From: Isurus oxyrinchus
Taxonomy: Eukaryota
Length of the DNA stretch: 64,000 bases
Assembly (NCBI GenBank): GCA_026770705.1
Contig: JANJGN010000020.1
Location: forward strand, 61,566,001-61,630,000
Direction: 5' to 3'
Every line of letters begins with the position of its first letter. Within the stretch, counting starts at the first letter, position 1. The notes under the pieces are model-generated. The model had not been told where the DNA came from. It did no database searches and saw nothing but the letters and a program-made list of their open reading frames with translations. Positions 1 to 64,000 of this stretch are shown here, in pieces. The position numbers and the translations under genes are program-made.

Positions 1-21
1 CAGCAGCCTCTCAATAGCCAT

Positions 22-146
22 AACAAAAACAGAATTACCTGGAAAAACTCAGCAGGTCTGGCAGCTGCTGCCAGACCTGCTGAGTTTTTCCAGGTAATTC
101 TGTTTTTGTTTTGGATTTCCAGCATCCACAGTTTTTTTGTTTTTAT
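22..146. mobile_element. Penelope-derived short tail-to-tail (palindromic) insert
   Basis: 44-bp perfect inverted arms (22-65 / 67-110) of the Penelope 3'-end sequence, flanked by the direct repeat ctcaatagccat (10-21 and 149-160). Confidence 0.8.
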
Positions 147-799
147 CCCTCAATAGCCATGTCTGGAGCTCTTCAGTTTCACTGATTTAAGCCTTCACAG
201 CTTGTCAGTTTCATTGGAGAAGCTCTTTCCCCACTGCTCCCCCCTCCTCCATTGTTAAATACGGAACTGAGGGTTAAAAAAAAGTTCTTAATTGGCTTTT
301 TAAGTAACTTAATTAGATACTAGACAGCTCCAAGAAGGTTCTCTGCTTGCTTTCAGTCCCGCTCCAGTGAAACCCTGAAGTTGGTAGGAGAATGACCAGG
401 GAATTTAACCACATGCCTACACCCAACCCCACCTTCTCTTGACTTTTACTGTGAAAATTTTGCCTATTGGCTAAGTGGCCACCTGTTCTGCTGTGAACAT
501 CTATGGTTCTATGACATACAATAGACAAGTTAGCAGCTCCCAGACCTCTGCATTAAGAGTGGCTTTTTAAGATGGGAAAGGGGCCACTCTGCCTCCTTAA
601 AACATCCCTGCAAGTTGAACAAAGTAACTGGCCCCCATCAATCAGCCACTGTCCTCCTGTAGCACACCTGTGATTGGGGAAATAATGTATGGGCAGTCAG
701 TTGTATGAAGCAACAATCCAAGTGTAGTTCATTCACAGAATCCTATGAGTACTGTATAGATATAGTGGTCCATTTTTTCAAACAATGCACAAACACATT

Positions 800-1025
800 C
801 ATTTTAGGCAGCAGAATAGTAGTAAAACTTTCTTCCCCAGACAGCAGTGAGGCAGGGTCATTGAGGCAGAGGTAGATAGATTCTTGACTAACAAGGGGAT
901 ATCGGGGATAGGTGGGAATGGGGACCTGAGGCCACAATCTGATCAGCCACTATCTTATTGAATAGTGGAGCCGGTTCGAGGGGCCAAATAGCTTACTCCT
1001 GCTCCTGATTCATATCTTCATATGT
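800..1025 (+). mobile_element. CR1-type LINE 3' end fragment
   Basis: Same 3' UTR motif (aggcagaggtagatagattcttg...gatcagcc...cttattgaat...tactcctgctcct) as the RT-containing CR1 copies at 16.3 kb and 20.5 kb. Confidence 0.7.
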
Positions 1026-2121
1026 TAATATGATTCATCATCTTTTGAAAAAAAAGTTCACCCCTGATTTAATTGGTAATAACACCTATATAGTATTAGA
1101 CCAATAAAACAGGACATGACAGATCCAGTTCACATCTAGTCATTGGGGCACTTCCACTGGCCTTAAATCCCTTTAGGCAAGGAAAGGAAAATCAGCCAGG
1201 ATCAATTCTGTTCTCACCCAAGCTGGAAATGTACATATGTTGATATTGGGTGAGATCAGAATGCATTGTGATACTCTTCACAGTAAAATGGCATATGGAT
1301 TGTCATTGTCCAACTCACTAGCGAAGAATAGCCACTTCAGTGAGCTTAAAGAGAGAAACCAGGACATAGGGAAATTCCCTATGGATTCAGTACCTTCAGA
1401 AAAGAGGGAGAGAAAAGGAGGACAATATTGTTCTTTAAAGACCTCATTCAAAGGGATAAAGCCAAAATGAGAACGGATTGATATTGAAAATAGATCTTTT
1501 TAAAAGTCATCTATATTCTTACATTTATATTTATTAAATATCATTGCATTGCATATCATTTCCTGTCTGTCAAAGCAGCTATGTACTGCAGGGTAAAATG
1601 GAAGACAACTGCCTGAGTTTGATTTTTTTTCTTGTCTTCCCCCCCACCACTGTGTCACTTGAGACATCCTGAGTGATAATGGAAATTTACTGTGGGCAAC
1701 AAGCCACATCCAAGAGCTGAGTTTCAGGTTGCAGAATGTGGCATCCACTGGAAAAGACAAATGGGTATATTTATAGAAGAGGATGCCCATACAATGCATA
1801 CAGGATATATGCAGACATAAGTACAAAGTGACTGCTGAAATAGAAATTGGCAAAGTACTCTTGATGCAGTGTTTAAGTTTTGAATAAGCGAGGAGTCTAT
1901 TCTTCAACAACAGTGTAAATGACTGTAAATCACATTTTCACAAATCTACAAGCGATCTTCTGTAGCACCCATGGTTTATAGTTTGGATCATGATTATAGA
2001 GGTAGCTTGCTAACCCAGTACACCTTCCTGGAGGAGGAGATAATTGTCAACGTATCCAGAGTAAGTCCTGTGGAAAAAAAAAATAATTGTGGCCAATATG
2101 TAGAAAATGTTCTCTGATTTT

Positions 2122-2400
2122 TTAGAACATAAAGTATATGAACAGGAGTAGGCCTTCAGTCTTTCAAGCCTGCTTCAAGATTCAACATGATCATGGCTGA
2201 TCTTCTACCACAACTCCAGTTTTTCATCCTATCCCCATATTCTTTGATTCTCTTAGTATCTAAAAATCTATCTTTCTCTGACTTGACTTTACTCAACAAT
2301 TGAGCATCCACAGCCTCAGGGATAGACAATTCCAAAGATTCACAACCCTTTGCATGAAGACAGTTCTCCTCATTGCAGTCCTAAATAGCCAACTCCAATT
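2122..2400 (-). mobile_element. CR1-type LINE 3' end fragment
   Basis: The minus strand encodes the CR1 ORF2 C-terminal motif MRRTVFMQRVVNLWNCL, followed by the 3' UTR. Confidence 0.7.
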
Positions 2401-4419
2401 AAATTGAATTAAATGGAGTTCCATCAAAAATGAAATGGGTGTTAATTCCCAGGGACAGACTTTGGACTTTTTCCTACTAATGTATTTGATTTGCTTATCA
2501 ATTGTATTGATGATAAATTGTACAAATTCATAGCCATCATCCCCATCCATTAAAAAAAACATGTCCCCCTCATGTTATGTACCATTAGCCTGTCAACAGC
2601 ATTCTTTAATTGGTCACAATCAATGTGCATGTTAACCTAGCCTCTGATTTAAAGATCCCATGTTCTGTTCAATAAAGAAATAGGGTATGGGTTCACATCA
2701 CAATTTCATAAACTGAATTTCTCATTTCAACTTAATCCTAAATTCATCTTAATCTCAGCTATGCTTTCGGGGAAGCGGGCCAAGTAATGCCAGGCACTTC
2801 TCCACATGAAGAAAAAGCCAAAGGAGAGTCACACTAGGCCTTAGCTGGGGACAGAAATCAAATAACACACTAAACTCAGGATCTGAGAAGAAAAGTAAGT
2901 GCAATTAACTGTGATTAATTTCAAATCTCAGAATAAACTCTTCAGAAGCCTAAACAAAAGTTTATCCTTCATTTTAATGAGGGTTCTGATTCAAAATTTT
3001 AAAAATTCACAATTTTTGTGCAACTTCTTTTTGAAAAATTGATTTTTTTATAAAAGCTTCTTTGCTGCTTTCTTTGAGTGCTCCAAATATACTATGCCCA
3101 AAGCTGTTATAAATTGTTTCTGGAAATTCACTCTCTTCTCCCATTCCATTCTTTCCCTGCAAGAATGTGACAGGATACACATGTGACTCATTCCCAGATT
3201 ACACACACACACATATGCACACAGAGCAGTGACGGTTCTGATCAGTGCTGAAAGATGAGCGCTTCAATGGGTGGCTAAATGCTCTGGCAGGGTCAGTAAG
3301 GCAAACTGCTCATTTAGAAACCAGATAATATGAGAGTAGTTACCACCCCTGCTGTGACTGACAGCACTGATGAAGTTATCAATGAGGTAAATTCTGCTCT
3401 GACAAATCCTTTTTCCTACATTTCGCCATTTTGTTGTTGTCTGTACAAAGTATTATACACTTAGTTCCTCTGAATAATGTCATATATGATTTTTTGCCTC
3501 ATCTTATGGCATTGTCATGTTTTAATAGTTGTGACCTCTTGTACCCTTCTGCCTACACTTCATTGTACTGTATCATCACTTTTTGATCCCACAGTGGTCT
3601 CTTTTTAACACATAGCTATTTATAACCATATTATTGATAGCAGGTCATAGGGCTAAATGTTACTGGTACCCATATTCAAATTATTGTTTTTTTTATCAAA
3701 GGATCTGTTCACATTTCAGAACTAGACTTGAAAGAGTTCTGGTTCTACTCATTGTAAGTGAGATAACAAATAAACGGGGTTATGGTACAAACCTGTTATT
3801 TATCTATTGAGATTAGGTTATATTGTAAGCCACAGAAACAAATTGTGTGGTTTATTAATGTTATCTGAGTTCCTGAAATGGATTTGAAGCTATAATAGGA
3901 AGATATATTTTTAAGAGAAGATAGGCATGCATATAAAGCCATGTTCCCAATTTGATGCTCACACTTTTTCAGAAAAAAGTAGCACAAAGGAAAACATGTA
4001 CTCCATTTTTAAAAATCTTCATTTTCACATAATCTATGCAAAATGTACTTTTTGTCAGATTAGCACTAGTCCCCTGTACTTTTCTTCTTTGCATCAATTA
4101 TCTCCAAAATCAACAAGACATACAGGCAATTTGATTCGAATTAGTCTGTGCCGCTTTTGCAGCCTTATTTATACTAGATGTGCAAGACTGGGCTAAGGTG
4201 TGATTCTCTTTTTACGCACCATATCCACCCATCCACTTAGAAATCTGTGCCTTGAGGTACACACCATACTCAGAAACTTTCCGATAAACTGGTAGTCACT
4301 GTATACCAATATTCCATACAAACCTGGGATGTGCCAGAGATCAGATCATGTTGACCAGTGTGGTTTGATAGCACCCTACTGAAGTGTAGTGCCATCCAGT
4401 GAATTATAGGCCACTTTGT

Positions 4420-4740
4420 CTTACTTCGTTGGGAATCCATAACACTGATTAAAATTAGGGAGCACTTAGAGAAGCATAGATTAATCAAAAATCACCTACA
4501 TGAATTTGCAACAGGCAGGTCTTGCTTGTTTGATTACATTTTTTTGTGGAATCAGAGTTTATAAATAAAGGAAATGCAATGGAGTTTCAGAAGGCATTAG
4601 ATGAGGTATCACAGGAGGTTGGTTACTAAAATTAGAGCACACTATTTTAAAGGAAATATAGACACACTGATAGAAGGATGCCTAGGGAGCAGAAAGCAAA
4701 TAATAGAGATAAATAGGCCAGATATTCGGGTGGTGGAAGT
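4420..4740 (+). mobile_element. Decayed CR1 RT fragment
   Basis: Degenerate FQKA.DEV.HRRLVTKIRAH-like RT segment. Confidence 0.55.
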
Positions 4741-5792
4741 TGGCAGCTTTGGTGATGGGATCAGAACCTTAATTCAGCACCCAGTAGGGGACTGAGGGTG
4801 CCAACAACCTGGTTTAGCCAAAGACAGTAGCCAGGGAGGGGGATGGAATCAGAGACTAGGGAACAGAGTTTGTTGTGGGAGTTGAAGAGGTAGATTAGGG
4901 GCAATTTTGTGCCGGGGGCCATATTCAAATTGAACTTAAACTACCCTAACCATTTTTCTCTTCTTCCTGTTTCAAAACATTGCTGTACCCTCTCTTCAAG
5001 GACTGTCATATTGAAATAACAAAAATAAATTATTAGATGACTGCTGAACTGCAGATTGGAAGAAAGGAGCACATTCTGTTCAGCTAGGTAATTCATAGAG
5101 CTTTGTTTTTTTGTTTATGTTTTATAACCAGTGATAATAGCTATTAGGAAAATTGTTTCATGAGCTATAGCCTGGTTGAAGATTACATGACTTTTTCTAA
5201 TAGTATATAAAATTTCAGTTGACTGAGAGACATCTGTGTCTTTCACTATGCAGCTTTTCACTAATGATGTCAGACCTTTCCTCCATGTAACTGTGCCATT
5301 CCAGGACAGTTGCTGGTTCCTGTTAGTGTGATTCCATTATTAGAAAAAGCCTTTACAAGCAAAACCTGCCCAGTTACCCAATATCTATCCAATGTCCATA
5401 GAGATCACCAGCCGTTCTTTACATTACCCCAGGTGCACTTCTGTGAAAGTGTACTTTAAAACCATAAAAAAAAAACTCTGGTTAGACCTGTGCATTATAG
5501 AAGGGATAGAAATATACTTGCTAACAAAAGCCATTGGATACCAATGGAAGCAGGAATGTCGGATGTTCCCAACACCCCCACCCCCACCTTTCCTACTGAA
5601 GGATCACTGAGATTAATTGCAGCGCACTAACTGTTTGCCCAGTTGAGATCATTTAATTCCATGCCCTTTGCTGCACCTTCATTGAGGATGAGAGTTAGGG
5701 TTACCAGTATTTAATGAAAAAAATCTAAATTCAATCATATCCGTTTGCCTTAATGCTTATTTTTAATGCAACAGATCACAAGTATACATAAT

Positions 5793-6447
5793 GGCCAGGA
5801 TTTTTCAGTCGGCATGCAGGGATGGGCTCGACAAGCCAGTGTGTAAAATGATGTGCGTCTCGACGTTATCATGCTGTCTTGCGATGTTTTGTTTGGCGGG
5901 CGTGCGCCAGTGTCGGCTGCGCGCCTGCCGATAATTGATAGGCCTATTAAGGCCATTAACAAAATGATTAATGTCAAGTTTACGCTGCCCGTCCAACCTT
6001 ACGGTTGGCAGTAGGGCGAAAAGGCCAAGCGGCCTTTACATTTTCTAGGTAACCTCATCCATGAACAGGATGAGGTTTCCTAAAGCTTTTATTACTTAAT
6101 TAAAAAGTTTCTATGAAAAATAAAAACATGCCCTATCTCATGTGACACAGTTACATGAGGGGACATGTTTCATTAAATTTTTAAGTCTTTAAAAAATTTT
6201 TAAAGACTGCTTCAATCTCCCTGACGCTGCACCGTGCATGTATGCATGAAAGAACACTGGACCCGACTCTCCCTCCTCCCCCCGCCCACACAGGTAACGC
6301 TGAGCGCTACCGCTCTCATATTACGCTGGGCGGGCCTTAATTGGCCCACCCAAGTAAAATGTCGGTGTAGAGCCGATCACGGGAGACGGTAGGCTCCACA
6401 ACCGCCCACTCCCGCTGAGCCCGCCTGACGCCGGAAAAATTCAGGCC
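5793..6447. mobile_element. Non-autonomous PIF/Harbinger MITE (family A)
   Basis: Imperfect TIRs GGCCAGGATTTTTC / GAAAAATTCAGGCC and a 3-bp TSD AAT (5790-5792, 6448-6450). Homologous, in inverted orientation, to 13023-13557 and 47580-48221. Confidence 0.85.
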
Positions 6448-9400
6448 AATGAATCAAAACCCATGCACCATATGATGGTTGCCTTGCTTTTCTGCTCTCT
6501 ACGAAAAGTGTGAAAGTTTCCAATGCTACCGCAGTATTGTTTCCAGTTTTCCATTATGTAATGCCCATTTAATTGCATCAAAGTTGGCACCTGTGATGCA
6601 AACATGTGGTGATTTTGACAATGGCTAACTTATGGAAGAAATTTTATTACACTCCACTCTCCCATTTAACTGTTTTAAAGTAGGAATGGCTTTTAATATC
6701 TTGAAAAAAATTCCAAGATTTTACTATACTAGAGCAGGATGAATACTTTGGAATTTCTGATAGAGCTTTGAAGGTTATCTGATCAATTCTGGGAGAAGAT
6801 GTTTATATGTGCTCATTTTGAACACTTTACCTTAAGTATGTTGTTTCCCACTCTTCCTTCCCCATTAAATACAATTGAGATACTTTGAAGGAGCTGAAAC
6901 CAGAAAGCATCTCCCATCAAAGGTTATGTGCTCATAAAAGCACAGAGGGTTTTCTCCAACTGAGTATAGTAGCTTTCAGTCAAAGGAGCTTCTATAAATA
7001 ATGTTGCATTCTACATATTGTGTAAGGAACTGGTATCATACATAACAAACCTTTGTAAGTCTGTAGCTGGTCTATCTGCTTCAAAGATTAGTGTGCATCG
7101 GTGAAGATGGGCACCTAACTTGTGTGATTCTTCTGATTTTAAACAATGTGTCATCTGAAGTGACTGATGAGGATTTCTCAACCAGTTTCAAAACCAAATC
7201 TTAGATGACTGTAACTGTGCTCCAGGTGAAGATTTTTCATAAAGAAAAATCAAATAAAAGTACCTGTTGGAAAAATTCTGGAACAGCTGTTATTAATGTG
7301 AGGTGTAAATTGGATTCAATGTATCATTTGCTTTATAGAAAATTAATTATGAGAAAAGCATTCTACTGGGGTAATCTATGCATTGTTGCTATTTTTTTAA
7401 TAGATGTAATATTCTCTCCTTGCCTTCTTTTGGCAATCGCCATGTCACAAACCACCCTGGCCAGGAAAGTAAGCAGGGGATCTTCTTCTGGCACTGCAAC
7501 TCTGTTCTGGGAGCCCAGCCAGTATAGAGCTTTATGTTTCATCTCTGGGTTCAGCATCCAGGAGTAGGAAGGATGCCAATACTTGCTAAGGGGAATCTGA
7601 GTCGGCTGGAGACACACTTGTCAGATATTTTATCCAAGCAAGTGTTTTTCTAACCAGGAGATCTAAAGTGGTTTTGTTTCCACTCACAAACCAGAATATT
7701 CCTTTTCTTTTAATATATAATTTCTATGTTTTTGGGAGAGATCTCAATACCTAACCTGTTCACTCCCCATGTTAACGTTTGGCTTTTGGAGAACATCGCT
7801 CAGTCTGACAGCTAGATATTCGAACACACCACTGTAAGAAATGAAGGATGTGGATTTGTGCTCTGAAGCTGTGTTTCTGAGGCCAGGTGTTTTCCCACAG
7901 CAATTGCTGGAGAGCTGCAGACAAATCATATGTGAGGCCTCTCATATAATTGCTGGTGAGCTGCATAGATAAAGACTGAGATATAGGTAGCATTCAGGTT
8001 TTCACTCAGGAAATAGTGGATAGTATGATAGGATCTAAAAGGAGGGAATTTGATGAAGCATTATTGAGAAACAGTGTCAAATGTAAACCAAATACTAGTT
8101 CTTAATGTTAATGGCCTTTGTGACAGCAGAATGACTTTCCCAGCTAAAGATGAAATTTTGTGAATGTACACCTAATGCATGTGCGCTGCCCTATGCTGAC
8201 TGGATGCACTTCAGGGCAGGATTTAGTTCAGGGTGAATTTGCCACCTTCTTAAATTAATTTGGAAGCAGTTGGAGCATGTAATCGATATTTTTTCACGTT
8301 AGGTTAATTAGTCTTGGTAGAGTTTAGAGGAAGGTGTCCACATGTTAATGACTCACAATACCTGCATTTGAATACAACGATATAATTTAATGCCTGTCAT
8401 TTCCTGAAGAGGATGAAAAACTGGGATAATTTGCACAGGTGCACAGATGCATCCAGACACTTTGTTAACAGAATGCATGCCACTGTCTTGACTTAAGCAG
8501 ATTGAAATGAAACTTGTGCAACTGCAGCACTAATCAACTGTTTTACAAAGGTCAATGGAATGGCAAAATTAGGTGTAACCATTTATCGTTGGGATATGAG
8601 TTAAGACCAAGAGCTTGATGACTTTTCTCTGGCAGCTGCCAGTATTCCAGAGTGGAATTAATGTGGGCATTTAAATCAGCTCCCAGTGAATGTGGCCTTA
8701 CAAACCATCGCTCAAGCATCATTCTGAATTGTTGAGCCACTACTTTCTAAACCATCCTTTAAGCTACATGCTAGGTAGGTTGAAAGACATTAAGACCTGC
8801 ACCGAATGCATAATACATTCCCCTCAATAAAAGTGTGCTACAGGTTTGGCCACTGAGGACTACAGTATTAATGCAATTTATATTTTGCGAAAATGAGAAA
8901 TTACTTCCCAATGCCTTTGTGGGTTAATATACTGTGCATTATAGTACTGACTCAAAAATACCAAGAAGGTGCAAGATTCAGTTTCTCCAGTCTCTTCTGC
9001 ATTTGCTAATTAGGTACAGAAGACTATCTGTGCCTATGGGACCATGTCCCAAAAAGTACTTTAGTGAAAAGAAAGTATCGTTTTGGGGGGGGTGGGGTAT
9101 GAATAAACTTTAAATAATGGATATTGAGAGAATGAACACAGAGAAGAAAAAGACAGTGGAAAAAAATAGACCTTAAGAAAATTAAGTCAGGATCCACAGA
9201 AGCAAAATAAACTGAAAACCAGGGAATGCCAGGGAGAACGGTGTCACTGAATAAGTGGCAGCCTATCTCAGGCATCATGCCATAAACCTAGACTTGTTCC
9301 TACAACTTTAAGCGGAATTCAGGATTAAACTCTACTTGAGCAGGTGCAATCATGCAAACTTCATGCCTTTGTACAAAAATAAAGATATTGTGTGTGTATT

Positions 9401-9853
9401 AATTATTTCTATTTATTCAATAAACTAAAGATTTCTAAAAGCTTTTGTTCAGCTCATTACCGGGAGCTTGCTTTGTTAAGCAAGTTTTCCATTTCCTTAT
9501 GCAGGGTGAACTGCTTGGCTTATGGTCTTTGCAGTTCCATTGAATGAAAAGGCATTTGACTCAAGTAAATGCTGTCAGCATAGAACAATCAATGTAAGTT
9601 TATAATAGCTGGCACAAATTCAATAGTCTCCTAAGAGGCTGTAGAAAAGAGTGTGTGAAAAATGGAAATGTCATATTAGAGTAGTGGGGAGTATTCACTT
9701 AAGGTCAGTGACTAAGATTCATTGCTAAATTTACGTGGAGAATGCTTTCTGTTGCATACAGATGAACATTTTCACATTTGTAGCAAATTTTGGATTTCAG
9801 ACTTTTGTTGGTCCTTGAGATGTTTATTTTTCTCTGAGAAGTAAAATTAGTTA

Positions 9854-9887
9854 AGCAGTACTGGTGTTGTGCCACTAGATGTCACTG
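9854..9887 (+). promoter_or_regulatory. Candidate CTCF site with upstream motif
   Basis: GCCACTAGATGTCACT resembles the CTCF core CCACYAGRKGGCRC. It is preceded at roughly the expected spacing by AGCAGTAC (U-motif-like) and lies in apparently unique sequence. Motif match only. Confidence 0.4.
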
Positions 9888-10065
9888 GTACAGTTAAATG
9901 AAATGCAATAATAAATTGATTTTTTCCCCCTTCCCCGGCCCCCCATGTCACCCCACCACCAACAATTTGGTGCTATGACCTTTCAGATGCTTTACAGTTC
10001 TACTTTGTAATTCATCCTGTATGTGTGACATTAAAAAGATATGAATAGTGAGGACTAGTTGACAC

Positions 10066-11060
10066 ACAACTTACATTTAAAGGGCACCTTTAACATAATA
10101 AAACATCCCAAGGTGCTTCACAGGGACATTATAAAACAAAATATGATACCAAGCCACAGATGATCAAAAGCTTGGTCAAAGAGGAGGTTTTAATGAGTAA
10201 CTTAAAGGAGGGAAATGAGATAGAGAGGTGGAGACATTTAGGGAGGGAATTCCAGAGCTTAGGGCCTGGAGAACTGAAAACGTGGTCACCAGTGGTGGAG
10301 CGATTAAAATAGGAATGCACAAGAAATCTTAGAGGAGTGTAGATATCTTGAAGGGTTGTGGCATAGGAGGAGATTACAGATATTGCGAGGGGCAAGGCCA
10401 TGGAAGGAATTGAGAACAAGGATGAGAATTTTAAATTCACAGCATTACAAGGCCAATAACCAGTGTAGCTTAGCAAGCACACGTGTGATAGGTGAATGGG
10501 ACTTGGTGCAAGTTAAGACAAGTGCAGCAGAGTTTTGGATTACCTCAAGCTTATGTAAGGTAGAATGTGGGAGACCAGCTAGGAGTGCATTAGAATAGTC
10601 AAGTCTAAAAGCAACAAAAGCATGAATGAGGTTTTCAGCAGCAGATGAGCTGAGACTAGTGAAGTTGAACGATGTTATGAAGGTGGAAATAGGCAGTCTT
10701 AGTGATGGCAGGAATATGAGGTTGGAAGCTCAACTTGGTGTCAGGTGTGTGTGACACCAAGGTTGCAAACAGACTGGCTTAATCTCTGACTGTTGCCAAA
10801 GAGAAGGATGGAGTCAATAGCTAGGGAAAGGAGTTTGGACCGAGGTCGAAACAATGGCTTCAGTCTTCCTAATATTTAATTGGGGGAAATTTCTGCTCAT
10901 CCAGTATAAGATTCTGAAAAGCAGTCTGTTAATTTGGCAACAGTGGAGGAGTCAAGAGAGGTGGTTTCGAGGTAAAGCTAGGTGCTTTGCTTTCGGATTA
11001 TGTCACTGATTGGCAGCACGTAAATTAAAAATAGGAGAGGGCCAAGGAAATATTGGAGGT
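10066..11060 (-). mobile_element. L2-type LINE 3' portion
   Basis: The minus-strand ORF contains GDHVFSSPGPKLWNSLPKCLHLSISFPSFKLLIKT, typical of the L2 ORF2 C-terminus. The 3' tail resembles fragments at 31.3-31.7 kb and 47.4 kb. Confidence 0.75.
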
Positions 11061-13022
11061 ATGTCTGAGTTAAGACTTGACTTGAATGTAGGATTTTAAA
11101 TATTAGTTTCTGATCCTAACACCCAATGTATTTTTTTGGCTATAGGATTTTGCCCCATCTCTGCACCCTCGCACCCTTCATACATGCTGATCTGAATGAT
11201 AAATTAAGCCCTGGTGCTTGAGCCCTGCTCGATCTCCTGTATACTGTGTTTCCTCAACTGAAAACCTATAGGGTATAATTTTCCTCAACATTTTTTTTTT
11301 GGTGAAAGAGAAGAGTTTGTCTTTTCTTGAAATTAACAAAAATGGCTTCACTATTGCCTTCAAACCTTAAATAAAACAAGTTTGATCCTCCAACTCTGCT
11401 GAATTATTATCAGTTGAGTTGTGCTGGAAGAAACCTGGCATAGGCAAACCATGTTCTCATGGGAGGAAATTGATGGCTGGGTCATTCTTATGCAGCCTTT
11501 AATGGCTGGCTGATTAATGGGATTTTGTGGTTGGCAACAGGAATTTTGTGGCTCAGGAAGAAGAGGAGAACATTAGAGAATAATATTTTTAAAGTGATTG
11601 AGAAAATTATTTTTTGTGTGATGAAATCACACTCAAAATCTGAAGCTCCAGGCTTGGTGGAGGTGCCAAGGTCCATAGGCCTACATATTTTGAAAATACT
11701 CATTTTTATCCAATTATATTGATTTACACAAATATGGTTTCTATAGGAAATAACAGGAACTCAACTGAGACTTTGGACTTTTACTCAATCAAACAGATTG
11801 CACTGTTCAAAATCAGCTGTCTGTGTGAGAGGTCTGTTACTGTGTTTTTCAGGTGGTGCAGAAAATAGTTAGCCTGTGATCTTTGGATAGAGAGACATTT
11901 CATGCATTCTGCCCTTATGCAATGTGACTGTATGAATAACACATTTTAAAAGAGATGTCCTTGAAAGCTTCCACATATGCATGCAAGATTATAGATTTTT
12001 AACAAAAATTCTCCTCTCACCCCCAAATACACTTTAAGTATTTCTGTTGTTTTTTTTTGCTTACAGGTTATTTTGGTAGTATTGTTTCTTTTATTTGTAT
12101 CCATTATATAATTTTATTAAGAGCTAATCTATTTTTCACATGGGGAACAAAGATTTCTCAAGGTCAGCTCACAAAAAGTAGAATAAGTTTTCAGTATCTC
12201 ACTGGGTCAGTCCACTGCTTTGAATATTCCCTACCTGTTGTAAAATCATACAGCATGACCGTTGGGTTATATTGCTATCATCATTTGAGATTATATTATC
12301 TTACCATTTTCTTCATGATAGTTTATGTAAAACTATTGCTTCGGTTAGTGGTTGTCCACACATTCATTTTCTTCTATCTCACGAACAGCTCCAGCAACAT
12401 CTACCATACAATAGGTGAGGGAACTATCACTAAATCACTACCTATTGCAAGCTAGTTATCTGTGTATCGCCATAATACCCTATTTGTTGACTCCTGGAAG
12501 CCTATTAATTGCTAATGATGCTGGGACATGAAAGGGAGTGGTGCAGTTTTTTGGCATGATGTCTGTCAGCTTTTTCCTTTTCATATGGATGCAGTTAAGT
12601 GGGCCTCTTTGGAATGTAATTGGGGGATGAACGGGTGGGAGAAGGACTGCCTTGAGCTATCCCAGAGGAACACCAACAAGGCGTGACTCCAACATCCCAG
12701 GCACATTATTTATTTAACCAAGAGAATGTGGTTTTTTGAGTGAACATCAAAGTTTGTCTAACACACCATAATTTAAAGCAATGACATCTAAACCGGATAA
12801 AGGCTAAGAGATGGCTGACGAGCTGTTTTTTTTGAAGTATTGTTCCCCTCACAGATATTCCAAAATAGCTAATTGTTTTTTTATTGAAACAAAGTGTATA
12901 ACGTTTCCCCCAACATTAAAGCAAATTACCTTGGGGTGTGTAAAAATACAATGCACTAAAGATATAACAGTGCCCACCAATAAGTGTGAGGACACAGGTC
13001 CATTCTCTCCATCCTATGTATG

Positions 13023-13557
13023 GGGGAGGATTTTCCCCTCGTTGGGCGGATGCGAGACTGATTGCCGCCCGCAATGGCCAATTAATGGTCAGCCAGCATG
13101 CAAGGCACGCTAAGAGCCTTAGCGGTGCCAGGGTGGGGGTGGGAGCAGTGCGACCACTGAAGTGTGCGCATTCATGGGGGAGGGTGCTCTGAAAGCTCCC
13201 TGAAGGATTTCAAAATGAAAAATAAACTTTTTGCATATGATATAAACACATGCCCACATGTGACTCAGTCACATGAAGAGGGCCACGTAAAAAAGAATGT
13301 TATTGTTTTTTTACTAACAGTTGGAAACCTCATCCCGCCCAAGGTTTCATTAAAAATGCAAAGGCCGCCTCGCCTATTTGCCCACCTGCCAACCGTATGG
13401 TTGAGTGGGCAGTGAAAAATGCAACTTAGTTAATTACTTAAGGGCCTTAATAGACTTCTTAATTGTTGGCGGGTGCTCTGCTGCCTCGCGCACGCGCCTG
13501 CCGACCCAAAGGTTGTGAGTGTGCGCAATGACATCCGCGAGACAAAAAATTCTGCCC
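13023..13557. mobile_element. Non-autonomous PIF/Harbinger MITE (family A)
   Basis: TIRs GGGGAGGATTTT / AAAATTCTGCCC and TSD ATG (13020-13022, 13558-13560). Internal motifs are shared with 5793-6447 and 47580-48221. Confidence 0.85.
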
Positions 13558-13864
13558 ATGATCTGCCAACCTCAACTATGCAACTGCTTGGGTGATAGTG
13601 CATGTTCCACTGCTGCGGGGGTGGGAATGGGGGGTGTGCACGTTGTAAAGGTTGTGCTAAGTGAAAAGGAAGGCAAGAAATTCCATTATTAATTTTTTTA
13701 AACGCAATTGGACTTCCCAAAAAGGTGACTGGTAAAGGCAATATGTAACTTAGCTGTCATTCATTCTGTGGTTGAATTGTAGGCTAATATTTGCTAACTA
13801 GGCTTACACATGGAAAATGGCTGCTTGGGTGAAGTACCAAATGGCAGACAACACCTGAGAACCA

Positions 13865-14090
13865 ATATCCTAATAGGAATCAATATTTCCAGAGCACAAA
13901 AGGCATTCCTGCATCTGCCACTGCATTGAAACAGCTTTTATCAAAGACACAAATGAAATCCTATGTGACTGTATTAAAGGTAAACTATCTTTCCAAATCA
14001 TTATCAACCCATTTGCAGTTTTGAAACAGTTGACCATGCCATCCTCCTCCAACACCTCCTCCATTGTCCAGCTGAGTGAGACCACACTTG
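13865..14090 (+). mobile_element. L2-type RT fragment
   Basis: Degenerate CHCIETAFIKDTNEILCD...AVFETVDHAILL..LSS, matching the L2 RT HSTETAL.KV.ND...AAFDTVDH motif. Confidence 0.6.
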
Positions 14091-14094
14091 CCTC

Positions 14095-14293
14095 AGGGAG
14101 AATTCTGTGCTCTTTCCCCCGCATGTGTGAAAGGACGCACTCCCCGACTCAGGCAACCTGCCACCTGCCTGCACAGGGAGCACTCAGTGCTTCTGGGCAT
14201 GTGGCACACTGGGCAGGCCCGCCCATGTAGATGGGGGCGCCCGCCCGTGCCTGCCCCTGCACAACCCCCCCCAACAGGGAGAAAATTCTCCCC
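14095..14293. mobile_element. Short Harbinger-like MITE
   Basis: Ends AGGGAGAATTCT / AAAATTCTCCCC resemble the other MITE TIRs and the interior is GC-rich. The TSD is not conserved. Confidence 0.5.
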
Positions 14294-14299
14294 ATAATA

Positions 14300-15210
14300 A
14301 TCTGCCGCTCTTCACAACCACTCAACCCCAGAATAGCAGGACCATTTATTTCAGTGATGTAGAACGTACAGTTAACATCTTTTTCCTTTACGTGCCCCTT
14401 TGATGTGGGTTGTTTCTAGCTGTCGAATCTTAGTTTCTCTTTATTCCCTACATTGTTTGGTTTCAGAACACCTTTCTTTGAATGACCATTTTTATCCAAA
14501 TTTTCAGAAAAGATCTTCTGGTATATTCTGAGTGGGCTGATGTTATTCTGCACTCCTGTATCAATCTTCACCTTCAGATTTATCGTTGTTGGCTTTTCTC
14601 TCACCCGATTCCTGATCTGAATGGTTGTCTGAATTATTTTTCTCTGGGAACAGTCGCATCCAGCTGTTGTATTGTTCCTACATCTATTGTGTTCTCAAAT
14701 TCACCATCATTCAGGGTATGAATGTTTTGGTTTCTTTTCTGGTCCATTCCCCCAGTTGGTCTGGCTCTGGTGTCTCATCTACTACCTTCTCCTTTGTTCT
14801 GTACATCTTTGCCCAATGATTGATCTTTCCACAAGCTCTGCAGATTGATCTATATGCAGGACATTTACTTCTATCTATGAATTCGTGTATTTGTTCACAT
14901 CTCCTGCATGTCTTTCTCTCTGTTTGTTGTACATTCTTTAATTTCTGCTGCACTACATCAAACCTGCTGCCTTCCTTTTGGCTTAACTAAAGGCTAGTCA
15001 TTTGGGTAGTCAGTGTCTTCTGCCTGCTCATGGCTTTGTATGCTGTGCCAGTGTCTACAGCCAGATATTGTGAGCTCATCCTACCAACTTAGCACTTTAT
15101 GTACTTCAGGGTGTGGTGTGCAGAATCCCACATTAGTTGATCTATCAGCCTTTTTTCTGTGTCCTTAAGTTTATATTTTCTAGCTGCATTTTCTAATCGT
15201 GTTACAAAAT
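14300..15210 (-). pseudogene. Gypsy LTR-retrotransposon gag/protease remnant
   Basis: Minus-strand ORF pieces include zinc-knuckle-like CRRCEQIH...KCPAYRSICRACGKINHWAKM and aspartic protease LKVKIDTGVQNNI. No LTRs seen. Confidence 0.75.
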
Positions 15211-15214
15211 AATC

Positions 15215-16470
15215 AAATCATGTTTAACCAATTTATTGGAGATCTTTGAAGAAGCTGTGGATGAAGGGGAGCCTGTAGACATACTGTACTCGGATTTCCA
15301 GAAGGCATTTGATAAGGTACCACAGCAAAGGTCATTGTGGAAAATAAAAGCTCATGGTATAGGAGGTAACATATTAACATGGATAGAAGATTGGCTGGCT
15401 GGCAAAAAACAGAGTATGCATAAATGGGTCTTTTTCTGATTAGCAGGATGTGACGAGTGGCGTCCTGCAGGGGTCTGTGCTGGGGCCTCAGATTTTTACA
15501 ATTCATATCAATGACTTATATGAGAGGAGTGAAGGCATGGTAGTTAACTTTGCAGATGACACAAAGATTGGTAGGAAAATATATTGTGAAGAGGACATAG
15601 GAGGCTGCAGACAGATATAGATAGGTTGAGTGAGTGGGCAAAAATCTGATCGATGGAGTATAATGTTGGAAAATGTGAAGTTGTTCACTTTGGCAGGAAG
15701 AATAAAAAGCAGAGTATCACTTAAATGGAGAAGGGCTACAGAATTCTGAGGTGCAGAGGGATCTAGGTATTCCAATGCATGAGTCTCAAAAATTTAGTTT
15801 GCAGGCACATCAAGTAATTAAGAAGGCTAATGGAATGCGATCCTTTATTATGAGAGGAATTGAACATAAAAGTAAGGATGTTATGCTTCAGTTATACGGG
15901 GCACTGGTGAGGCCACATATGAAATACTGTGTGCAGTATTGGGTCTCCTTATTTAAGGAAGGATGTAAATGCATTGGAGGCAGTTCAGAGGAGGTTTACT
16001 CGATTGATGCCTGGAATGAGCCGGTTGGCTGATGATGAAAGGTTGGACAGACTGCGTTTGTTTCCACCGGAGTTTAGAAGAGTGAGTGGTGCCTTGATAA
16101 AGTATATTAGATCCTGAATGGTCTTGACAAGATGGACGTGGAAAGGATGTTTCCTATTGTGGGTGAGTTCAGGACTAGAGAGCACTGTTTTAAAATTAGA
16201 AGTTGCCCTTTTAGGACAGAGATGAGAATTTTTTTCTCTCAGAGGGTCACGTGACTTTGGAATTCTGCCTTAGAAGGCAGTATAGGTGGGATTATTGAAT
16301 ATTTTTAAGGCGACAATAGATAGATTCTTGTTAGGCAGGGGAATCAAAGGTTATTGGAGGTAGATGGGAATCCAAAACACAAACAGATCTGCTGTGTCTT
16401 ATTGAATGGCGATGCAGGCTCCAGTGGCCGAATGGCCTACTTCTCCTATTTTGAATATTCGTATGTTTGT
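15215..16470 (+). mobile_element. CR1 LINE, 5'-truncated, frameshifted RT plus 3' UTR
   Basis: Motifs DFQKAFDKVP, QGSVLGP, NFADDTKIG and SPYLRKDVNALEAVQRRFTRL are spread over several frames. Confidence 0.9.
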
Positions 16471-17429
16471 AAATGAAGCACACACAATCTTGGTCACTTT
16501 CAGATAATGATCCATAAAAATATATTGAAATTGTTATAACACAGAAGCAAGTCATTTGGTCCAACCAGTTCTGCTGACAATTATCCTCCTGATGAATAGT
16601 TCTAATCACATTTACTGACCTTGTTCTGATAGACCTTTATCCATTTTCCTTCATCCACCTATCCAATCTAATCTTGAACGTTGACCTAGCTTTTGCTACT
16701 AACCCTAGAAACCAACTCCATAGCTTCACAACTCTTTGAGTGGAAGTTTCTCCTTTTTGTTCTATATCTCTTATACTTTGTATCAATGACCACTTGTTCT
16801 TGAGCCTTTAACTACTTAAAACTGTACACTTCTATTTATGCTGTCTTCCTAACTTTAAACACATATAATATCTTCCCCATAATTTTTGTTGTTCTGCTCA
16901 AAAAGCCCCAGTTTTTCAATTCTGAATGATGTTCCAGTGGAGCTTTCCTTGCTCTTACATTATGCTATTAGCAATATTGAACTAAACCATTAGAAGCACT
17001 AACACAACACCAATTTAATTTGTTAATTGAATCCATTTTGTCTGCCTGTGTTGTAACTGTGTCTTTGTTCAGAGTTCAGTTGAAGGGGAGCTTCTGTCTT
17101 TACTGCAATATGTATCTTTTTTCAAAATGTGTGCATCTTGTGTTTTTTCCAGATGATACTTGTGATGATGGCAAAACTTGGCAGGGAGAGAAAGATACTC
17201 TTTGTAAAGAAGTTGCATAGGCTGGTTCTTTCTGCCTGTTTCCACAAAGTTTAGCAAAGCACAACCAGTGTGACCCAGGGAAATGGTGTTGTGATCAAAT
17301 AAAAACAGAGCTCTAAAATAACCAGTTACAATTTTCAAAAGCAACCAAGAATTAAGTTGTATAGTCATAGCATTAATGCCGAATGATAGAGCTTTAAGTG
17401 GTTTTTAAGATGTGACCAATTTTATTAAA

Positions 17430-17815
17430 TGCAGTGTATTTGGATTTTCAGAACCCGTTTGTTAAGGTGACTCTCACTAGGCTTATAAATGCGCAGGCAT
17501 ATGGTGTGAAAAGAAATGTGGTGACATAGACTTTAGCCAGTCAACAGGCATGAAGAGATGAATGTTTTGGACGAGGTATTGCACAGGGGCCAATGCCAAT
17601 TCTATTCTTGTTCTCGATAAGAATTTGAATTTGATAAGAATAGCTGCACAATTTCCAAATTTGTTGAAGGCACAAATTTAAGGAGTTGGCCAACAACAAA
17701 GCCGATAGTTAAAATAACCTTCAGGAGGATATGGACAGATTAATGGAATGGGCAGACAGGTGGCAGCTGTAAATTAATGCAGAGAAATAATGCATTTTTA
17801 GAGGATAGTTAGGAT
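17430..17815 (+). mobile_element. Old CR1 RT fragment interrupted by a Harbinger-type element
   Basis: Degenerate YLDFQ.PF.KV and LQEDMDRLMEWADRWQL motifs, cut at the GAT TSD of the 17816 element. Confidence 0.55.
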
Positions 17816-18734
17816 GGACAGAATCATCCCAGATTTGCACTAAGTGCGGTAGCAGGCGTGAAAAAAGATATTTTGACGGTGGGTTTTCACGCCATATCAT
17901 CCCCTTCCTGCCTCACAAATTATGCAGTCACAGGAAACATGCTGGATCGCTGGCGACAGGCCTCCAATTCGCTCTGCATGCCGTTACCTTGCTGCTTCCT
18001 CACGCTGGGCGCCATATTTAAAATGCAGCCATGCGCACAATTCTCAATGCCTGAAGCCCAGAACTGCTTTGTTGAAGACATGGACCCAAAGCCAGGAAGA
18101 TTGCAGCCCCTCCGATTTAGTGATACATCCCTGGGACAGCTTCTGGACATCGTGGAGGCCTGTCGCGAAATCCTCTACCTCCGATCTGGCTGCAGGAGGC
18201 CCATCAGTCTCACCATTTCGGCTTGGGAGTTGGTGGCAGAGGTAGTCAGTGCACAGAAAGGGTCGACCATCCAGTGCAGAAAATGGATGGATTATCTCAT
18301 CCGTGCCGCCAGGGTAATTCAACCATCTCATCAATCTCAACTCACCCACTCACAAGCCCATCACACATTCACAGGCATCTTCCTCACTGCCAGCTCAAGG
18401 GACATCATCACTCACTCTCTCACACACACCCTCACATTTCCATCTGATCTCATCTCCTTTGGAGATTGCATCCTCATGCTGTTCATGGCTCCACTCAGCA
18501 CACACGCATGCCTGGCATTCTTCTCATTTGGCATACATCTTGATGAGATGCTAAAGTATTGAAATTAGGGTCCTGACATGCAGTGGTGGGAAACACGGCC
18601 CACCATTGACAGGTGGAGTGGACGATCAGAAACAGGTTTCATGACAGCGTGATACCGATTTTTGGCCTTCTCTCCATATCATTTGCTCACGCCCACAATC
18701 ACGCGCACTGCCAATGGAACATACGGTTCCACCC
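17816..18734 (+). mobile_element. Internally deleted Harbinger-type element (family B) retaining Myb/SANT exon 1
   Basis: Ends GGACAGAATCAT...GGTTCCACCC with TSD GAT (17813-17815, 18735-18737). The left ~720 bp and right ~190 bp match the two ends of 23221-26939. Confidence 0.85.
18080..18313 (+). pseudogene. Myb/SANT-like DNA-binding domain exon (Harbinger ORF1 type)
   Basis: Open 78-codon exon MDPKPGRLQPLRFSDTSLGQLLDIVEACREILY...AWELVAEVVSA...IQCRKWMDYLIRAAR|gtaatt, matching the RFS..L..V...W..VA..VSA...QCRK pattern of Harbinger Myb proteins. Downstream exons are deleted. Confidence 0.8.
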
Positions 18735-19309
18735 GATGGAAATATACCAGTGCCCCAGAGGAGAGACTTCCACCCACTTGCAACACTGACCCTCTGTAAA
18801 ACATTAAATACAACTCATTTATATATTCTCTGACATTTCTATAAAACAACTCCCTTGTAACTCAAAAGTAGTGTGCCTGGAGGAGGCGGTGGGAACTACT
18901 GATACAGTCTTTAAATGACAAGAAATGGCTGAGGAACTTTTTGCAAGATTTATTTGACAGTCAGGCAGTTATAATAGATAACTCGTGTGATTTTGTGCCA
19001 CTTTTGAAGAACATCTGCTGCAGTTGTGGGAGGAGGACACTGGAACAAAGCAAAAAAAAGGCACAAAATTGTAATAGGCTGACCTTCAGATCCTCTCAGA
19101 TAATTGCAGAAAACGAGAGAAAGATTGCTGGTGTTCATGAGGGAAAACCACAGAAATAGTGTCCTACGCACCATTCATGTGAACATGAGGAAAGAGGAGC
19201 AATGGCAGTGATTACAAAGGGAAACAGTTAAACAGGTCAGAACACTTCATTAATAAATGGCATTCTGATACACCACGCAAGATACCATGTGGAGGAGTCC
19301 TCTCAAGCC

Positions 19310-20615
19310 GCCTTTCCAAGAATCTTCATGGTTTTGTGAAAGGGAAATCATGTTTAACCAACTTATTGGAAATCTTTGAGGAAGTAACATGTGCTGTGGA
19401 TAAAGGGTGGATGTGGATGCACTGTACTTAGATTTCCAGAAGGCATTTGATAAAGTGCCACATCAAAGGTTATTGCACAAAATAAAAGCTCATAGTGTAG
19501 GGAGTAAAATATTGGCATGGATAGAAGATTGGCTGGCTAACTGGAAGCAGAGAGAAGACATAAATGGATCTTTTTCGGATTGGCAAGATATAACAAGTGG
19601 CATGCCACAGGGAACAGTGCTGGGATCTGAACTATTTACAATTTATATAAATGACTTGGATGAAGGGATTGAAGGCATAGTTGCCAAATTTGCTGATGAC
19701 ACAAAGATAGGTAGGAAAGTAAGTTGTGAGGAGGACATAAGGAGGCTACAAATAGATATAGATAGGTTAAGTAAGTGGGCAAAGATCTGGCAGATGGAGT
19801 TTAATGTGGGAAAATGTGAAATTGTCCATTTTGGCAGGAAGAATGGAAGAGAAGCATTTTATGTAAATGGTGAGAGATTGCAGAGCTCTGAGGTGCAGAT
19901 GGATCTGGGTGCCCTAGTGCATGAATCACAACAGGCTAGTAGGCAAGTACAGCAAGTAATTAGGAAAGCTAATAGAATGTTATCATTTATTGCGAGAGGA
20001 ATTAAATGCAGAAGTAGGGAGATTGTGCTTCAGTTGTACAGGGCACTAGTGAGACCACATTTGGAGCACTGTGTACAGTATTGGTCGCCTTATTTAAGGA
20101 AGGATGTAAATGCATCAGAAGCAGTTCAGAGAAGGCTTACCAGACTAATACCTGAAATGGGTGGGTTGTCTTATGGAAAGGTTGGACAGACTATACTTGT
20201 ATCCACTGGAAGTTTAGAAGAGTAAGAGGCGACTTGATTGGAACATATAAGATCCTGAGGGGTCTTGAAAGGGTGGCTATGGGGAGGATGTTTCCTCTTG
20301 TGGGAGAATCTAGAACTAGGAGTTATTGTTTAAAAATAAGGGGTCACTCATTTAAAACAAAAATTAGGCAAAACCTTTTTCACTCAGAGGGTCGTGAGCC
20401 TTTGGAAGTCCTTTCCTGAAAATGTGATGGAAGCAGAATCTTTGAATATTTTTAAGGCAGAGGTGGATAGATTCTTAGTAAGCAAGGAGGTGATAGGTTA
20501 TCAGGGGTAGGTGGGATGCAGATTTCAGGCTACTATCAGATCAGCCATGATTTATTAAATGGCTGAGCAGGCTTAAGGGGCTGAGTGGCCTACTCCTGCT
20601 CCTTGTTCGTATGTC
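19310..20615 (+). mobile_element. CR1 LINE, 5'-truncated; RT open for 272 codons (19407-20225)
   Basis: YLDFQKAFDKVPHQRLL, GMPQGTVLG, KFADDTKIG and YRALVRPHLEHCVQYWSPYLRKD, followed by the CR1 3' UTR. Confidence 0.92.
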
Positions 20616-22833
20616 CAAACCTTTTTGGACTTCAGGCGACTGCTTTGCAGATTGATACTTGACAGCATTTTACTGTCTCACTACATTTATTGATATAGTG
20701 GAAGCACTCCTATTAGGCCTCTATAGTTCTGTCAACACTTGTAAAAACATACACCTCATTGTCATGTTCCTCAGCTGCTGTTCTTTCAGCTTGTAGATGG
20801 ATCATGATCTATGGCAGCAAGACAACAAGCTATCCAGTTAACACAGAATCTTCCTTGAAGAAATTATGTGGAGCAGAATTTTTTGTTTTTCTCTTTTTGT
20901 ATCAAAAACATTTATAATTTAAAAATTTCTTCAGGTTGAAGATTTGGTGATGAGGGGTCATCAATTTAAAATTGCTGCTGAGAGTAAGGAAAAAGGTTAG
21001 GAAAATGAAGTACTTAGAGAATTGTTAAGAGCCTGGAATGCCTTTGTCATAGTTGATGCACAGACTAATGTATCTTTTAGGGGAAAAGCAAATAACTATT
21101 TGAAGCAGAGAAAAATACAAGGTTATGGCGAGAAGAAAAGGTGGTAAGATTAGTTTTGGATTGCACTTCCAAAGAGCCAACACTGATATAGACCTGTTTG
21201 TAAGATTCTATGTCCCTATTCTGATACTAACCCTCTTCAGTGTTACTAACAATGATTTTAATTTAACACTTCTGAGTTCCTTCTTTAGTTTCTAACACAT
21301 TCATGAACATTAGGACTGATTATGCAATCTGGAATGGAATTGGCTCAGTTGGCTGATTTCTGTAATGTTCTAATACAGTTTAAATCTGTAATCCCATTGT
21401 AACCTTACATAACTGCTATTAAAAGCCATTTATTTTTCAACTATAATTGTTGATGTCTAGCCCAATTTTGCTACCATGTCAAGCTACAATAGTTTCATAC
21501 ATACGAACGAATGTGAAAATATTAGTAGTATGCCAAAGAGCAGAAGATAATACATGATGACAGGTTATGTCTTTCAGTCAACTTTCTGATCCTCAGTTCC
21601 CCAGTGTAATGCAGACATGTGAATGTTATCGTTTTTGATCGTGTGACTGACCATACTTTTGCACTTCTAAAACAGTACTTCCTTCATCTCATATATGAAA
21701 CAATAGTGATGGGGGACCAGTATGTTGAGGTATCTTTAAATGTGAAAGGATGGTTGAGACTCAGTCAAAGCACAGGATACCTTAAACCTCAAGCCAAACC
21801 AATTGCATCAGTTTGAGAACAACACAACTTGGGAGTTGTCTAGTAATTGACATGGCAGCCATTTGTTCCTTTTCTGAGCGAGAGTTAATCTTTTTCTGTG
21901 CATATAGCCTGTGGTTTACAAGTGACATTATAACCACTAAACAGATGGTTTGATAAACAGTACAGATTTTCTAAATTGTAAATAGGTCTGTGCCATATTT
22001 TACTTGTATCCTCTGCCCACATGTTGGGCTCCATGAAGTTCATCAACCTTGAAAATAGCACAAGCACCAGACCTCACTTCTCTTTTTGACTCCTGCCTGA
22101 GTGCTGTTATGTTGTACCGTTAATGAGCTGAAATACTTATTAAGGCAATGAATGTCCCTGACATTGTTTTAACTAACTCACTCAGACAATGACATAGTGA
22201 GCTAGAGGATGGTCAACCTATGAAACTTGAAAAAGCTGATAAATCAACCCCAAAAAACCCAACACAAACCCCAAAACAAGTTGTGAAAACCCATCTCCAA
22301 TTTCCCCTTCTTCTCCTTCTCTGCTTCACTGTCTCCCAAGTTCCCCCCAAACCTTCGAACCCTCAACCTTCATCACTTTGCAGTTTCTGCCCATTGTCCC
22401 TCACTCTTTCCAAACTATTAATTTTCATGAGACCAACCTCCTGTTTCCTTGATCAAAAGAACTGAAGGGGCCAGCTGGGTGCATTATGGAATATATTCTA
22501 TATTTTCTTGTATTCATTATATCGCTGTAAGTTGATTCCCTTCCTTAGGTGCATCAGGCTGTCTCACCCTTACATTATATCAACTGCACTTCGACACCCC
22601 TCCTCAGCACTGAATTGATCCCAACACAACACCTGACTTCACCAATCATCATCAAAAGAACAAGCAGAATCACATTTAAACCAGGAAGCTCACTTTCAGA
22701 TCTGTAATGTTCAGCCAATAGTTATTGTGGAATAGTCAGCTTATTTATTTTTTTAATTTAAAAACATTGCCCAGGTTTAAGCAGGCTCATATGAGTAAAG
22801 CAGCTCCTGCCTTGATTTTTGCTGTTATAACAT

Positions 22834-22847
22834 CCACCAGGTGGTGT
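22834..22847 (+). promoter_or_regulatory. Candidate CTCF core motif
   Basis: CCACCAGGTGGTGT versus consensus CCACCAGGTGGCGC. Motif match only. Confidence 0.3.
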
Positions 22848-23493
22848 TTACCTGCTTCTGCCAAAATCAACTGCTGAAGAGAATAGAAAACACATCATTC
22901 CCTAGATAGAGCCAGACAAAGCCAGACTTTGTTAACCAAGTTAATCAAGGTATGTTTTGGGTTAACCTTGGAACAGTGCTGTCGGCAAACACAGATAAGG
23001 GACAGAAGTCTCCAAAGCCTTCAAGCCGCTGGTTTGCAAGTACATAACTGTGGTCACCAGGTAATGTCCCCAAATATAGCTGCTGCCCGCTAGTTTCCTG
23101 ATCCTATCTCCAGTTACTTCTGTGGATACCCTGACACAATTCAACCTGACATGCAAGCTGGAGCAATAACAACAACAATTTCTATACATTTTGATCAGCA
23201 AATGCTAATAACTGGACAATGGACAGAATTGTCCCAAATTTGCATTAAGTGCGGTAGCAGGGAAAAAGGACGTTTTACCTGTTGGCCGCAATGTCGGGTT
23301 TCCATATCGTATCATCCCAATCCCACCTCATTAATCATGCATTCCCAGGAAACATGCGGTTTCACTTGTGGGCAACCTCGATTCACCTGCCACATCGTCA
23401 CCTTGCCAATTCCTCACGCCAGGGGCCATATTTAAAGTGCAGCTGCACGCACACCTCTCAGCGCTTCTTGTCCAGGACTGCTGCACAGAAGAC

Positions 23494-25160
23494 TTGGCCC
23501 CAAAAGGCAAGAAGACTGATTCAGTGATGTGTCCCTGGAATGCCTTTTGGACATCGTGGAGGCCTGCTATGATGCCCTCTACCCCTGCTCTGGGCAAAGG
23601 CCAGCAAGCAAGATTACCAATCTCGCATGGGGAGTGGTAGCAGCGGTGGTCAGCGCCAATGCCCTACAAAAGAGGACAGCCACCCAGTGCAGAAAGAGGA
23701 TCTGTTACACTAGGGCAAGTCACTCTTCTCAGCACTGTCAATGCACATACTCACAAACTCATCTCATTTCCACAGATATCTCACACCACAACGAACAACA
23801 GCACTAACTCTGACCCACACCCTCACATCTCAATCAGGCTCTTATCCTCTGGAGCTAGCGTCCTCATCCCATCCATGACTCCACTCACCACACAAACATT
23901 TAATGCAGTGCCATGTGTCCTGCTCAAACTCTCTCCATCTGTTTTCATGCAGGAGAAGCTTGCTCAAAGCAGCAGGGAGAGGTCCCAGACAAGGGGTATT
24001 GTGGCCCACATTAGGCCCTTCCCTCACTTTAAGGAGCGTGCCATCATGCTGACTGGTGAGGATGTGGACTGTGCCTGCGGCGACAATGAGGTCGGCGGCA
24101 AACACACACTCGAGGATCCTGCACCATATCATCCCCCTCTCAATGCAACTGTGAGTGCTCTCTCTTCTGCTTTTGACTCTGCTGACATGTACTAAACGAA
24201 TCATCTCTAGTTTGCTCACAGGGAGCTCTGCCAAGTGACTGACACCCTCAGCCAGCCAGTCCCTCAGCTCCATCCTGGTCTGCACTCCAGCCAAGAGGGC
24301 ACCTCCTCCATTGAAAGCTGGAAATAAGCAGCCTGGAAGACCCATCACGGTGCTTACCCACACCTTCCACCAGCACAGAGAGTCACATGTTGGCGGGACC
24401 TAGATCTAGAGCAGGCTTAGATTCACAATCTGGTGGTCACTGCACGGACACGTGTCCGCTGCAGGAGGCAGGTTCAGCCGAGTTTACCGGCACTGAGAAG
24501 ATTGCTGGGGAAGAGGCATCTGTGAGGTCCAAGTCAGATAACAAGCCTCTGGATTTGGCCTTCAAACTCATTGTGCAGAGTCAGCAGAAGGCAGGGGAAC
24601 ACCATGCAGAGTTGTTGGAAGCCCCTCAACAGAGTGGCACACGAGTTGGAGGTGTGCATTTGCCTGCTTTCTGATGAAGTAGTGCCCACAAGTGTGTGGG
24701 AAGGATGCAGAACACAATGGAGACCCTGGTGCGTGCAGAACACGGGGATGCGTACAGACCTGCACTGAGTTCCTACAGAGGCAATATGAGAGGGAAACAG
24801 GGCACCTCAATGTCCCTCTCAAGGAGTCAGGCTGGGACCCTTGGGCAACCGAAGGGAGGAGGAGCAGCAGTTGGACACCCCTGGGTCATCCACTCAGGAA
24901 TCTCAAAGATTGTCCTCTCCCTCCAAGTCCCCTTTGCCTGTGACCCCCTTAACCTCTGTCAACACAAAGGGAGCAACTGACCCACAGGAGGACAGCCAGA
25001 GCAAGCCAGGCCCCCTAAGCCTCAGCCCTCCAGAGGACCCACACTGAAGTCACCAGAGGCAACAGGGCCAACCATTGCACAGGTTATCTCCACCCCTGCT
25101 GTGGATGTCAGGGCAGCACTTAGAAAAAGTGGTAAGCCTAGAAAAGTGAAGAATTTCTGA
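23494..25160 (+). pseudogene. Spliced Myb/SANT-like gene of the element (approx. exons 23494-23714, 23953-24150, 24222-25160), frameshifted
   Basis: Exon 1 is SLECLLDIVEAC...AWGVVAAVVSANALQKRTATQCRKR. Acceptor catgcag|EKLAQSSRERSQTRG, donor CT|gtgagt and acceptor ctcacag follow. The C-terminus is basic (RKSGKPRKVKNF*). Confidence 0.75.
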
Positions 25161-25889
25161 TCACAAGTGGTTGCACAAGTGAACACAATTTGTTGCTTTA
25201 TAATCTGAAAATATATTCACTTTCACTGAATAATGTGTAATGATGTCTTTCAGCTTCATTGACAGACTTTGTGATGGCCCATGAGTGATTCTGGAGGGAG
25301 AAATGTGTGTGTGTGGCATGGGTTTTCAGAGTCTCGTGCAAGCACTCTCTCACACGTGCAGATCCTTCCTCCATCACACTCATCCCAAAATTCCGGGCAT
25401 TTTCAATGCTGCCTGCGGTTGTTCTCTTTCAGTTTCCATCTGGGTTGACCTGCATCTCTGCCCACCCACTAATCATACTCCCATGCAGCATCTGTTCCCA
25501 TCCAACACGAGGCCACTTTTGATTTGCGAGATGCAACTGGTGAAGTATGACTTTAGTTTGCCCCATCAGTGTTGATGTCCTGGCATCACCTTCCACTTCC
25601 CCACTGTCACCAACCAGCCAGAACCCTTTTCCTTTGGGGATGTCCAGGTGAAAATGCACATTCACCTCCCCAACCTCCACATTCCCACCCTCAGCGTCTA
25701 TGTCTGCCTCCGAGGCCCCACCAACCACCCTCGCCGTCCCTTCTACTGCTTTCGTCGCCCTCCCACCCTACCAGCTCACTCTGCCCTCTCTCATTCTCAC
25801 CATTCACTCCTACCACACCCATCCTCATTTCACTCCGCAGGAGGCATTGACTCCACAGATCCCTCCTTTGCATGTTCACCTGGACATCC

Positions 25890-26430
25890 ACCCTGACCCC
25901 TCACTCCTCCTCCATCCTCACTCCTTCCTCCACCCTTACTTCTTCTTCCCCCTGGATTCCTTCCCCCCTCCAAACTCCTTCCACCCCAAACTCCTTCTTT
26001 TCCCCCAAACTACTTCTTCCCCCCGCCAGGCTCCTTCTTCCCCAAGACTCCCCCTGTGAACTCTTTCCTTCCACTTGACTCCTTCCTCCCCCCCAAAGTC
26101 CTGCCTTCCCCCCACTCTGAACTCCTTCCCCATTCCAAACTCCTTCCCTTACACCTTCCTCCCCACTTACATCTACCTCCCTAGTTGCTGCATTCTCCCC
26201 ATTACACCCTCCTCCCCTGTACTCCCTCCACTCCCTTTCACAACCTCTTCCCCGTGACACCATCATTATCCCCACCAATCTCACCCCACCCCGACACCAT
26301 CATTCCACCTTCCCATCTCACCTGCACCCAGTGCACTTTCCTCTCTCAGTCAAACCTAGACCTTCCCCTCCCACCCCTCCCCCCCATAACCTTTCTTTCC
26401 CACTCACCGCTGGACCTTCCTCTCCACCCC
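25890..26430 (+). repeat. Polypyrimidine tract with degenerate ~18-bp tandem repeat
   Basis: Recurrent ACTCCTTCC(C)n-type units with extreme strand asymmetry. A homologous purine-rich tract lies at 35775-36295. Confidence 0.75.
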
Positions 26431-27821
26431 CTCGACGATCATCTATTGCAGACCGTGACCAAGGCACTGATGTCCTGAAGCAGACCCTCAACAGTGACCT
26501 TATGTGAGCTGCTTCACAGCAGAGCCATGTCCACATCAATCCACCATGCGGTGCACACGTTCCTCCAGGATCCGATTGCTGTCGGGATCCAGCATCTTCT
26601 GCTCCTCGGATGTCCACAATGTGAGCAAGACCCTGACGTTAAGTCCCGACTCCTGCATGTCACACTTGTCAAGACGAGTTCTGCACCACTATGTTTTCCC
26701 GCCAATGTGGGCAGTACATTTGACATGGGGGGATGATTCTGGTGAGCAGGGCTTATAATGATATGCAGATGTATTAAAATTACATTCTCGACATTCGGTG
26801 GCAGGAAAGGTGGGCCGCTATTGTTGAGCGGAGTGGATGATCACAAACTGGTTTCACGACGGCATGAAACTGATTTTTGGTCTTCCCACCCATATTGTCA
26901 GCTCACACCCTCCATGCCACCCTGATGAAAATTCCACCCAATGTCTCAGAACTGTAGATTGTCCATGCAATATGCACATGATTGACATCTGTGATTGATA
27001 ACGGAGTCAGATTTGCAACACACTGAGTGCCCAATCGAAGCATAATTATAAAGAGTTAGCACGCATAGAGCCATTGATACAAAATCACACCATTATATAA
27101 TATTCATGATGCCCATCTCTCCCTAAAGCGATAGAACTCCACAAAAGACTGAATCTGGAGCCTTTGTATAAGATTTCATGCTCTGTGCAGTCAGGAGACT
27201 TGCTTAGATATTGTAATAGAAAGTATGGAATCCAGTCTATTCTGCCAAGTAAATACTTTGCCAACAACAACGATATGAATACAAAGGACGTGGTGAACTT
27301 GAATGGTTTTTCAAACGACCTTTTAAACATGGCTGTTCATTTTTATTCAGAAAGGGTCAACCTATGATTCAGAGAGAGACAAAGAGAGAAACAGATAGAC
27401 ACTGCCCTATTGGTAGTATTTCTAATTCAAAAACAATTCACTGTTTACCTTAGATTTGTTTATCCAGCTGCATTGGGTGAGTGAAACTAATTATTTGCTG
27501 TGCAGTAGAGAGTCCTAGCTATTTTATGATGTAATATTTTAGTATATTAAGCTGATAAAGTTAATTTGTTGTTTTCAGTTTGTTATCCTAAAAAAAGGAC
27601 TCAAAAAATAATGATTTCTGAGGTAATGTCTGGAAATGTTTATGATTGACATTACTATGGCGATTCAGAAAGTACATTGGCTGCTGGTCCATCCACCAAG
27701 GTGCACTTTCCAAGCGATGCAAAAACTTCTGATTCTGTTTTTCTGGTTAAAAATTCATTTTATCAAAGTAGTCTTGTGCAAATTTGTTGTTCTGAAATAC
27801 AGAAGATAGAATTGACTCTAT

Positions 27822-28706
27822 GGCCTGGATTTTCTGGAGCTGGGCCAAGTCAAGAGGCCTTTAAAAATAGCGGGTGGGACCCGATTTCGCGACTCCCACC
27901 CCCCATTACAGTTTCCTGCAATAATGGTGCGAGTAGCCAGCCCACACACAGCACGCCCGCCCTTCCCGGCTCCATTACAAGGTTGGGCATTTTAAATCTC
28001 CCCCTCTGCAATTTTGATGGTGATGGGCTCATTCTGTTAGGAGGCATGGCTCATGGTTTCTAAAACAAGTTATGAACCATGGGGTACTCTAGTCCTGAGT
28101 CTGGAGCCAAAAAAAAGCCATTCAATATTCCCTTTGAAATGTATTACCCCTCTTGCCTTCTCATAAAGCTGTCATTCAGTCACAGCTATTTATAGTATCA
28201 ATGACAAAAAGCTTTTATCCACTTCACACCTCTTAATTTTGTGTAAGTAAACATACAGACATTGTAAAAACTCTTCAAAGAAAGAATAACTTTTTACAAG
28301 GTCATAAAGATGTCAATCAAATAAAACTTGCACTCCCCCCCTGCAGCTGTGTCAACAGTGCCTGCTGAGCTAAATGCATTAGTCATCCTTGGAGCTCAGC
28401 TGGACATTCATAATGAGATTATCTGGAAAAACAGATATCAGACCATCTGTTCTAAGATTTGAAGTCCTGATAGTTATGATTACAACTGGATGGATGTCCC
28501 AGTTAACAGAAGCGGGTCTTCTAGCCTCCTCGTCTTGCCATTCATCCACCTCCGTTGCCGCCTCAGGACTGCTTTCAGAGGCAGCAGGCCCAAACCCATC
28601 CTGCCCTCACCCCACCAAAATGAAAATCTCCTTAACAGAGACAGATTTGAGGAGTCGGGAATTTTCCAGACTCATGCTTCCTGTCTCGTTTACAAACATC
28701 TGTCCT
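27822..28706. mobile_element. Old Harbinger-like MITE
   Basis: Left end GGCCTGGATTTT follows TAT, and the right end AACATCTGTCCT is followed by TAT. GC-rich subterminal regions. The right TIR is degenerate. Confidence 0.5.
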
Positions 28707-28709
28707 TAT

Positions 28710-29830
28710 GTTCAAGAAATTGGGCTCATTAGCACCTGATTTTTGGGCACTACTAGTGTCCTTCAAACTTCAAAATGGTGTCTGTGACATGTGCACACAC
28801 TTTGCATATTGAATCACGCTGGACGCCATATTGATGCAGGCATTAGCATATGGGCAGTGAATGCCTATCAGAAGAAAGGAGAGCAGACTGATCATGATCT
28901 CAATCAGATTGCAATGCTGGTTTAACATCTGCTGTACAATTTGGAGCTCAAAGCTCCAGCTTGTGCTATCTCTTAACCTTGCACAATTGAACACAGATTC
29001 AGCAGCATTTATGACACCTCCACCAGTGTTACTTAAAGGCATCATCAAGTACTTAAAGGTTTTTTCTATTTGTTCATGGGAGTGTTGCTGGCAAGGCCAA
29101 CATTTTTTTTTATTGCCCATCCCTAATTTGCCTTGAGAAGGTGGTGGTGATCTGCTGCCTTGAACCGTTACAGTCCGTGTGGTGTAGGTACACCCATTGC
29201 TGGGTAGTTGCTGGTTGGTTTGCTCTGGCTGTTGCTATGATTTTACAACTGGTGCTTTCTATGGTCGTTCCAAGTTGCAAAGATCTACAGGGAGCCATGT
29301 GGCAAGTGCTAAAGGACTTTCTGCTGACCATAAGGCTCCTACACAAACCAATTGCTCCTACTCATTGGTGCATTAGAATGCATTCCCCTTGGAATATGGC
29401 ATAACTTGGAGAATGAACAAGGCTGCAGAGAGCAGGACAAGCTTCTAGAAAGGGAGAGGGGGAGAAGGGCTCTCAGCAGGATGCCGTATCTGCCCGAGCG
29501 TATTCCGAGAGCAAATCTCCTACCCGAATCTCAATGAGGAACAATGTGAAAGACGTTTGTGCTTCAGTTAGGATGTGTTCTTGCAGAGAGCCAGCATGGA
29601 CACGGCAGGCTGAATGGCTTCCTTCTGTGCTGTAACTATTCTATGATTTTATGACATCCTCATTTAAGTCTGCTACCTATTGCAACCAGAGCTGCAACCT
29701 CAAAGCAGGGCAAGGAACATATTGCCAGTGACTGTGGAAGATGACTGTGATGATGAACTTCAATGCAGTTAGGCTGGAGCTGGAGATATTTGCTGCCCTC
29801 TTGCATAAGGGAGATCACAGAGACTCTCTA
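28710..29830 (+). mobile_element. Harbinger transposon remnant (family C): terminus plus transposase N-terminus
   Basis: The terminal ~250 bp is homologous to the reverse complement of 43500-43695. 29470-29790 encodes degenerate RRPY..RVFREQ.SY.NL.EEQC.RRL and LQPELQPQS...LPV.V...NF. Interrupted by LINE tail fragments. Confidence 0.65.
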
Positions 29831-30273
29831 TTCAATAAGAATTAACTACATTTCATTTGTTTAAATATTATAATGAGATGGGCAGCCTCATATTGATTTA
29901 CAATTTCAAGTTTAATTCTGGCCGGCCGGGTACCCCAAATCTTGGGAAAACCGGCAGCTAAAAGAAGCTTCATTTATTCAGTATGGTGTTTTTTTATTCT
30001 TATAGCTATAAGTAACTAAATCAGTAATTTATTTCCAGGAACCAATCAAAAAAATCATTTGATTGTCTATGGTAAATCCCTCTCTGAATTCTTTCACTCC
30101 TACTCCCCTACCTTGGAACAGCTCTTTTTTTATTCTTTCATAGAATGTGGATGTTGCTGGCTAGGTCAGTATTTATTGCCCATCCCTAATTACCCTTGAG
30201 AAGGTGGTGTTATTTCTGGCTGTGAGTTACTGCATGGCAGACCTGGGTGATATTAATCTAAATATACAATTAT

Positions 30274-31200
30274 GGGAAGGATTTTGCAGATGGTGGGTTT
30301 CTTACCCCACCACCCGAAGAATTGGCAGGGAACTCATCTCTGCTAATCACAACAGCCCCACAGCAATTTAACATAATTGACTGGAGACAGGACTTCTGTC
30401 CTTCATTTGGGCAGAGGTCCTGCCTCAGAGATCTACCAACTAATCTGTTTGGCTGGCAGCTCAATGGTCCCAGCAGGGCCATTGGCAGCAGTGGGACAAC
30501 AAACTGTCCTGAGATTCTAAGTCCTGGAGTTCAGGAGCAGATAAGTATGAGGTGGGGATGTGAGGCCCAGGGCTGAGGGGTGGGTGGTGGGAGGATGCAT
30601 GCCTGGGAAGAATGGAGAGGAGTTCTTGGTGGAGATGACAATGCAGAAGGGAGCACCTACATGGAGCAGAGCTTGAGGGGACACCCAATTGGAAAGTGGA
30701 CTCTTGAGGGAGGCACCCCTAACCCCCTCCCCCCCCCCAGTTTCTTGACCAAGAGCTGAGCAGGGTGACCTGCCGGGCTTCCCCTTGCATTGAATGCCTC
30801 ACACCAATCTCAAAATTGAAGTCATGCTACCTTACTTTAGATTTGGTAAATATTTGTCTTTGATCTTTGGTTGATTGATGTGACAAATATCAGTGCAATC
30901 CCATCAGCCCTGTCTCTTCTAATTTAAGATAACAGTAGCTTCCTAAAACACAGTGATCAAAAATGCCATCATTCACAAGAGGGCTGGCTGGTTAGGTTAT
31001 TAGTTCAACAATGAGAGATAACTCCACTTAAGGACCTCAATTGGGGCAAGGGTAGGTGGGCTATCCTAAGGCCTCAACCACCCCACGTAAAATTATAGCT
31101 AGGTTGAGGGTGGGTGGGAGAGCACCGGAAAGGTCACCCAAGGAATTTTACAGGACCCCCACCTGCAAACCCATCAGCGGGGGATCATAAAATTCTGCCC
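30274..31200. mobile_element. Harbinger-like MITE with internal insertion
   Basis: TIRs GGGAAGGATTTT / AAAATTCTGCCC with flanks TAT / TAA. An AT-rich foreign segment sits at ~30830-31022. Confidence 0.65.
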
Positions 31201-31406
31201 TAAGTAATAATAATGCATCTAACCTGCTTTTAGTTGATCACATCACAGCTCTTGTGTCACACTTTCTTTTGGGCATCAAAAGGCAACTGGGAAAACAGGT
31301 TCACACCAATCCACAAGTAGAGAGCAGGAATTAACAGCAACAGCATGCATTTATACAGGAAGACATCCCAAGCTGTTTCACAGGGAAAGGACGACTAAGC
31401 CAAAAA

Positions 31407-31505
31407 AGCTCTGAAGAAGAGTCATATGGACTTGAAATGTGAACTCTGTTTCTCTTTCCACAGATGCTGCCAGACCTGCTGAGTTTTTCCAGCATTTTCA
31501 GTTTT
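31407..31505 (+). mobile_element. Penelope 3' end fragment with degenerate hammerhead motif, inserted in an L2 tail
   Basis: CTGAAGA-A-GAGTC-ATATG-GACTT-GAAA followed by the shared gatgctgccagacctgctgagtttttccagc tail. Confidence 0.7.
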
Positions 31506-32445
31506 TAAGTGAAAGAAGAAGCTATTAGCAAGAGTGAAAAAAAGAGTGGTCATAGAGATGAGTTTTATGAAGGATATTAGAGGATAGAGGTGGGGGAGGC
31601 AAGTGAGAGAATCCAAGGGGGTGTGGCCTTGCAGCTGAAAGTATGACTGACATTGATGTTGAAGGGAGGGTAGGATACATAAGGGGCTGAAGTCAGAGGA
31701 ACAGGCCTTTTAGGGTGGAGTGGTTGTAGAGGAGATTACAGAAGTGGGACAAGACTTAAACTTGAGGCTGTAGGTTACCCAGAGGAAGGGCAAGGGAAGA
31801 TTATTTTTTAAAATTATGAATATCGTGTTGTTGGTTATTTTGAGAAATCTTTCCGAAAGGAGTTTCTGAGCTTAAAAGGTAAAAAAAAGCTGAATGAATA
31901 TCAGCATAAATACAGTCCTTCATACAGGTTGCTGGCTAACAGGAGTTGCTAAGCCTGCCACTGAGAAAGAGCTGGAATAATAATAGTAAGATACTAGCTG
32001 GAAAGCCCAACAGTGTGAGAATACTTTCACATTAATGTATACAACCCTTAAAACACAACCTGGCTGGGACAGGTTCTTGAGCATGCTGAAACTGGGTACT
32101 TCGGCAGATCTTGGCATTTTTTAATGTGTGTTAATTGGGTTATTCTCATTGTTGAACTAATAACTTCACCAGCCAGCACTTTGTGAATGATGGTATTTTT
32201 GATTATTGTGTGTTAGCAGGACTAACTGTGCAATGCAAATCAATAGTGCAAGTGAGGAGCGATATGATTTGATATGCGAGGCAGAGTTTAAGTCACTGAT
32301 TTTTCAATTCTGAGATTTCGGGGTTGAGAGTGTCCTATATAAATGAGATAAAGTTCTTCTCTTTCCACTAACTATTAAAGCTCTACTGGAATTGGGATGT
32401 GGACAGGCATCGAGGGCATGAGTCTGTGCTGTAAAGCTACCTAAG

Positions 32446-33965
32446 ATAAAAGCAAAATACTGCGGGTACTGGAAATCTGAAACAAAAACAGAAAATGCTG
32501 GAAAAACTCAGCAGATCTAACAGCATCTGAGGAGAGAAAAATAGAGTTAACGTTTCAAGTCTGTTTGACTCTTCTTCAGAGCTAAAGAGAAGTAAAAATG
32601 TAATGAAATTTATACTGTTTAAGTGGGGTGGAGCAGGTGAAGCTGGAGAGAAGGCCAGCAATAGGTGGGGGCAAAGGAGAGATTGACAAAGATGTCATAA
32701 ACAAAAGGACAAAGGGGTGTTAATGGTTGTGGTGCTGGTTAAAGGAGGTGCTAATGGTGGCATTAAGGTAAGAAAGCAGAATGTGATAATAGCAGGACAC
32801 TCTGGAAAGAACAACATGAATAAGTGACAGATGACCCTTGTGGGGGTGGAGTGGGGGAGGGGACAATGGTGGGAAAATAGCTTGGAAATAGGATAAAAGT
32901 TGGGGATAAAACAATGAATAAAAATGAAAATAAATAAAAGTAAGTGGATTAAATATAAAAATCAATATTGAAAAAAAGGGATATAAGAAGGGTGAGGTTG
33001 GAGGAGAGAGTTGATGGTCTTAAGTTGTTGAACTCAATGTTCCTAACTCAAAGTGCCTAATTGGAAGATGAGATGTTGTTCCTCCAGTTTGCGTTGGGCT
33101 TCACTGGAACATTGCAGCAGGCCAAGGACAGACACGTGGGCATGAGAGCAGGAAAGTGTGTTGAAATGGCAAGCAACAGGAAAGTCTGGGTCATGCTTGT
33201 GGACAGACCGAAGGTGTTCCACAAAGCGGTCACCCAGTCTGTGTAGAAGAGACCGCATTGGAAGCAACGAATGCAGTAGACCAAATTCAAGGAGGTGCAA
33301 GTGAAGCACTGCTTCACCTGAAAGGAGTGTTTGGGCTCTTTGATGGCAAGGAGGGAGGAGGTAAAGGGGCAAGTGTTACACCTTTGGCAATTGTATGGGA
33401 AGGTGCCGTGGGAAGGGGATGATGTGTTGGGGGTGATGGAGGAGTGGACCAGAGTGTCCTGGAGGGAATGGTCCCTATGGAATGCCAACAGGGGGGTTGA
33501 AGGGAAGATGTGTTTGGTGGTGGCATCATGTTGGAGTTGGTGAAAATGGCAGAGGATGATCCTTTGAATGCGGAGGCAGGTGGGGTGAAAAGTGAGGAAA
33601 AGGGGACCCTATCATGGTTCTGGGAGGGAGAGGAAGGTGTGAGGGCAGAGGTGCGGGAGATGGGTTGGACACAGTGGAGGGCCCTGTCAACCACAGTGGG
33701 TGGGAAACCTCGGTTAAGGAAAAAGGAAGACATGTCAGAAGTGCCGTTTTGGAAAACGACATTATCGGAAAAGATGTGACGGAGGTGAAGGAACTGAGAG
33801 AATGGGATGGAGCCCTTACAGGAAGCAGAGTGTGAGGAGCTGTAGTCGAGGTAGCTATGGGAGTCGTGGACTTGTAATGAATATTGGTGGACAGTCTATC
33901 ACCAAAAATGGAGATAGGGAAGTCAAGGAAGGGAAGGGAAGTGTTGGAGATGGACCATGTGAAGT
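32446..33965 (-). mobile_element. 5'-truncated Penelope-like retroelement (RT C-terminus, GIY-YIG endonuclease, 3' UTR)
   Basis: Frameshifted minus-strand motifs MSSFFLNRGFPPTVVDRAL, CQRCNTCPF, FTCTSLNLVYCIRCFQCGLFY, LGDRFVEHLRSV, PVACHFN and QRKLEEQHLIFQLGTL. Confidence 0.9.
32544..32585 (-). ncRNA. Minimal hammerhead-ribozyme-like motif in the Penelope 3' region
   Basis: The minus strand reads CTGAAGA-A-GAGTC-AAACA-GACTT-GAAA-CGTT-AACTC: CUGANGA box, stem II, GAAA box and palindromic AACGTT. Penelope elements are known to carry minimal hammerheads. Confidence 0.6.
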
Positions 33966-35285
33966 TTTGGAGCAGGGACCTAGTGAATGAAGGAGGAAAA
34001 AATTCAGTCCAAATTTTTCTTAAAAACTTGCAGTAACCAGTTACAGAAAAGGAGCCAGTGAACAGATTCTTCCCTGTCCTCTTGGCCTAGGAAATGGTGA
34101 ACACCATAGGATACTTCAGAAGGTGGAAGTTTAAACTCAAATGGAATAAAACAAAAATCAACTTGGAGACCTGACTCCAGCCATTGGAATTTTGTGGCAA
34201 TGTTTGATGTGCACAATATTTTCATTGTTGATGTATTGCTTCCCATTAACTGCATTAAGTTGTTGTATGGGCAATGAGCAACTTGGAGCAGTCAAAGATG
34301 GCTGATACTTACAAACCACTGCATTTTTTTGTATGCTGAACTATTGGAAACATTTTTGAAATTCCACACCTTCCAGCCTACATTCACCTGGAAAATGACA
34401 TCAGTTATGAAGCACTAGCATCATCAGGGGCCATGCCGTGTTGACAGACTGTCTATGCTAGCTGGCTCAGCATTACAAAAGCTGATGATGTTGATGTTTA
34501 GCAAAAACAAAATTTGTTTTCAAACATGATTTTCTTCCTTGCAATTTAGATAAAAGAAAAGACAGTCAAAACTTGAAGAGGGACATTTTGTCATCACTAC
34601 CACTTTTAAGTTAAAGAGAATTACTGTTAAATTTAACATTTTGTATTGCTCTTGATCATTTGAATACTTTTGTTTAAACATTGAAGTGTGATTGTGTTAT
34701 TGGAAGAAAGTGTTTCAAGGTTTCTGAGACCTCCATAAAGGAACTTAACTGCCATCAGCAGAGTTCCATTTAGTAGTACTGTATATTTAAGTGATTGTCT
34801 CTGTTAAATGTGTTCTTGTTAATTCTCCTTCACACTGCCATGGTTAACTGCAATTCCCAGCTGTTACAGTAAAAATATATCCTGCTCTAAAATAAATAGA
34901 TTTTCATAGAAAGGGAACAAAAGAGAATAATTTCATGAAAAAGCATTGGAGGCACTTTCTCTGAAATTGGGTGAGTAATTATTTTTATTCATACTTTGTT
35001 TTGTATATGTTGAGGAGCAGAGGCTGTATATATTTTTTAAAGCATTTTCTTTCCTATTCGTCTGTTGGCTTTCTTCATGCCAAACATCTTCTCTGGCTGT
35101 AAGACTTGACAGGAAATCCTGCTCCAGGCTCTCTGGCATCCTTCTCTAAAACTGGTTGTCAGATGATGTCTGAGGGTGAACTAAGGTCATTCTTGTACCA
35201 ATTTTCCCTCTCTTCCTCTGAAAAGCATCAGATCATAAGTTGCTACCACCTTGGGATAACAAATTGAGTTTGGGAACTCACTATA

Positions 35286-36660
35286 GGGTGGAAGTTTCCG
35301 GCCCCGTTGGTGTTGGGCATGAGCAAATAATACGGAGAGAAGGCCAAAAATCGGTTTCACACCATCATTAAACTAGTTTGGAATCTTCCACTCTGCCCGT
35401 CAATGGCAGGCCATGTTCCCCACCATTGGATGTTAGGAACTCCATTGTAATACTTTTGCATATCATTATAAGCCCAGCTCGCCGGAATCATCCCCCATGT
35501 CAAATTTTCCACCACGTCGGCAGGAAAGCACGCTGTATGACGTGCAGAGGTTGGGACTTAGCGTCGGGGCCTTGCGCACATCGCGGACATCTGAGAAGCA
35601 GAAGATGCTGCAGCCCAACAACAATGGGACCCTGGAGGAACACATGCATTGCATGCTGGGTAGATTCTCATGGACATGGCTCCGACATGAAGCAGCTCAC
35701 AGAAGGTGCAAAATCACGGTTGAGGGTCTGCTTTGGGACTCCAGTGTCCTGGCCATGGTCTGTCACGGATGATCACAGAGAGGGTGGAGAGGAAGGTCCA
35801 GCTATGAGTGGGAGAGGAAGATGTACCAGGGTTGGGGGGGGGGTGCAGAGAGAGGAAGGTCTAGGTTCAATTGGGAGAGGAAGGTGTGTCAGGTGGGTGG
35901 AGGAAGGGGGGGTGAGGTTGGGAGGGGGGGAACAAATGTGTTGGGGGGTGAGGGTGGAAGGTGGGAGGGAGTATAGGGAGAAGAGGGGGTAATGGGGAGA
36001 ATACGGCAACTGGGGAAGTAAATGCAAGGGGGGAGGAAGATGTAAGGGATGGAGTTCAGAGAGGAAAAGGAGTCCAAAGAGGGAAAAGTGTCCAGGGGGA
36101 GGAAACAGTCTGGAGGGAGGAAGGACTGAGTCAGGAAGGGGGAAGGACTAAGAGGGGTGAAGGAGTCCAGTGGGCGGCAAGGAATCCAGTGAGGGGAAGG
36201 AGTCCGGGTGGGAAGCTGCAAGGGGAAAATGAGTTCCAATTGGGGAAGGAGTTCCAAGGGGGGGAGGAGTTCCAAGGGAGGAAGGAGTATGAGGGGACGA
36301 TGTCCAGGTTAATGTGCAAGGGAGGGGTCTGTGGAGTCGATGACTGCCTCCTAGGGAGTGAACTGAGGGTGAGCATGGAAGGAGGAAATGGTGAGAATGA
36401 CAGAGGGGAGAGTGAAGCGATAGGGTGTGTGGGTGAGGCTGCAACAGTGTAGGTGGAAGGGATGGCAAGGGTGGTTGGTGGGGACCCGGATGCAATCACA
36501 GACCCTGGGGATGGGAAGGAGGTGGTCGGGGAGGTTAATGTGGCTGGGGATGGGATTTTCGGGAAGGTAGGGAATGTGCACATTCACCTGGACATCCCCA
36601 AAAGAAAAGGGCTGTGGCTGGTAGGTGACGGTGGGGAAGTTGATGCCGGGGGTCACTCTA
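35286..36660 (-). mobile_element. Truncated inverted copy of the family B element (right end plus repeat module)
   Basis: Starts with TIR GGGTGGAAGTTT, is colinear with the reverse complement of ~25580-26939 and is cut off by an RTE LINE. Confidence 0.8.
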
Positions 36661-37480
36661 GTACATCGCAAGACAGTACGGCATCCGTGAGCAATATATT
36701 GACATCTTCAAAATATTATACCGCAACTCCAGCTGCTATGTTAAGACCAGCACAGACACCACAGACTCCTTCAACATCATTACAGGAGTATGGCAAGGCT
36801 GCATACTCTCCCCATTCCTTTTCCTCTTGGTTATCGATTTCACCATGAGGAAGGCAATGGTGGGTGCAGACCTTGATATCCTGTGAAACACCACCAGTTG
36901 AGGGACCTGGATTTCACAGATGACATCACCTTGCTGGCCAAAGAATCACAGGCACTCCAAGACATGACTACCAGTCTTGAGAGTAGCAGTGCCAAGGTTG
37001 GTCTACGCATCAGCTGCGAGAAGACCAAGACAATGATGACTGGACAGCAACAAGGCCCCCACATCACCATCAGGCAACAGAACATCGAGGACGTTGACCA
37101 CTTCCCCGACCTAGGAAACATCTCTAGGGAGGGCAATGTAGAGATCGACATCCACACAAGGATTGAACAGGTCCATACGGTCTGAGAATCCAACACCAAC
37201 AACACGGCCACAAAGCTGCACATCCATGGAAGTACTAAGTGCAATCTATGCCAGAGAGACATGGAGCAGAACAGCAAAGGTGTTGCACGTAAGTTGAACA
37301 TCTTCCGCCAGCGCTGCCTATTTAAGATTCTGTGATTCACATGGAGAGACAGCATCAAAAACGAAGAAGTGCTACAGAGGACTGGTCAGAGGTGCCTGCG
37401 GAACAACATGACAGAGAGACAACTGAGGCTGGCAAGACAGGCATTTCGTCTCCCAGACGTATGATCCGCCAGAGCGACTA
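36661..37480 (+). mobile_element. RTE-type LINE RT fragment
   Basis: FNIITGVWQGCILSPFLFLLVIDFTMRK and LRDLDFTDDITLLA...LQDMTTSLE...KVGLRISCEKTK. Confidence 0.8.
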
Positions 37481-37738
37481 GTACCACTTAGAGCTAACTA
37501 CATTTTTTAAAGCTAGCATACACCTCTTAAAGAGGAGGTGCATTGTGTTTGGACCAGGCACAGGAAGTTGCTCTAAAAGTGATTTTAACATGGGGAACAC
37601 TCAATTATGACATAATATAGCTCTAAGACTTTGCAGCGCTTCACAAAAGCTTTGATGCAGAACGTGGGGAGAAGGAGGGCCGGGAGATCATCTAGACAAA
37701 TTTTGTGAAGTCAGTGGGACCAGATAGCCATGGTAGTC

Positions 37739-37952
37739 TGTAGTCAGTAAAGGTATAGTCTTTCCTATTGCCTATCAGAGGTCACATGATTGTTCTTGGC
37801 TACTCCGACCAATGAGCCCTAAGCACGGGTAATCCAAGGAGACATGGCTTTCTAGCCGAGGATCTGGTTCAAGTATGTAGTTTCTGAAGAGCTCTCTGTA
37901 ATAAAGTTATCTGTTTCAAGTAGAAACCTGTCTGGCACATCAAGTCATTACC
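37739..37952 (+). repeat. 5' LTR
   Basis: Starts with TG, contains AATAAA, and is a direct repeat of 42107-42323. Confidence 0.88.
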
Positions 37953-38045
37953 TTTGGCGATGAGGGTAAAATAGCTCCGATGCTGCACCTCGCTTTATGT
38001 GAGTACATCAGATCTTAAGAAAATAGAAAAGTATACTCACTAGTC

Positions 38046-41000
38046 ATGTCACTCTTCAGCAGAATTGATCCTTACAACACAACTATGGAAGATTGGAGGC
38101 AGTATATGGTGCGCCTTGGTTTTTATTTTGTGGTGAACGAAATTACCATGGAGGAGAAGCAGAAAGCAGTCCTTTTGAATGTATGTGGCAGCAAGACATA
38201 CAATATCATCTGCAGTCTGATGGCCCTGAACGCACCCAATTCAAAGCCCTTTGACAAATTGGTAGACATTGTGAAGGTGCAATTTCAGTGGAAGCCATCC
38301 GAAATAATGTAGAAGTTTAAGTTTAGCTCCGGAGTAAGTGCCCCGGGAGAGTTCATTGCAACCTAAATAGTGAAGTTGAAACAGTTGACTGAACACTGCA
38401 ACTTTGGAGGTACACTCAATGATATGCTGCGGGACCGATATGTTTGTGGAGTTCATGACGACACCATTCAGTGCTGTTTACACGCAGAAGTCAACATCGA
38501 TTTGAAGGGCACCATGGAAATAGCACTAGCCATGGAAAGTGCTGTGAGAGACTCGCAGGCTTTACAGAAAGTATAACTATTTCTGGAATGTATGGCGCAA
38601 ATCTTCATGTGGATTGGGAACCTATCGCCAGGCGTAGCATGAAAACCAGAGACACAGCAGCGATCTCTGCTGCTAGAAAAACATTTCAGCAGCAACTCCG
38701 AAGTTAATCTGTTATCGATGTGGGGGTAACCACGTGCCGGACATTTGCAGATTCAAAGAGGCAGAATGTCATTACTGCCATAAGAAACATCACATAATAG
38801 AGCAATGTAGGGCAAACTCGAAACAGCCCATAAGGCAGCCAAAATGATTGAGTGAATAATATAACAGAACCTGAGCTGCCCGATCCCGACATTTTTTCCC
38901 TGCACAATGTCACAGCAGCAAAACTGAATGTGTTACCATCACGATTCAAGTGAATGGGAAGCCACTAATAATGGAAGAAGGTACGGGAGTCTCAACCACA
39001 CATTTAAATACCTAAATGAAGGTACCCAGCCACTGAATCTAGACCAAACAACAGCTCAATTGAAGACATACACTAGAGAATCCATACAGGTAAAGGACAT
39101 CACTACAGTACCTGTGCCCTATGGGTGAGAGACAGCCCAGCTTCCTGTGATCATAGTGATAGGTGAAGGACCTAGTCTTCTGAGCTGAGACTGGTTACAA
39201 AAAATTAAGCTCAACTGGTCTGAAATATTTCACTTGAGAACAGGAGCAGTTCCTGAACTGTTAAGGAAATACAACCGTGTATTTCATGACGAATTAGCAA
39301 AGTTAAAAGACTTAAAAGCAAAAATATGTGTAGATTCTCAGGCGACACCCCGTTTCTTTAAGGCCAGACCTGTGCCTTATGCCCTAAAGGAGAAGCTGGA
39401 TGCAGAATTGTGCTGGCTAGAAAAGGCATCATCCAACCAATCCAATTTTTGGAATGGGCAGTGCCCATAATCCCAGTGGTGAAACCTGACCAAACTATAC
39501 ACATTTGTGGGGACTCTAAATTGACCATGAACAAGGCAGCCAAACTAGATAAATATCCTATCTGGAGGATAGACGACTTGTATGCAAAACTAGCTGGAGG
39601 CAAATCCTACACCAAACTGGCATGAGCCATGCTTACCAACAGTTAGAGCTAGATAGCACGTCTAGAGGGATGTAACCAGCAACACGGGTCAACAAGGGTC
39701 TGTATCAATATACCTGCCTACCCCTTGGAGTATCATCTACATATGCAATTTTCAAAGGACAATGGAGAGTCTTTTGCAAGGATTTCCCTGAGTAGTAGTA
39801 TACCTAGATGATGTTGTGATCACAGGGTCAACTGAAGCCAAAGATTTGGAAGAGGTGTTAAGAAGATTCTTGGAAGTCGGTGTATGATTAAAGAAAGAGA
39901 AAAGTACATTCCAAATGCCAGAAGTTACTAACCTGGGTCACAGGGTGGATGCCATGGGATTGTATCCATTAGAAGAGATAGTTAGGGCAATTAAGAGGCG
40001 CCCTCTCCATCCATTGTAACTGAACTCAAGTCTTTTTTAGACATGATCAATTATCATAGCCGCTTCTTGCCAAACTTGTCAACAGTGTTAGCATCGTTAC
40101 ACTTGTTGTTGATAAAGAATCATCATTGGTCATGGAATTCACAACAAGGAATAGCCTTTGTAAAAGTGAAGAAGCTATTAGAGTCATCATATTTACTGAT
40201 ACATTACGACCCATTGGAAGAATTGGTATTAACATGTGATGTATCTCCTTATGGTGTGGAAGCTGTGTTATCACATAGGATGGAAGATGGATCAGAAAGG
40301 CCCATTGGTTATGTCTCGAGAATCTCTCTGTAGCTGAGAAGGGTTATTCCCAACAAGAAAAGGAAGGCTTATCAGTGATATTTGGAGTGAAGAATTTCCA
40401 TCGGTACCTGCATGGATGACATTTCACCATTGTGTTGGACCGTAAACCATTAATGTGTTTATTCAGTGAGGATAAAGCCAATAGCATCAGCAAGAATTCA
40501 ACGGTGGGCTTTGATATTATCTGTGTATGAATATAACTTTATGCACCATCTTGGCTTGCATATTGTAAATGCGGACACACTTAAGTCATCTCTCATTACC
40601 AGATAGCATTGTACATGCTCCAGTGCCACAAGAAGTTGTGCTTGTACTGAATTCCTTGGATTCTTCGCCTGTGTGTGCGAAGAAAATTAGGAATTGGTCT
40701 AACAGAAGTCCAATTTTGTCAAAAGTCCAAAGCCCTGTGTTGCAAGGGTGGTCAAATTCACCAGTGTCTGAAGAGATGAGACCATCCCATGCCCGTGAAA
40801 CAGAGTTAAGTTGTGAAGATGAAATGTTGTTGTGGGGATCAAGAGTCATCATCCCTTTGCAAGGAAGAGAACCATTCTTGACAGTGCTTCACGATGCACA
40901 TCCAGGCAAATTGAAGATGAAAATGCCTGCACGAAGCTATGTCTGCTGGCCAGGCATAGACAGTGACATTGAAAGTGTGGTCAAGTACTATCTCCAGTGT

Positions 41001-41800
41001 CAGCAATAACACAGTGTCAGCACAACAGACGTTGCCTATTTCAGCTCCACTGCATCCACGGGAGTGGCCTGGTCGACCATGGGTTAGACTATGTATTGAT
41101 TATGTTGGACCATTCTTAGGTATCAAATTTTTATTGACTGTAGATGCGCATTCTAAGTGGATGGATATGTGGGATGTCAGATCACCGACATCGAGCGCAA
41201 CTATTGAAAAGCTACGTCATTGTTTTAGTTTACATGGCCTACAGAAAGTCATTGTTTCAGATAATGGTACAGTCTTTACCAGTACAGAGTTTCAAAGATT
41301 CATAATTGTAAATGGAATCAGATATATTAAAACAGCACCATATCACCCCTCATCAAATGGTTTAGCTGAAAGAGCTGCGCATACTTTCAAATCTGGAATG
41401 AAGAGGTTTTCCGAAGGTACTCTAGAAACTCGACTTTCCTGCTTTCTTCTCAATTATTGTACAATGCCTCATTCAACTACAGGTTTAACACTGTCTGAAT
41501 TATTGATGAAACGCTGCCCACGTACAAGGTTAAGTTTGGTGTTTCCAAACTTAGAAGGGAAAGTAGAGAAAAATCAGAGTAATCAAAAATTGAATCACGA
41601 TATTCATAGCAAAGCTCGGAGGTTCATTGTAGGAGATACAGTTTTCATGCGTAATTTTGGAAGTGGACCTTGATGAGTTCCTGGTATAATTGTCTCAAAA
41701 ATTGGTCCCTTGTCCTTCCAAGTGGAAGTGGAAGACAGAATTGTTCAAAAACATGTGGATCATAGGAATAGAGACTTTCCTATAACCAGCTATTCCATCT
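38046..41800 (+). pseudogene. Gypsy gag-pol polyprotein (many stops and frameshifts)
   Basis: Gag EDWRQYMVRLGFYF and LNDMLRDRYVCG; knuckle CYRCGGNH...CHYCHKKHH; RT WAVPIIPVVKPD and YLDDVVITG; RNase H LVLTCDVSPYGVEAVLSH; IN LHDAHPG, PWVRLCIDYVGPF, VSDNGTVF and PYHPSSNGLAER. Confidence 0.9.
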
Positions 41801-42106
41801 ATGGTTAACTTTGAACCATTAATCCCTGAGGTGACAGATTGACCTAGAATAGTTATGCCTGATGCCTCTGTACAGTTGCCAAACTCTGAACTGCCACTTT
41901 CTAGTTATGTATCTGGGTCTGCAGTTCCTGATCATGTTGATCCAGTGAAATAACCTCAAGTGGCAGAGCTGCACCGCTCTAACTGAATAAGGAAACCACC
42001 TCAGACACTTAATTTTTAATTACCTGACTTGTATATACATGTATGTTGTGCGTTATTCAACTGTTCTCTGTAAATAGGAAGTGTAAAAAACTAAAGGGGG
42101 AGGAAA

Positions 42107-42323
42107 TATAGTAAGTGAAGGTATAGTCTTTCCTACTGGCTATCAGGAATCATGTGATTGTTCTTGGAGACTCTGACCAATGAGCCCTAAGCCCGGATAA
42201 TCTGGGCGGGGCATGGTTTTTTTTCAGTTGAGGACCTGGTTCAAGCATGTAGCTTCTGAAAAGCTCTCTGAAATAAGTTATCTGTTTCAAGTAGAAATCT
42301 GTTTGGCACGTCAAGTCATTACA
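42107..42323 (+). repeat. 3' LTR
   Basis: Follows the PPT, ends ...TCATTACA, and is a direct repeat of the 5' LTR. Confidence 0.88.
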
Positions 42324-42329
42324 CAGTCA

Positions 42330-43695
42330 ATGTCGTGAGTCTGGCCCCAATGACCTTGCATACCTGCTGTCCACATGCATTTGCCTTTTTCAACAAAAGT
42401 CATGAGCTATGTCATCAAAGGACAGTCCTTGTTGCCCAGTAGCCACTCTTTGGTTTGTGATGGAGGCTCAAACACAAATGTTTTGATGGACTGCCACAGA
42501 ATTAAGGCATCGTGAACGTTGCCAGGGTACCAGGAATTGACCTATACAATACACTACATATGGTTGACCAGCAACTGGACTTTGAGGGACAGGAATCTCT
42601 TTTAATTGAGTTGAATTGTGGCACCTGCAAAGTGGCATATGTGCAGTCAGTGGCACCCTGCACATGGAGATACCTGAAATTATCACAATGCCAGGTGCTG
42701 CTGTCTGACATGAGAGAATAAAATGCATTCACCCCCATTGGAATACAGAACCGCAGTGAGCTCCATTATGCAACAGTGGACAACAAACTGAAAGATATTA
42801 GGAATATTGGCGCTCCAGCCTGGGAAGAGCCAGGCGCATTAAAGTTCATGGCACTTCACAGCCATTAAACCTCCTCTCAGGCTGCAGTTTTAGTTCAACA
42901 GGTACCAGATTTTAGTGAAGAGATCCTTAATGAAGAGGTGACATCTGACACACCATTTCTCCCTGAGATTCAGGTAGGAGAATTGCTCCCTGAACACCCT
43001 GTTACATATGGCCTGCTGCTGAGTAGCCCTTCTTCCTGTCCTGTTCCTCTGCCAGCAGCTTGTCCTGCTTTGTGTCACTGTTGCTCATTCTCCATGCTGT
43101 GGTCCATGGGGAAAACAAACGACTGCACCCATATCAGGGAGCAAGTGGTTTGTGCAAAATCCTTAAAGTTTGGGCAAAGTGTTTCAGGGCATGCCACACC
43201 ACTCCCTGTAAGCTTTAGAAACTTTAAAGAGCTCTAGAAACCCCACTTTTACAATCACAGCAACAGACAGTAGAATTAGTCAGCAACTATACTGAAGATA
43301 GCTGATGATCCCTTTAAATAGCAATGGTGGTGTCTGAGCAAACCCTTGAAGTGAGAACCAAGATCTTAACCATGTGCCACACCATCCTTGTAGACTTCAC
43401 CAACTTTAAATAACAGTACAAATCTCAAAACACTTCTACTAACCCAACAACAGCCAGTAAAAATCAATAACCTGAAAGTAGTTGATTATGCTCTTAAGAT
43501 AACAAAATGCCGGTTTCAAATCGGCATTGTACACTGATTAGAATCACAATCTGCCCATTTTGCTTTCCAGGGATGCTTCCTGCATGCATACTAACACCCT
43601 CACAAAAATGGCATCTAGCGTGGCTGGCACAGGCTCCACTTTGGAGGCAAAATAACATTAAGAAACAGGCACCAAGGAGCCAAATTTTCCAGACC
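42330..43695 (-). mobile_element. Harbinger transposon remnant (family C) with decayed transposase
   Basis: Minus strand: RVFREQFSYLNL, VQGATDCT, YPGNVHDALIL and EWLLGNKDCPL (Harbinger DDE motifs VQGAIDCTH, YPGS.HD, WLLGDKGYPL). Terminus GGTCTGGAAAAT at 43695. Confidence 0.75.
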
Positions 43696-43966
43696 TACTC
43701 TTTCTCTATTTCTGTTTTTCTCTCTCTCTTTATCTCTTCTTATCTTCCCCCAATGGCAGTGTGGTTACACTGGGAGTGATCAAGAGCTCCAGCTAAGATC
43801 TTCCACCCCTATCTTGGGCTTCTTGATGGCATTCATAGTATTCACAAATACATTGGTTGAAGTAGAGCAGTTCACAGAGAAGACCAGCAGCTGTTATCAA
43901 ACCAGTGGCAATGCATACAATTCATGCCGTTTTCTTGTCAACCAAAGAAGTCATAATTATCTCAAT

Positions 43967-44241
43967 CAAAAACAGAATTACCTGGAAAAACTCAGCAGGT
44001 CTGGCAGCATCGGCGGAGAAGAAAAGAGTTGACGTTTCGAGTCCTCATGACCCTTCGACAGAACTTGAGTTCGAGTCCAAGAAAGAGTTTTCTTGGACTC
44101 GAACTCAAGTTCTGTCGAAGGGTCATGAGGACTCGAAACGTCAACTCTTTTCTTCTCCGCCGATGCTGCCAGACCTGCTGAGTTTTTCCAGGTAATTCTG
44201 TTTTTGTTTTGGATTTCCAGCATCCGCAGTTTTTTTGTTTT
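43967..44241. mobile_element. Young Penelope-derived palindromic insert
   Basis: 118-bp perfect inverted arms (43967-44084 / 44089-44206) with a 4-nt spacer. 14-bp TSD ataattatctcaat (43953-43966, 44242-44255). Confidence 0.9.
44108..44146 (+). ncRNA. Minimal hammerhead-like motif (mirror copy on - strand at 44027-44065)
   Basis: AGTT-CTGTCGA-A-GGGTC-ATGAG-GACTC-GAAA-CG-TC-AACT: stem I, variant core (CUGUCGA), stem II, GAAA box and GUC cleavage triplet. Confidence 0.55.
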
Positions 44242-45034
44242 ATAATTATCTCAATGTTCTATTTCCCGGGAGTATCGTGAAGCATTGGTGTAGAATTTGT
44301 TTGTGTTTGTGCTTGCATGGAATTGTATAAAGGAAAAGCCTCCTAATTACCACCTTTATCCTTCATGTATAAATTATTCTTGTTTACACATGGCTACCAC
44401 CCTGATTGCAGTGACATCTTCAGTAAGATAAAAATCAAATTGTGATTGAGAAGATACAGCACCAGTCCTCGTAAAAATATTTACCCAGTACATGGGGCTA
44501 GCTCAAAATGAATATACAAACCTTGTAGGACATTTAGCCAATTAGAATCATTCATCAAGTAATCGAATTCTTTCAGACAAGCATTCAGCTGCCTTTTGAA
44601 TACTTTTAGTTTCATTTACCTTGCAAAGCAGATTATTACAAACATTTATCTCTTCTGAATTTAAAAAAATCATTCTAATGTCTGGTTTAATTTACTTGTA
44701 CTAATGTAAATTTAAGTCCTCTCGTACTGCAAGCCTGACACACTTCAAAGTAACAGTCTGTGTTTACTTATTCGTACCACTGAATATTTATACACTTGAA
44801 TGAGTTCTCTCCTTAACTTTTTCTCTGGACTATAGAGCTTGATCCTATAATCCTTACCCATATCTCATCTCTATTGTATTTGGCATAATTCTTGTTATTT
44901 TTCTCTATATCCTTTCCAATTCGTATATGTCCTTTTTCTAGCCTAGCGACCTATATTGAACACAATTTTCCAGATGTGGACTGAACAGTATATAATAAAG
45001 TCCTAGAATAACCTCTGTTTGCTTGTATTCTTAA

Positions 45035-45290
45035 ACCAAGATCCTTGACATTTTTTGAGGAAGAACAGAGAAGTTGTCCTGGTATTCTCGCCAATGTTTA
45101 TTCCTCAACTAATACTACTGAAAACAGAATATTCTGTCATTTATCATCTTGCTGTGGGGAAATTGGAAAACTTTATAGCCTACAAAGCAACAATGTCTAC
45201 CCTTCAAAAATACTTTGTTGGCTGTGTTGTGCTTTGGAATATCTTGAGTCATGAAAGGTGCTATATAAAATTTAGAATCTTCTGTTTCTT
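45035..45290 (+). mobile_element. Deu-domain SINE (SacSINE1-like) 3' portion
   Basis: Resembles, from memory, the DeuSINE consensus ...gccaatatttatccctcaac...cttcaaaagtacttcattggctgt...gtgaaaggcgctatataaatgc. Confidence 0.55.
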
Positions 45291-45782
45291 GTTTGATACA
45301 GAACAGTTTGGTGATGATGGTGGTGGGAACAGTTAGGTTTTTCAGAATTAGGAATGATCAGAAATGAAACTCTCACGTTAAAGGTAACAAACCACAGAGT
45401 GCAGAAGGTGGGGAAGCCTCCTATTTCAAATCATCACACCTTCATTGTTCTAAAATGATTGTGATTTTATCATGCTGCCTTGATTTTGTTGCTTTTGTTT
45501 GGTAGGAGGCACTGTGACTGCTGTCATGAGATTTAGATCCTTCCATAATTCTTTATGTGATGTTGGGTGTCAGTAACTCATTATTTTATGTTCATTTATA
45601 GATTTCTGTTTGTGGCTGTGTTGCAGATTTTCTCCCCTCTCCCTCCCATGCTTCTTTTAAATATTAGCTTTATGGTGATGGCCTCCATGCTTTGCTTGTT
45701 CTAATGGTGATGGCCATATTTTCTGTGGCGACATACCCCTATTTTTGCTGGCTTATTCCTACCTTTTTTTTCTCCCCAGCAG

Positions 45783-45971
45783 ATCGTCCAGTCACTATTG
45801 GAACTGAACCAGAATCGCAGTAAACTGAAGCTGTACATAGGACACCTCACAGCTCTGTGTCAGGACCGTGACTCACAGATTCTTCAAGGATTGACACCAC
45901 CCCCAGCATATGGAATTGATAACAACAGGGCAACGTGGGAAGAAGATTTGCAGAAGATGAGCTCAGAGCAG
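45783..45971 (+). CDS. ERC1: Internal coding exon of ELKS/RAB6-interacting/CAST family member (ERC1-type, exon of the long FIP-RBD C-terminal isoform)
   Basis: Seen: polypyrimidine tract (accttttttttctccccag), AG acceptor, 189-nt open phase-0 exon and CAG|gtaaga donor. Translation IVQSLLELNQNRSKLKLYIGHLTALCQDRDSQILQGLTPPPAYGIDNNRATWEEDLQKMSSEQ closely resembles, from memory, human ERC1 IIQPLLELDQNRSKLKLYIGHLTTLCHDRDPLILRGLTPPASYNLDDDQAAWENELQKMTRGQ. An ERC2 paralog is not formally excluded. Flanking exons were not found in the window. Confidence 0.88.
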
Positions 45972-46763
45972 GTAAGAGAAAAGCATAAATATTAACTGCT
46001 CAAGTATGCTTTAGTTTTTCTGCACATCCATTCCCTGATCAGTTGTCAGCTATGTTGCCACAGCTGTCAAAATAGTATAATGATTCAAAAATCTTTTGAA
46101 TTAATAATCCCGTAAATTCACAATATAATGATTATTTATTTCTGCTGCATAAAAGGTTTATTGGAAATGTGATGGTTTGAAGTAGTCATTTTTACAATGT
46201 TTCCAAAGCCAGGACTGTGTTACTCATATTGTGATTTTATGCTACAGCGGGGATCCAATAAACTATAAAAAGCCCCAGGGTGCTTTCCTCATTCCTAATA
46301 TACATGTCAACACGCTCTGCTGGTCTAGTGTCACAATAGTTACCATAATATGCTACCCATTAAGTTTCCAAATTCTCAAGGTTTTGGAAGGAGAAGGACT
46401 GAAATCTTTCACTTTGAAGGATGGGAAGGAAAGAGGGAGAACAGAAGGTGTAAGTGAAACTGAATTGCTCAGGTGTATTCTGTTATGGTTGATAATACAG
46501 TAGATGTGTTGCACCAAAGATCCTGAAAGAAAACTAGAATGATCTTGTTGATTTCAACACATTTGCTGGTGTCTTTCTTGAAGCTAGTTTACACTTGTAT
46601 CAGAAAGTGGATGGAGTCACGGGATGAAACTAGGGAAAGTAATCCTCAGTTAGAGTTTCACGTTTTAAAAACAGGTTTTCATTGACTTTGCCAATTGGTC
46701 ATTGCTGATGTGTAAGAATAAGGGGAGGAGGGAATACTCTAGGAGAGTATTCACATTGGTGCT

Positions 46764-46923
46764 AGATAAAAGCAAAATACTGTGGATGCTGGAAATCTGA
46801 AACAAAAACAAAAATTGCTGGAAAAACTCAGCAAGTCTGACAGGATCTGTGGAGAGAAAGACAGAGTTATTGTTTTGAGTCCTTATGGCTCTTCTTCAGA
46901 ACTGTTTTTGTATTTGTTTTTGG
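46764..46923 (-). mobile_element. Penelope-derived short insert
   Basis: Same tail as 32446-32585 with a degenerate hammerhead. Flanked by the direct repeat ttcacattggtg (46750-46761, 46924-46935). Confidence 0.75.
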
Positions 46924-47579
46924 TTCACATTGGTGTTGCTCTTTTAATTCAGTTCAACAAATTCACTGAGGGAACAGGGGGTATTGCTTTTTGAAAACAT
47001 TTAAAGCACTGCCAAAGAGAGATCTTTCTGCTATATTTCTACAAAACAGCAAGGTTTATTGCAGTGATAGAGGATCCATTTTATTTATAAGAAAATGTTA
47101 AGCTTTCTTAACATTTCTGAGACACCCAGCAATGTATCTTTTGATTAGCTGTTATTATTTCAATCTGTAACTTGCATTTTGCAAGAAGTCATCACTTTCC
47201 ATTTCTCTGGTGAGATTGAAGGGATCCCACATGTCAGGAGGCACTTTACGAGAAAAGTCAGAAGGTAGCTATTGTTGGAATCAGTATGGAATCAGTATGG
47301 TTTCATATTCATCAATAATTTGTGAGTAAGTTGAGCACAAAACCTGTATTTTAGTAACACTTAATTCTAATTTTATATTCTGTTAACAGCAACAACTTAT
47401 ACTTACCTTGCGCCTTTAAAGTAATGAAATGTCCCAAGGCATTTCACAGATGCATTATAAAACAAAGTATGACACAAAGCCACATAAGGTGATATTAGGT
47501 CCGTTCATCAAAAGCTCCATCAAAGAGGTAGATTTTAAGGAGGTTAAATACAAAGGAGCTAATGGCACTAGATTTCCAT

Positions 47580-48221
47580 GGGGACAATTTTCTCCCCATC
47601 GTGGGGGTTGGGGGGGAGCAGGCGTGCAGCCGATTGCCACCCGAGATCAACTGCGCGCCGCCATTTTACGTGGGCGGGCCAATTAGCCCGGAAGTGCTGA
47701 GTGCTCCCTGTGTGGGCGGGAGGAGTAGGCTGAGTTGGGGCCTGTGCTCTTTCACGCATGCGCGCAGAAATCTCCCTGAGCCATAGAGTTGCCTCAGGGA
47801 GATTAGTGTGATTTTTAAAAATTTTAATAAAGAAAAAAAATTTTGAAGACATGTCCCGTCATGTCATCCCACATGAGCTGGGACATGTCACTGAATTTTA
47901 TTAAAAACTTTTATTAAACTTTAAAAACCCTCATGAAATCTCATCCCTCCCATGGATGAGGTTTCATGATAAATGCAAAGGCTGCCTGGTCTCTTCGCCT
48001 GCCCGCCAACCTTAAGGTTGGACAGGCAGCTCAGTTAATTAATTAGTTTTTAAATGGCCTTAATAGGCCTTTGACAGTTTGGTGGGCACGCAGCTGACTC
48101 CGCTGTGTGCCCACCAAACTGAAGACCTGAATAACGCGTGGTGATGTCATGACGCATGCCTGACATCACTGCACATCATTTTATGCATCCACCCCTGCTC
48201 ACCGACCCAAAGATTCTGGCC
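47580..48221. mobile_element. Non-autonomous PIF/Harbinger MITE (family A)
   Basis: Ends GGGGACAATTTT / AAGATTCTGGCC with TSD CAT (47577-47579, 48222-48224). The right subterminal region matches 62170-62360. Confidence 0.85.
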
Positions 48222-48914
48222 CATGTCATTTAGCAAATCAGAAAATGTTCAAATTAAGGGAGTGTGTAATTTATAATTATTATTAGACTAGAATTTAATT
48301 TAGTGTTGAAGCCAGTGTAAGTTCAGTATCGATCACTGTGATTAAAACTGACATGGATATACAGTAACTTTTACTTGAGAGTTTAGTAAGAGTCTTTTGT
48401 AAAGAGTGTTTTGTGTTCATTGAAGTGAGAGCTGTTCATGCTGGGAATGAAATTTCCATTTTCTGGCACCAAGTATCAGCATCAGGTACTCCCAAGTCCA
48501 GTATTGTGCACCTGGAAGCAGAGTACAATTCCCTCTGCTCCGCTGCAACAATGTGGCTTAGCCCAAACTACAGAAGATATAGCTCTAGATGTAGGTTACA
48601 CAATGCATTGAACTGCCCATGCGTGAGCCACAGACTGGAGGTATGTTTGTTTCTTTTTTATTCTTCTATGAGATAAGAGCATCGCTGGCAAGACCAGCAT
48701 TTGTCGCCCATCCCTAATTGACATTGGGAAAATGGTGGTGAGTCATCTTCTTGAACCGCTGTAATCCATCTGGTGTAGGAAGTGAGTTCAAGGATTTTGA
48801 CCCAGCGACATTAAAGGAAGTGCAAGTTCACTCATTTCAGCCCGCATCTAACTTCCAGATCAAGTTTTACCATTGTGGCCTAATGCCAAGAAATCTAAAG
48901 GATGGGCAAGATTG

Positions 48915-49340
48915 ACCCCTAGCAAAATTTAAGTCAATGGGAATTAGGAGGGAAACGCTTCACCGGCTGAAGTCATACCTAGCACAAAGGAAGATTGTTG
49001 CGGTTGTTGAAAGCCAATCATCTCAGCCCCAAGACATTGTTGAAGGAGTTCCTCAAGGTAGTGTCCTAAGTTTCATCTTCAGCTGCATCATTACTGACTT
49101 TCCCTCCATCATAAAGTCTGAAGTGGGGATAATTTCACAGTTCTGAGTACCATTCACAACTCTTCAGGTAATAAAGCAGCCCATGCCCACTTGTAACAAT
49201 ACCTCGACAACATTCATGCTTGGGCTGATAAGTTGCAAATGACATTCATGCCACACAATTGTCAAACGATGATCATCTCCAACAAAGGAGAATCTAACCA
49301 TCTCTCTTTAACAATCAATGGCATTGCTATCACCAAATCA
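48915..49340 (+). mobile_element. LINE RT fragment (CR1/L2 group)
   Basis: LKSYLAQRKIVAVVESQSSQPQDIVEGVPQGSVLS. Confidence 0.7.
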
Positions 49341-49443
49341 CTAAACAAACAGAGCATACTTAAAACCTTCAAGAAATACTAACTGGATAGAAAAACGAAA
49401 AAAGCCTTAGAACTGAAAGTCAACCAGGAGTTAAAGAAAGCAG

Positions 49444-49580
49444 AAACAAAACCAGAAAATGCTGGTCTAACAGCATCTGTGGAGAGAAAGACAGTTAATG
49501 TTTCGGGTCCATATGACTCTTCTCAGAGCATTTTCTGTTTTTGTTTCAGGTTTCCAACATCTGCAGTATTTTGCTTTTAT
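49444..49580. mobile_element. Old Penelope-derived tail-to-tail insert
   Basis: Inverted tail segments of the same family, a degenerate hammerhead remnant, and a degenerate flanking duplication (gttaaagaaagcag / gttacagaaagtag). Confidence 0.6.
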
Positions 49581-50269
49581 CTTAGTGTTACAGAAAGTAG
49601 TAGTGCAAAGCACAGAAGGACAAAATCTCAACAATCTCAGAAAAACTTCCCCGAATTAAAACAGTTCTAGAAAGCCGTTGAAACTTGAAAATGCACAATA
49701 TTGAACTTTGTTTGAAAATACGCAAAAGAAAGTAACATGTCAAAGAAAACAGTAAAGCAGCCAGCAATATGTAGATGGTCAATGACAATCCCCATCCCCC
49801 TCATTGTGGCAATAAGCAATCATAAGCCCTCCCACTACCCCATTAAGGCAAAAAAGAACAGCCCCCGCGGCTGAAACAATTATCACTTCCAGTCTCCCTT
49901 CCATTCCAGGTGAGACAAAATTTGTACTTGGAAGCCCCAGTTGAGGTAAACCTCTCCCTTCCCCATTCCCCTCTCCCATACCTGCTCTTTCTTTGCTCTC
50001 CTCCACCTCCTCTTTGCTCCATCTTTCCCCTCCCCCCAGCTTCTTGTTCTCATAATCCTTCCTCCCCTCCCCTATACCTCCTTGCTCTCTGCTTTCGTTA
50101 CTTCTGTAATCTCTAACCCTGTTTGACCTGAAAAGTGTCCTTGGTCTTGACACTCCATGTGCATTGCCATGGTAGGTCAACTAGTATGTTTACAATTAAA
50201 AAATGTATATTTCATTTCTAAATCCTGTTTTCTAAGTTAATGAGGTTGAACAGACCAAATACATATCCC

Positions 50270-53200
50270 CAGTATGATCATGGCTGACCTTCTGTCTCAA
50301 TTCCACTTTCCTGTCTGTTCCCCATGTCCCTTAATTCCCTGAAAGATCAAAAGTCTTTCTATCTGTAGTTGAATATACTCAACAGTGGAACATTCATAAC
50401 CTTCTGGGGATAGAGATTTCCTTTGAGTGAAAACATTTCTCCTCATCTCAGTCCTAAGTAATTGACCATTTTCCTGTGACTGTGTACCCATGTTCTGGAA
50501 TTGTCAGCCAGGGGAAACAATCTCTCAGTGCCTACCCTGTCAAGCTCCTTCAGAGTCTTGTATGTTTCAATGAAATCACCCCTAATTCGTCTAAACCCCA
50601 GAGGGTATAGGCCCAATTTACTCAGCCTCTTTTCATAGGAAAATTCCTAATCCCAGGAACAAATCTAGTAAACGTTGGCTGTACTGCCTTCAAGGTATGT
50701 ATATCGTTCCTTAGTATGGAGACCAAAACTGCACAGATAACTTCGTTTCTGCTGGGACTGTGTTTGAATCTAGGGACTTTTGGAAAATCATGACCAGGTG
50801 CATCCAAATATTTCTGCAGCTGCTTGAGAACCAAAGATGTAGGCCTGGGGATTTGTTGGCTTTTAGTCCCTTAAGTTTCTCATACTTTTTCTCTGCTGAT
50901 ATGAATTATCTTAAGGTCCTCACTTTTATTAGCTTCTGGATTACCCTCTAATTCAAGTATGTAATTTGTGTCTTGTCCTGTGGAGATGCACAAAAAATAT
51001 TTGTTCAATGTCTCTGCCATTTCCTCATTCCCTCTGTAGTTCCTCTAAGAGACCAGCAGTTATTTTAGCTACTATTTGTAAAACCCCTTACAATTGTGTT
51101 TTTAATTCCAGGCTAGTTTACTCTCATTCTATTTTTTCTGTTTTCACAACTTTTAGGCTACCCTTTGGTGGTTTCTAAAACTCTCCCAATCCTCATGCCT
51201 GCTACTATTCTTCTCAACATTTTACACCTCTTTTAATCTAATACTATCCTTAGCTTTCTTAGTAAGTTATATGGTTAGAGAAAGCATTAAGTAAGAAATA
51301 ATTGAAGCTTGTAATAAAGGGAATGTAATAATTTGTGGGGAATTTTAATTTTAATTGGCAAAAGTAGTCTGGCAGATGTGTTTGTAGAATGCTTTTGCAA
51401 CAGTTTCCTAGAACAATACATTGTGGAACCAGCTAGGAATAAAGCTAATATAGATCTAGTATTCAGGATTAAGAAGTTATCCATTGTAAAAACATTCTCT
51501 GGGAAAGGGTGTCCATAGTACCACTGAATTCCAAATTAAGTTTGAGTGCTGTACTCAAGTCCAAAACAAGGATCTTAAACTTAAACAAAGGCAATTACAT
51601 CAGCATGAAGGGAGGTTGGCTAATGTTGACCCCATTTGCCAATTTGATTTGTCCCATCTATATGAAGATTAAAGTCCCCCATGATTATTTGTTACAAGCT
51701 CCAATTATTTCTTGCTTAATGCTCTGTCCAATTGTATAACTACTGTTAGGCAAGTTATAAATGACTTCCAACAGTTTTTCTGACTCTTGTTCCTACTTTC
51801 CACCCGTACTGATTCTATTTCCTGAACCTCTGAGCCAAGATTTTTTCTAATGTTAGGAAGTAGGGGTGGCTTAAGTAAGTTATACTTGTATTTGTGGGTG
51901 TTAGGAATGCATTTTAGCTTTAAAGTTTAAGTTGGATTTGTATTTCTGTATCTGTGTGTTAAGAAAGGTCAAATGGAGTTTTAGTTTCACTTTAAAAGGC
52001 TGCTTGCATTTCTCATGAGACATTTACAACCCCTATAAAGTAAAGGTAAACACACAAGAGTAAGAAGAACAGTGCTGTTACCTAGCAACAGGGGGCCAGA
52101 TAAGCAGATTCCTCCCAGACACACACATACACAAGAAGAAAGACAGCAGTTTATTTTGGAATCTATTTGTGTTCAGTTGGTTTGAAGGCAGCTGTGAAGC
52201 AGAAGTAGCCTAAAAAGGGACAGATAGCAAGTGCCAAGCTAAGAAAAACCCCAAACGTCCAGGGGAGTGGAAGAAGAGAAAGTCCAAAGAAGACCTTTTA
52301 GTTAAAGGAAGGACAAGAACCTGGGAAAAGATCCTGTTAAGTGAAGTTAAGAGTGAGGGGCATAGAGAAAGGCTCCAAGCTTCAGATTTAAAGTGAGAAC
52401 GACTTGCAAGAAGGTTCAAAGAGACAACTGAAGGTCTGTAATTCTTTGCTATGGGCATGTGAAGTAGTGGTGTACTGTTAAGGCCGAGTTGGTGAGAGAG
52501 AATGCATGGAAGACAGCTTGAGTGCAGGTGGTGACCCAGAGAAGAGGAACATCAGAAGAAGAGTTTGAAAACCATGTGGAAGGTGTCTGAGCAAAAATGT
52601 CAGTTTGGGAGAAGACTCCAAGGTGAGGCCCTGGAGAGTGGAGATTCGAAACCCTCGTGTGAAGGACAGAGTTCAGTGAATCTGGCTGGCTCATGGTGTG
52701 ACAAGCGTCTGGGGCAGTTGGGGAGAGATCCATAGCATCCGTTTGGGGTGGCATCTGTCACTTGGTTTCAGAGTGTGGTGTGTCTGACCTCAGGGTGCCA
52801 TTGGTCTACGTGGACTGTGTACTTACTGTGAACTGTGTGGTATCAGGTAGCTTTTGTAACTTGTGCTATCCTTACAAATCTGTATACATCTGTAAAGGTA
52901 TAGTTGTGGGTGAAGGAGTATTGTAATATAGTTCATCTTTTCTTGTTGAATAAATGTTTTATTCTTTTTTAAAAGTTCATCAACTGACTTCTGTGATTTT
53001 GTTCAGTAGCTACTCTCCACGTATCTAAACAAACAAAAATAAAGTTAGGATCTATCAAGCTAGGTTCCACTCTGGGATCCAGGGGTAATCTCAGCTGTGG
53101 ATCGTAACAATAACTACTGTCCTTATGACATCATTTATTATTAAGGCTACTTCTCCTCCTCCTCTATTAAGCCTGACTTTTCAAAATGTTAAGTATCCTG

Positions 53201-54660
53201 GAATATATATTTCCCAATGTTAGTCACCTCGTAACAATGCCTCTTTGGTGCCGATTATATCAAACCCATTTATCACTCTTTGTCCTGCTAGTTCATTTGT
53301 CTTGTTTACCAATGTTCTTTGCATTCAGATAAAAATCCTTTAACTTCATCTCTTAACACCATTCTTTGCAAGGACCTTATTCAGTGATGCACTATTACTG
53401 TTAAACTTTCTGTCCCTTCCTGTCCCACTCTCTTTGCTTTTATGCAGCATTACAGTACTCTCTTGCCTCAACATTTCTCTTTAGATTTATACATTTCCCT
53501 TTAGTTTAAAGTCTTATCTAGAGCCCTGGTGATACAATTCATCAGGATGCTGTTCCCAGCTTGGCTTAAGTGGAGCCCATCCCAACGGAACAGTTCACTC
53601 TTTTCCCAGTACTGTTATCAACGCCCCAAAAATTGAAACATTCATCACTCTTTGAGCCACACGTTTAATTCTCTGATCTTAATTGATCCTTTGCATGTTT
53701 CCCAGGTGAGATTCCAGAGATTATTAACTTTGAGGTTCTGCATTTTAATTTGACCTTAATTCCTCAAACTTTCTCAGTAGAACATCATTTCTAGTTCTAC
53801 CTATATCGTTGGTTCCTATGTGGACCATGACGACTGGATCCTCCCCTTCCCACTCCAAGTTCATCTCCAGCTGTGAGGAGATGTCTTTAACCCTGGCAGA
53901 AGGCAGGCAACACAACCTTTGGAACTCCCAGTCATTATAGCAGAAAGCAATATCTATTTTCCCCCACTATACGTCACCTATGACTTTTCACTCCCCCTAT
54001 TTGAATGGCTTCCTGCACCAAGGTGCTGTGTTCAGTTTGTCTATCCAACCTACAGCCGTTGTTCTCATCCACACAGGTAGCAAAACTGTATACGTGTTGG
54101 TCAAGGGCTAAGCCCTTTCATCAATACATCCTGGATCCTTAAACCAGCCTGATTCATGGTCACACTGTCCTGTCTCTGGCCATTGACCAACTTTAAACTT
54201 CTGTTAACCTAAGAGATGTGACTCCTGGAACAAAGTACCCAGGTAACTCTCCTCCTCCCTGCAATGTCCACAGCTCAGACTCCAACTTTAACAAACCTGA
54301 ACACAAGTTCCTCAAGCTGCAGACACTATAGATATGGTTGTGCAGGATTGCACTGCTGTCCACAAAGTCCTACATGGTGCAGTTATTGCACACCAACCTG
54401 CTCTTCTATGCCTATCCAACCGTATTTATTTGATTAGTTAATTAGTTACTAATTTAAGTTGAATAATAGCAAGTTATTTGTTGCTTAGACAAAAAAAAAC
54501 ACTCACTAGCTCCTGAAAATAAAACAAAAATAATGAGAAGCAACACCTTGTTCCTTTCTGCATCAAATTCCCACTTGCACCAAATTCCCAACTTTGACTC
54601 CCTGTTTTTCTAAAACATTTAGTTCTGCGATCACTCTGTGCAGTAGCAAATGTTGTTTAC
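50270..54660 (-). mobile_element. Fragmented CR1 LINE (3' end, endonuclease region, 5' part) with internal inversion and solo-LTR insertion
   Basis: Minus-strand RTEMRRNVFTQR and LRNDIHTLKAVQPTFTRFVPG. The endonuclease segment FLEQYIVEPARNKANIDLV is on the + strand at 51270-51625. The LINE continues across the LTR at 51851-53109. Confidence 0.7.
51851..53109 (+). mobile_element. Solo LTR (~1.26 kb)
   Basis: TGTTA...TAACA termini, 4-bp TSD ctaa/ataa and AATAAA at ~52949. It interrupts otherwise continuous CR1 sequence. Confidence 0.75.
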
Positions 54661-55124
54661 TTATGTAAAACTTCTGACTCCCATCCAAGGAACAACTTTC
54701 TAAGTTAGCTTCCTGCTACAGTAATTGAGACACCTATTCAGGCAACCACTTTTAGCTGATTGACAGTTAACTGCCACCGACAGACAGTTTCTGCTAACCA
54801 AGTATCTTAACTAGCTTGCCATTTCTTCAATAGTTTTAAAGTTTTAATTCAAATTCTAAATTGCCAAATGATATTTCATCTCGATAGATACTTACCAGAC
54901 AAATCTCTCTTGCACCAATTCCTGACTTTGGCACACTCTTTATAAAGTACTAAGTTTTGCAATAACTCTGTGCCTAACACTCTCACTTTCCACATTCTCT
55001 AAATACATTGATGCTCTTCCAAAACAGCTTTGTTTTTGAAAATGCTTTTCTCTATTTGTCTCTGTAGTCTAATGTAGCAATGTTGTTGGAGCTAGAAGCC
55101 AAGAGTACATATCTGTCTACTCTA

Positions 55125-56329
55125 TGTTGTGATCCAAGCTGATGTCAATGTTGGACAAGTCAGAACCCAGAGTGAAACCTGGCTCGCTAAATCCTACCAT
55201 TTTTTTAGAAACCTGGAGGTAAGTTACGGAACAAAATCACAGGAGTCTGCTGATGAGCTTTTTAACACAAAGAATGAAACATTTATTCAACAAGGTGGTG
55301 GCATAGTGGTATCGTTACTAGTCTAGTATTCCAGAGACCCTTGTTATGGGGACCTGGGTTCAAATTCCACTGTGGCAGGTGGTGAAATTTGAATTCAGTA
55401 AAAATCTAGAATTAAAAGGCTGATGATGACCATGAAACCATTGCCTATTGTAGTAAAAACACATTTGGCTCACTAATATCCTTTAGGGAAGGAAATTTGC
55501 TGTCCTTACCTGGTGTGATTCCAGACCCATAGCAATGTGGGTTGATTCTTAAAATAGGGATGGATGGTAAATGCTGGCCTGGCCAGAGACACCCACATTG
55601 ACCAAAGCAGATTTTATGGATTTCTCAGCAACCCACTTGGACATTTGTCGCATTGTGAATCTTCCAGTCTCACAGAAACTTTGTCTTTCTCACAAGGGTT
55701 TCCAATTTCCACATTTGAAGAATTGCCTCAGAATTCTCTCTAAACGTCACTCCCACTCAGATGGCTTCAAAAGGATCCATGTCCAGGGTTTCAATCTTGC
55801 GCCTTTTGAGACTCTTTTCCCTTGGATCTCCAAGTACTCTTGGGCTTCACCTTCCAAGCCCACTTTCATATCTTCAGCTGTGCCAAACAGTACACCACTG
55901 CTCCAAAAGGGTACCCTTGCCTTTACGACCCACAGCACAGAACCACCAACCTTCTTGGTTTGGGACCTTCTCCCTGTCCCCCTCCTGTGTCCTGCTTCCT
56001 GGGAAACCTTCAGTACAATGGTGCTCCAGTTCAAGTCACCTGACCTGCCCTTTCACACCATTTCACTTCTTTACTTCCTTTTCTCCTGCGCTTGCATGCA
56101 GGGCCAATTCCTGGCCTGAAGACGTGAAAATGGTCAAACTGCGCATGTGCAGTCATTTCCTGGCTGGCGCATGTGCAAAAAACCCAAAGATCATAAAAAA
56201 ACATGAACTGTGCATGTGCTGCCATTTCCCAGCTGGCACATGCCCAGACATTCCAAAGCCCACCAGGAACTGTAGTTCCCAAACTGTGACTTTATTTTAA
56301 ACCTAAGGTAAGTTTCAGAGCTCGTTACA
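55125..56329 (-). mobile_element. Related solo LTR in opposite orientation
   Basis: 55125-55293 is homologous to the reverse complement of 52940-53109. Termini TGTTG...TTACA with TSD tcta/tctg. Confidence 0.7.
55294..55600 (+). mobile_element. tRNA-derived SINE nested in the LTR
   Basis: Pol III A box TGGCATAGTGG, B box GGGTTCAAATTCC, and a LINE-like 3' tail aatgctggcctggccag. Confidence 0.7.
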
Positions 56330-59300
56330 TCTGTTTATAGCTTTTCTAAAACACCTACTGTATTCTTGTTTTACCTGTACCTCTGCTCCAACCAACTCTC
56401 CAGCAATTGGATGTTTTTCTGCAATATGATGGTCTCAAATGAGAGGTGCTTTATGCTAATTTTGTCTGGAGCTGCAAGCAGTTGCTAGATGTGAACAAGG
56501 TTGGGTTTTTGCATACTTTCAGAAACATCCTAATTGATCCCAATTCATAAGTGCTTTGTTTGACTTCTGAAGCTAACAATTTTAACTGATGCCAAAGTTT
56601 GGCCTTATGGTGTGTCAGCTTGCCCACCTAAAGCAATGTTGCTCAGTTCTCTTGTGTAACTGTAAACCTACCCATTGCACAGACACCACAAGTCTATAGG
56701 GCATGAACTGATCTGTTTCTTAAGATTTTCAGGTTCTGATTTGAGCTGGCTCCAACCTACTTGCTGGCGTGAAATCAGTTTGCAAAGTGGAAGACAGATT
56801 AGGTAGGGGTGCAATACCAAAGGGTATCAATTTCTGTATTGAGATACTTGTTAACTGTCGATCAGTTTAGTTCAAGGTATTGTCTGCCAACTTTTGTTGG
56901 ACCACATATTTTGCTTAGCTACAACACAGATGCAAGAGTGATATCGAGACTGATATTACCAGACTGATATGGGTATCAGTCCAGGCTTGTTGAGGTACAC
57001 AGCAGGCAAACCTAAGGAAAAGCAATGTTTTTTGTAATTTATTTCTTTCTCGCCTTCTCCCTCCCAAAATAACCTACTTATTTTGTTCCCTATCTTCTCT
57101 TTCTCTCTCCTCCAAAACAGATTAAATGGTCATTAATCTAACTTCTGCTTGTGAAATTTTGGACTTTTAGATATTTCTGAGAATCGTAATAAGACACTAT
57201 ATAAATGCCATCCTTATTTTCAAATCGTCCCATGAAAAACCCCTTTCACAACTGGAAGGACGGTTAGTGATCCTATTTCTACTCTTTTGTCGAGGTTACT
57301 TTTAGCTAGTTACAAGATACACGTACAGGTTCCAATGGCCCTTTTGCAACTTTAACCTCTCCCTCTTGCGTTCACTCAGCTACTCCGACATGGAAAGATT
57401 AAAATTGGAACCTCATAATGCAAGACCTCATTGACATGAACCTACAGTCTGCGATTTCATGTCTGTGTGTTCAAAATTTCAGATTTACCATTTTTAAAGT
57501 CCTGGGTGGCCAGTTGTACCTTCATTTCTGTAGTCCTGTCCAGGGTGAGCTTCTGGTTATAAGCTTATTATGTACATGTTATTATCAATGTATTGGAAAA
57601 ATTTAGGATTTTCCCTCTCCCATTTCCTGTTACATAATACTTTTTCCATTTGATAATGACATTGCAGTTTTAGTTTGTCGACATAGACTGAATTTACAAT
57701 AAGCAAATAAAAGGCAATTCAGTGACACCAGAGATCCCCCACATTGTGTATCTGTGTGGTTAATGGTGGCTATCAGGGAGAGGCTGACCATTTCTTCACA
57801 GGGGAAGAGTCACTTTGGATTGCTATCGGACAGCTCCTGGTGGCCATTTTGAAAGTTCTTCATTGGAGCCCATGGGTGCCACACCTATGGGGGTTGGAGA
57901 GGAACCAACAGATCTTTAGAAAAGGAAATAAAATATATTGAGAATAGGGCAACAATCTGTAATTACAGATACTAGAATAGTCTAGCTTGGTCACTTTTTA
58001 ATTGAGCATTATTATTGTCTTATACTCCACTTGGCACCACAATCTTAATTATAAATTGAAAATGCTGGCAATTCACAACAGGTTAATCATTATCTGTAAA
58101 GAGCAAAGATACGTTATGATATATCGGGTGTGCACCTTTCATCAGAACACTTTGTAACCAGCATTGAAAATGCAGTTTGCTCTTCCAAGCTGTTTGTAGA
58201 TATCCTGAACAGCACAGTAAGTGACAGGCAGCCTTTAAATGTAGCAATAATGAAGCTGATGCACACATTCTTTACATGATTTAATCACAGGGCTGAATGT
58301 ATTACACATAGCAGTCAAAGTACAGCAAGCTTTGTCCAGTGAGAAATCAGTTTCCACCACAGAGATCAACAACTAGCTTCATGAAAAGTTTGCTATCAAT
58401 GGAAATTTCCATTTGGGAAAGTAGATCCGGTTGGTAAAAGTACTGATGAGATGACATCAACCTGCATCTTGTCAAGGTCCATCTTTAGTAAATGTTACTT
58501 TGTGCAAGGTTAAGGTTATAAATCTTAAATGTCATATCATACACTAGGGCTTTCCAGGGATAAAAATTATTTAATGATATGTGGACCTGTGCTTGACGTC
58601 ATACTCATTTATCTTGTGAAGGGGCAACGGTACAGTATTTCCAAAGCAATGTCAATTTGAGAGAAAAATGAAAATGTCAGAGTGTGCTGATACATCTTCA
58701 GCAGAATTTTCCCCATTAGATAGAAGATTATAGTGCAGCGGAATTTACAAAGCAATTTAATGGCCCAGATTTTGCAATAGTAATGATAATGGAACTGTCA
58801 GTGCTTGCTGTCATTACTTCTCTGAAACCAACAATAACTCCTGTACATGCGCAGTTAAAAGCAGAAATCCACAAGTTGCTATCAGTGATTTTATATTTCT
58901 CCACAAGGTGTGCTATTGAAGTCCCTACAGATTGAAATCAATTAGAAGTCTTGCTGTAAAGATGACTGAAGTAGCTGAAATTTGTTAAATGAGGTGTAAC
59001 TGGGTTTTTAACAAGCGCTTAGATGATAATTATTTATGAACAACCTCTCTGGCCCTGAAAAACTAATTTTATATGTATGGAATGTCAAGTTTCTCCACTA
59101 TGATATAAAAATTGCACCTATTTTAGAAAAAAAAGTTTGTTTATGATATCTCACCTTCTATCTTAATCCCATGTATTTGTCCCAATCTTTATTTTGTTCT
59201 CTGCAGCGGTATTAAAAAGTGAAGGAAATTCAGAGCATGTTATTTCCTGGTTTGCTCTCTGTGAGAATTTTTCAATGTGGTTGGATGTTTAAAATACTTT

Positions 59301-59727
59301 ATGGCATCACTGTTGCTGGAGATCCTCTTGACCTGGTACCAGATTCAAATTAATGTTGGGCAAGGTGAAATCCTTACCACAGAGATCACTAGATCTTTGT
59401 GGGCAGCTTCCTTTGAGATCAGTGGCAGATGCTGGATGTCCAGTGGGATGTGCAAGAGGATCAGGCAGGGATCCATGAGGGTATGCATGCCATGGCCTCT
59501 GTTGTGGAGGAGTCCGTGCGGAGCATGAGCACTGTGTTGACCCTCATCGCTGAGCGCACTGCCTTCTCTATTGAGAGTGGTGACTCTCATGGAGAGGCAA
59601 CTCCAGGAACAGAATCAGCGGTTCCTGGGGTTGCATTCGGACCTGCAAGTCCTCACACAGGTAATAACCTCAGGAGGCCAGTGCCAGTGTGGCAGTTGGA
59701 TGAGGCGTCCAGTATCCAAGTTAAGTG

Positions 59728-59940
59728 AAACAAAAACAAAAATAGCTGGAAAAACTCAGCAGGTTTGATAGCATCTGCAGAGAGGAACACAGTTAACGTT
59801 TCGAGACCGTATGACTCTTCATCAGAACGGACTCGAAAAGTTAACTGTATTCCTCTCCGCAGATGCTGTCAGACCTGCTGAGTTTTTCCAGCTATTTTTG
59901 TTTTTGTTTCATGTTTCCAGTATCCGCAGTATTTTGCTTT
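59728..59940. mobile_element. Penelope-derived tail-to-tail insert inside the Harbinger
   Basis: Inverted arms and a 15-bp TSD tat(c/t)caagttaagtg (59713-59727, 59941-59955). Hammerhead motif with canonical CTGATGA core on - strand at 59792-59828. Confidence 0.85.
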
Positions 59941-60638
59941 TATTCAAGTTAAGTGCCCGTCCATCAATGGCGAGCAGGGAGTCCAGAGTGACTTCACATT
60001 GGCACATGAGCTGCTTGTCATCTCTGCGGGCTCCTCTCAGGATGCTCTGGATGATGGCAACAGTTCCTCCACCCCTCTGCCAGTGACTGTGGCATCTGAT
60101 GAGGCTGCAATATCTAGGGAGAGGCCAGCCGTGGCACTGGCCACTCCCTCCCAGGCAAGGCCAGCACAGGCTGCACTGGCCAGAGGATAAACACCAAGGT
60201 CATCAAGGCCAACAGGGACAGCAGAGTCAGCAGGCTGCCTCCAATGCTGCTGCCAGCGAGGAGGGACAATAGATGCAGCACTTGCAAAAGTAAGTTTAAG
60301 GCACCGTGAACACAAGAGGGACTGTTCACAGTCAATCTTCTTCTCTGCCATGTTTTGTTAATATGTTTACTGTTGTGACCATTAACACCTTATATTGCTA
60401 TGTTCATTTGATATGAGTGCCAACATTATATAAATGTTGCTTTTGTCTTAATGGCCTGAGTATGCTTCACTTGTTTCGTAGGTGCAGGGCACGCCTGTAC
60501 CTCATGTTGAACATCAGTGGCTCTAAACTTTATTGCACAAGCACTGAATGTACTTTGGATTCCAAGGAAAGGGTCTTTTCAACCATTCAGGATGGAGGCG
60601 GCACCCCTAGCATGAGGTGGAAGCAGATCTTTGGCAGC

Positions 60639-61863
60639 CTAGATGAAGGAGAATTGGATCAAGATATTCCTGGTGTTCCTGTTTCCCTGAAGGATCCAGA
60701 GGTCTGCCTCCATGTCCTCATCATTCTCCTCACCGGGCTCCCCTGACTCGCCACTGGATTCATCATCTGTGGCCTGTGGAGCTGTCTCAAGATCTTTCTC
60801 CAGTGAGTCCCCTCTTGCCAGTGCCAGATTGTGGAAAGTGCAGCATGCAATTACTATCAGTGACAGACACTTCAGAGGATATTGTAGTGCTCCCACTGAA
60901 CAGTCTAGGCATCAGAAGTCCATCTTGAGAAGATCTATGGTCCCCTCTATCACCAAACTTGTGGAGGCATGACTCCTATTTTAATGTTGCTCTGCCTCTG
61001 TTCTTGGGTGGCAGAGAGACGTCATAAGCCACTTTTTCAACAGATAACCCTTGCCACCCAGCAACCATCCATCCAGTCAGGCTGGAGCTGTGAACAGCCT
61101 TGGCACCTGTGAGTGCCTGAGGATGTAAGCATCATGGGAGCTGTCAGGGTACCTTGCACAGACTTGCAGAATCTGCGTCTTGTGGTCAAAAACTATCTGG
61201 ATGTTCTTCGAATTGAAACGCTTCCTGTTGACGAAGGCACACAGCTGACCCACTGGCGCCTTGATGACTACATGTGTGCAGTTGATTGCACCCTGGATGC
61301 AGGGGAATCAGCAATCGCTGCAAACCTTCTGACTCGCTCAGCCTGGCTGGCCTTGTCCGTATGGAAATGAATAAATATCATTACCTGCCTGAACAGATCA
61401 TCAGTCACCAGCTTCACACAACTCTAGACAGCTGATTGCGACACTCCACAAAGATCCCCCACTGACCCCTGGAAAGAGCCATAGGCATAGAAGTTGAGGG
61501 CCACTGTGACCTTCAGAGCCACTGGCATGGGGTGTCCCTCCACACATTTGGAAGTGATTTCACACCCATCGCCTGACAAACGGGGTCAGAGTCTCCCTGG
61601 AGAGGTGGAGCCTCCTTCGGCATTGCACCTCAGACATGTTGAGGTAGCTGCATCGCTGCCTGTAAACCCTGACAGCAGGATAGTGGCATCTTCTGCGGCC
61701 CCTTCCACCTTGGGCTACATGCGCCTTGGGCCTCTTGTGCCTGCACCTCTCCTCCCACAGGTTGCTCCTCTGGAAGCTGCATTGGGACACCTGGCCTCCT
61801 CTCCTTTCTGCCCCTCTCCTCCTCAGAGGAGGAGGTGCCACCAGCGGAGAGCACAATCGCCAT
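60639..61863 (-). pseudogene. Harbinger (HARBI1-like DDE) transposase, disrupted
   Basis: [75 protein letters not shown] and GALQYPLKCLSLIVIACCTFHNLAL, with stops and frameshifts. Confidence 0.88.
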
Positions 61864-63084
61864 TACCAGGGTATCAGAAGGCCGTATGGCACCTGGAAAG
61901 GTCCACATAGTCAAAATCATCAGGAGGCTTTGGAGACACCAATGAGTCCTGAACGAAGCTTAGAACTGCTAAGATTGAAGCTCAGAACAGAGATGAAGCT
62001 GTTAAGTTCAAATAAACAACCAGCAGCAAACTATCTCCTAAACTCCTCACTACTCACAATGGCAATGGTGCTGACCCTTTTTATCCTGCCCTTGGAAGAA
62101 GGTTTGTTAAAAGTGGGCTGCCCGCCTGCCCATTTTGCCAATGCAAAATCATGTAAAATCGGGATCAGTCACCTTTTTAATGGCCTTAAGTGGCCCTTTA
62201 ATTGTTGGCAGGCACAGCTGCGACACCCTTGCATGCCCACTGACCTGAAGATTGCTCACATGCGGGATGACATCGGGCCACTCACCCAATGTCATCTTGC
62301 ACAATTTCACGTCCGTTCGGGTCAGGCATGCACTCACCCATGAGACGTAAAATTCTAGCCATATAGTTCCTGGAGATGTGGATTCCTAACAAAGTTAAGT
62401 AAACATTAACCTACAGAAATGCAGTTAACTACTGTGCTTAAAATCTTTATAAGTGTTTCACTGACCCATTTATATGATGGATTGTACCAGCGTTCATTCT
62501 ATTATGTGATTGATACTCTTATGAACCCGGGGTTTAAGAAAGATACCTGCCAAATACAAACAACTAGAAGTTATAATTGGTATCTCAGCAACTTTTGGAG
62601 TACTTCTTTTTCGTTTTTTGTCCTCCGCGCTGAAATTTCCCAGCACTACTTATTACAATCCCTAGCTGGGAGGACAAGTTGTTTCTAGGCTTTAGCTTTG
62701 TATGATGATCTGCTGCATGGTGCAGAGAGGGTCCTGAGTTGATTCGCCTTTTAGTTTGTTCTTTTGTTCAGTGAGAATTATTAGAAATTTCCACCACAGT
62801 ACAACTGCAATTGAAAGCTTAGCATCAGAAATCATAGCAAATACATCATTGACAATCAGTCTCCCACCACTCCTAAAGTTACGTGCTGCATTAGCAATGT
62901 GTGGGTAACTTTGTTATATTTGCAAAATTGACAACATTCATCAGATAAATCCTCTACTGCTGCTCCTGACCTGATGCTGGAGAGTTCATAGAGTTGAGGG
63001 TTTGATTGGATAAAAGAGAAAAGGAAAAGATTCAAATGGAAGATGAAAACACTAACTTGATGTTTTAACAGTGACCTCACATCC

Positions 63085-63300
63085 CAACATGAATCACAGA
63101 ACTTTATTTTTTGGTGTCTTTCATCAGTACTGGGTCAAAAATCCAGGTATTTCCTAACTAAGACCATTGTGGGAGCACCATCCCCACAAGGACTGCAGCA
63201 GTTCAAGAGAAAGGTTCCACACTATCTACTCAAAACAAGTAAGGATGAGCAGTAAATGCTGCCTTGCCAGCATCAGCTATATCCTGAAAAATAAAAAAAA
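63085..63300 (+). mobile_element. LINE 3' tail fragment
   Basis: ggactgcagcagttcaag...aaatgctgccttgccagc...A-rich end. The same tail occurs in reverse at 29065-29200, 30125-30210 and 48655-48830. Confidence 0.6.
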
Positions 63301-64000
63301 ACTAACCTAGCCAATGTTTGAAACATCAACAATATACTCTTAGCAGAAGATCATGGGTTTGGGTACATATTATTTCAGCTAATGTTTTACAGTTTACTTG
63401 GGCCACTGAAGCACCATATCACTTAAAAGCAAAGTTTTACAGTATAGAGGGGTGGAAGGGGAGGAGCGAACAGAAGTTTAGATTTGCCGCACTGTACATG
63501 ATTATTACTCCTGATTATCAGTTACAGTAGTGTTGATAAGAACTACAAGGAGGTCTGCAGCAAAGATTCTCCTGACTTTCTGGTGTGAAATGATGTGAGA
63601 TGGTCTATTGAGAAAAATAGGAAAGAGAAAAATGGGCAGAAAATATAAGCAAAAACCAAACGGATTTTCTGTGAAGCTCTGACTGAGAAAAGTGTGTTTA
63701 CCCTGATCTATGCGAAGAGTTAAACAAGATGTAAAAGCTCCCACACAATAGGTAATTAACATTGTCAATTTTTGTGCATGAAACACATAGGAAACATTCA
63801 TAAAAGTGCACAGAAGGAGAAGCTATTTGGCTCTAAAGGTTAAGTTTAACAGGAAGTGGCCAGCCACCAACATTTTTACAGGGCACTTGGCCCTTGTAAA
63901 TGTCTTAGATTTATAAGAAAAGGTTTTACATTTTAAAAAAATGTTGAACTCATCAATTAGTCAGAAAGAAAATAATTTTTACAATGAAATAATTCAGACA

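Follow-up and report, generated by a model that had tools for sequence, protein, structure and literature searches.

At 23221-26939 of a 64,000-nucleotide stretch of Isurus oxyrinchus DNA (hereafter, the window) lies a full-length, old and decayed copy of a high-copy Harbinger family, designated here family A. With a probability of roughly two in three, we consider it a dead copy of a Myb-only family that was likely mobilized by a sister family (family B) and that likely carried a second gene, ORF-X, at the position of the transposase. The coordinates of all features are collected in Table 1.

Table 1 Features of the family A element and of related copies in the window
Feature	Position	Strand	Remarks
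Full element copy, family A Harbinger	23221-26939		bounded as AAT, GGACAGAAT...ATTCCACCC, AAT
Target-site duplication, left copy (AAT)	23218..23220		3 bp
Target-site duplication, right copy (AAT)	26940..26942
Left terminal inverted repeat and subterminal region	23221..23493	+	common to A and B
Myb/SANT exon 1	23494..23714	+	decayed in window copy: start codon lost, stop, deletion
Myb exon 2	23953..24109	+	A versus B dN/dS 0.31
Myb exon 3 to stop	24222..25160	+	frameshifted in window copy; consensus open
Spacer, Myb stop to ORF-X start	25161..25530	+	no consistent coding signal
ORF-X, likely gene	25531..25890	+	ATG 25531; window copy broken by deletions and frameshifts
21-bp inverted repeat, arm 1	25638..25658		inside ORF-X, about codons 49-56
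21-bp inverted repeat, arm 2	25869..25889		inside ORF-X, about codons 142-149
C-rich 16-19-bp tandem array	25890..26409	+	repeat arrays at 25898-26217
Second coding-like segment	26410..26736	+ or -
Right subterminal region and terminal inverted repeat	26715..26939	-	common to A and B
Truncated family A copy	35286..36655	-	right end, second segment, array, ORF-X from about codon 28
Internal-deletion derivative	17816..18734	+	both ends, GAT duplication, Myb exon 1, no module

Family A and its sister family B

The intact termini and AAT duplication that an earlier note had described for this element are borne out by the sequence, and exon mapping confirms the three-exon Myb/SANT pseudogene it had proposed (23494-25160). 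Family A is dispersed genome-wide as copies with 3-bp duplications, which are AT-rich and not confined to TWA; among 22 full-length copies the duplication is identical in 10 and shows at most one mismatch in 19. The consensus terminal repeats begin with G, are perfect over 9 bp and match at 12 of 14 bases. A 3-bp duplication, G-starting repeats common to a DDE_Tnp_4-encoding element and a Myb/SANT-like gene place the family in PIF/Harbinger; without a DDE transposase gene it is not an autonomous Harbinger, and as a multi-copy family with both ends and a Myb but no transposase it belongs to the solo-ORF (Myb-only) forms.

Family B encodes both Myb and DDE transposase and shows the canonical PIF/Harbinger features in full, with a consensus transposase that is open over 362 codons and has DDE motifs and Pfam support. 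The ends of the two consensus sequences are identical at 271 of 280 bases (left) and 212 of 225 bases (right), and the families are similar in decay and age: non-CpG divergence of exon 3 from the family A consensus has a median of 0.081 (n = 106), and the values for family B are 0.096 for exon 3 (n = 24) and 0.085 for the transposase (n = 25). The shared ends and similar age make B a candidate mobilizer of A, which it likely mobilized in trans. Family A is nonetheless not a deletion of B, as their Myb proteins are 63% identical (288 of 454 residues; 37% differ) and 1.55 kb of unrelated sequence (the module) occupies the position of the transposase.

Myb exon 1 is under codon-level constraint across family A subfamilies, as shown by a synonymous excess among subfamily variants (28/46 versus 49/275, p = 6e-9). 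Between A and B, dS is 0.40, i.e., A has its own long history, and dN/dS is 0.23 (0.06-0.61) in the Myb domain, 0.62 (0.48-0.80) overall and 0.68-0.83 in exon 3, where the intervals include 1. Exon 1 of the window copy alone has a weak Pfam score (Myb_DNA-bind_4, E 0.034); the Myb_DNA-bind_5 (PF13873) cut-off was passed by two of five sister copies tested, with weak scores in two more and in the window copy.

The module had been claimed to lack a transposase, and a DDE_Tnp_4 profile indeed found no match in six frames of 25100-26939 (control 60600-61898, E 4.9e-24). The transposase of the window had no tblastn match in the module, 26 transposase queries from the genome reached a best E of 0.09 outside it and 0.10-0.13 inside it, and no alignment was found between the module and the interior of family B (best E 0.47). 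With all tblastn and profile comparisons without a match, we rejected the module as a transposase remnant. We also scored 29 family A loci chosen by a Myb exon 3 match and 20 family B loci chosen by the sister transposase, top-scoring loci in both cases. The module was present in 28 of the 29 and a transposase in none, and the 20 transposase-chosen loci held a B-type Myb exon 3 in 19 cases and the module in none; no transposase-only partner was seen. Thus, neither outcome set in advance as speaking against this architecture, i.e., a module aligning to a transposase or family members containing one, was observed. The semi-autonomous or bipartite system suggested by the earlier note stands insofar as a mobile, Myb-retaining, transposase-less family exists, and is not supported insofar as it is taken to be strictly bipartite, with a transposase-only partner.

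The window transposase at 60639-61863, to which the element had been compared, is a member of a different family, with 39% identity to the B transposase; the family A ends have no match within 58500-62500. The insertion at 35286-36660 does carry the same module, as a partial copy rather than a separate insertion: what remains is the right third of a family A element, which breaks off at about 36655, lacks a left end and is not flanked by a matching duplication. The element at 17816-18734, marginally closer to A than to B, is a deletion derivative as supposed; with only Myb exon 1 and no module, it cannot show that the module architecture was mobile. The mobility of family A follows from its genome-wide copies rather than from these two elements.

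ORF-X, a likely gene at the position of the transposase

ORF-X is open for at least 148 codons in the family A consensus; as a length this is not significant, since 71-76 of 500 shuffled sequences contain a frame as long. We compared common (shared) with rare variants among copies chosen by DNA only: synonymous changes make up 16 of 27 common variants versus 122 of 539 rare ones (p = 7.7e-5). This signal is frame-specific, as four of the five other frames are blank at the same threshold and the remaining one, interrupted by five stops, has its third positions in common with ORF-X, and it survives both the removal of CpG sites and a restriction to transversions (11/25 versus 109/486, p = 0.016). 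Common non-synonymous transversions are conservative (BLOSUM +0.50 versus -1.05, p = 0.0008). The first codons are the best supported: across codons 11-148 the transversion excess is not significant (5/13 versus 107/464, p = 0.17) but the conservative-change test is (p = 0.012), and no synonymous excess is left in codons 101-148 (2/7). The test is uneven, since it detected little in Myb exon 3 although that exon is truly coding. Many combinations of segment, frame and threshold were tried, and single frames of some non-coding segments reached p values near 0.002-0.03.

The ATG is present in 70 of 113 copies, 68 of which have a purine at -3 and 65 a G at +4, and the surrounding positions -7 to -4, -2, -1 and +6 vary across subfamilies; codon 2 encodes Val in 85 of 105 copies, with each of the four Val codons in use. 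One-base indels cluster immediately upstream of the ATG, and one-base deletions are frequent at C-runs within ORF-X (up to 10 copies at one site). Taken at the codon level, the evidence argues that ORF-X is likely protein-coding and under constraint, in line with the cargo gene that had been considered possible. GC-box and initiator-like words in the preceding spacer suggest a candidate promoter. Family A has no AATAAA after the Myb stop and has ATTAAA near its right end; family B has AATAAA after the Myb stop. Reads from two presumed-RNA runs and one of uncertain type contained only fragments of decayed copies, with no splice joints, and are uninformative on expression.

The picture of the module as unique sequence with repeats is accurate as regards the 21-bp inverted repeat and the 16-19-bp arrays; the label of an unrelated repeat module is not, as it holds the ORF-X frame. 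In the family consensus the inverted repeat is without mismatch (none of 200 shuffled sequences gives one of 20 bp), and its arms show no compensatory changes. The array varies from 102 to 780 bases among 37 copies, and with 9 of the 37 in the in-frame class there is no enrichment for it, which leaves the 3' end of ORF-X undefined; the frame across it is the same in about 17 of 42 copies. In the second segment, a third-position excess fits one plus frame or one minus frame, the latter with no start codon. The plus frame is possibly the C-terminal part of ORF-X, followed by ATTAAA. A helical-looking minus-strand frame at 26540-26770 was rejected as a second Myb, its ATG being a product of CpG decay and the frame having no synonymous excess and no consistent Pfam match.

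Homologue searches with ORF-X (2384 and 7993 candidates) returned none at E <= 0.01, and a comparison with 1.84 billion representatives gave one match (3e-4), to an unrelated repeat protein; Pfam yielded no family, PDB sequences no match, and Rfam one match judged to be chance. ORF-X is unrelated to the second segment. Its putative product is likely rich in beta strands, and two low-confidence structure models (pLDDT 52 and 56) retrieved nothing at E <= 0.001 in fold searches, where recurring deaminase/JAB-like and beta-sandwich rows were treated as noise (best Z 3.3-3.4). By the same family and fold searches, ORF-X showed no match to a chromatin-modifying family.

Proposed mobilization and competing explanations

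In the scenario that we favor, family B would supply the transposase in trans, the Myb of family A would bind the ends common to both families and recruit the B transposase, and ORF-X would be translated from a plus-strand transcript. Only tentatively do we propose that ORF-X is an accessory factor favoring the spread of A, e.g., by counteracting silencing or in concert with A's Myb paralogue; the first strand of ORF-X, hypervariable yet changing conservatively, might then be a partner-binding surface. More speculative still is a helper-satellite pair in a vertebrate, in which A, having given up its transposase, would use a diverged, selected Myb paralogue and a newly acquired protein family as a two-protein accessory system. 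The new protein would comprise a beta-rich domain, a proline-rich repeat linker and a C-terminal segment, and its hypervariable N-terminal strand may track a host silencing factor or the helper transposase.

Family A could instead be an ordinary Myb-only non-autonomous Harbinger whose module is non-coding filler, the codon signal coming from mutation hot spots, alignment noise in the variable region around the ATG and multiple testing. We regard this as rather improbable. In its favor, an open frame of this length is expected by chance, most of the signal lies within the first 50 codons, no homologue turned up in the databases searched and the array frame is not preserved. Against it speak a frame-specific excess that outlasts CpG removal and the transversions-only test, the conservative changes remaining in codons 11-148, and a -3 and +4 fixed amid variable neighbors together with a Val kept through four codons. 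There is a slim chance that A descends by deletion from an extinct or unsampled three-gene Harbinger (Myb, ORF-X, transposase), in which case ORF-X would not have replaced the transposase and B need not mobilize A. The marked divergence of the A Myb from that of B fits such a descent, three-gene Harbinger-like elements exist (HarbingerS and PHISTA, as described in the part of PMC12730594 cited here), and the loci scored were 40-150 among thousands of candidates. However, the A subfamilies among which ORF-X shows selection are all without a transposase, and where transposase sequence occurs at ORF-X loci (6 of 126) its coordinates lie outside the Myb-to-module span; the only one of the six followed up, a seeming three-gene element (L172/L200), is actually a tail-to-tail A/B join.

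Very little weight falls on the idea that the module is a transposase from a different Harbinger lineage, heavily rewritten and on the minus strand, or a spliced minus-strand gene resembling the leader exon of B's transposase. In its favor, GFWLVGD occurs in a minus frame that runs for about 145 codons without a stop, a donor-like GTGAGT and a G-rich stretch lie at the position of B's leader intron, and the second-segment signal fits the minus frame as well as the plus. Yet the transposase-like word WLVGD near 25610 is not significant, the GFWLVGD frame has no synonymous excess (3/27), 14 copies gave no Pfam match, profile comparison of the module with the genome's transposases gave a probability of 0.4% (E 0.17, 13 columns), and the second-segment minus frame has no ancestral ATG. 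It is hardly credible that the 300 bp between the 21-bp repeats are a nested element or captured fragment, with ORF-X a fusion to a short upstream peptide: the repeat is far beyond chance and its arms bracket codons 49-149, but there is no clear target duplication, all ORF-X loci examined lie in a family A context, and the arms, without covariation, are barely more conserved (0.918 and 0.908) than their neighbors (0.895).

Relation to known Harbingers and significance

A Myb-only family likely mobilized by B has published parallels. Harbinger-Snek solo-ORF variants of sea kraits are Myb-like-only copies found alongside intact two-gene elements, with 452 intact DNA-binding-only copies in L. colubrina (PMC8437027, in the part cited here). 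Family A is likewise multi-copy, keeps only the Myb of the core pair and coexists with two-gene relatives, but the sea krait variants are described as products of large deletions and A is not a simple deletion of B. Harbinger-1M_cIno of Caenorhabditis inopinata, as the cited part of PMC13668399 describes it, is an expanded, active, MADF-only family; it resembles A in carrying only the DNA-binding gene and in a transposase inferred to act in trans. There, the DDE locus has no cognate MADF gene, whereas partner B has both genes; that family is active, whereas all family A copies are old and carry an extra ORF, and no extra gene is mentioned for it in that part of the source. Canonical PIF/Harbinger elements share with A the 3-bp duplication, short G-starting terminal repeats and Myb/SANT gene but have a DDE transposase, which A lacks, and A's duplications extend beyond TWA (PMC9179366; PMC4482050, parts cited). 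Accessory genes are described for HarbingerS (SET domain), PHISTA (TET/JBP) and VANDAL (anti-silencing proteins), which, as is likely for A, keep a gene beyond the core transposition pair (PMC12730594). These elements retain a transposase and their extra genes are recognizable, whereas ORF-X has no detectable family and sits in a transposase-less element; an anti-silencing role for it could be put forward purely by analogy.

Our literature searches retrieved published Myb-only Harbingers and no selected gene replacing a Harbinger transposase, and family A may be catalogued in Repbase/Dfam without the ORF. Coding constraint is expected to fade in non-autonomous DNA transposons, whose proteins act in trans. 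Two genes kept under purifying selection across the subfamilies of a family without a transposase would point to a self-serving function new to vertebrate Harbingers, and ORF-X, having no known relatives, would be a new protein to test. As all copies seen are old and broken, the value of the finding is evolutionary rather than immediate. Harbingers are reported absent from the elephant shark, with a call to examine other species (PMC9179366, in the part cited), and family A adds to what little has been described of Harbingers in cartilaginous-fish-like genomes.

A transposase-free Harbinger family and its sister

The AAT target duplication and the Myb gene claimed by the earlier note are both present in the window element, and it represents a Harbinger family (family A) in which the transposase position is occupied by a module of ~1.55 kb. 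The claim that this module lacks a transposase also held, as no frame of 25100-26939 matched the DDE_Tnp_4 profile while the control (60600-61898) matched at E 4.9e-24, and the 21-bp inverted repeat and tandem arrays proposed for the module were found within it. What had been taken for a separate insertion (35286-36660) is actually a second, truncated copy of this element (35286-36655) that keeps only its right third and has no left end. The copy at 17816-18734 is indeed a deletion derivative (Myb exon 1 is retained along with the two ends, and the duplication is GAT), though not evidence of a mobile architecture, since it has no module. Contigs of two coded organisms span both junctions of the main insertion with few differences, so it predates their split. 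Features of the window are listed in the table; the transposase of the third-family Harbinger is 39% identical to that of the sister family described below, and the ends of that Harbinger are unlike those of family A.

Repeats and related features in the window
Feature	Position	Strand	Remark
Family A element	23221-26939		flanked by AAT duplications
Myb exons (mapped onto window copy)	23494-23714, 23953-24109, 24222-25160
ORF-X, start codon	25531	plus	putative gene in the module
Direct repeat (1.2 kb)	15215-16447, 19345-20600		75% identity; flanks 17816-18734 element
LINE 3' fragment	36700-37470		reverse-transcriptase-like by eye; adjoins truncated family A copy
Third-family Harbinger	60639-61863	minus	decayed, two-gene; DDE_Tnp_4 E 4.9e-24
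Its Myb-like exon 3 remnant	~59500-60300
Harbinger transposase remnants	42398-43036, 29455-29568		further remnants, degraded
Dispersed repeat (100-140 bp)	18-147, 31402-31512, 32441-32583, 43959-44243, 46764-46925, 49436-49585, 59726-59943		often in head-to-head inverted pairs
Dispersed repeat pair	43964-44209		246-bp palindrome, 98%
Dispersed repeat pair	59726-59911		within Harbinger at 59.5-62.4 kb

The sister family (family B) carries Myb and DDE transposase genes, the latter an open frame with catalytic motifs in the consensus. The consensus lengths are ~3.8 kb (A) and ~5.1 kb (B), and nothing in B corresponds to the 1.55-kb module. Both families show similar decay (A 0.081, B 0.085-0.096), and identical 3-bp duplications are kept in 10/22 full-length A copies and 7/16 B copies. 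The A consensus Myb (465 codons, open) shares 288/454 residues with that of B; dN/dS between the two is 0.23 for the Myb domain, 0.31 for exon 2 and 0.68-0.83 for exon 3. The ends (identical at 271/280 bases on the left and 212/225 on the right) are much more similar than synonymous sites are (dS 0.40), a contrast that would follow from a single transposase acting on both families, which is probably the case. Harbinger transposition requires both transposase and Myb genes (PMC9179366). Downstream of the transposase stop, most B copies carry a tandem duplication of the enzyme's C-terminal region (~140-bp unit).

DNA searches of the 5.0-Gb genome gave 5425-12822 first-look candidates, which are not copy numbers, 40 of them being scored each time. 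Among 39 loci picked by the left end, 20 had A-type exon 3 plus module (one a duplicate, one with a transposase nearby), four were A-type without module, seven B-type with transposase, one B-type without it, one B-type with a nested module fragment, and six lacked exon 3. Loci picked by A exon 3 contained the module in 28/29 cases and a transposase in 0/29; those picked by the B transposase had B-type Myb in 19/20 and the module in 0/20. One locus (L200:3990-9541) joins an A and a B element tail-to-tail, each represented by its right half, with a right end at either boundary. Similar copies cluster on one arm of contig G000:C14 (L121-L124, L128, L129, L134, L136; 0.8-7.5 Mb) and B copies likewise on C29 (10.7-13.5 Mb), which suggests segmental duplication or local hopping. 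By look, diagnostic sites in family A alignments appear mosaic along the element, as though subfamilies had recombined.

Coding evidence in the module

As copies decay neutrally once inserted, variants common to many copies (subfamily differences) were compared with rare ones after removing CpG sites. The sample comprised 103 copies (132 once protein-picked ones were later added), leaving out self loci, B-type copies, short derivatives, the 17816 element, duplicate L058 and near-duplicates L123, L124, L129 and L134. The positive control, Myb exon 1, had 28/46 common and 49/275 rare variants synonymous. One plus-strand frame of the module (ORF-X, 148 codons open from its ATG) gave 16/27 versus 122/539 (p=7.7e-5). 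Counts were 19/32 versus 105/471 for all copies, 11/25 versus 109/486 for transversions alone, and 23/49 versus 86/307 in the 29 protein-picked copies, a sample biased by its selection. The remaining, non-synonymous transversions were conservative among common variants (BLOSUM +0.50, versus -1.05 in rare ones). The ATG is kept in 70/113 copies, 68 of them with a purine at -3 and 65 with G at +4, while adjoining positions vary, and the first nine codons show strong subfamily differences, yet retain a hydrophobic strand throughout. Against coding, the frame length lies within chance expectation, and past codon 10 only conservativeness is significant, the transversion synonymous test not being so. 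Also against it, Myb exon 3 had a weak signal in this comparison, and single frames of some non-coding segments reached low p-values. Taken together, we put the probability that ORF-X was a translated and selected gene at roughly 0.8.

The module is not a transposase: for a minus-strand GFWLVGD that looks like the second catalytic motif, profile comparison gives a probability of 0.4%, the frame has no synonymous excess, and Pfam gave no match. Among 37 copies, the array between ORF-X and position 26410 ranges in length from 102 to 780 bases without a preferred frame, and segment 26410-26736 shows a third-position excess of transversions in both its plus (12/24 versus 68/326) and minus frames (12/24 versus 62/326). 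The minus frame lacks an ancestral ATG. The plus frame carries a stop in 46/80 copies and sense codons in others, and terminates close to the right end, followed by ATTAAA (of the commonest variants there, this one accounts for 25 copies and the non-signal form of B for 10). A single long plus-strand ORF running across the array is plausible.

Relation to known Harbingers and possible role

Myb-only variants have been published from sea kraits (PMC8437027), and a DNA-binding-gene-only Harbinger from Caenorhabditis inopinata (PMC13668399); family A likewise lacks a transposase. PMC4482050, PMC5741667, PMC7998251 and PMC5718144 are not decisive. Searches confined to the open literature turned up no Harbinger that lacks a transposase and carries a replacement gene; family A may already have a catalogue entry, for instance in Repbase or Dfam. 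Sequence databases, Pfam and PDB sequences yielded no relatives of ORF-X. Two predicted structures, both of low confidence, concur in giving residues 1-120 about eight strands, and fold searches with them returned nothing usable. Family A is a Myb-only Harbinger whose transposase position is occupied by what is likely a selected gene, without detected relatives. By analogy with other DNA transposons that carry accessory genes (PMC12730594), ORF-X may have been an accessory factor favouring family A, which would work with its Myb paralogue or counter silencing.
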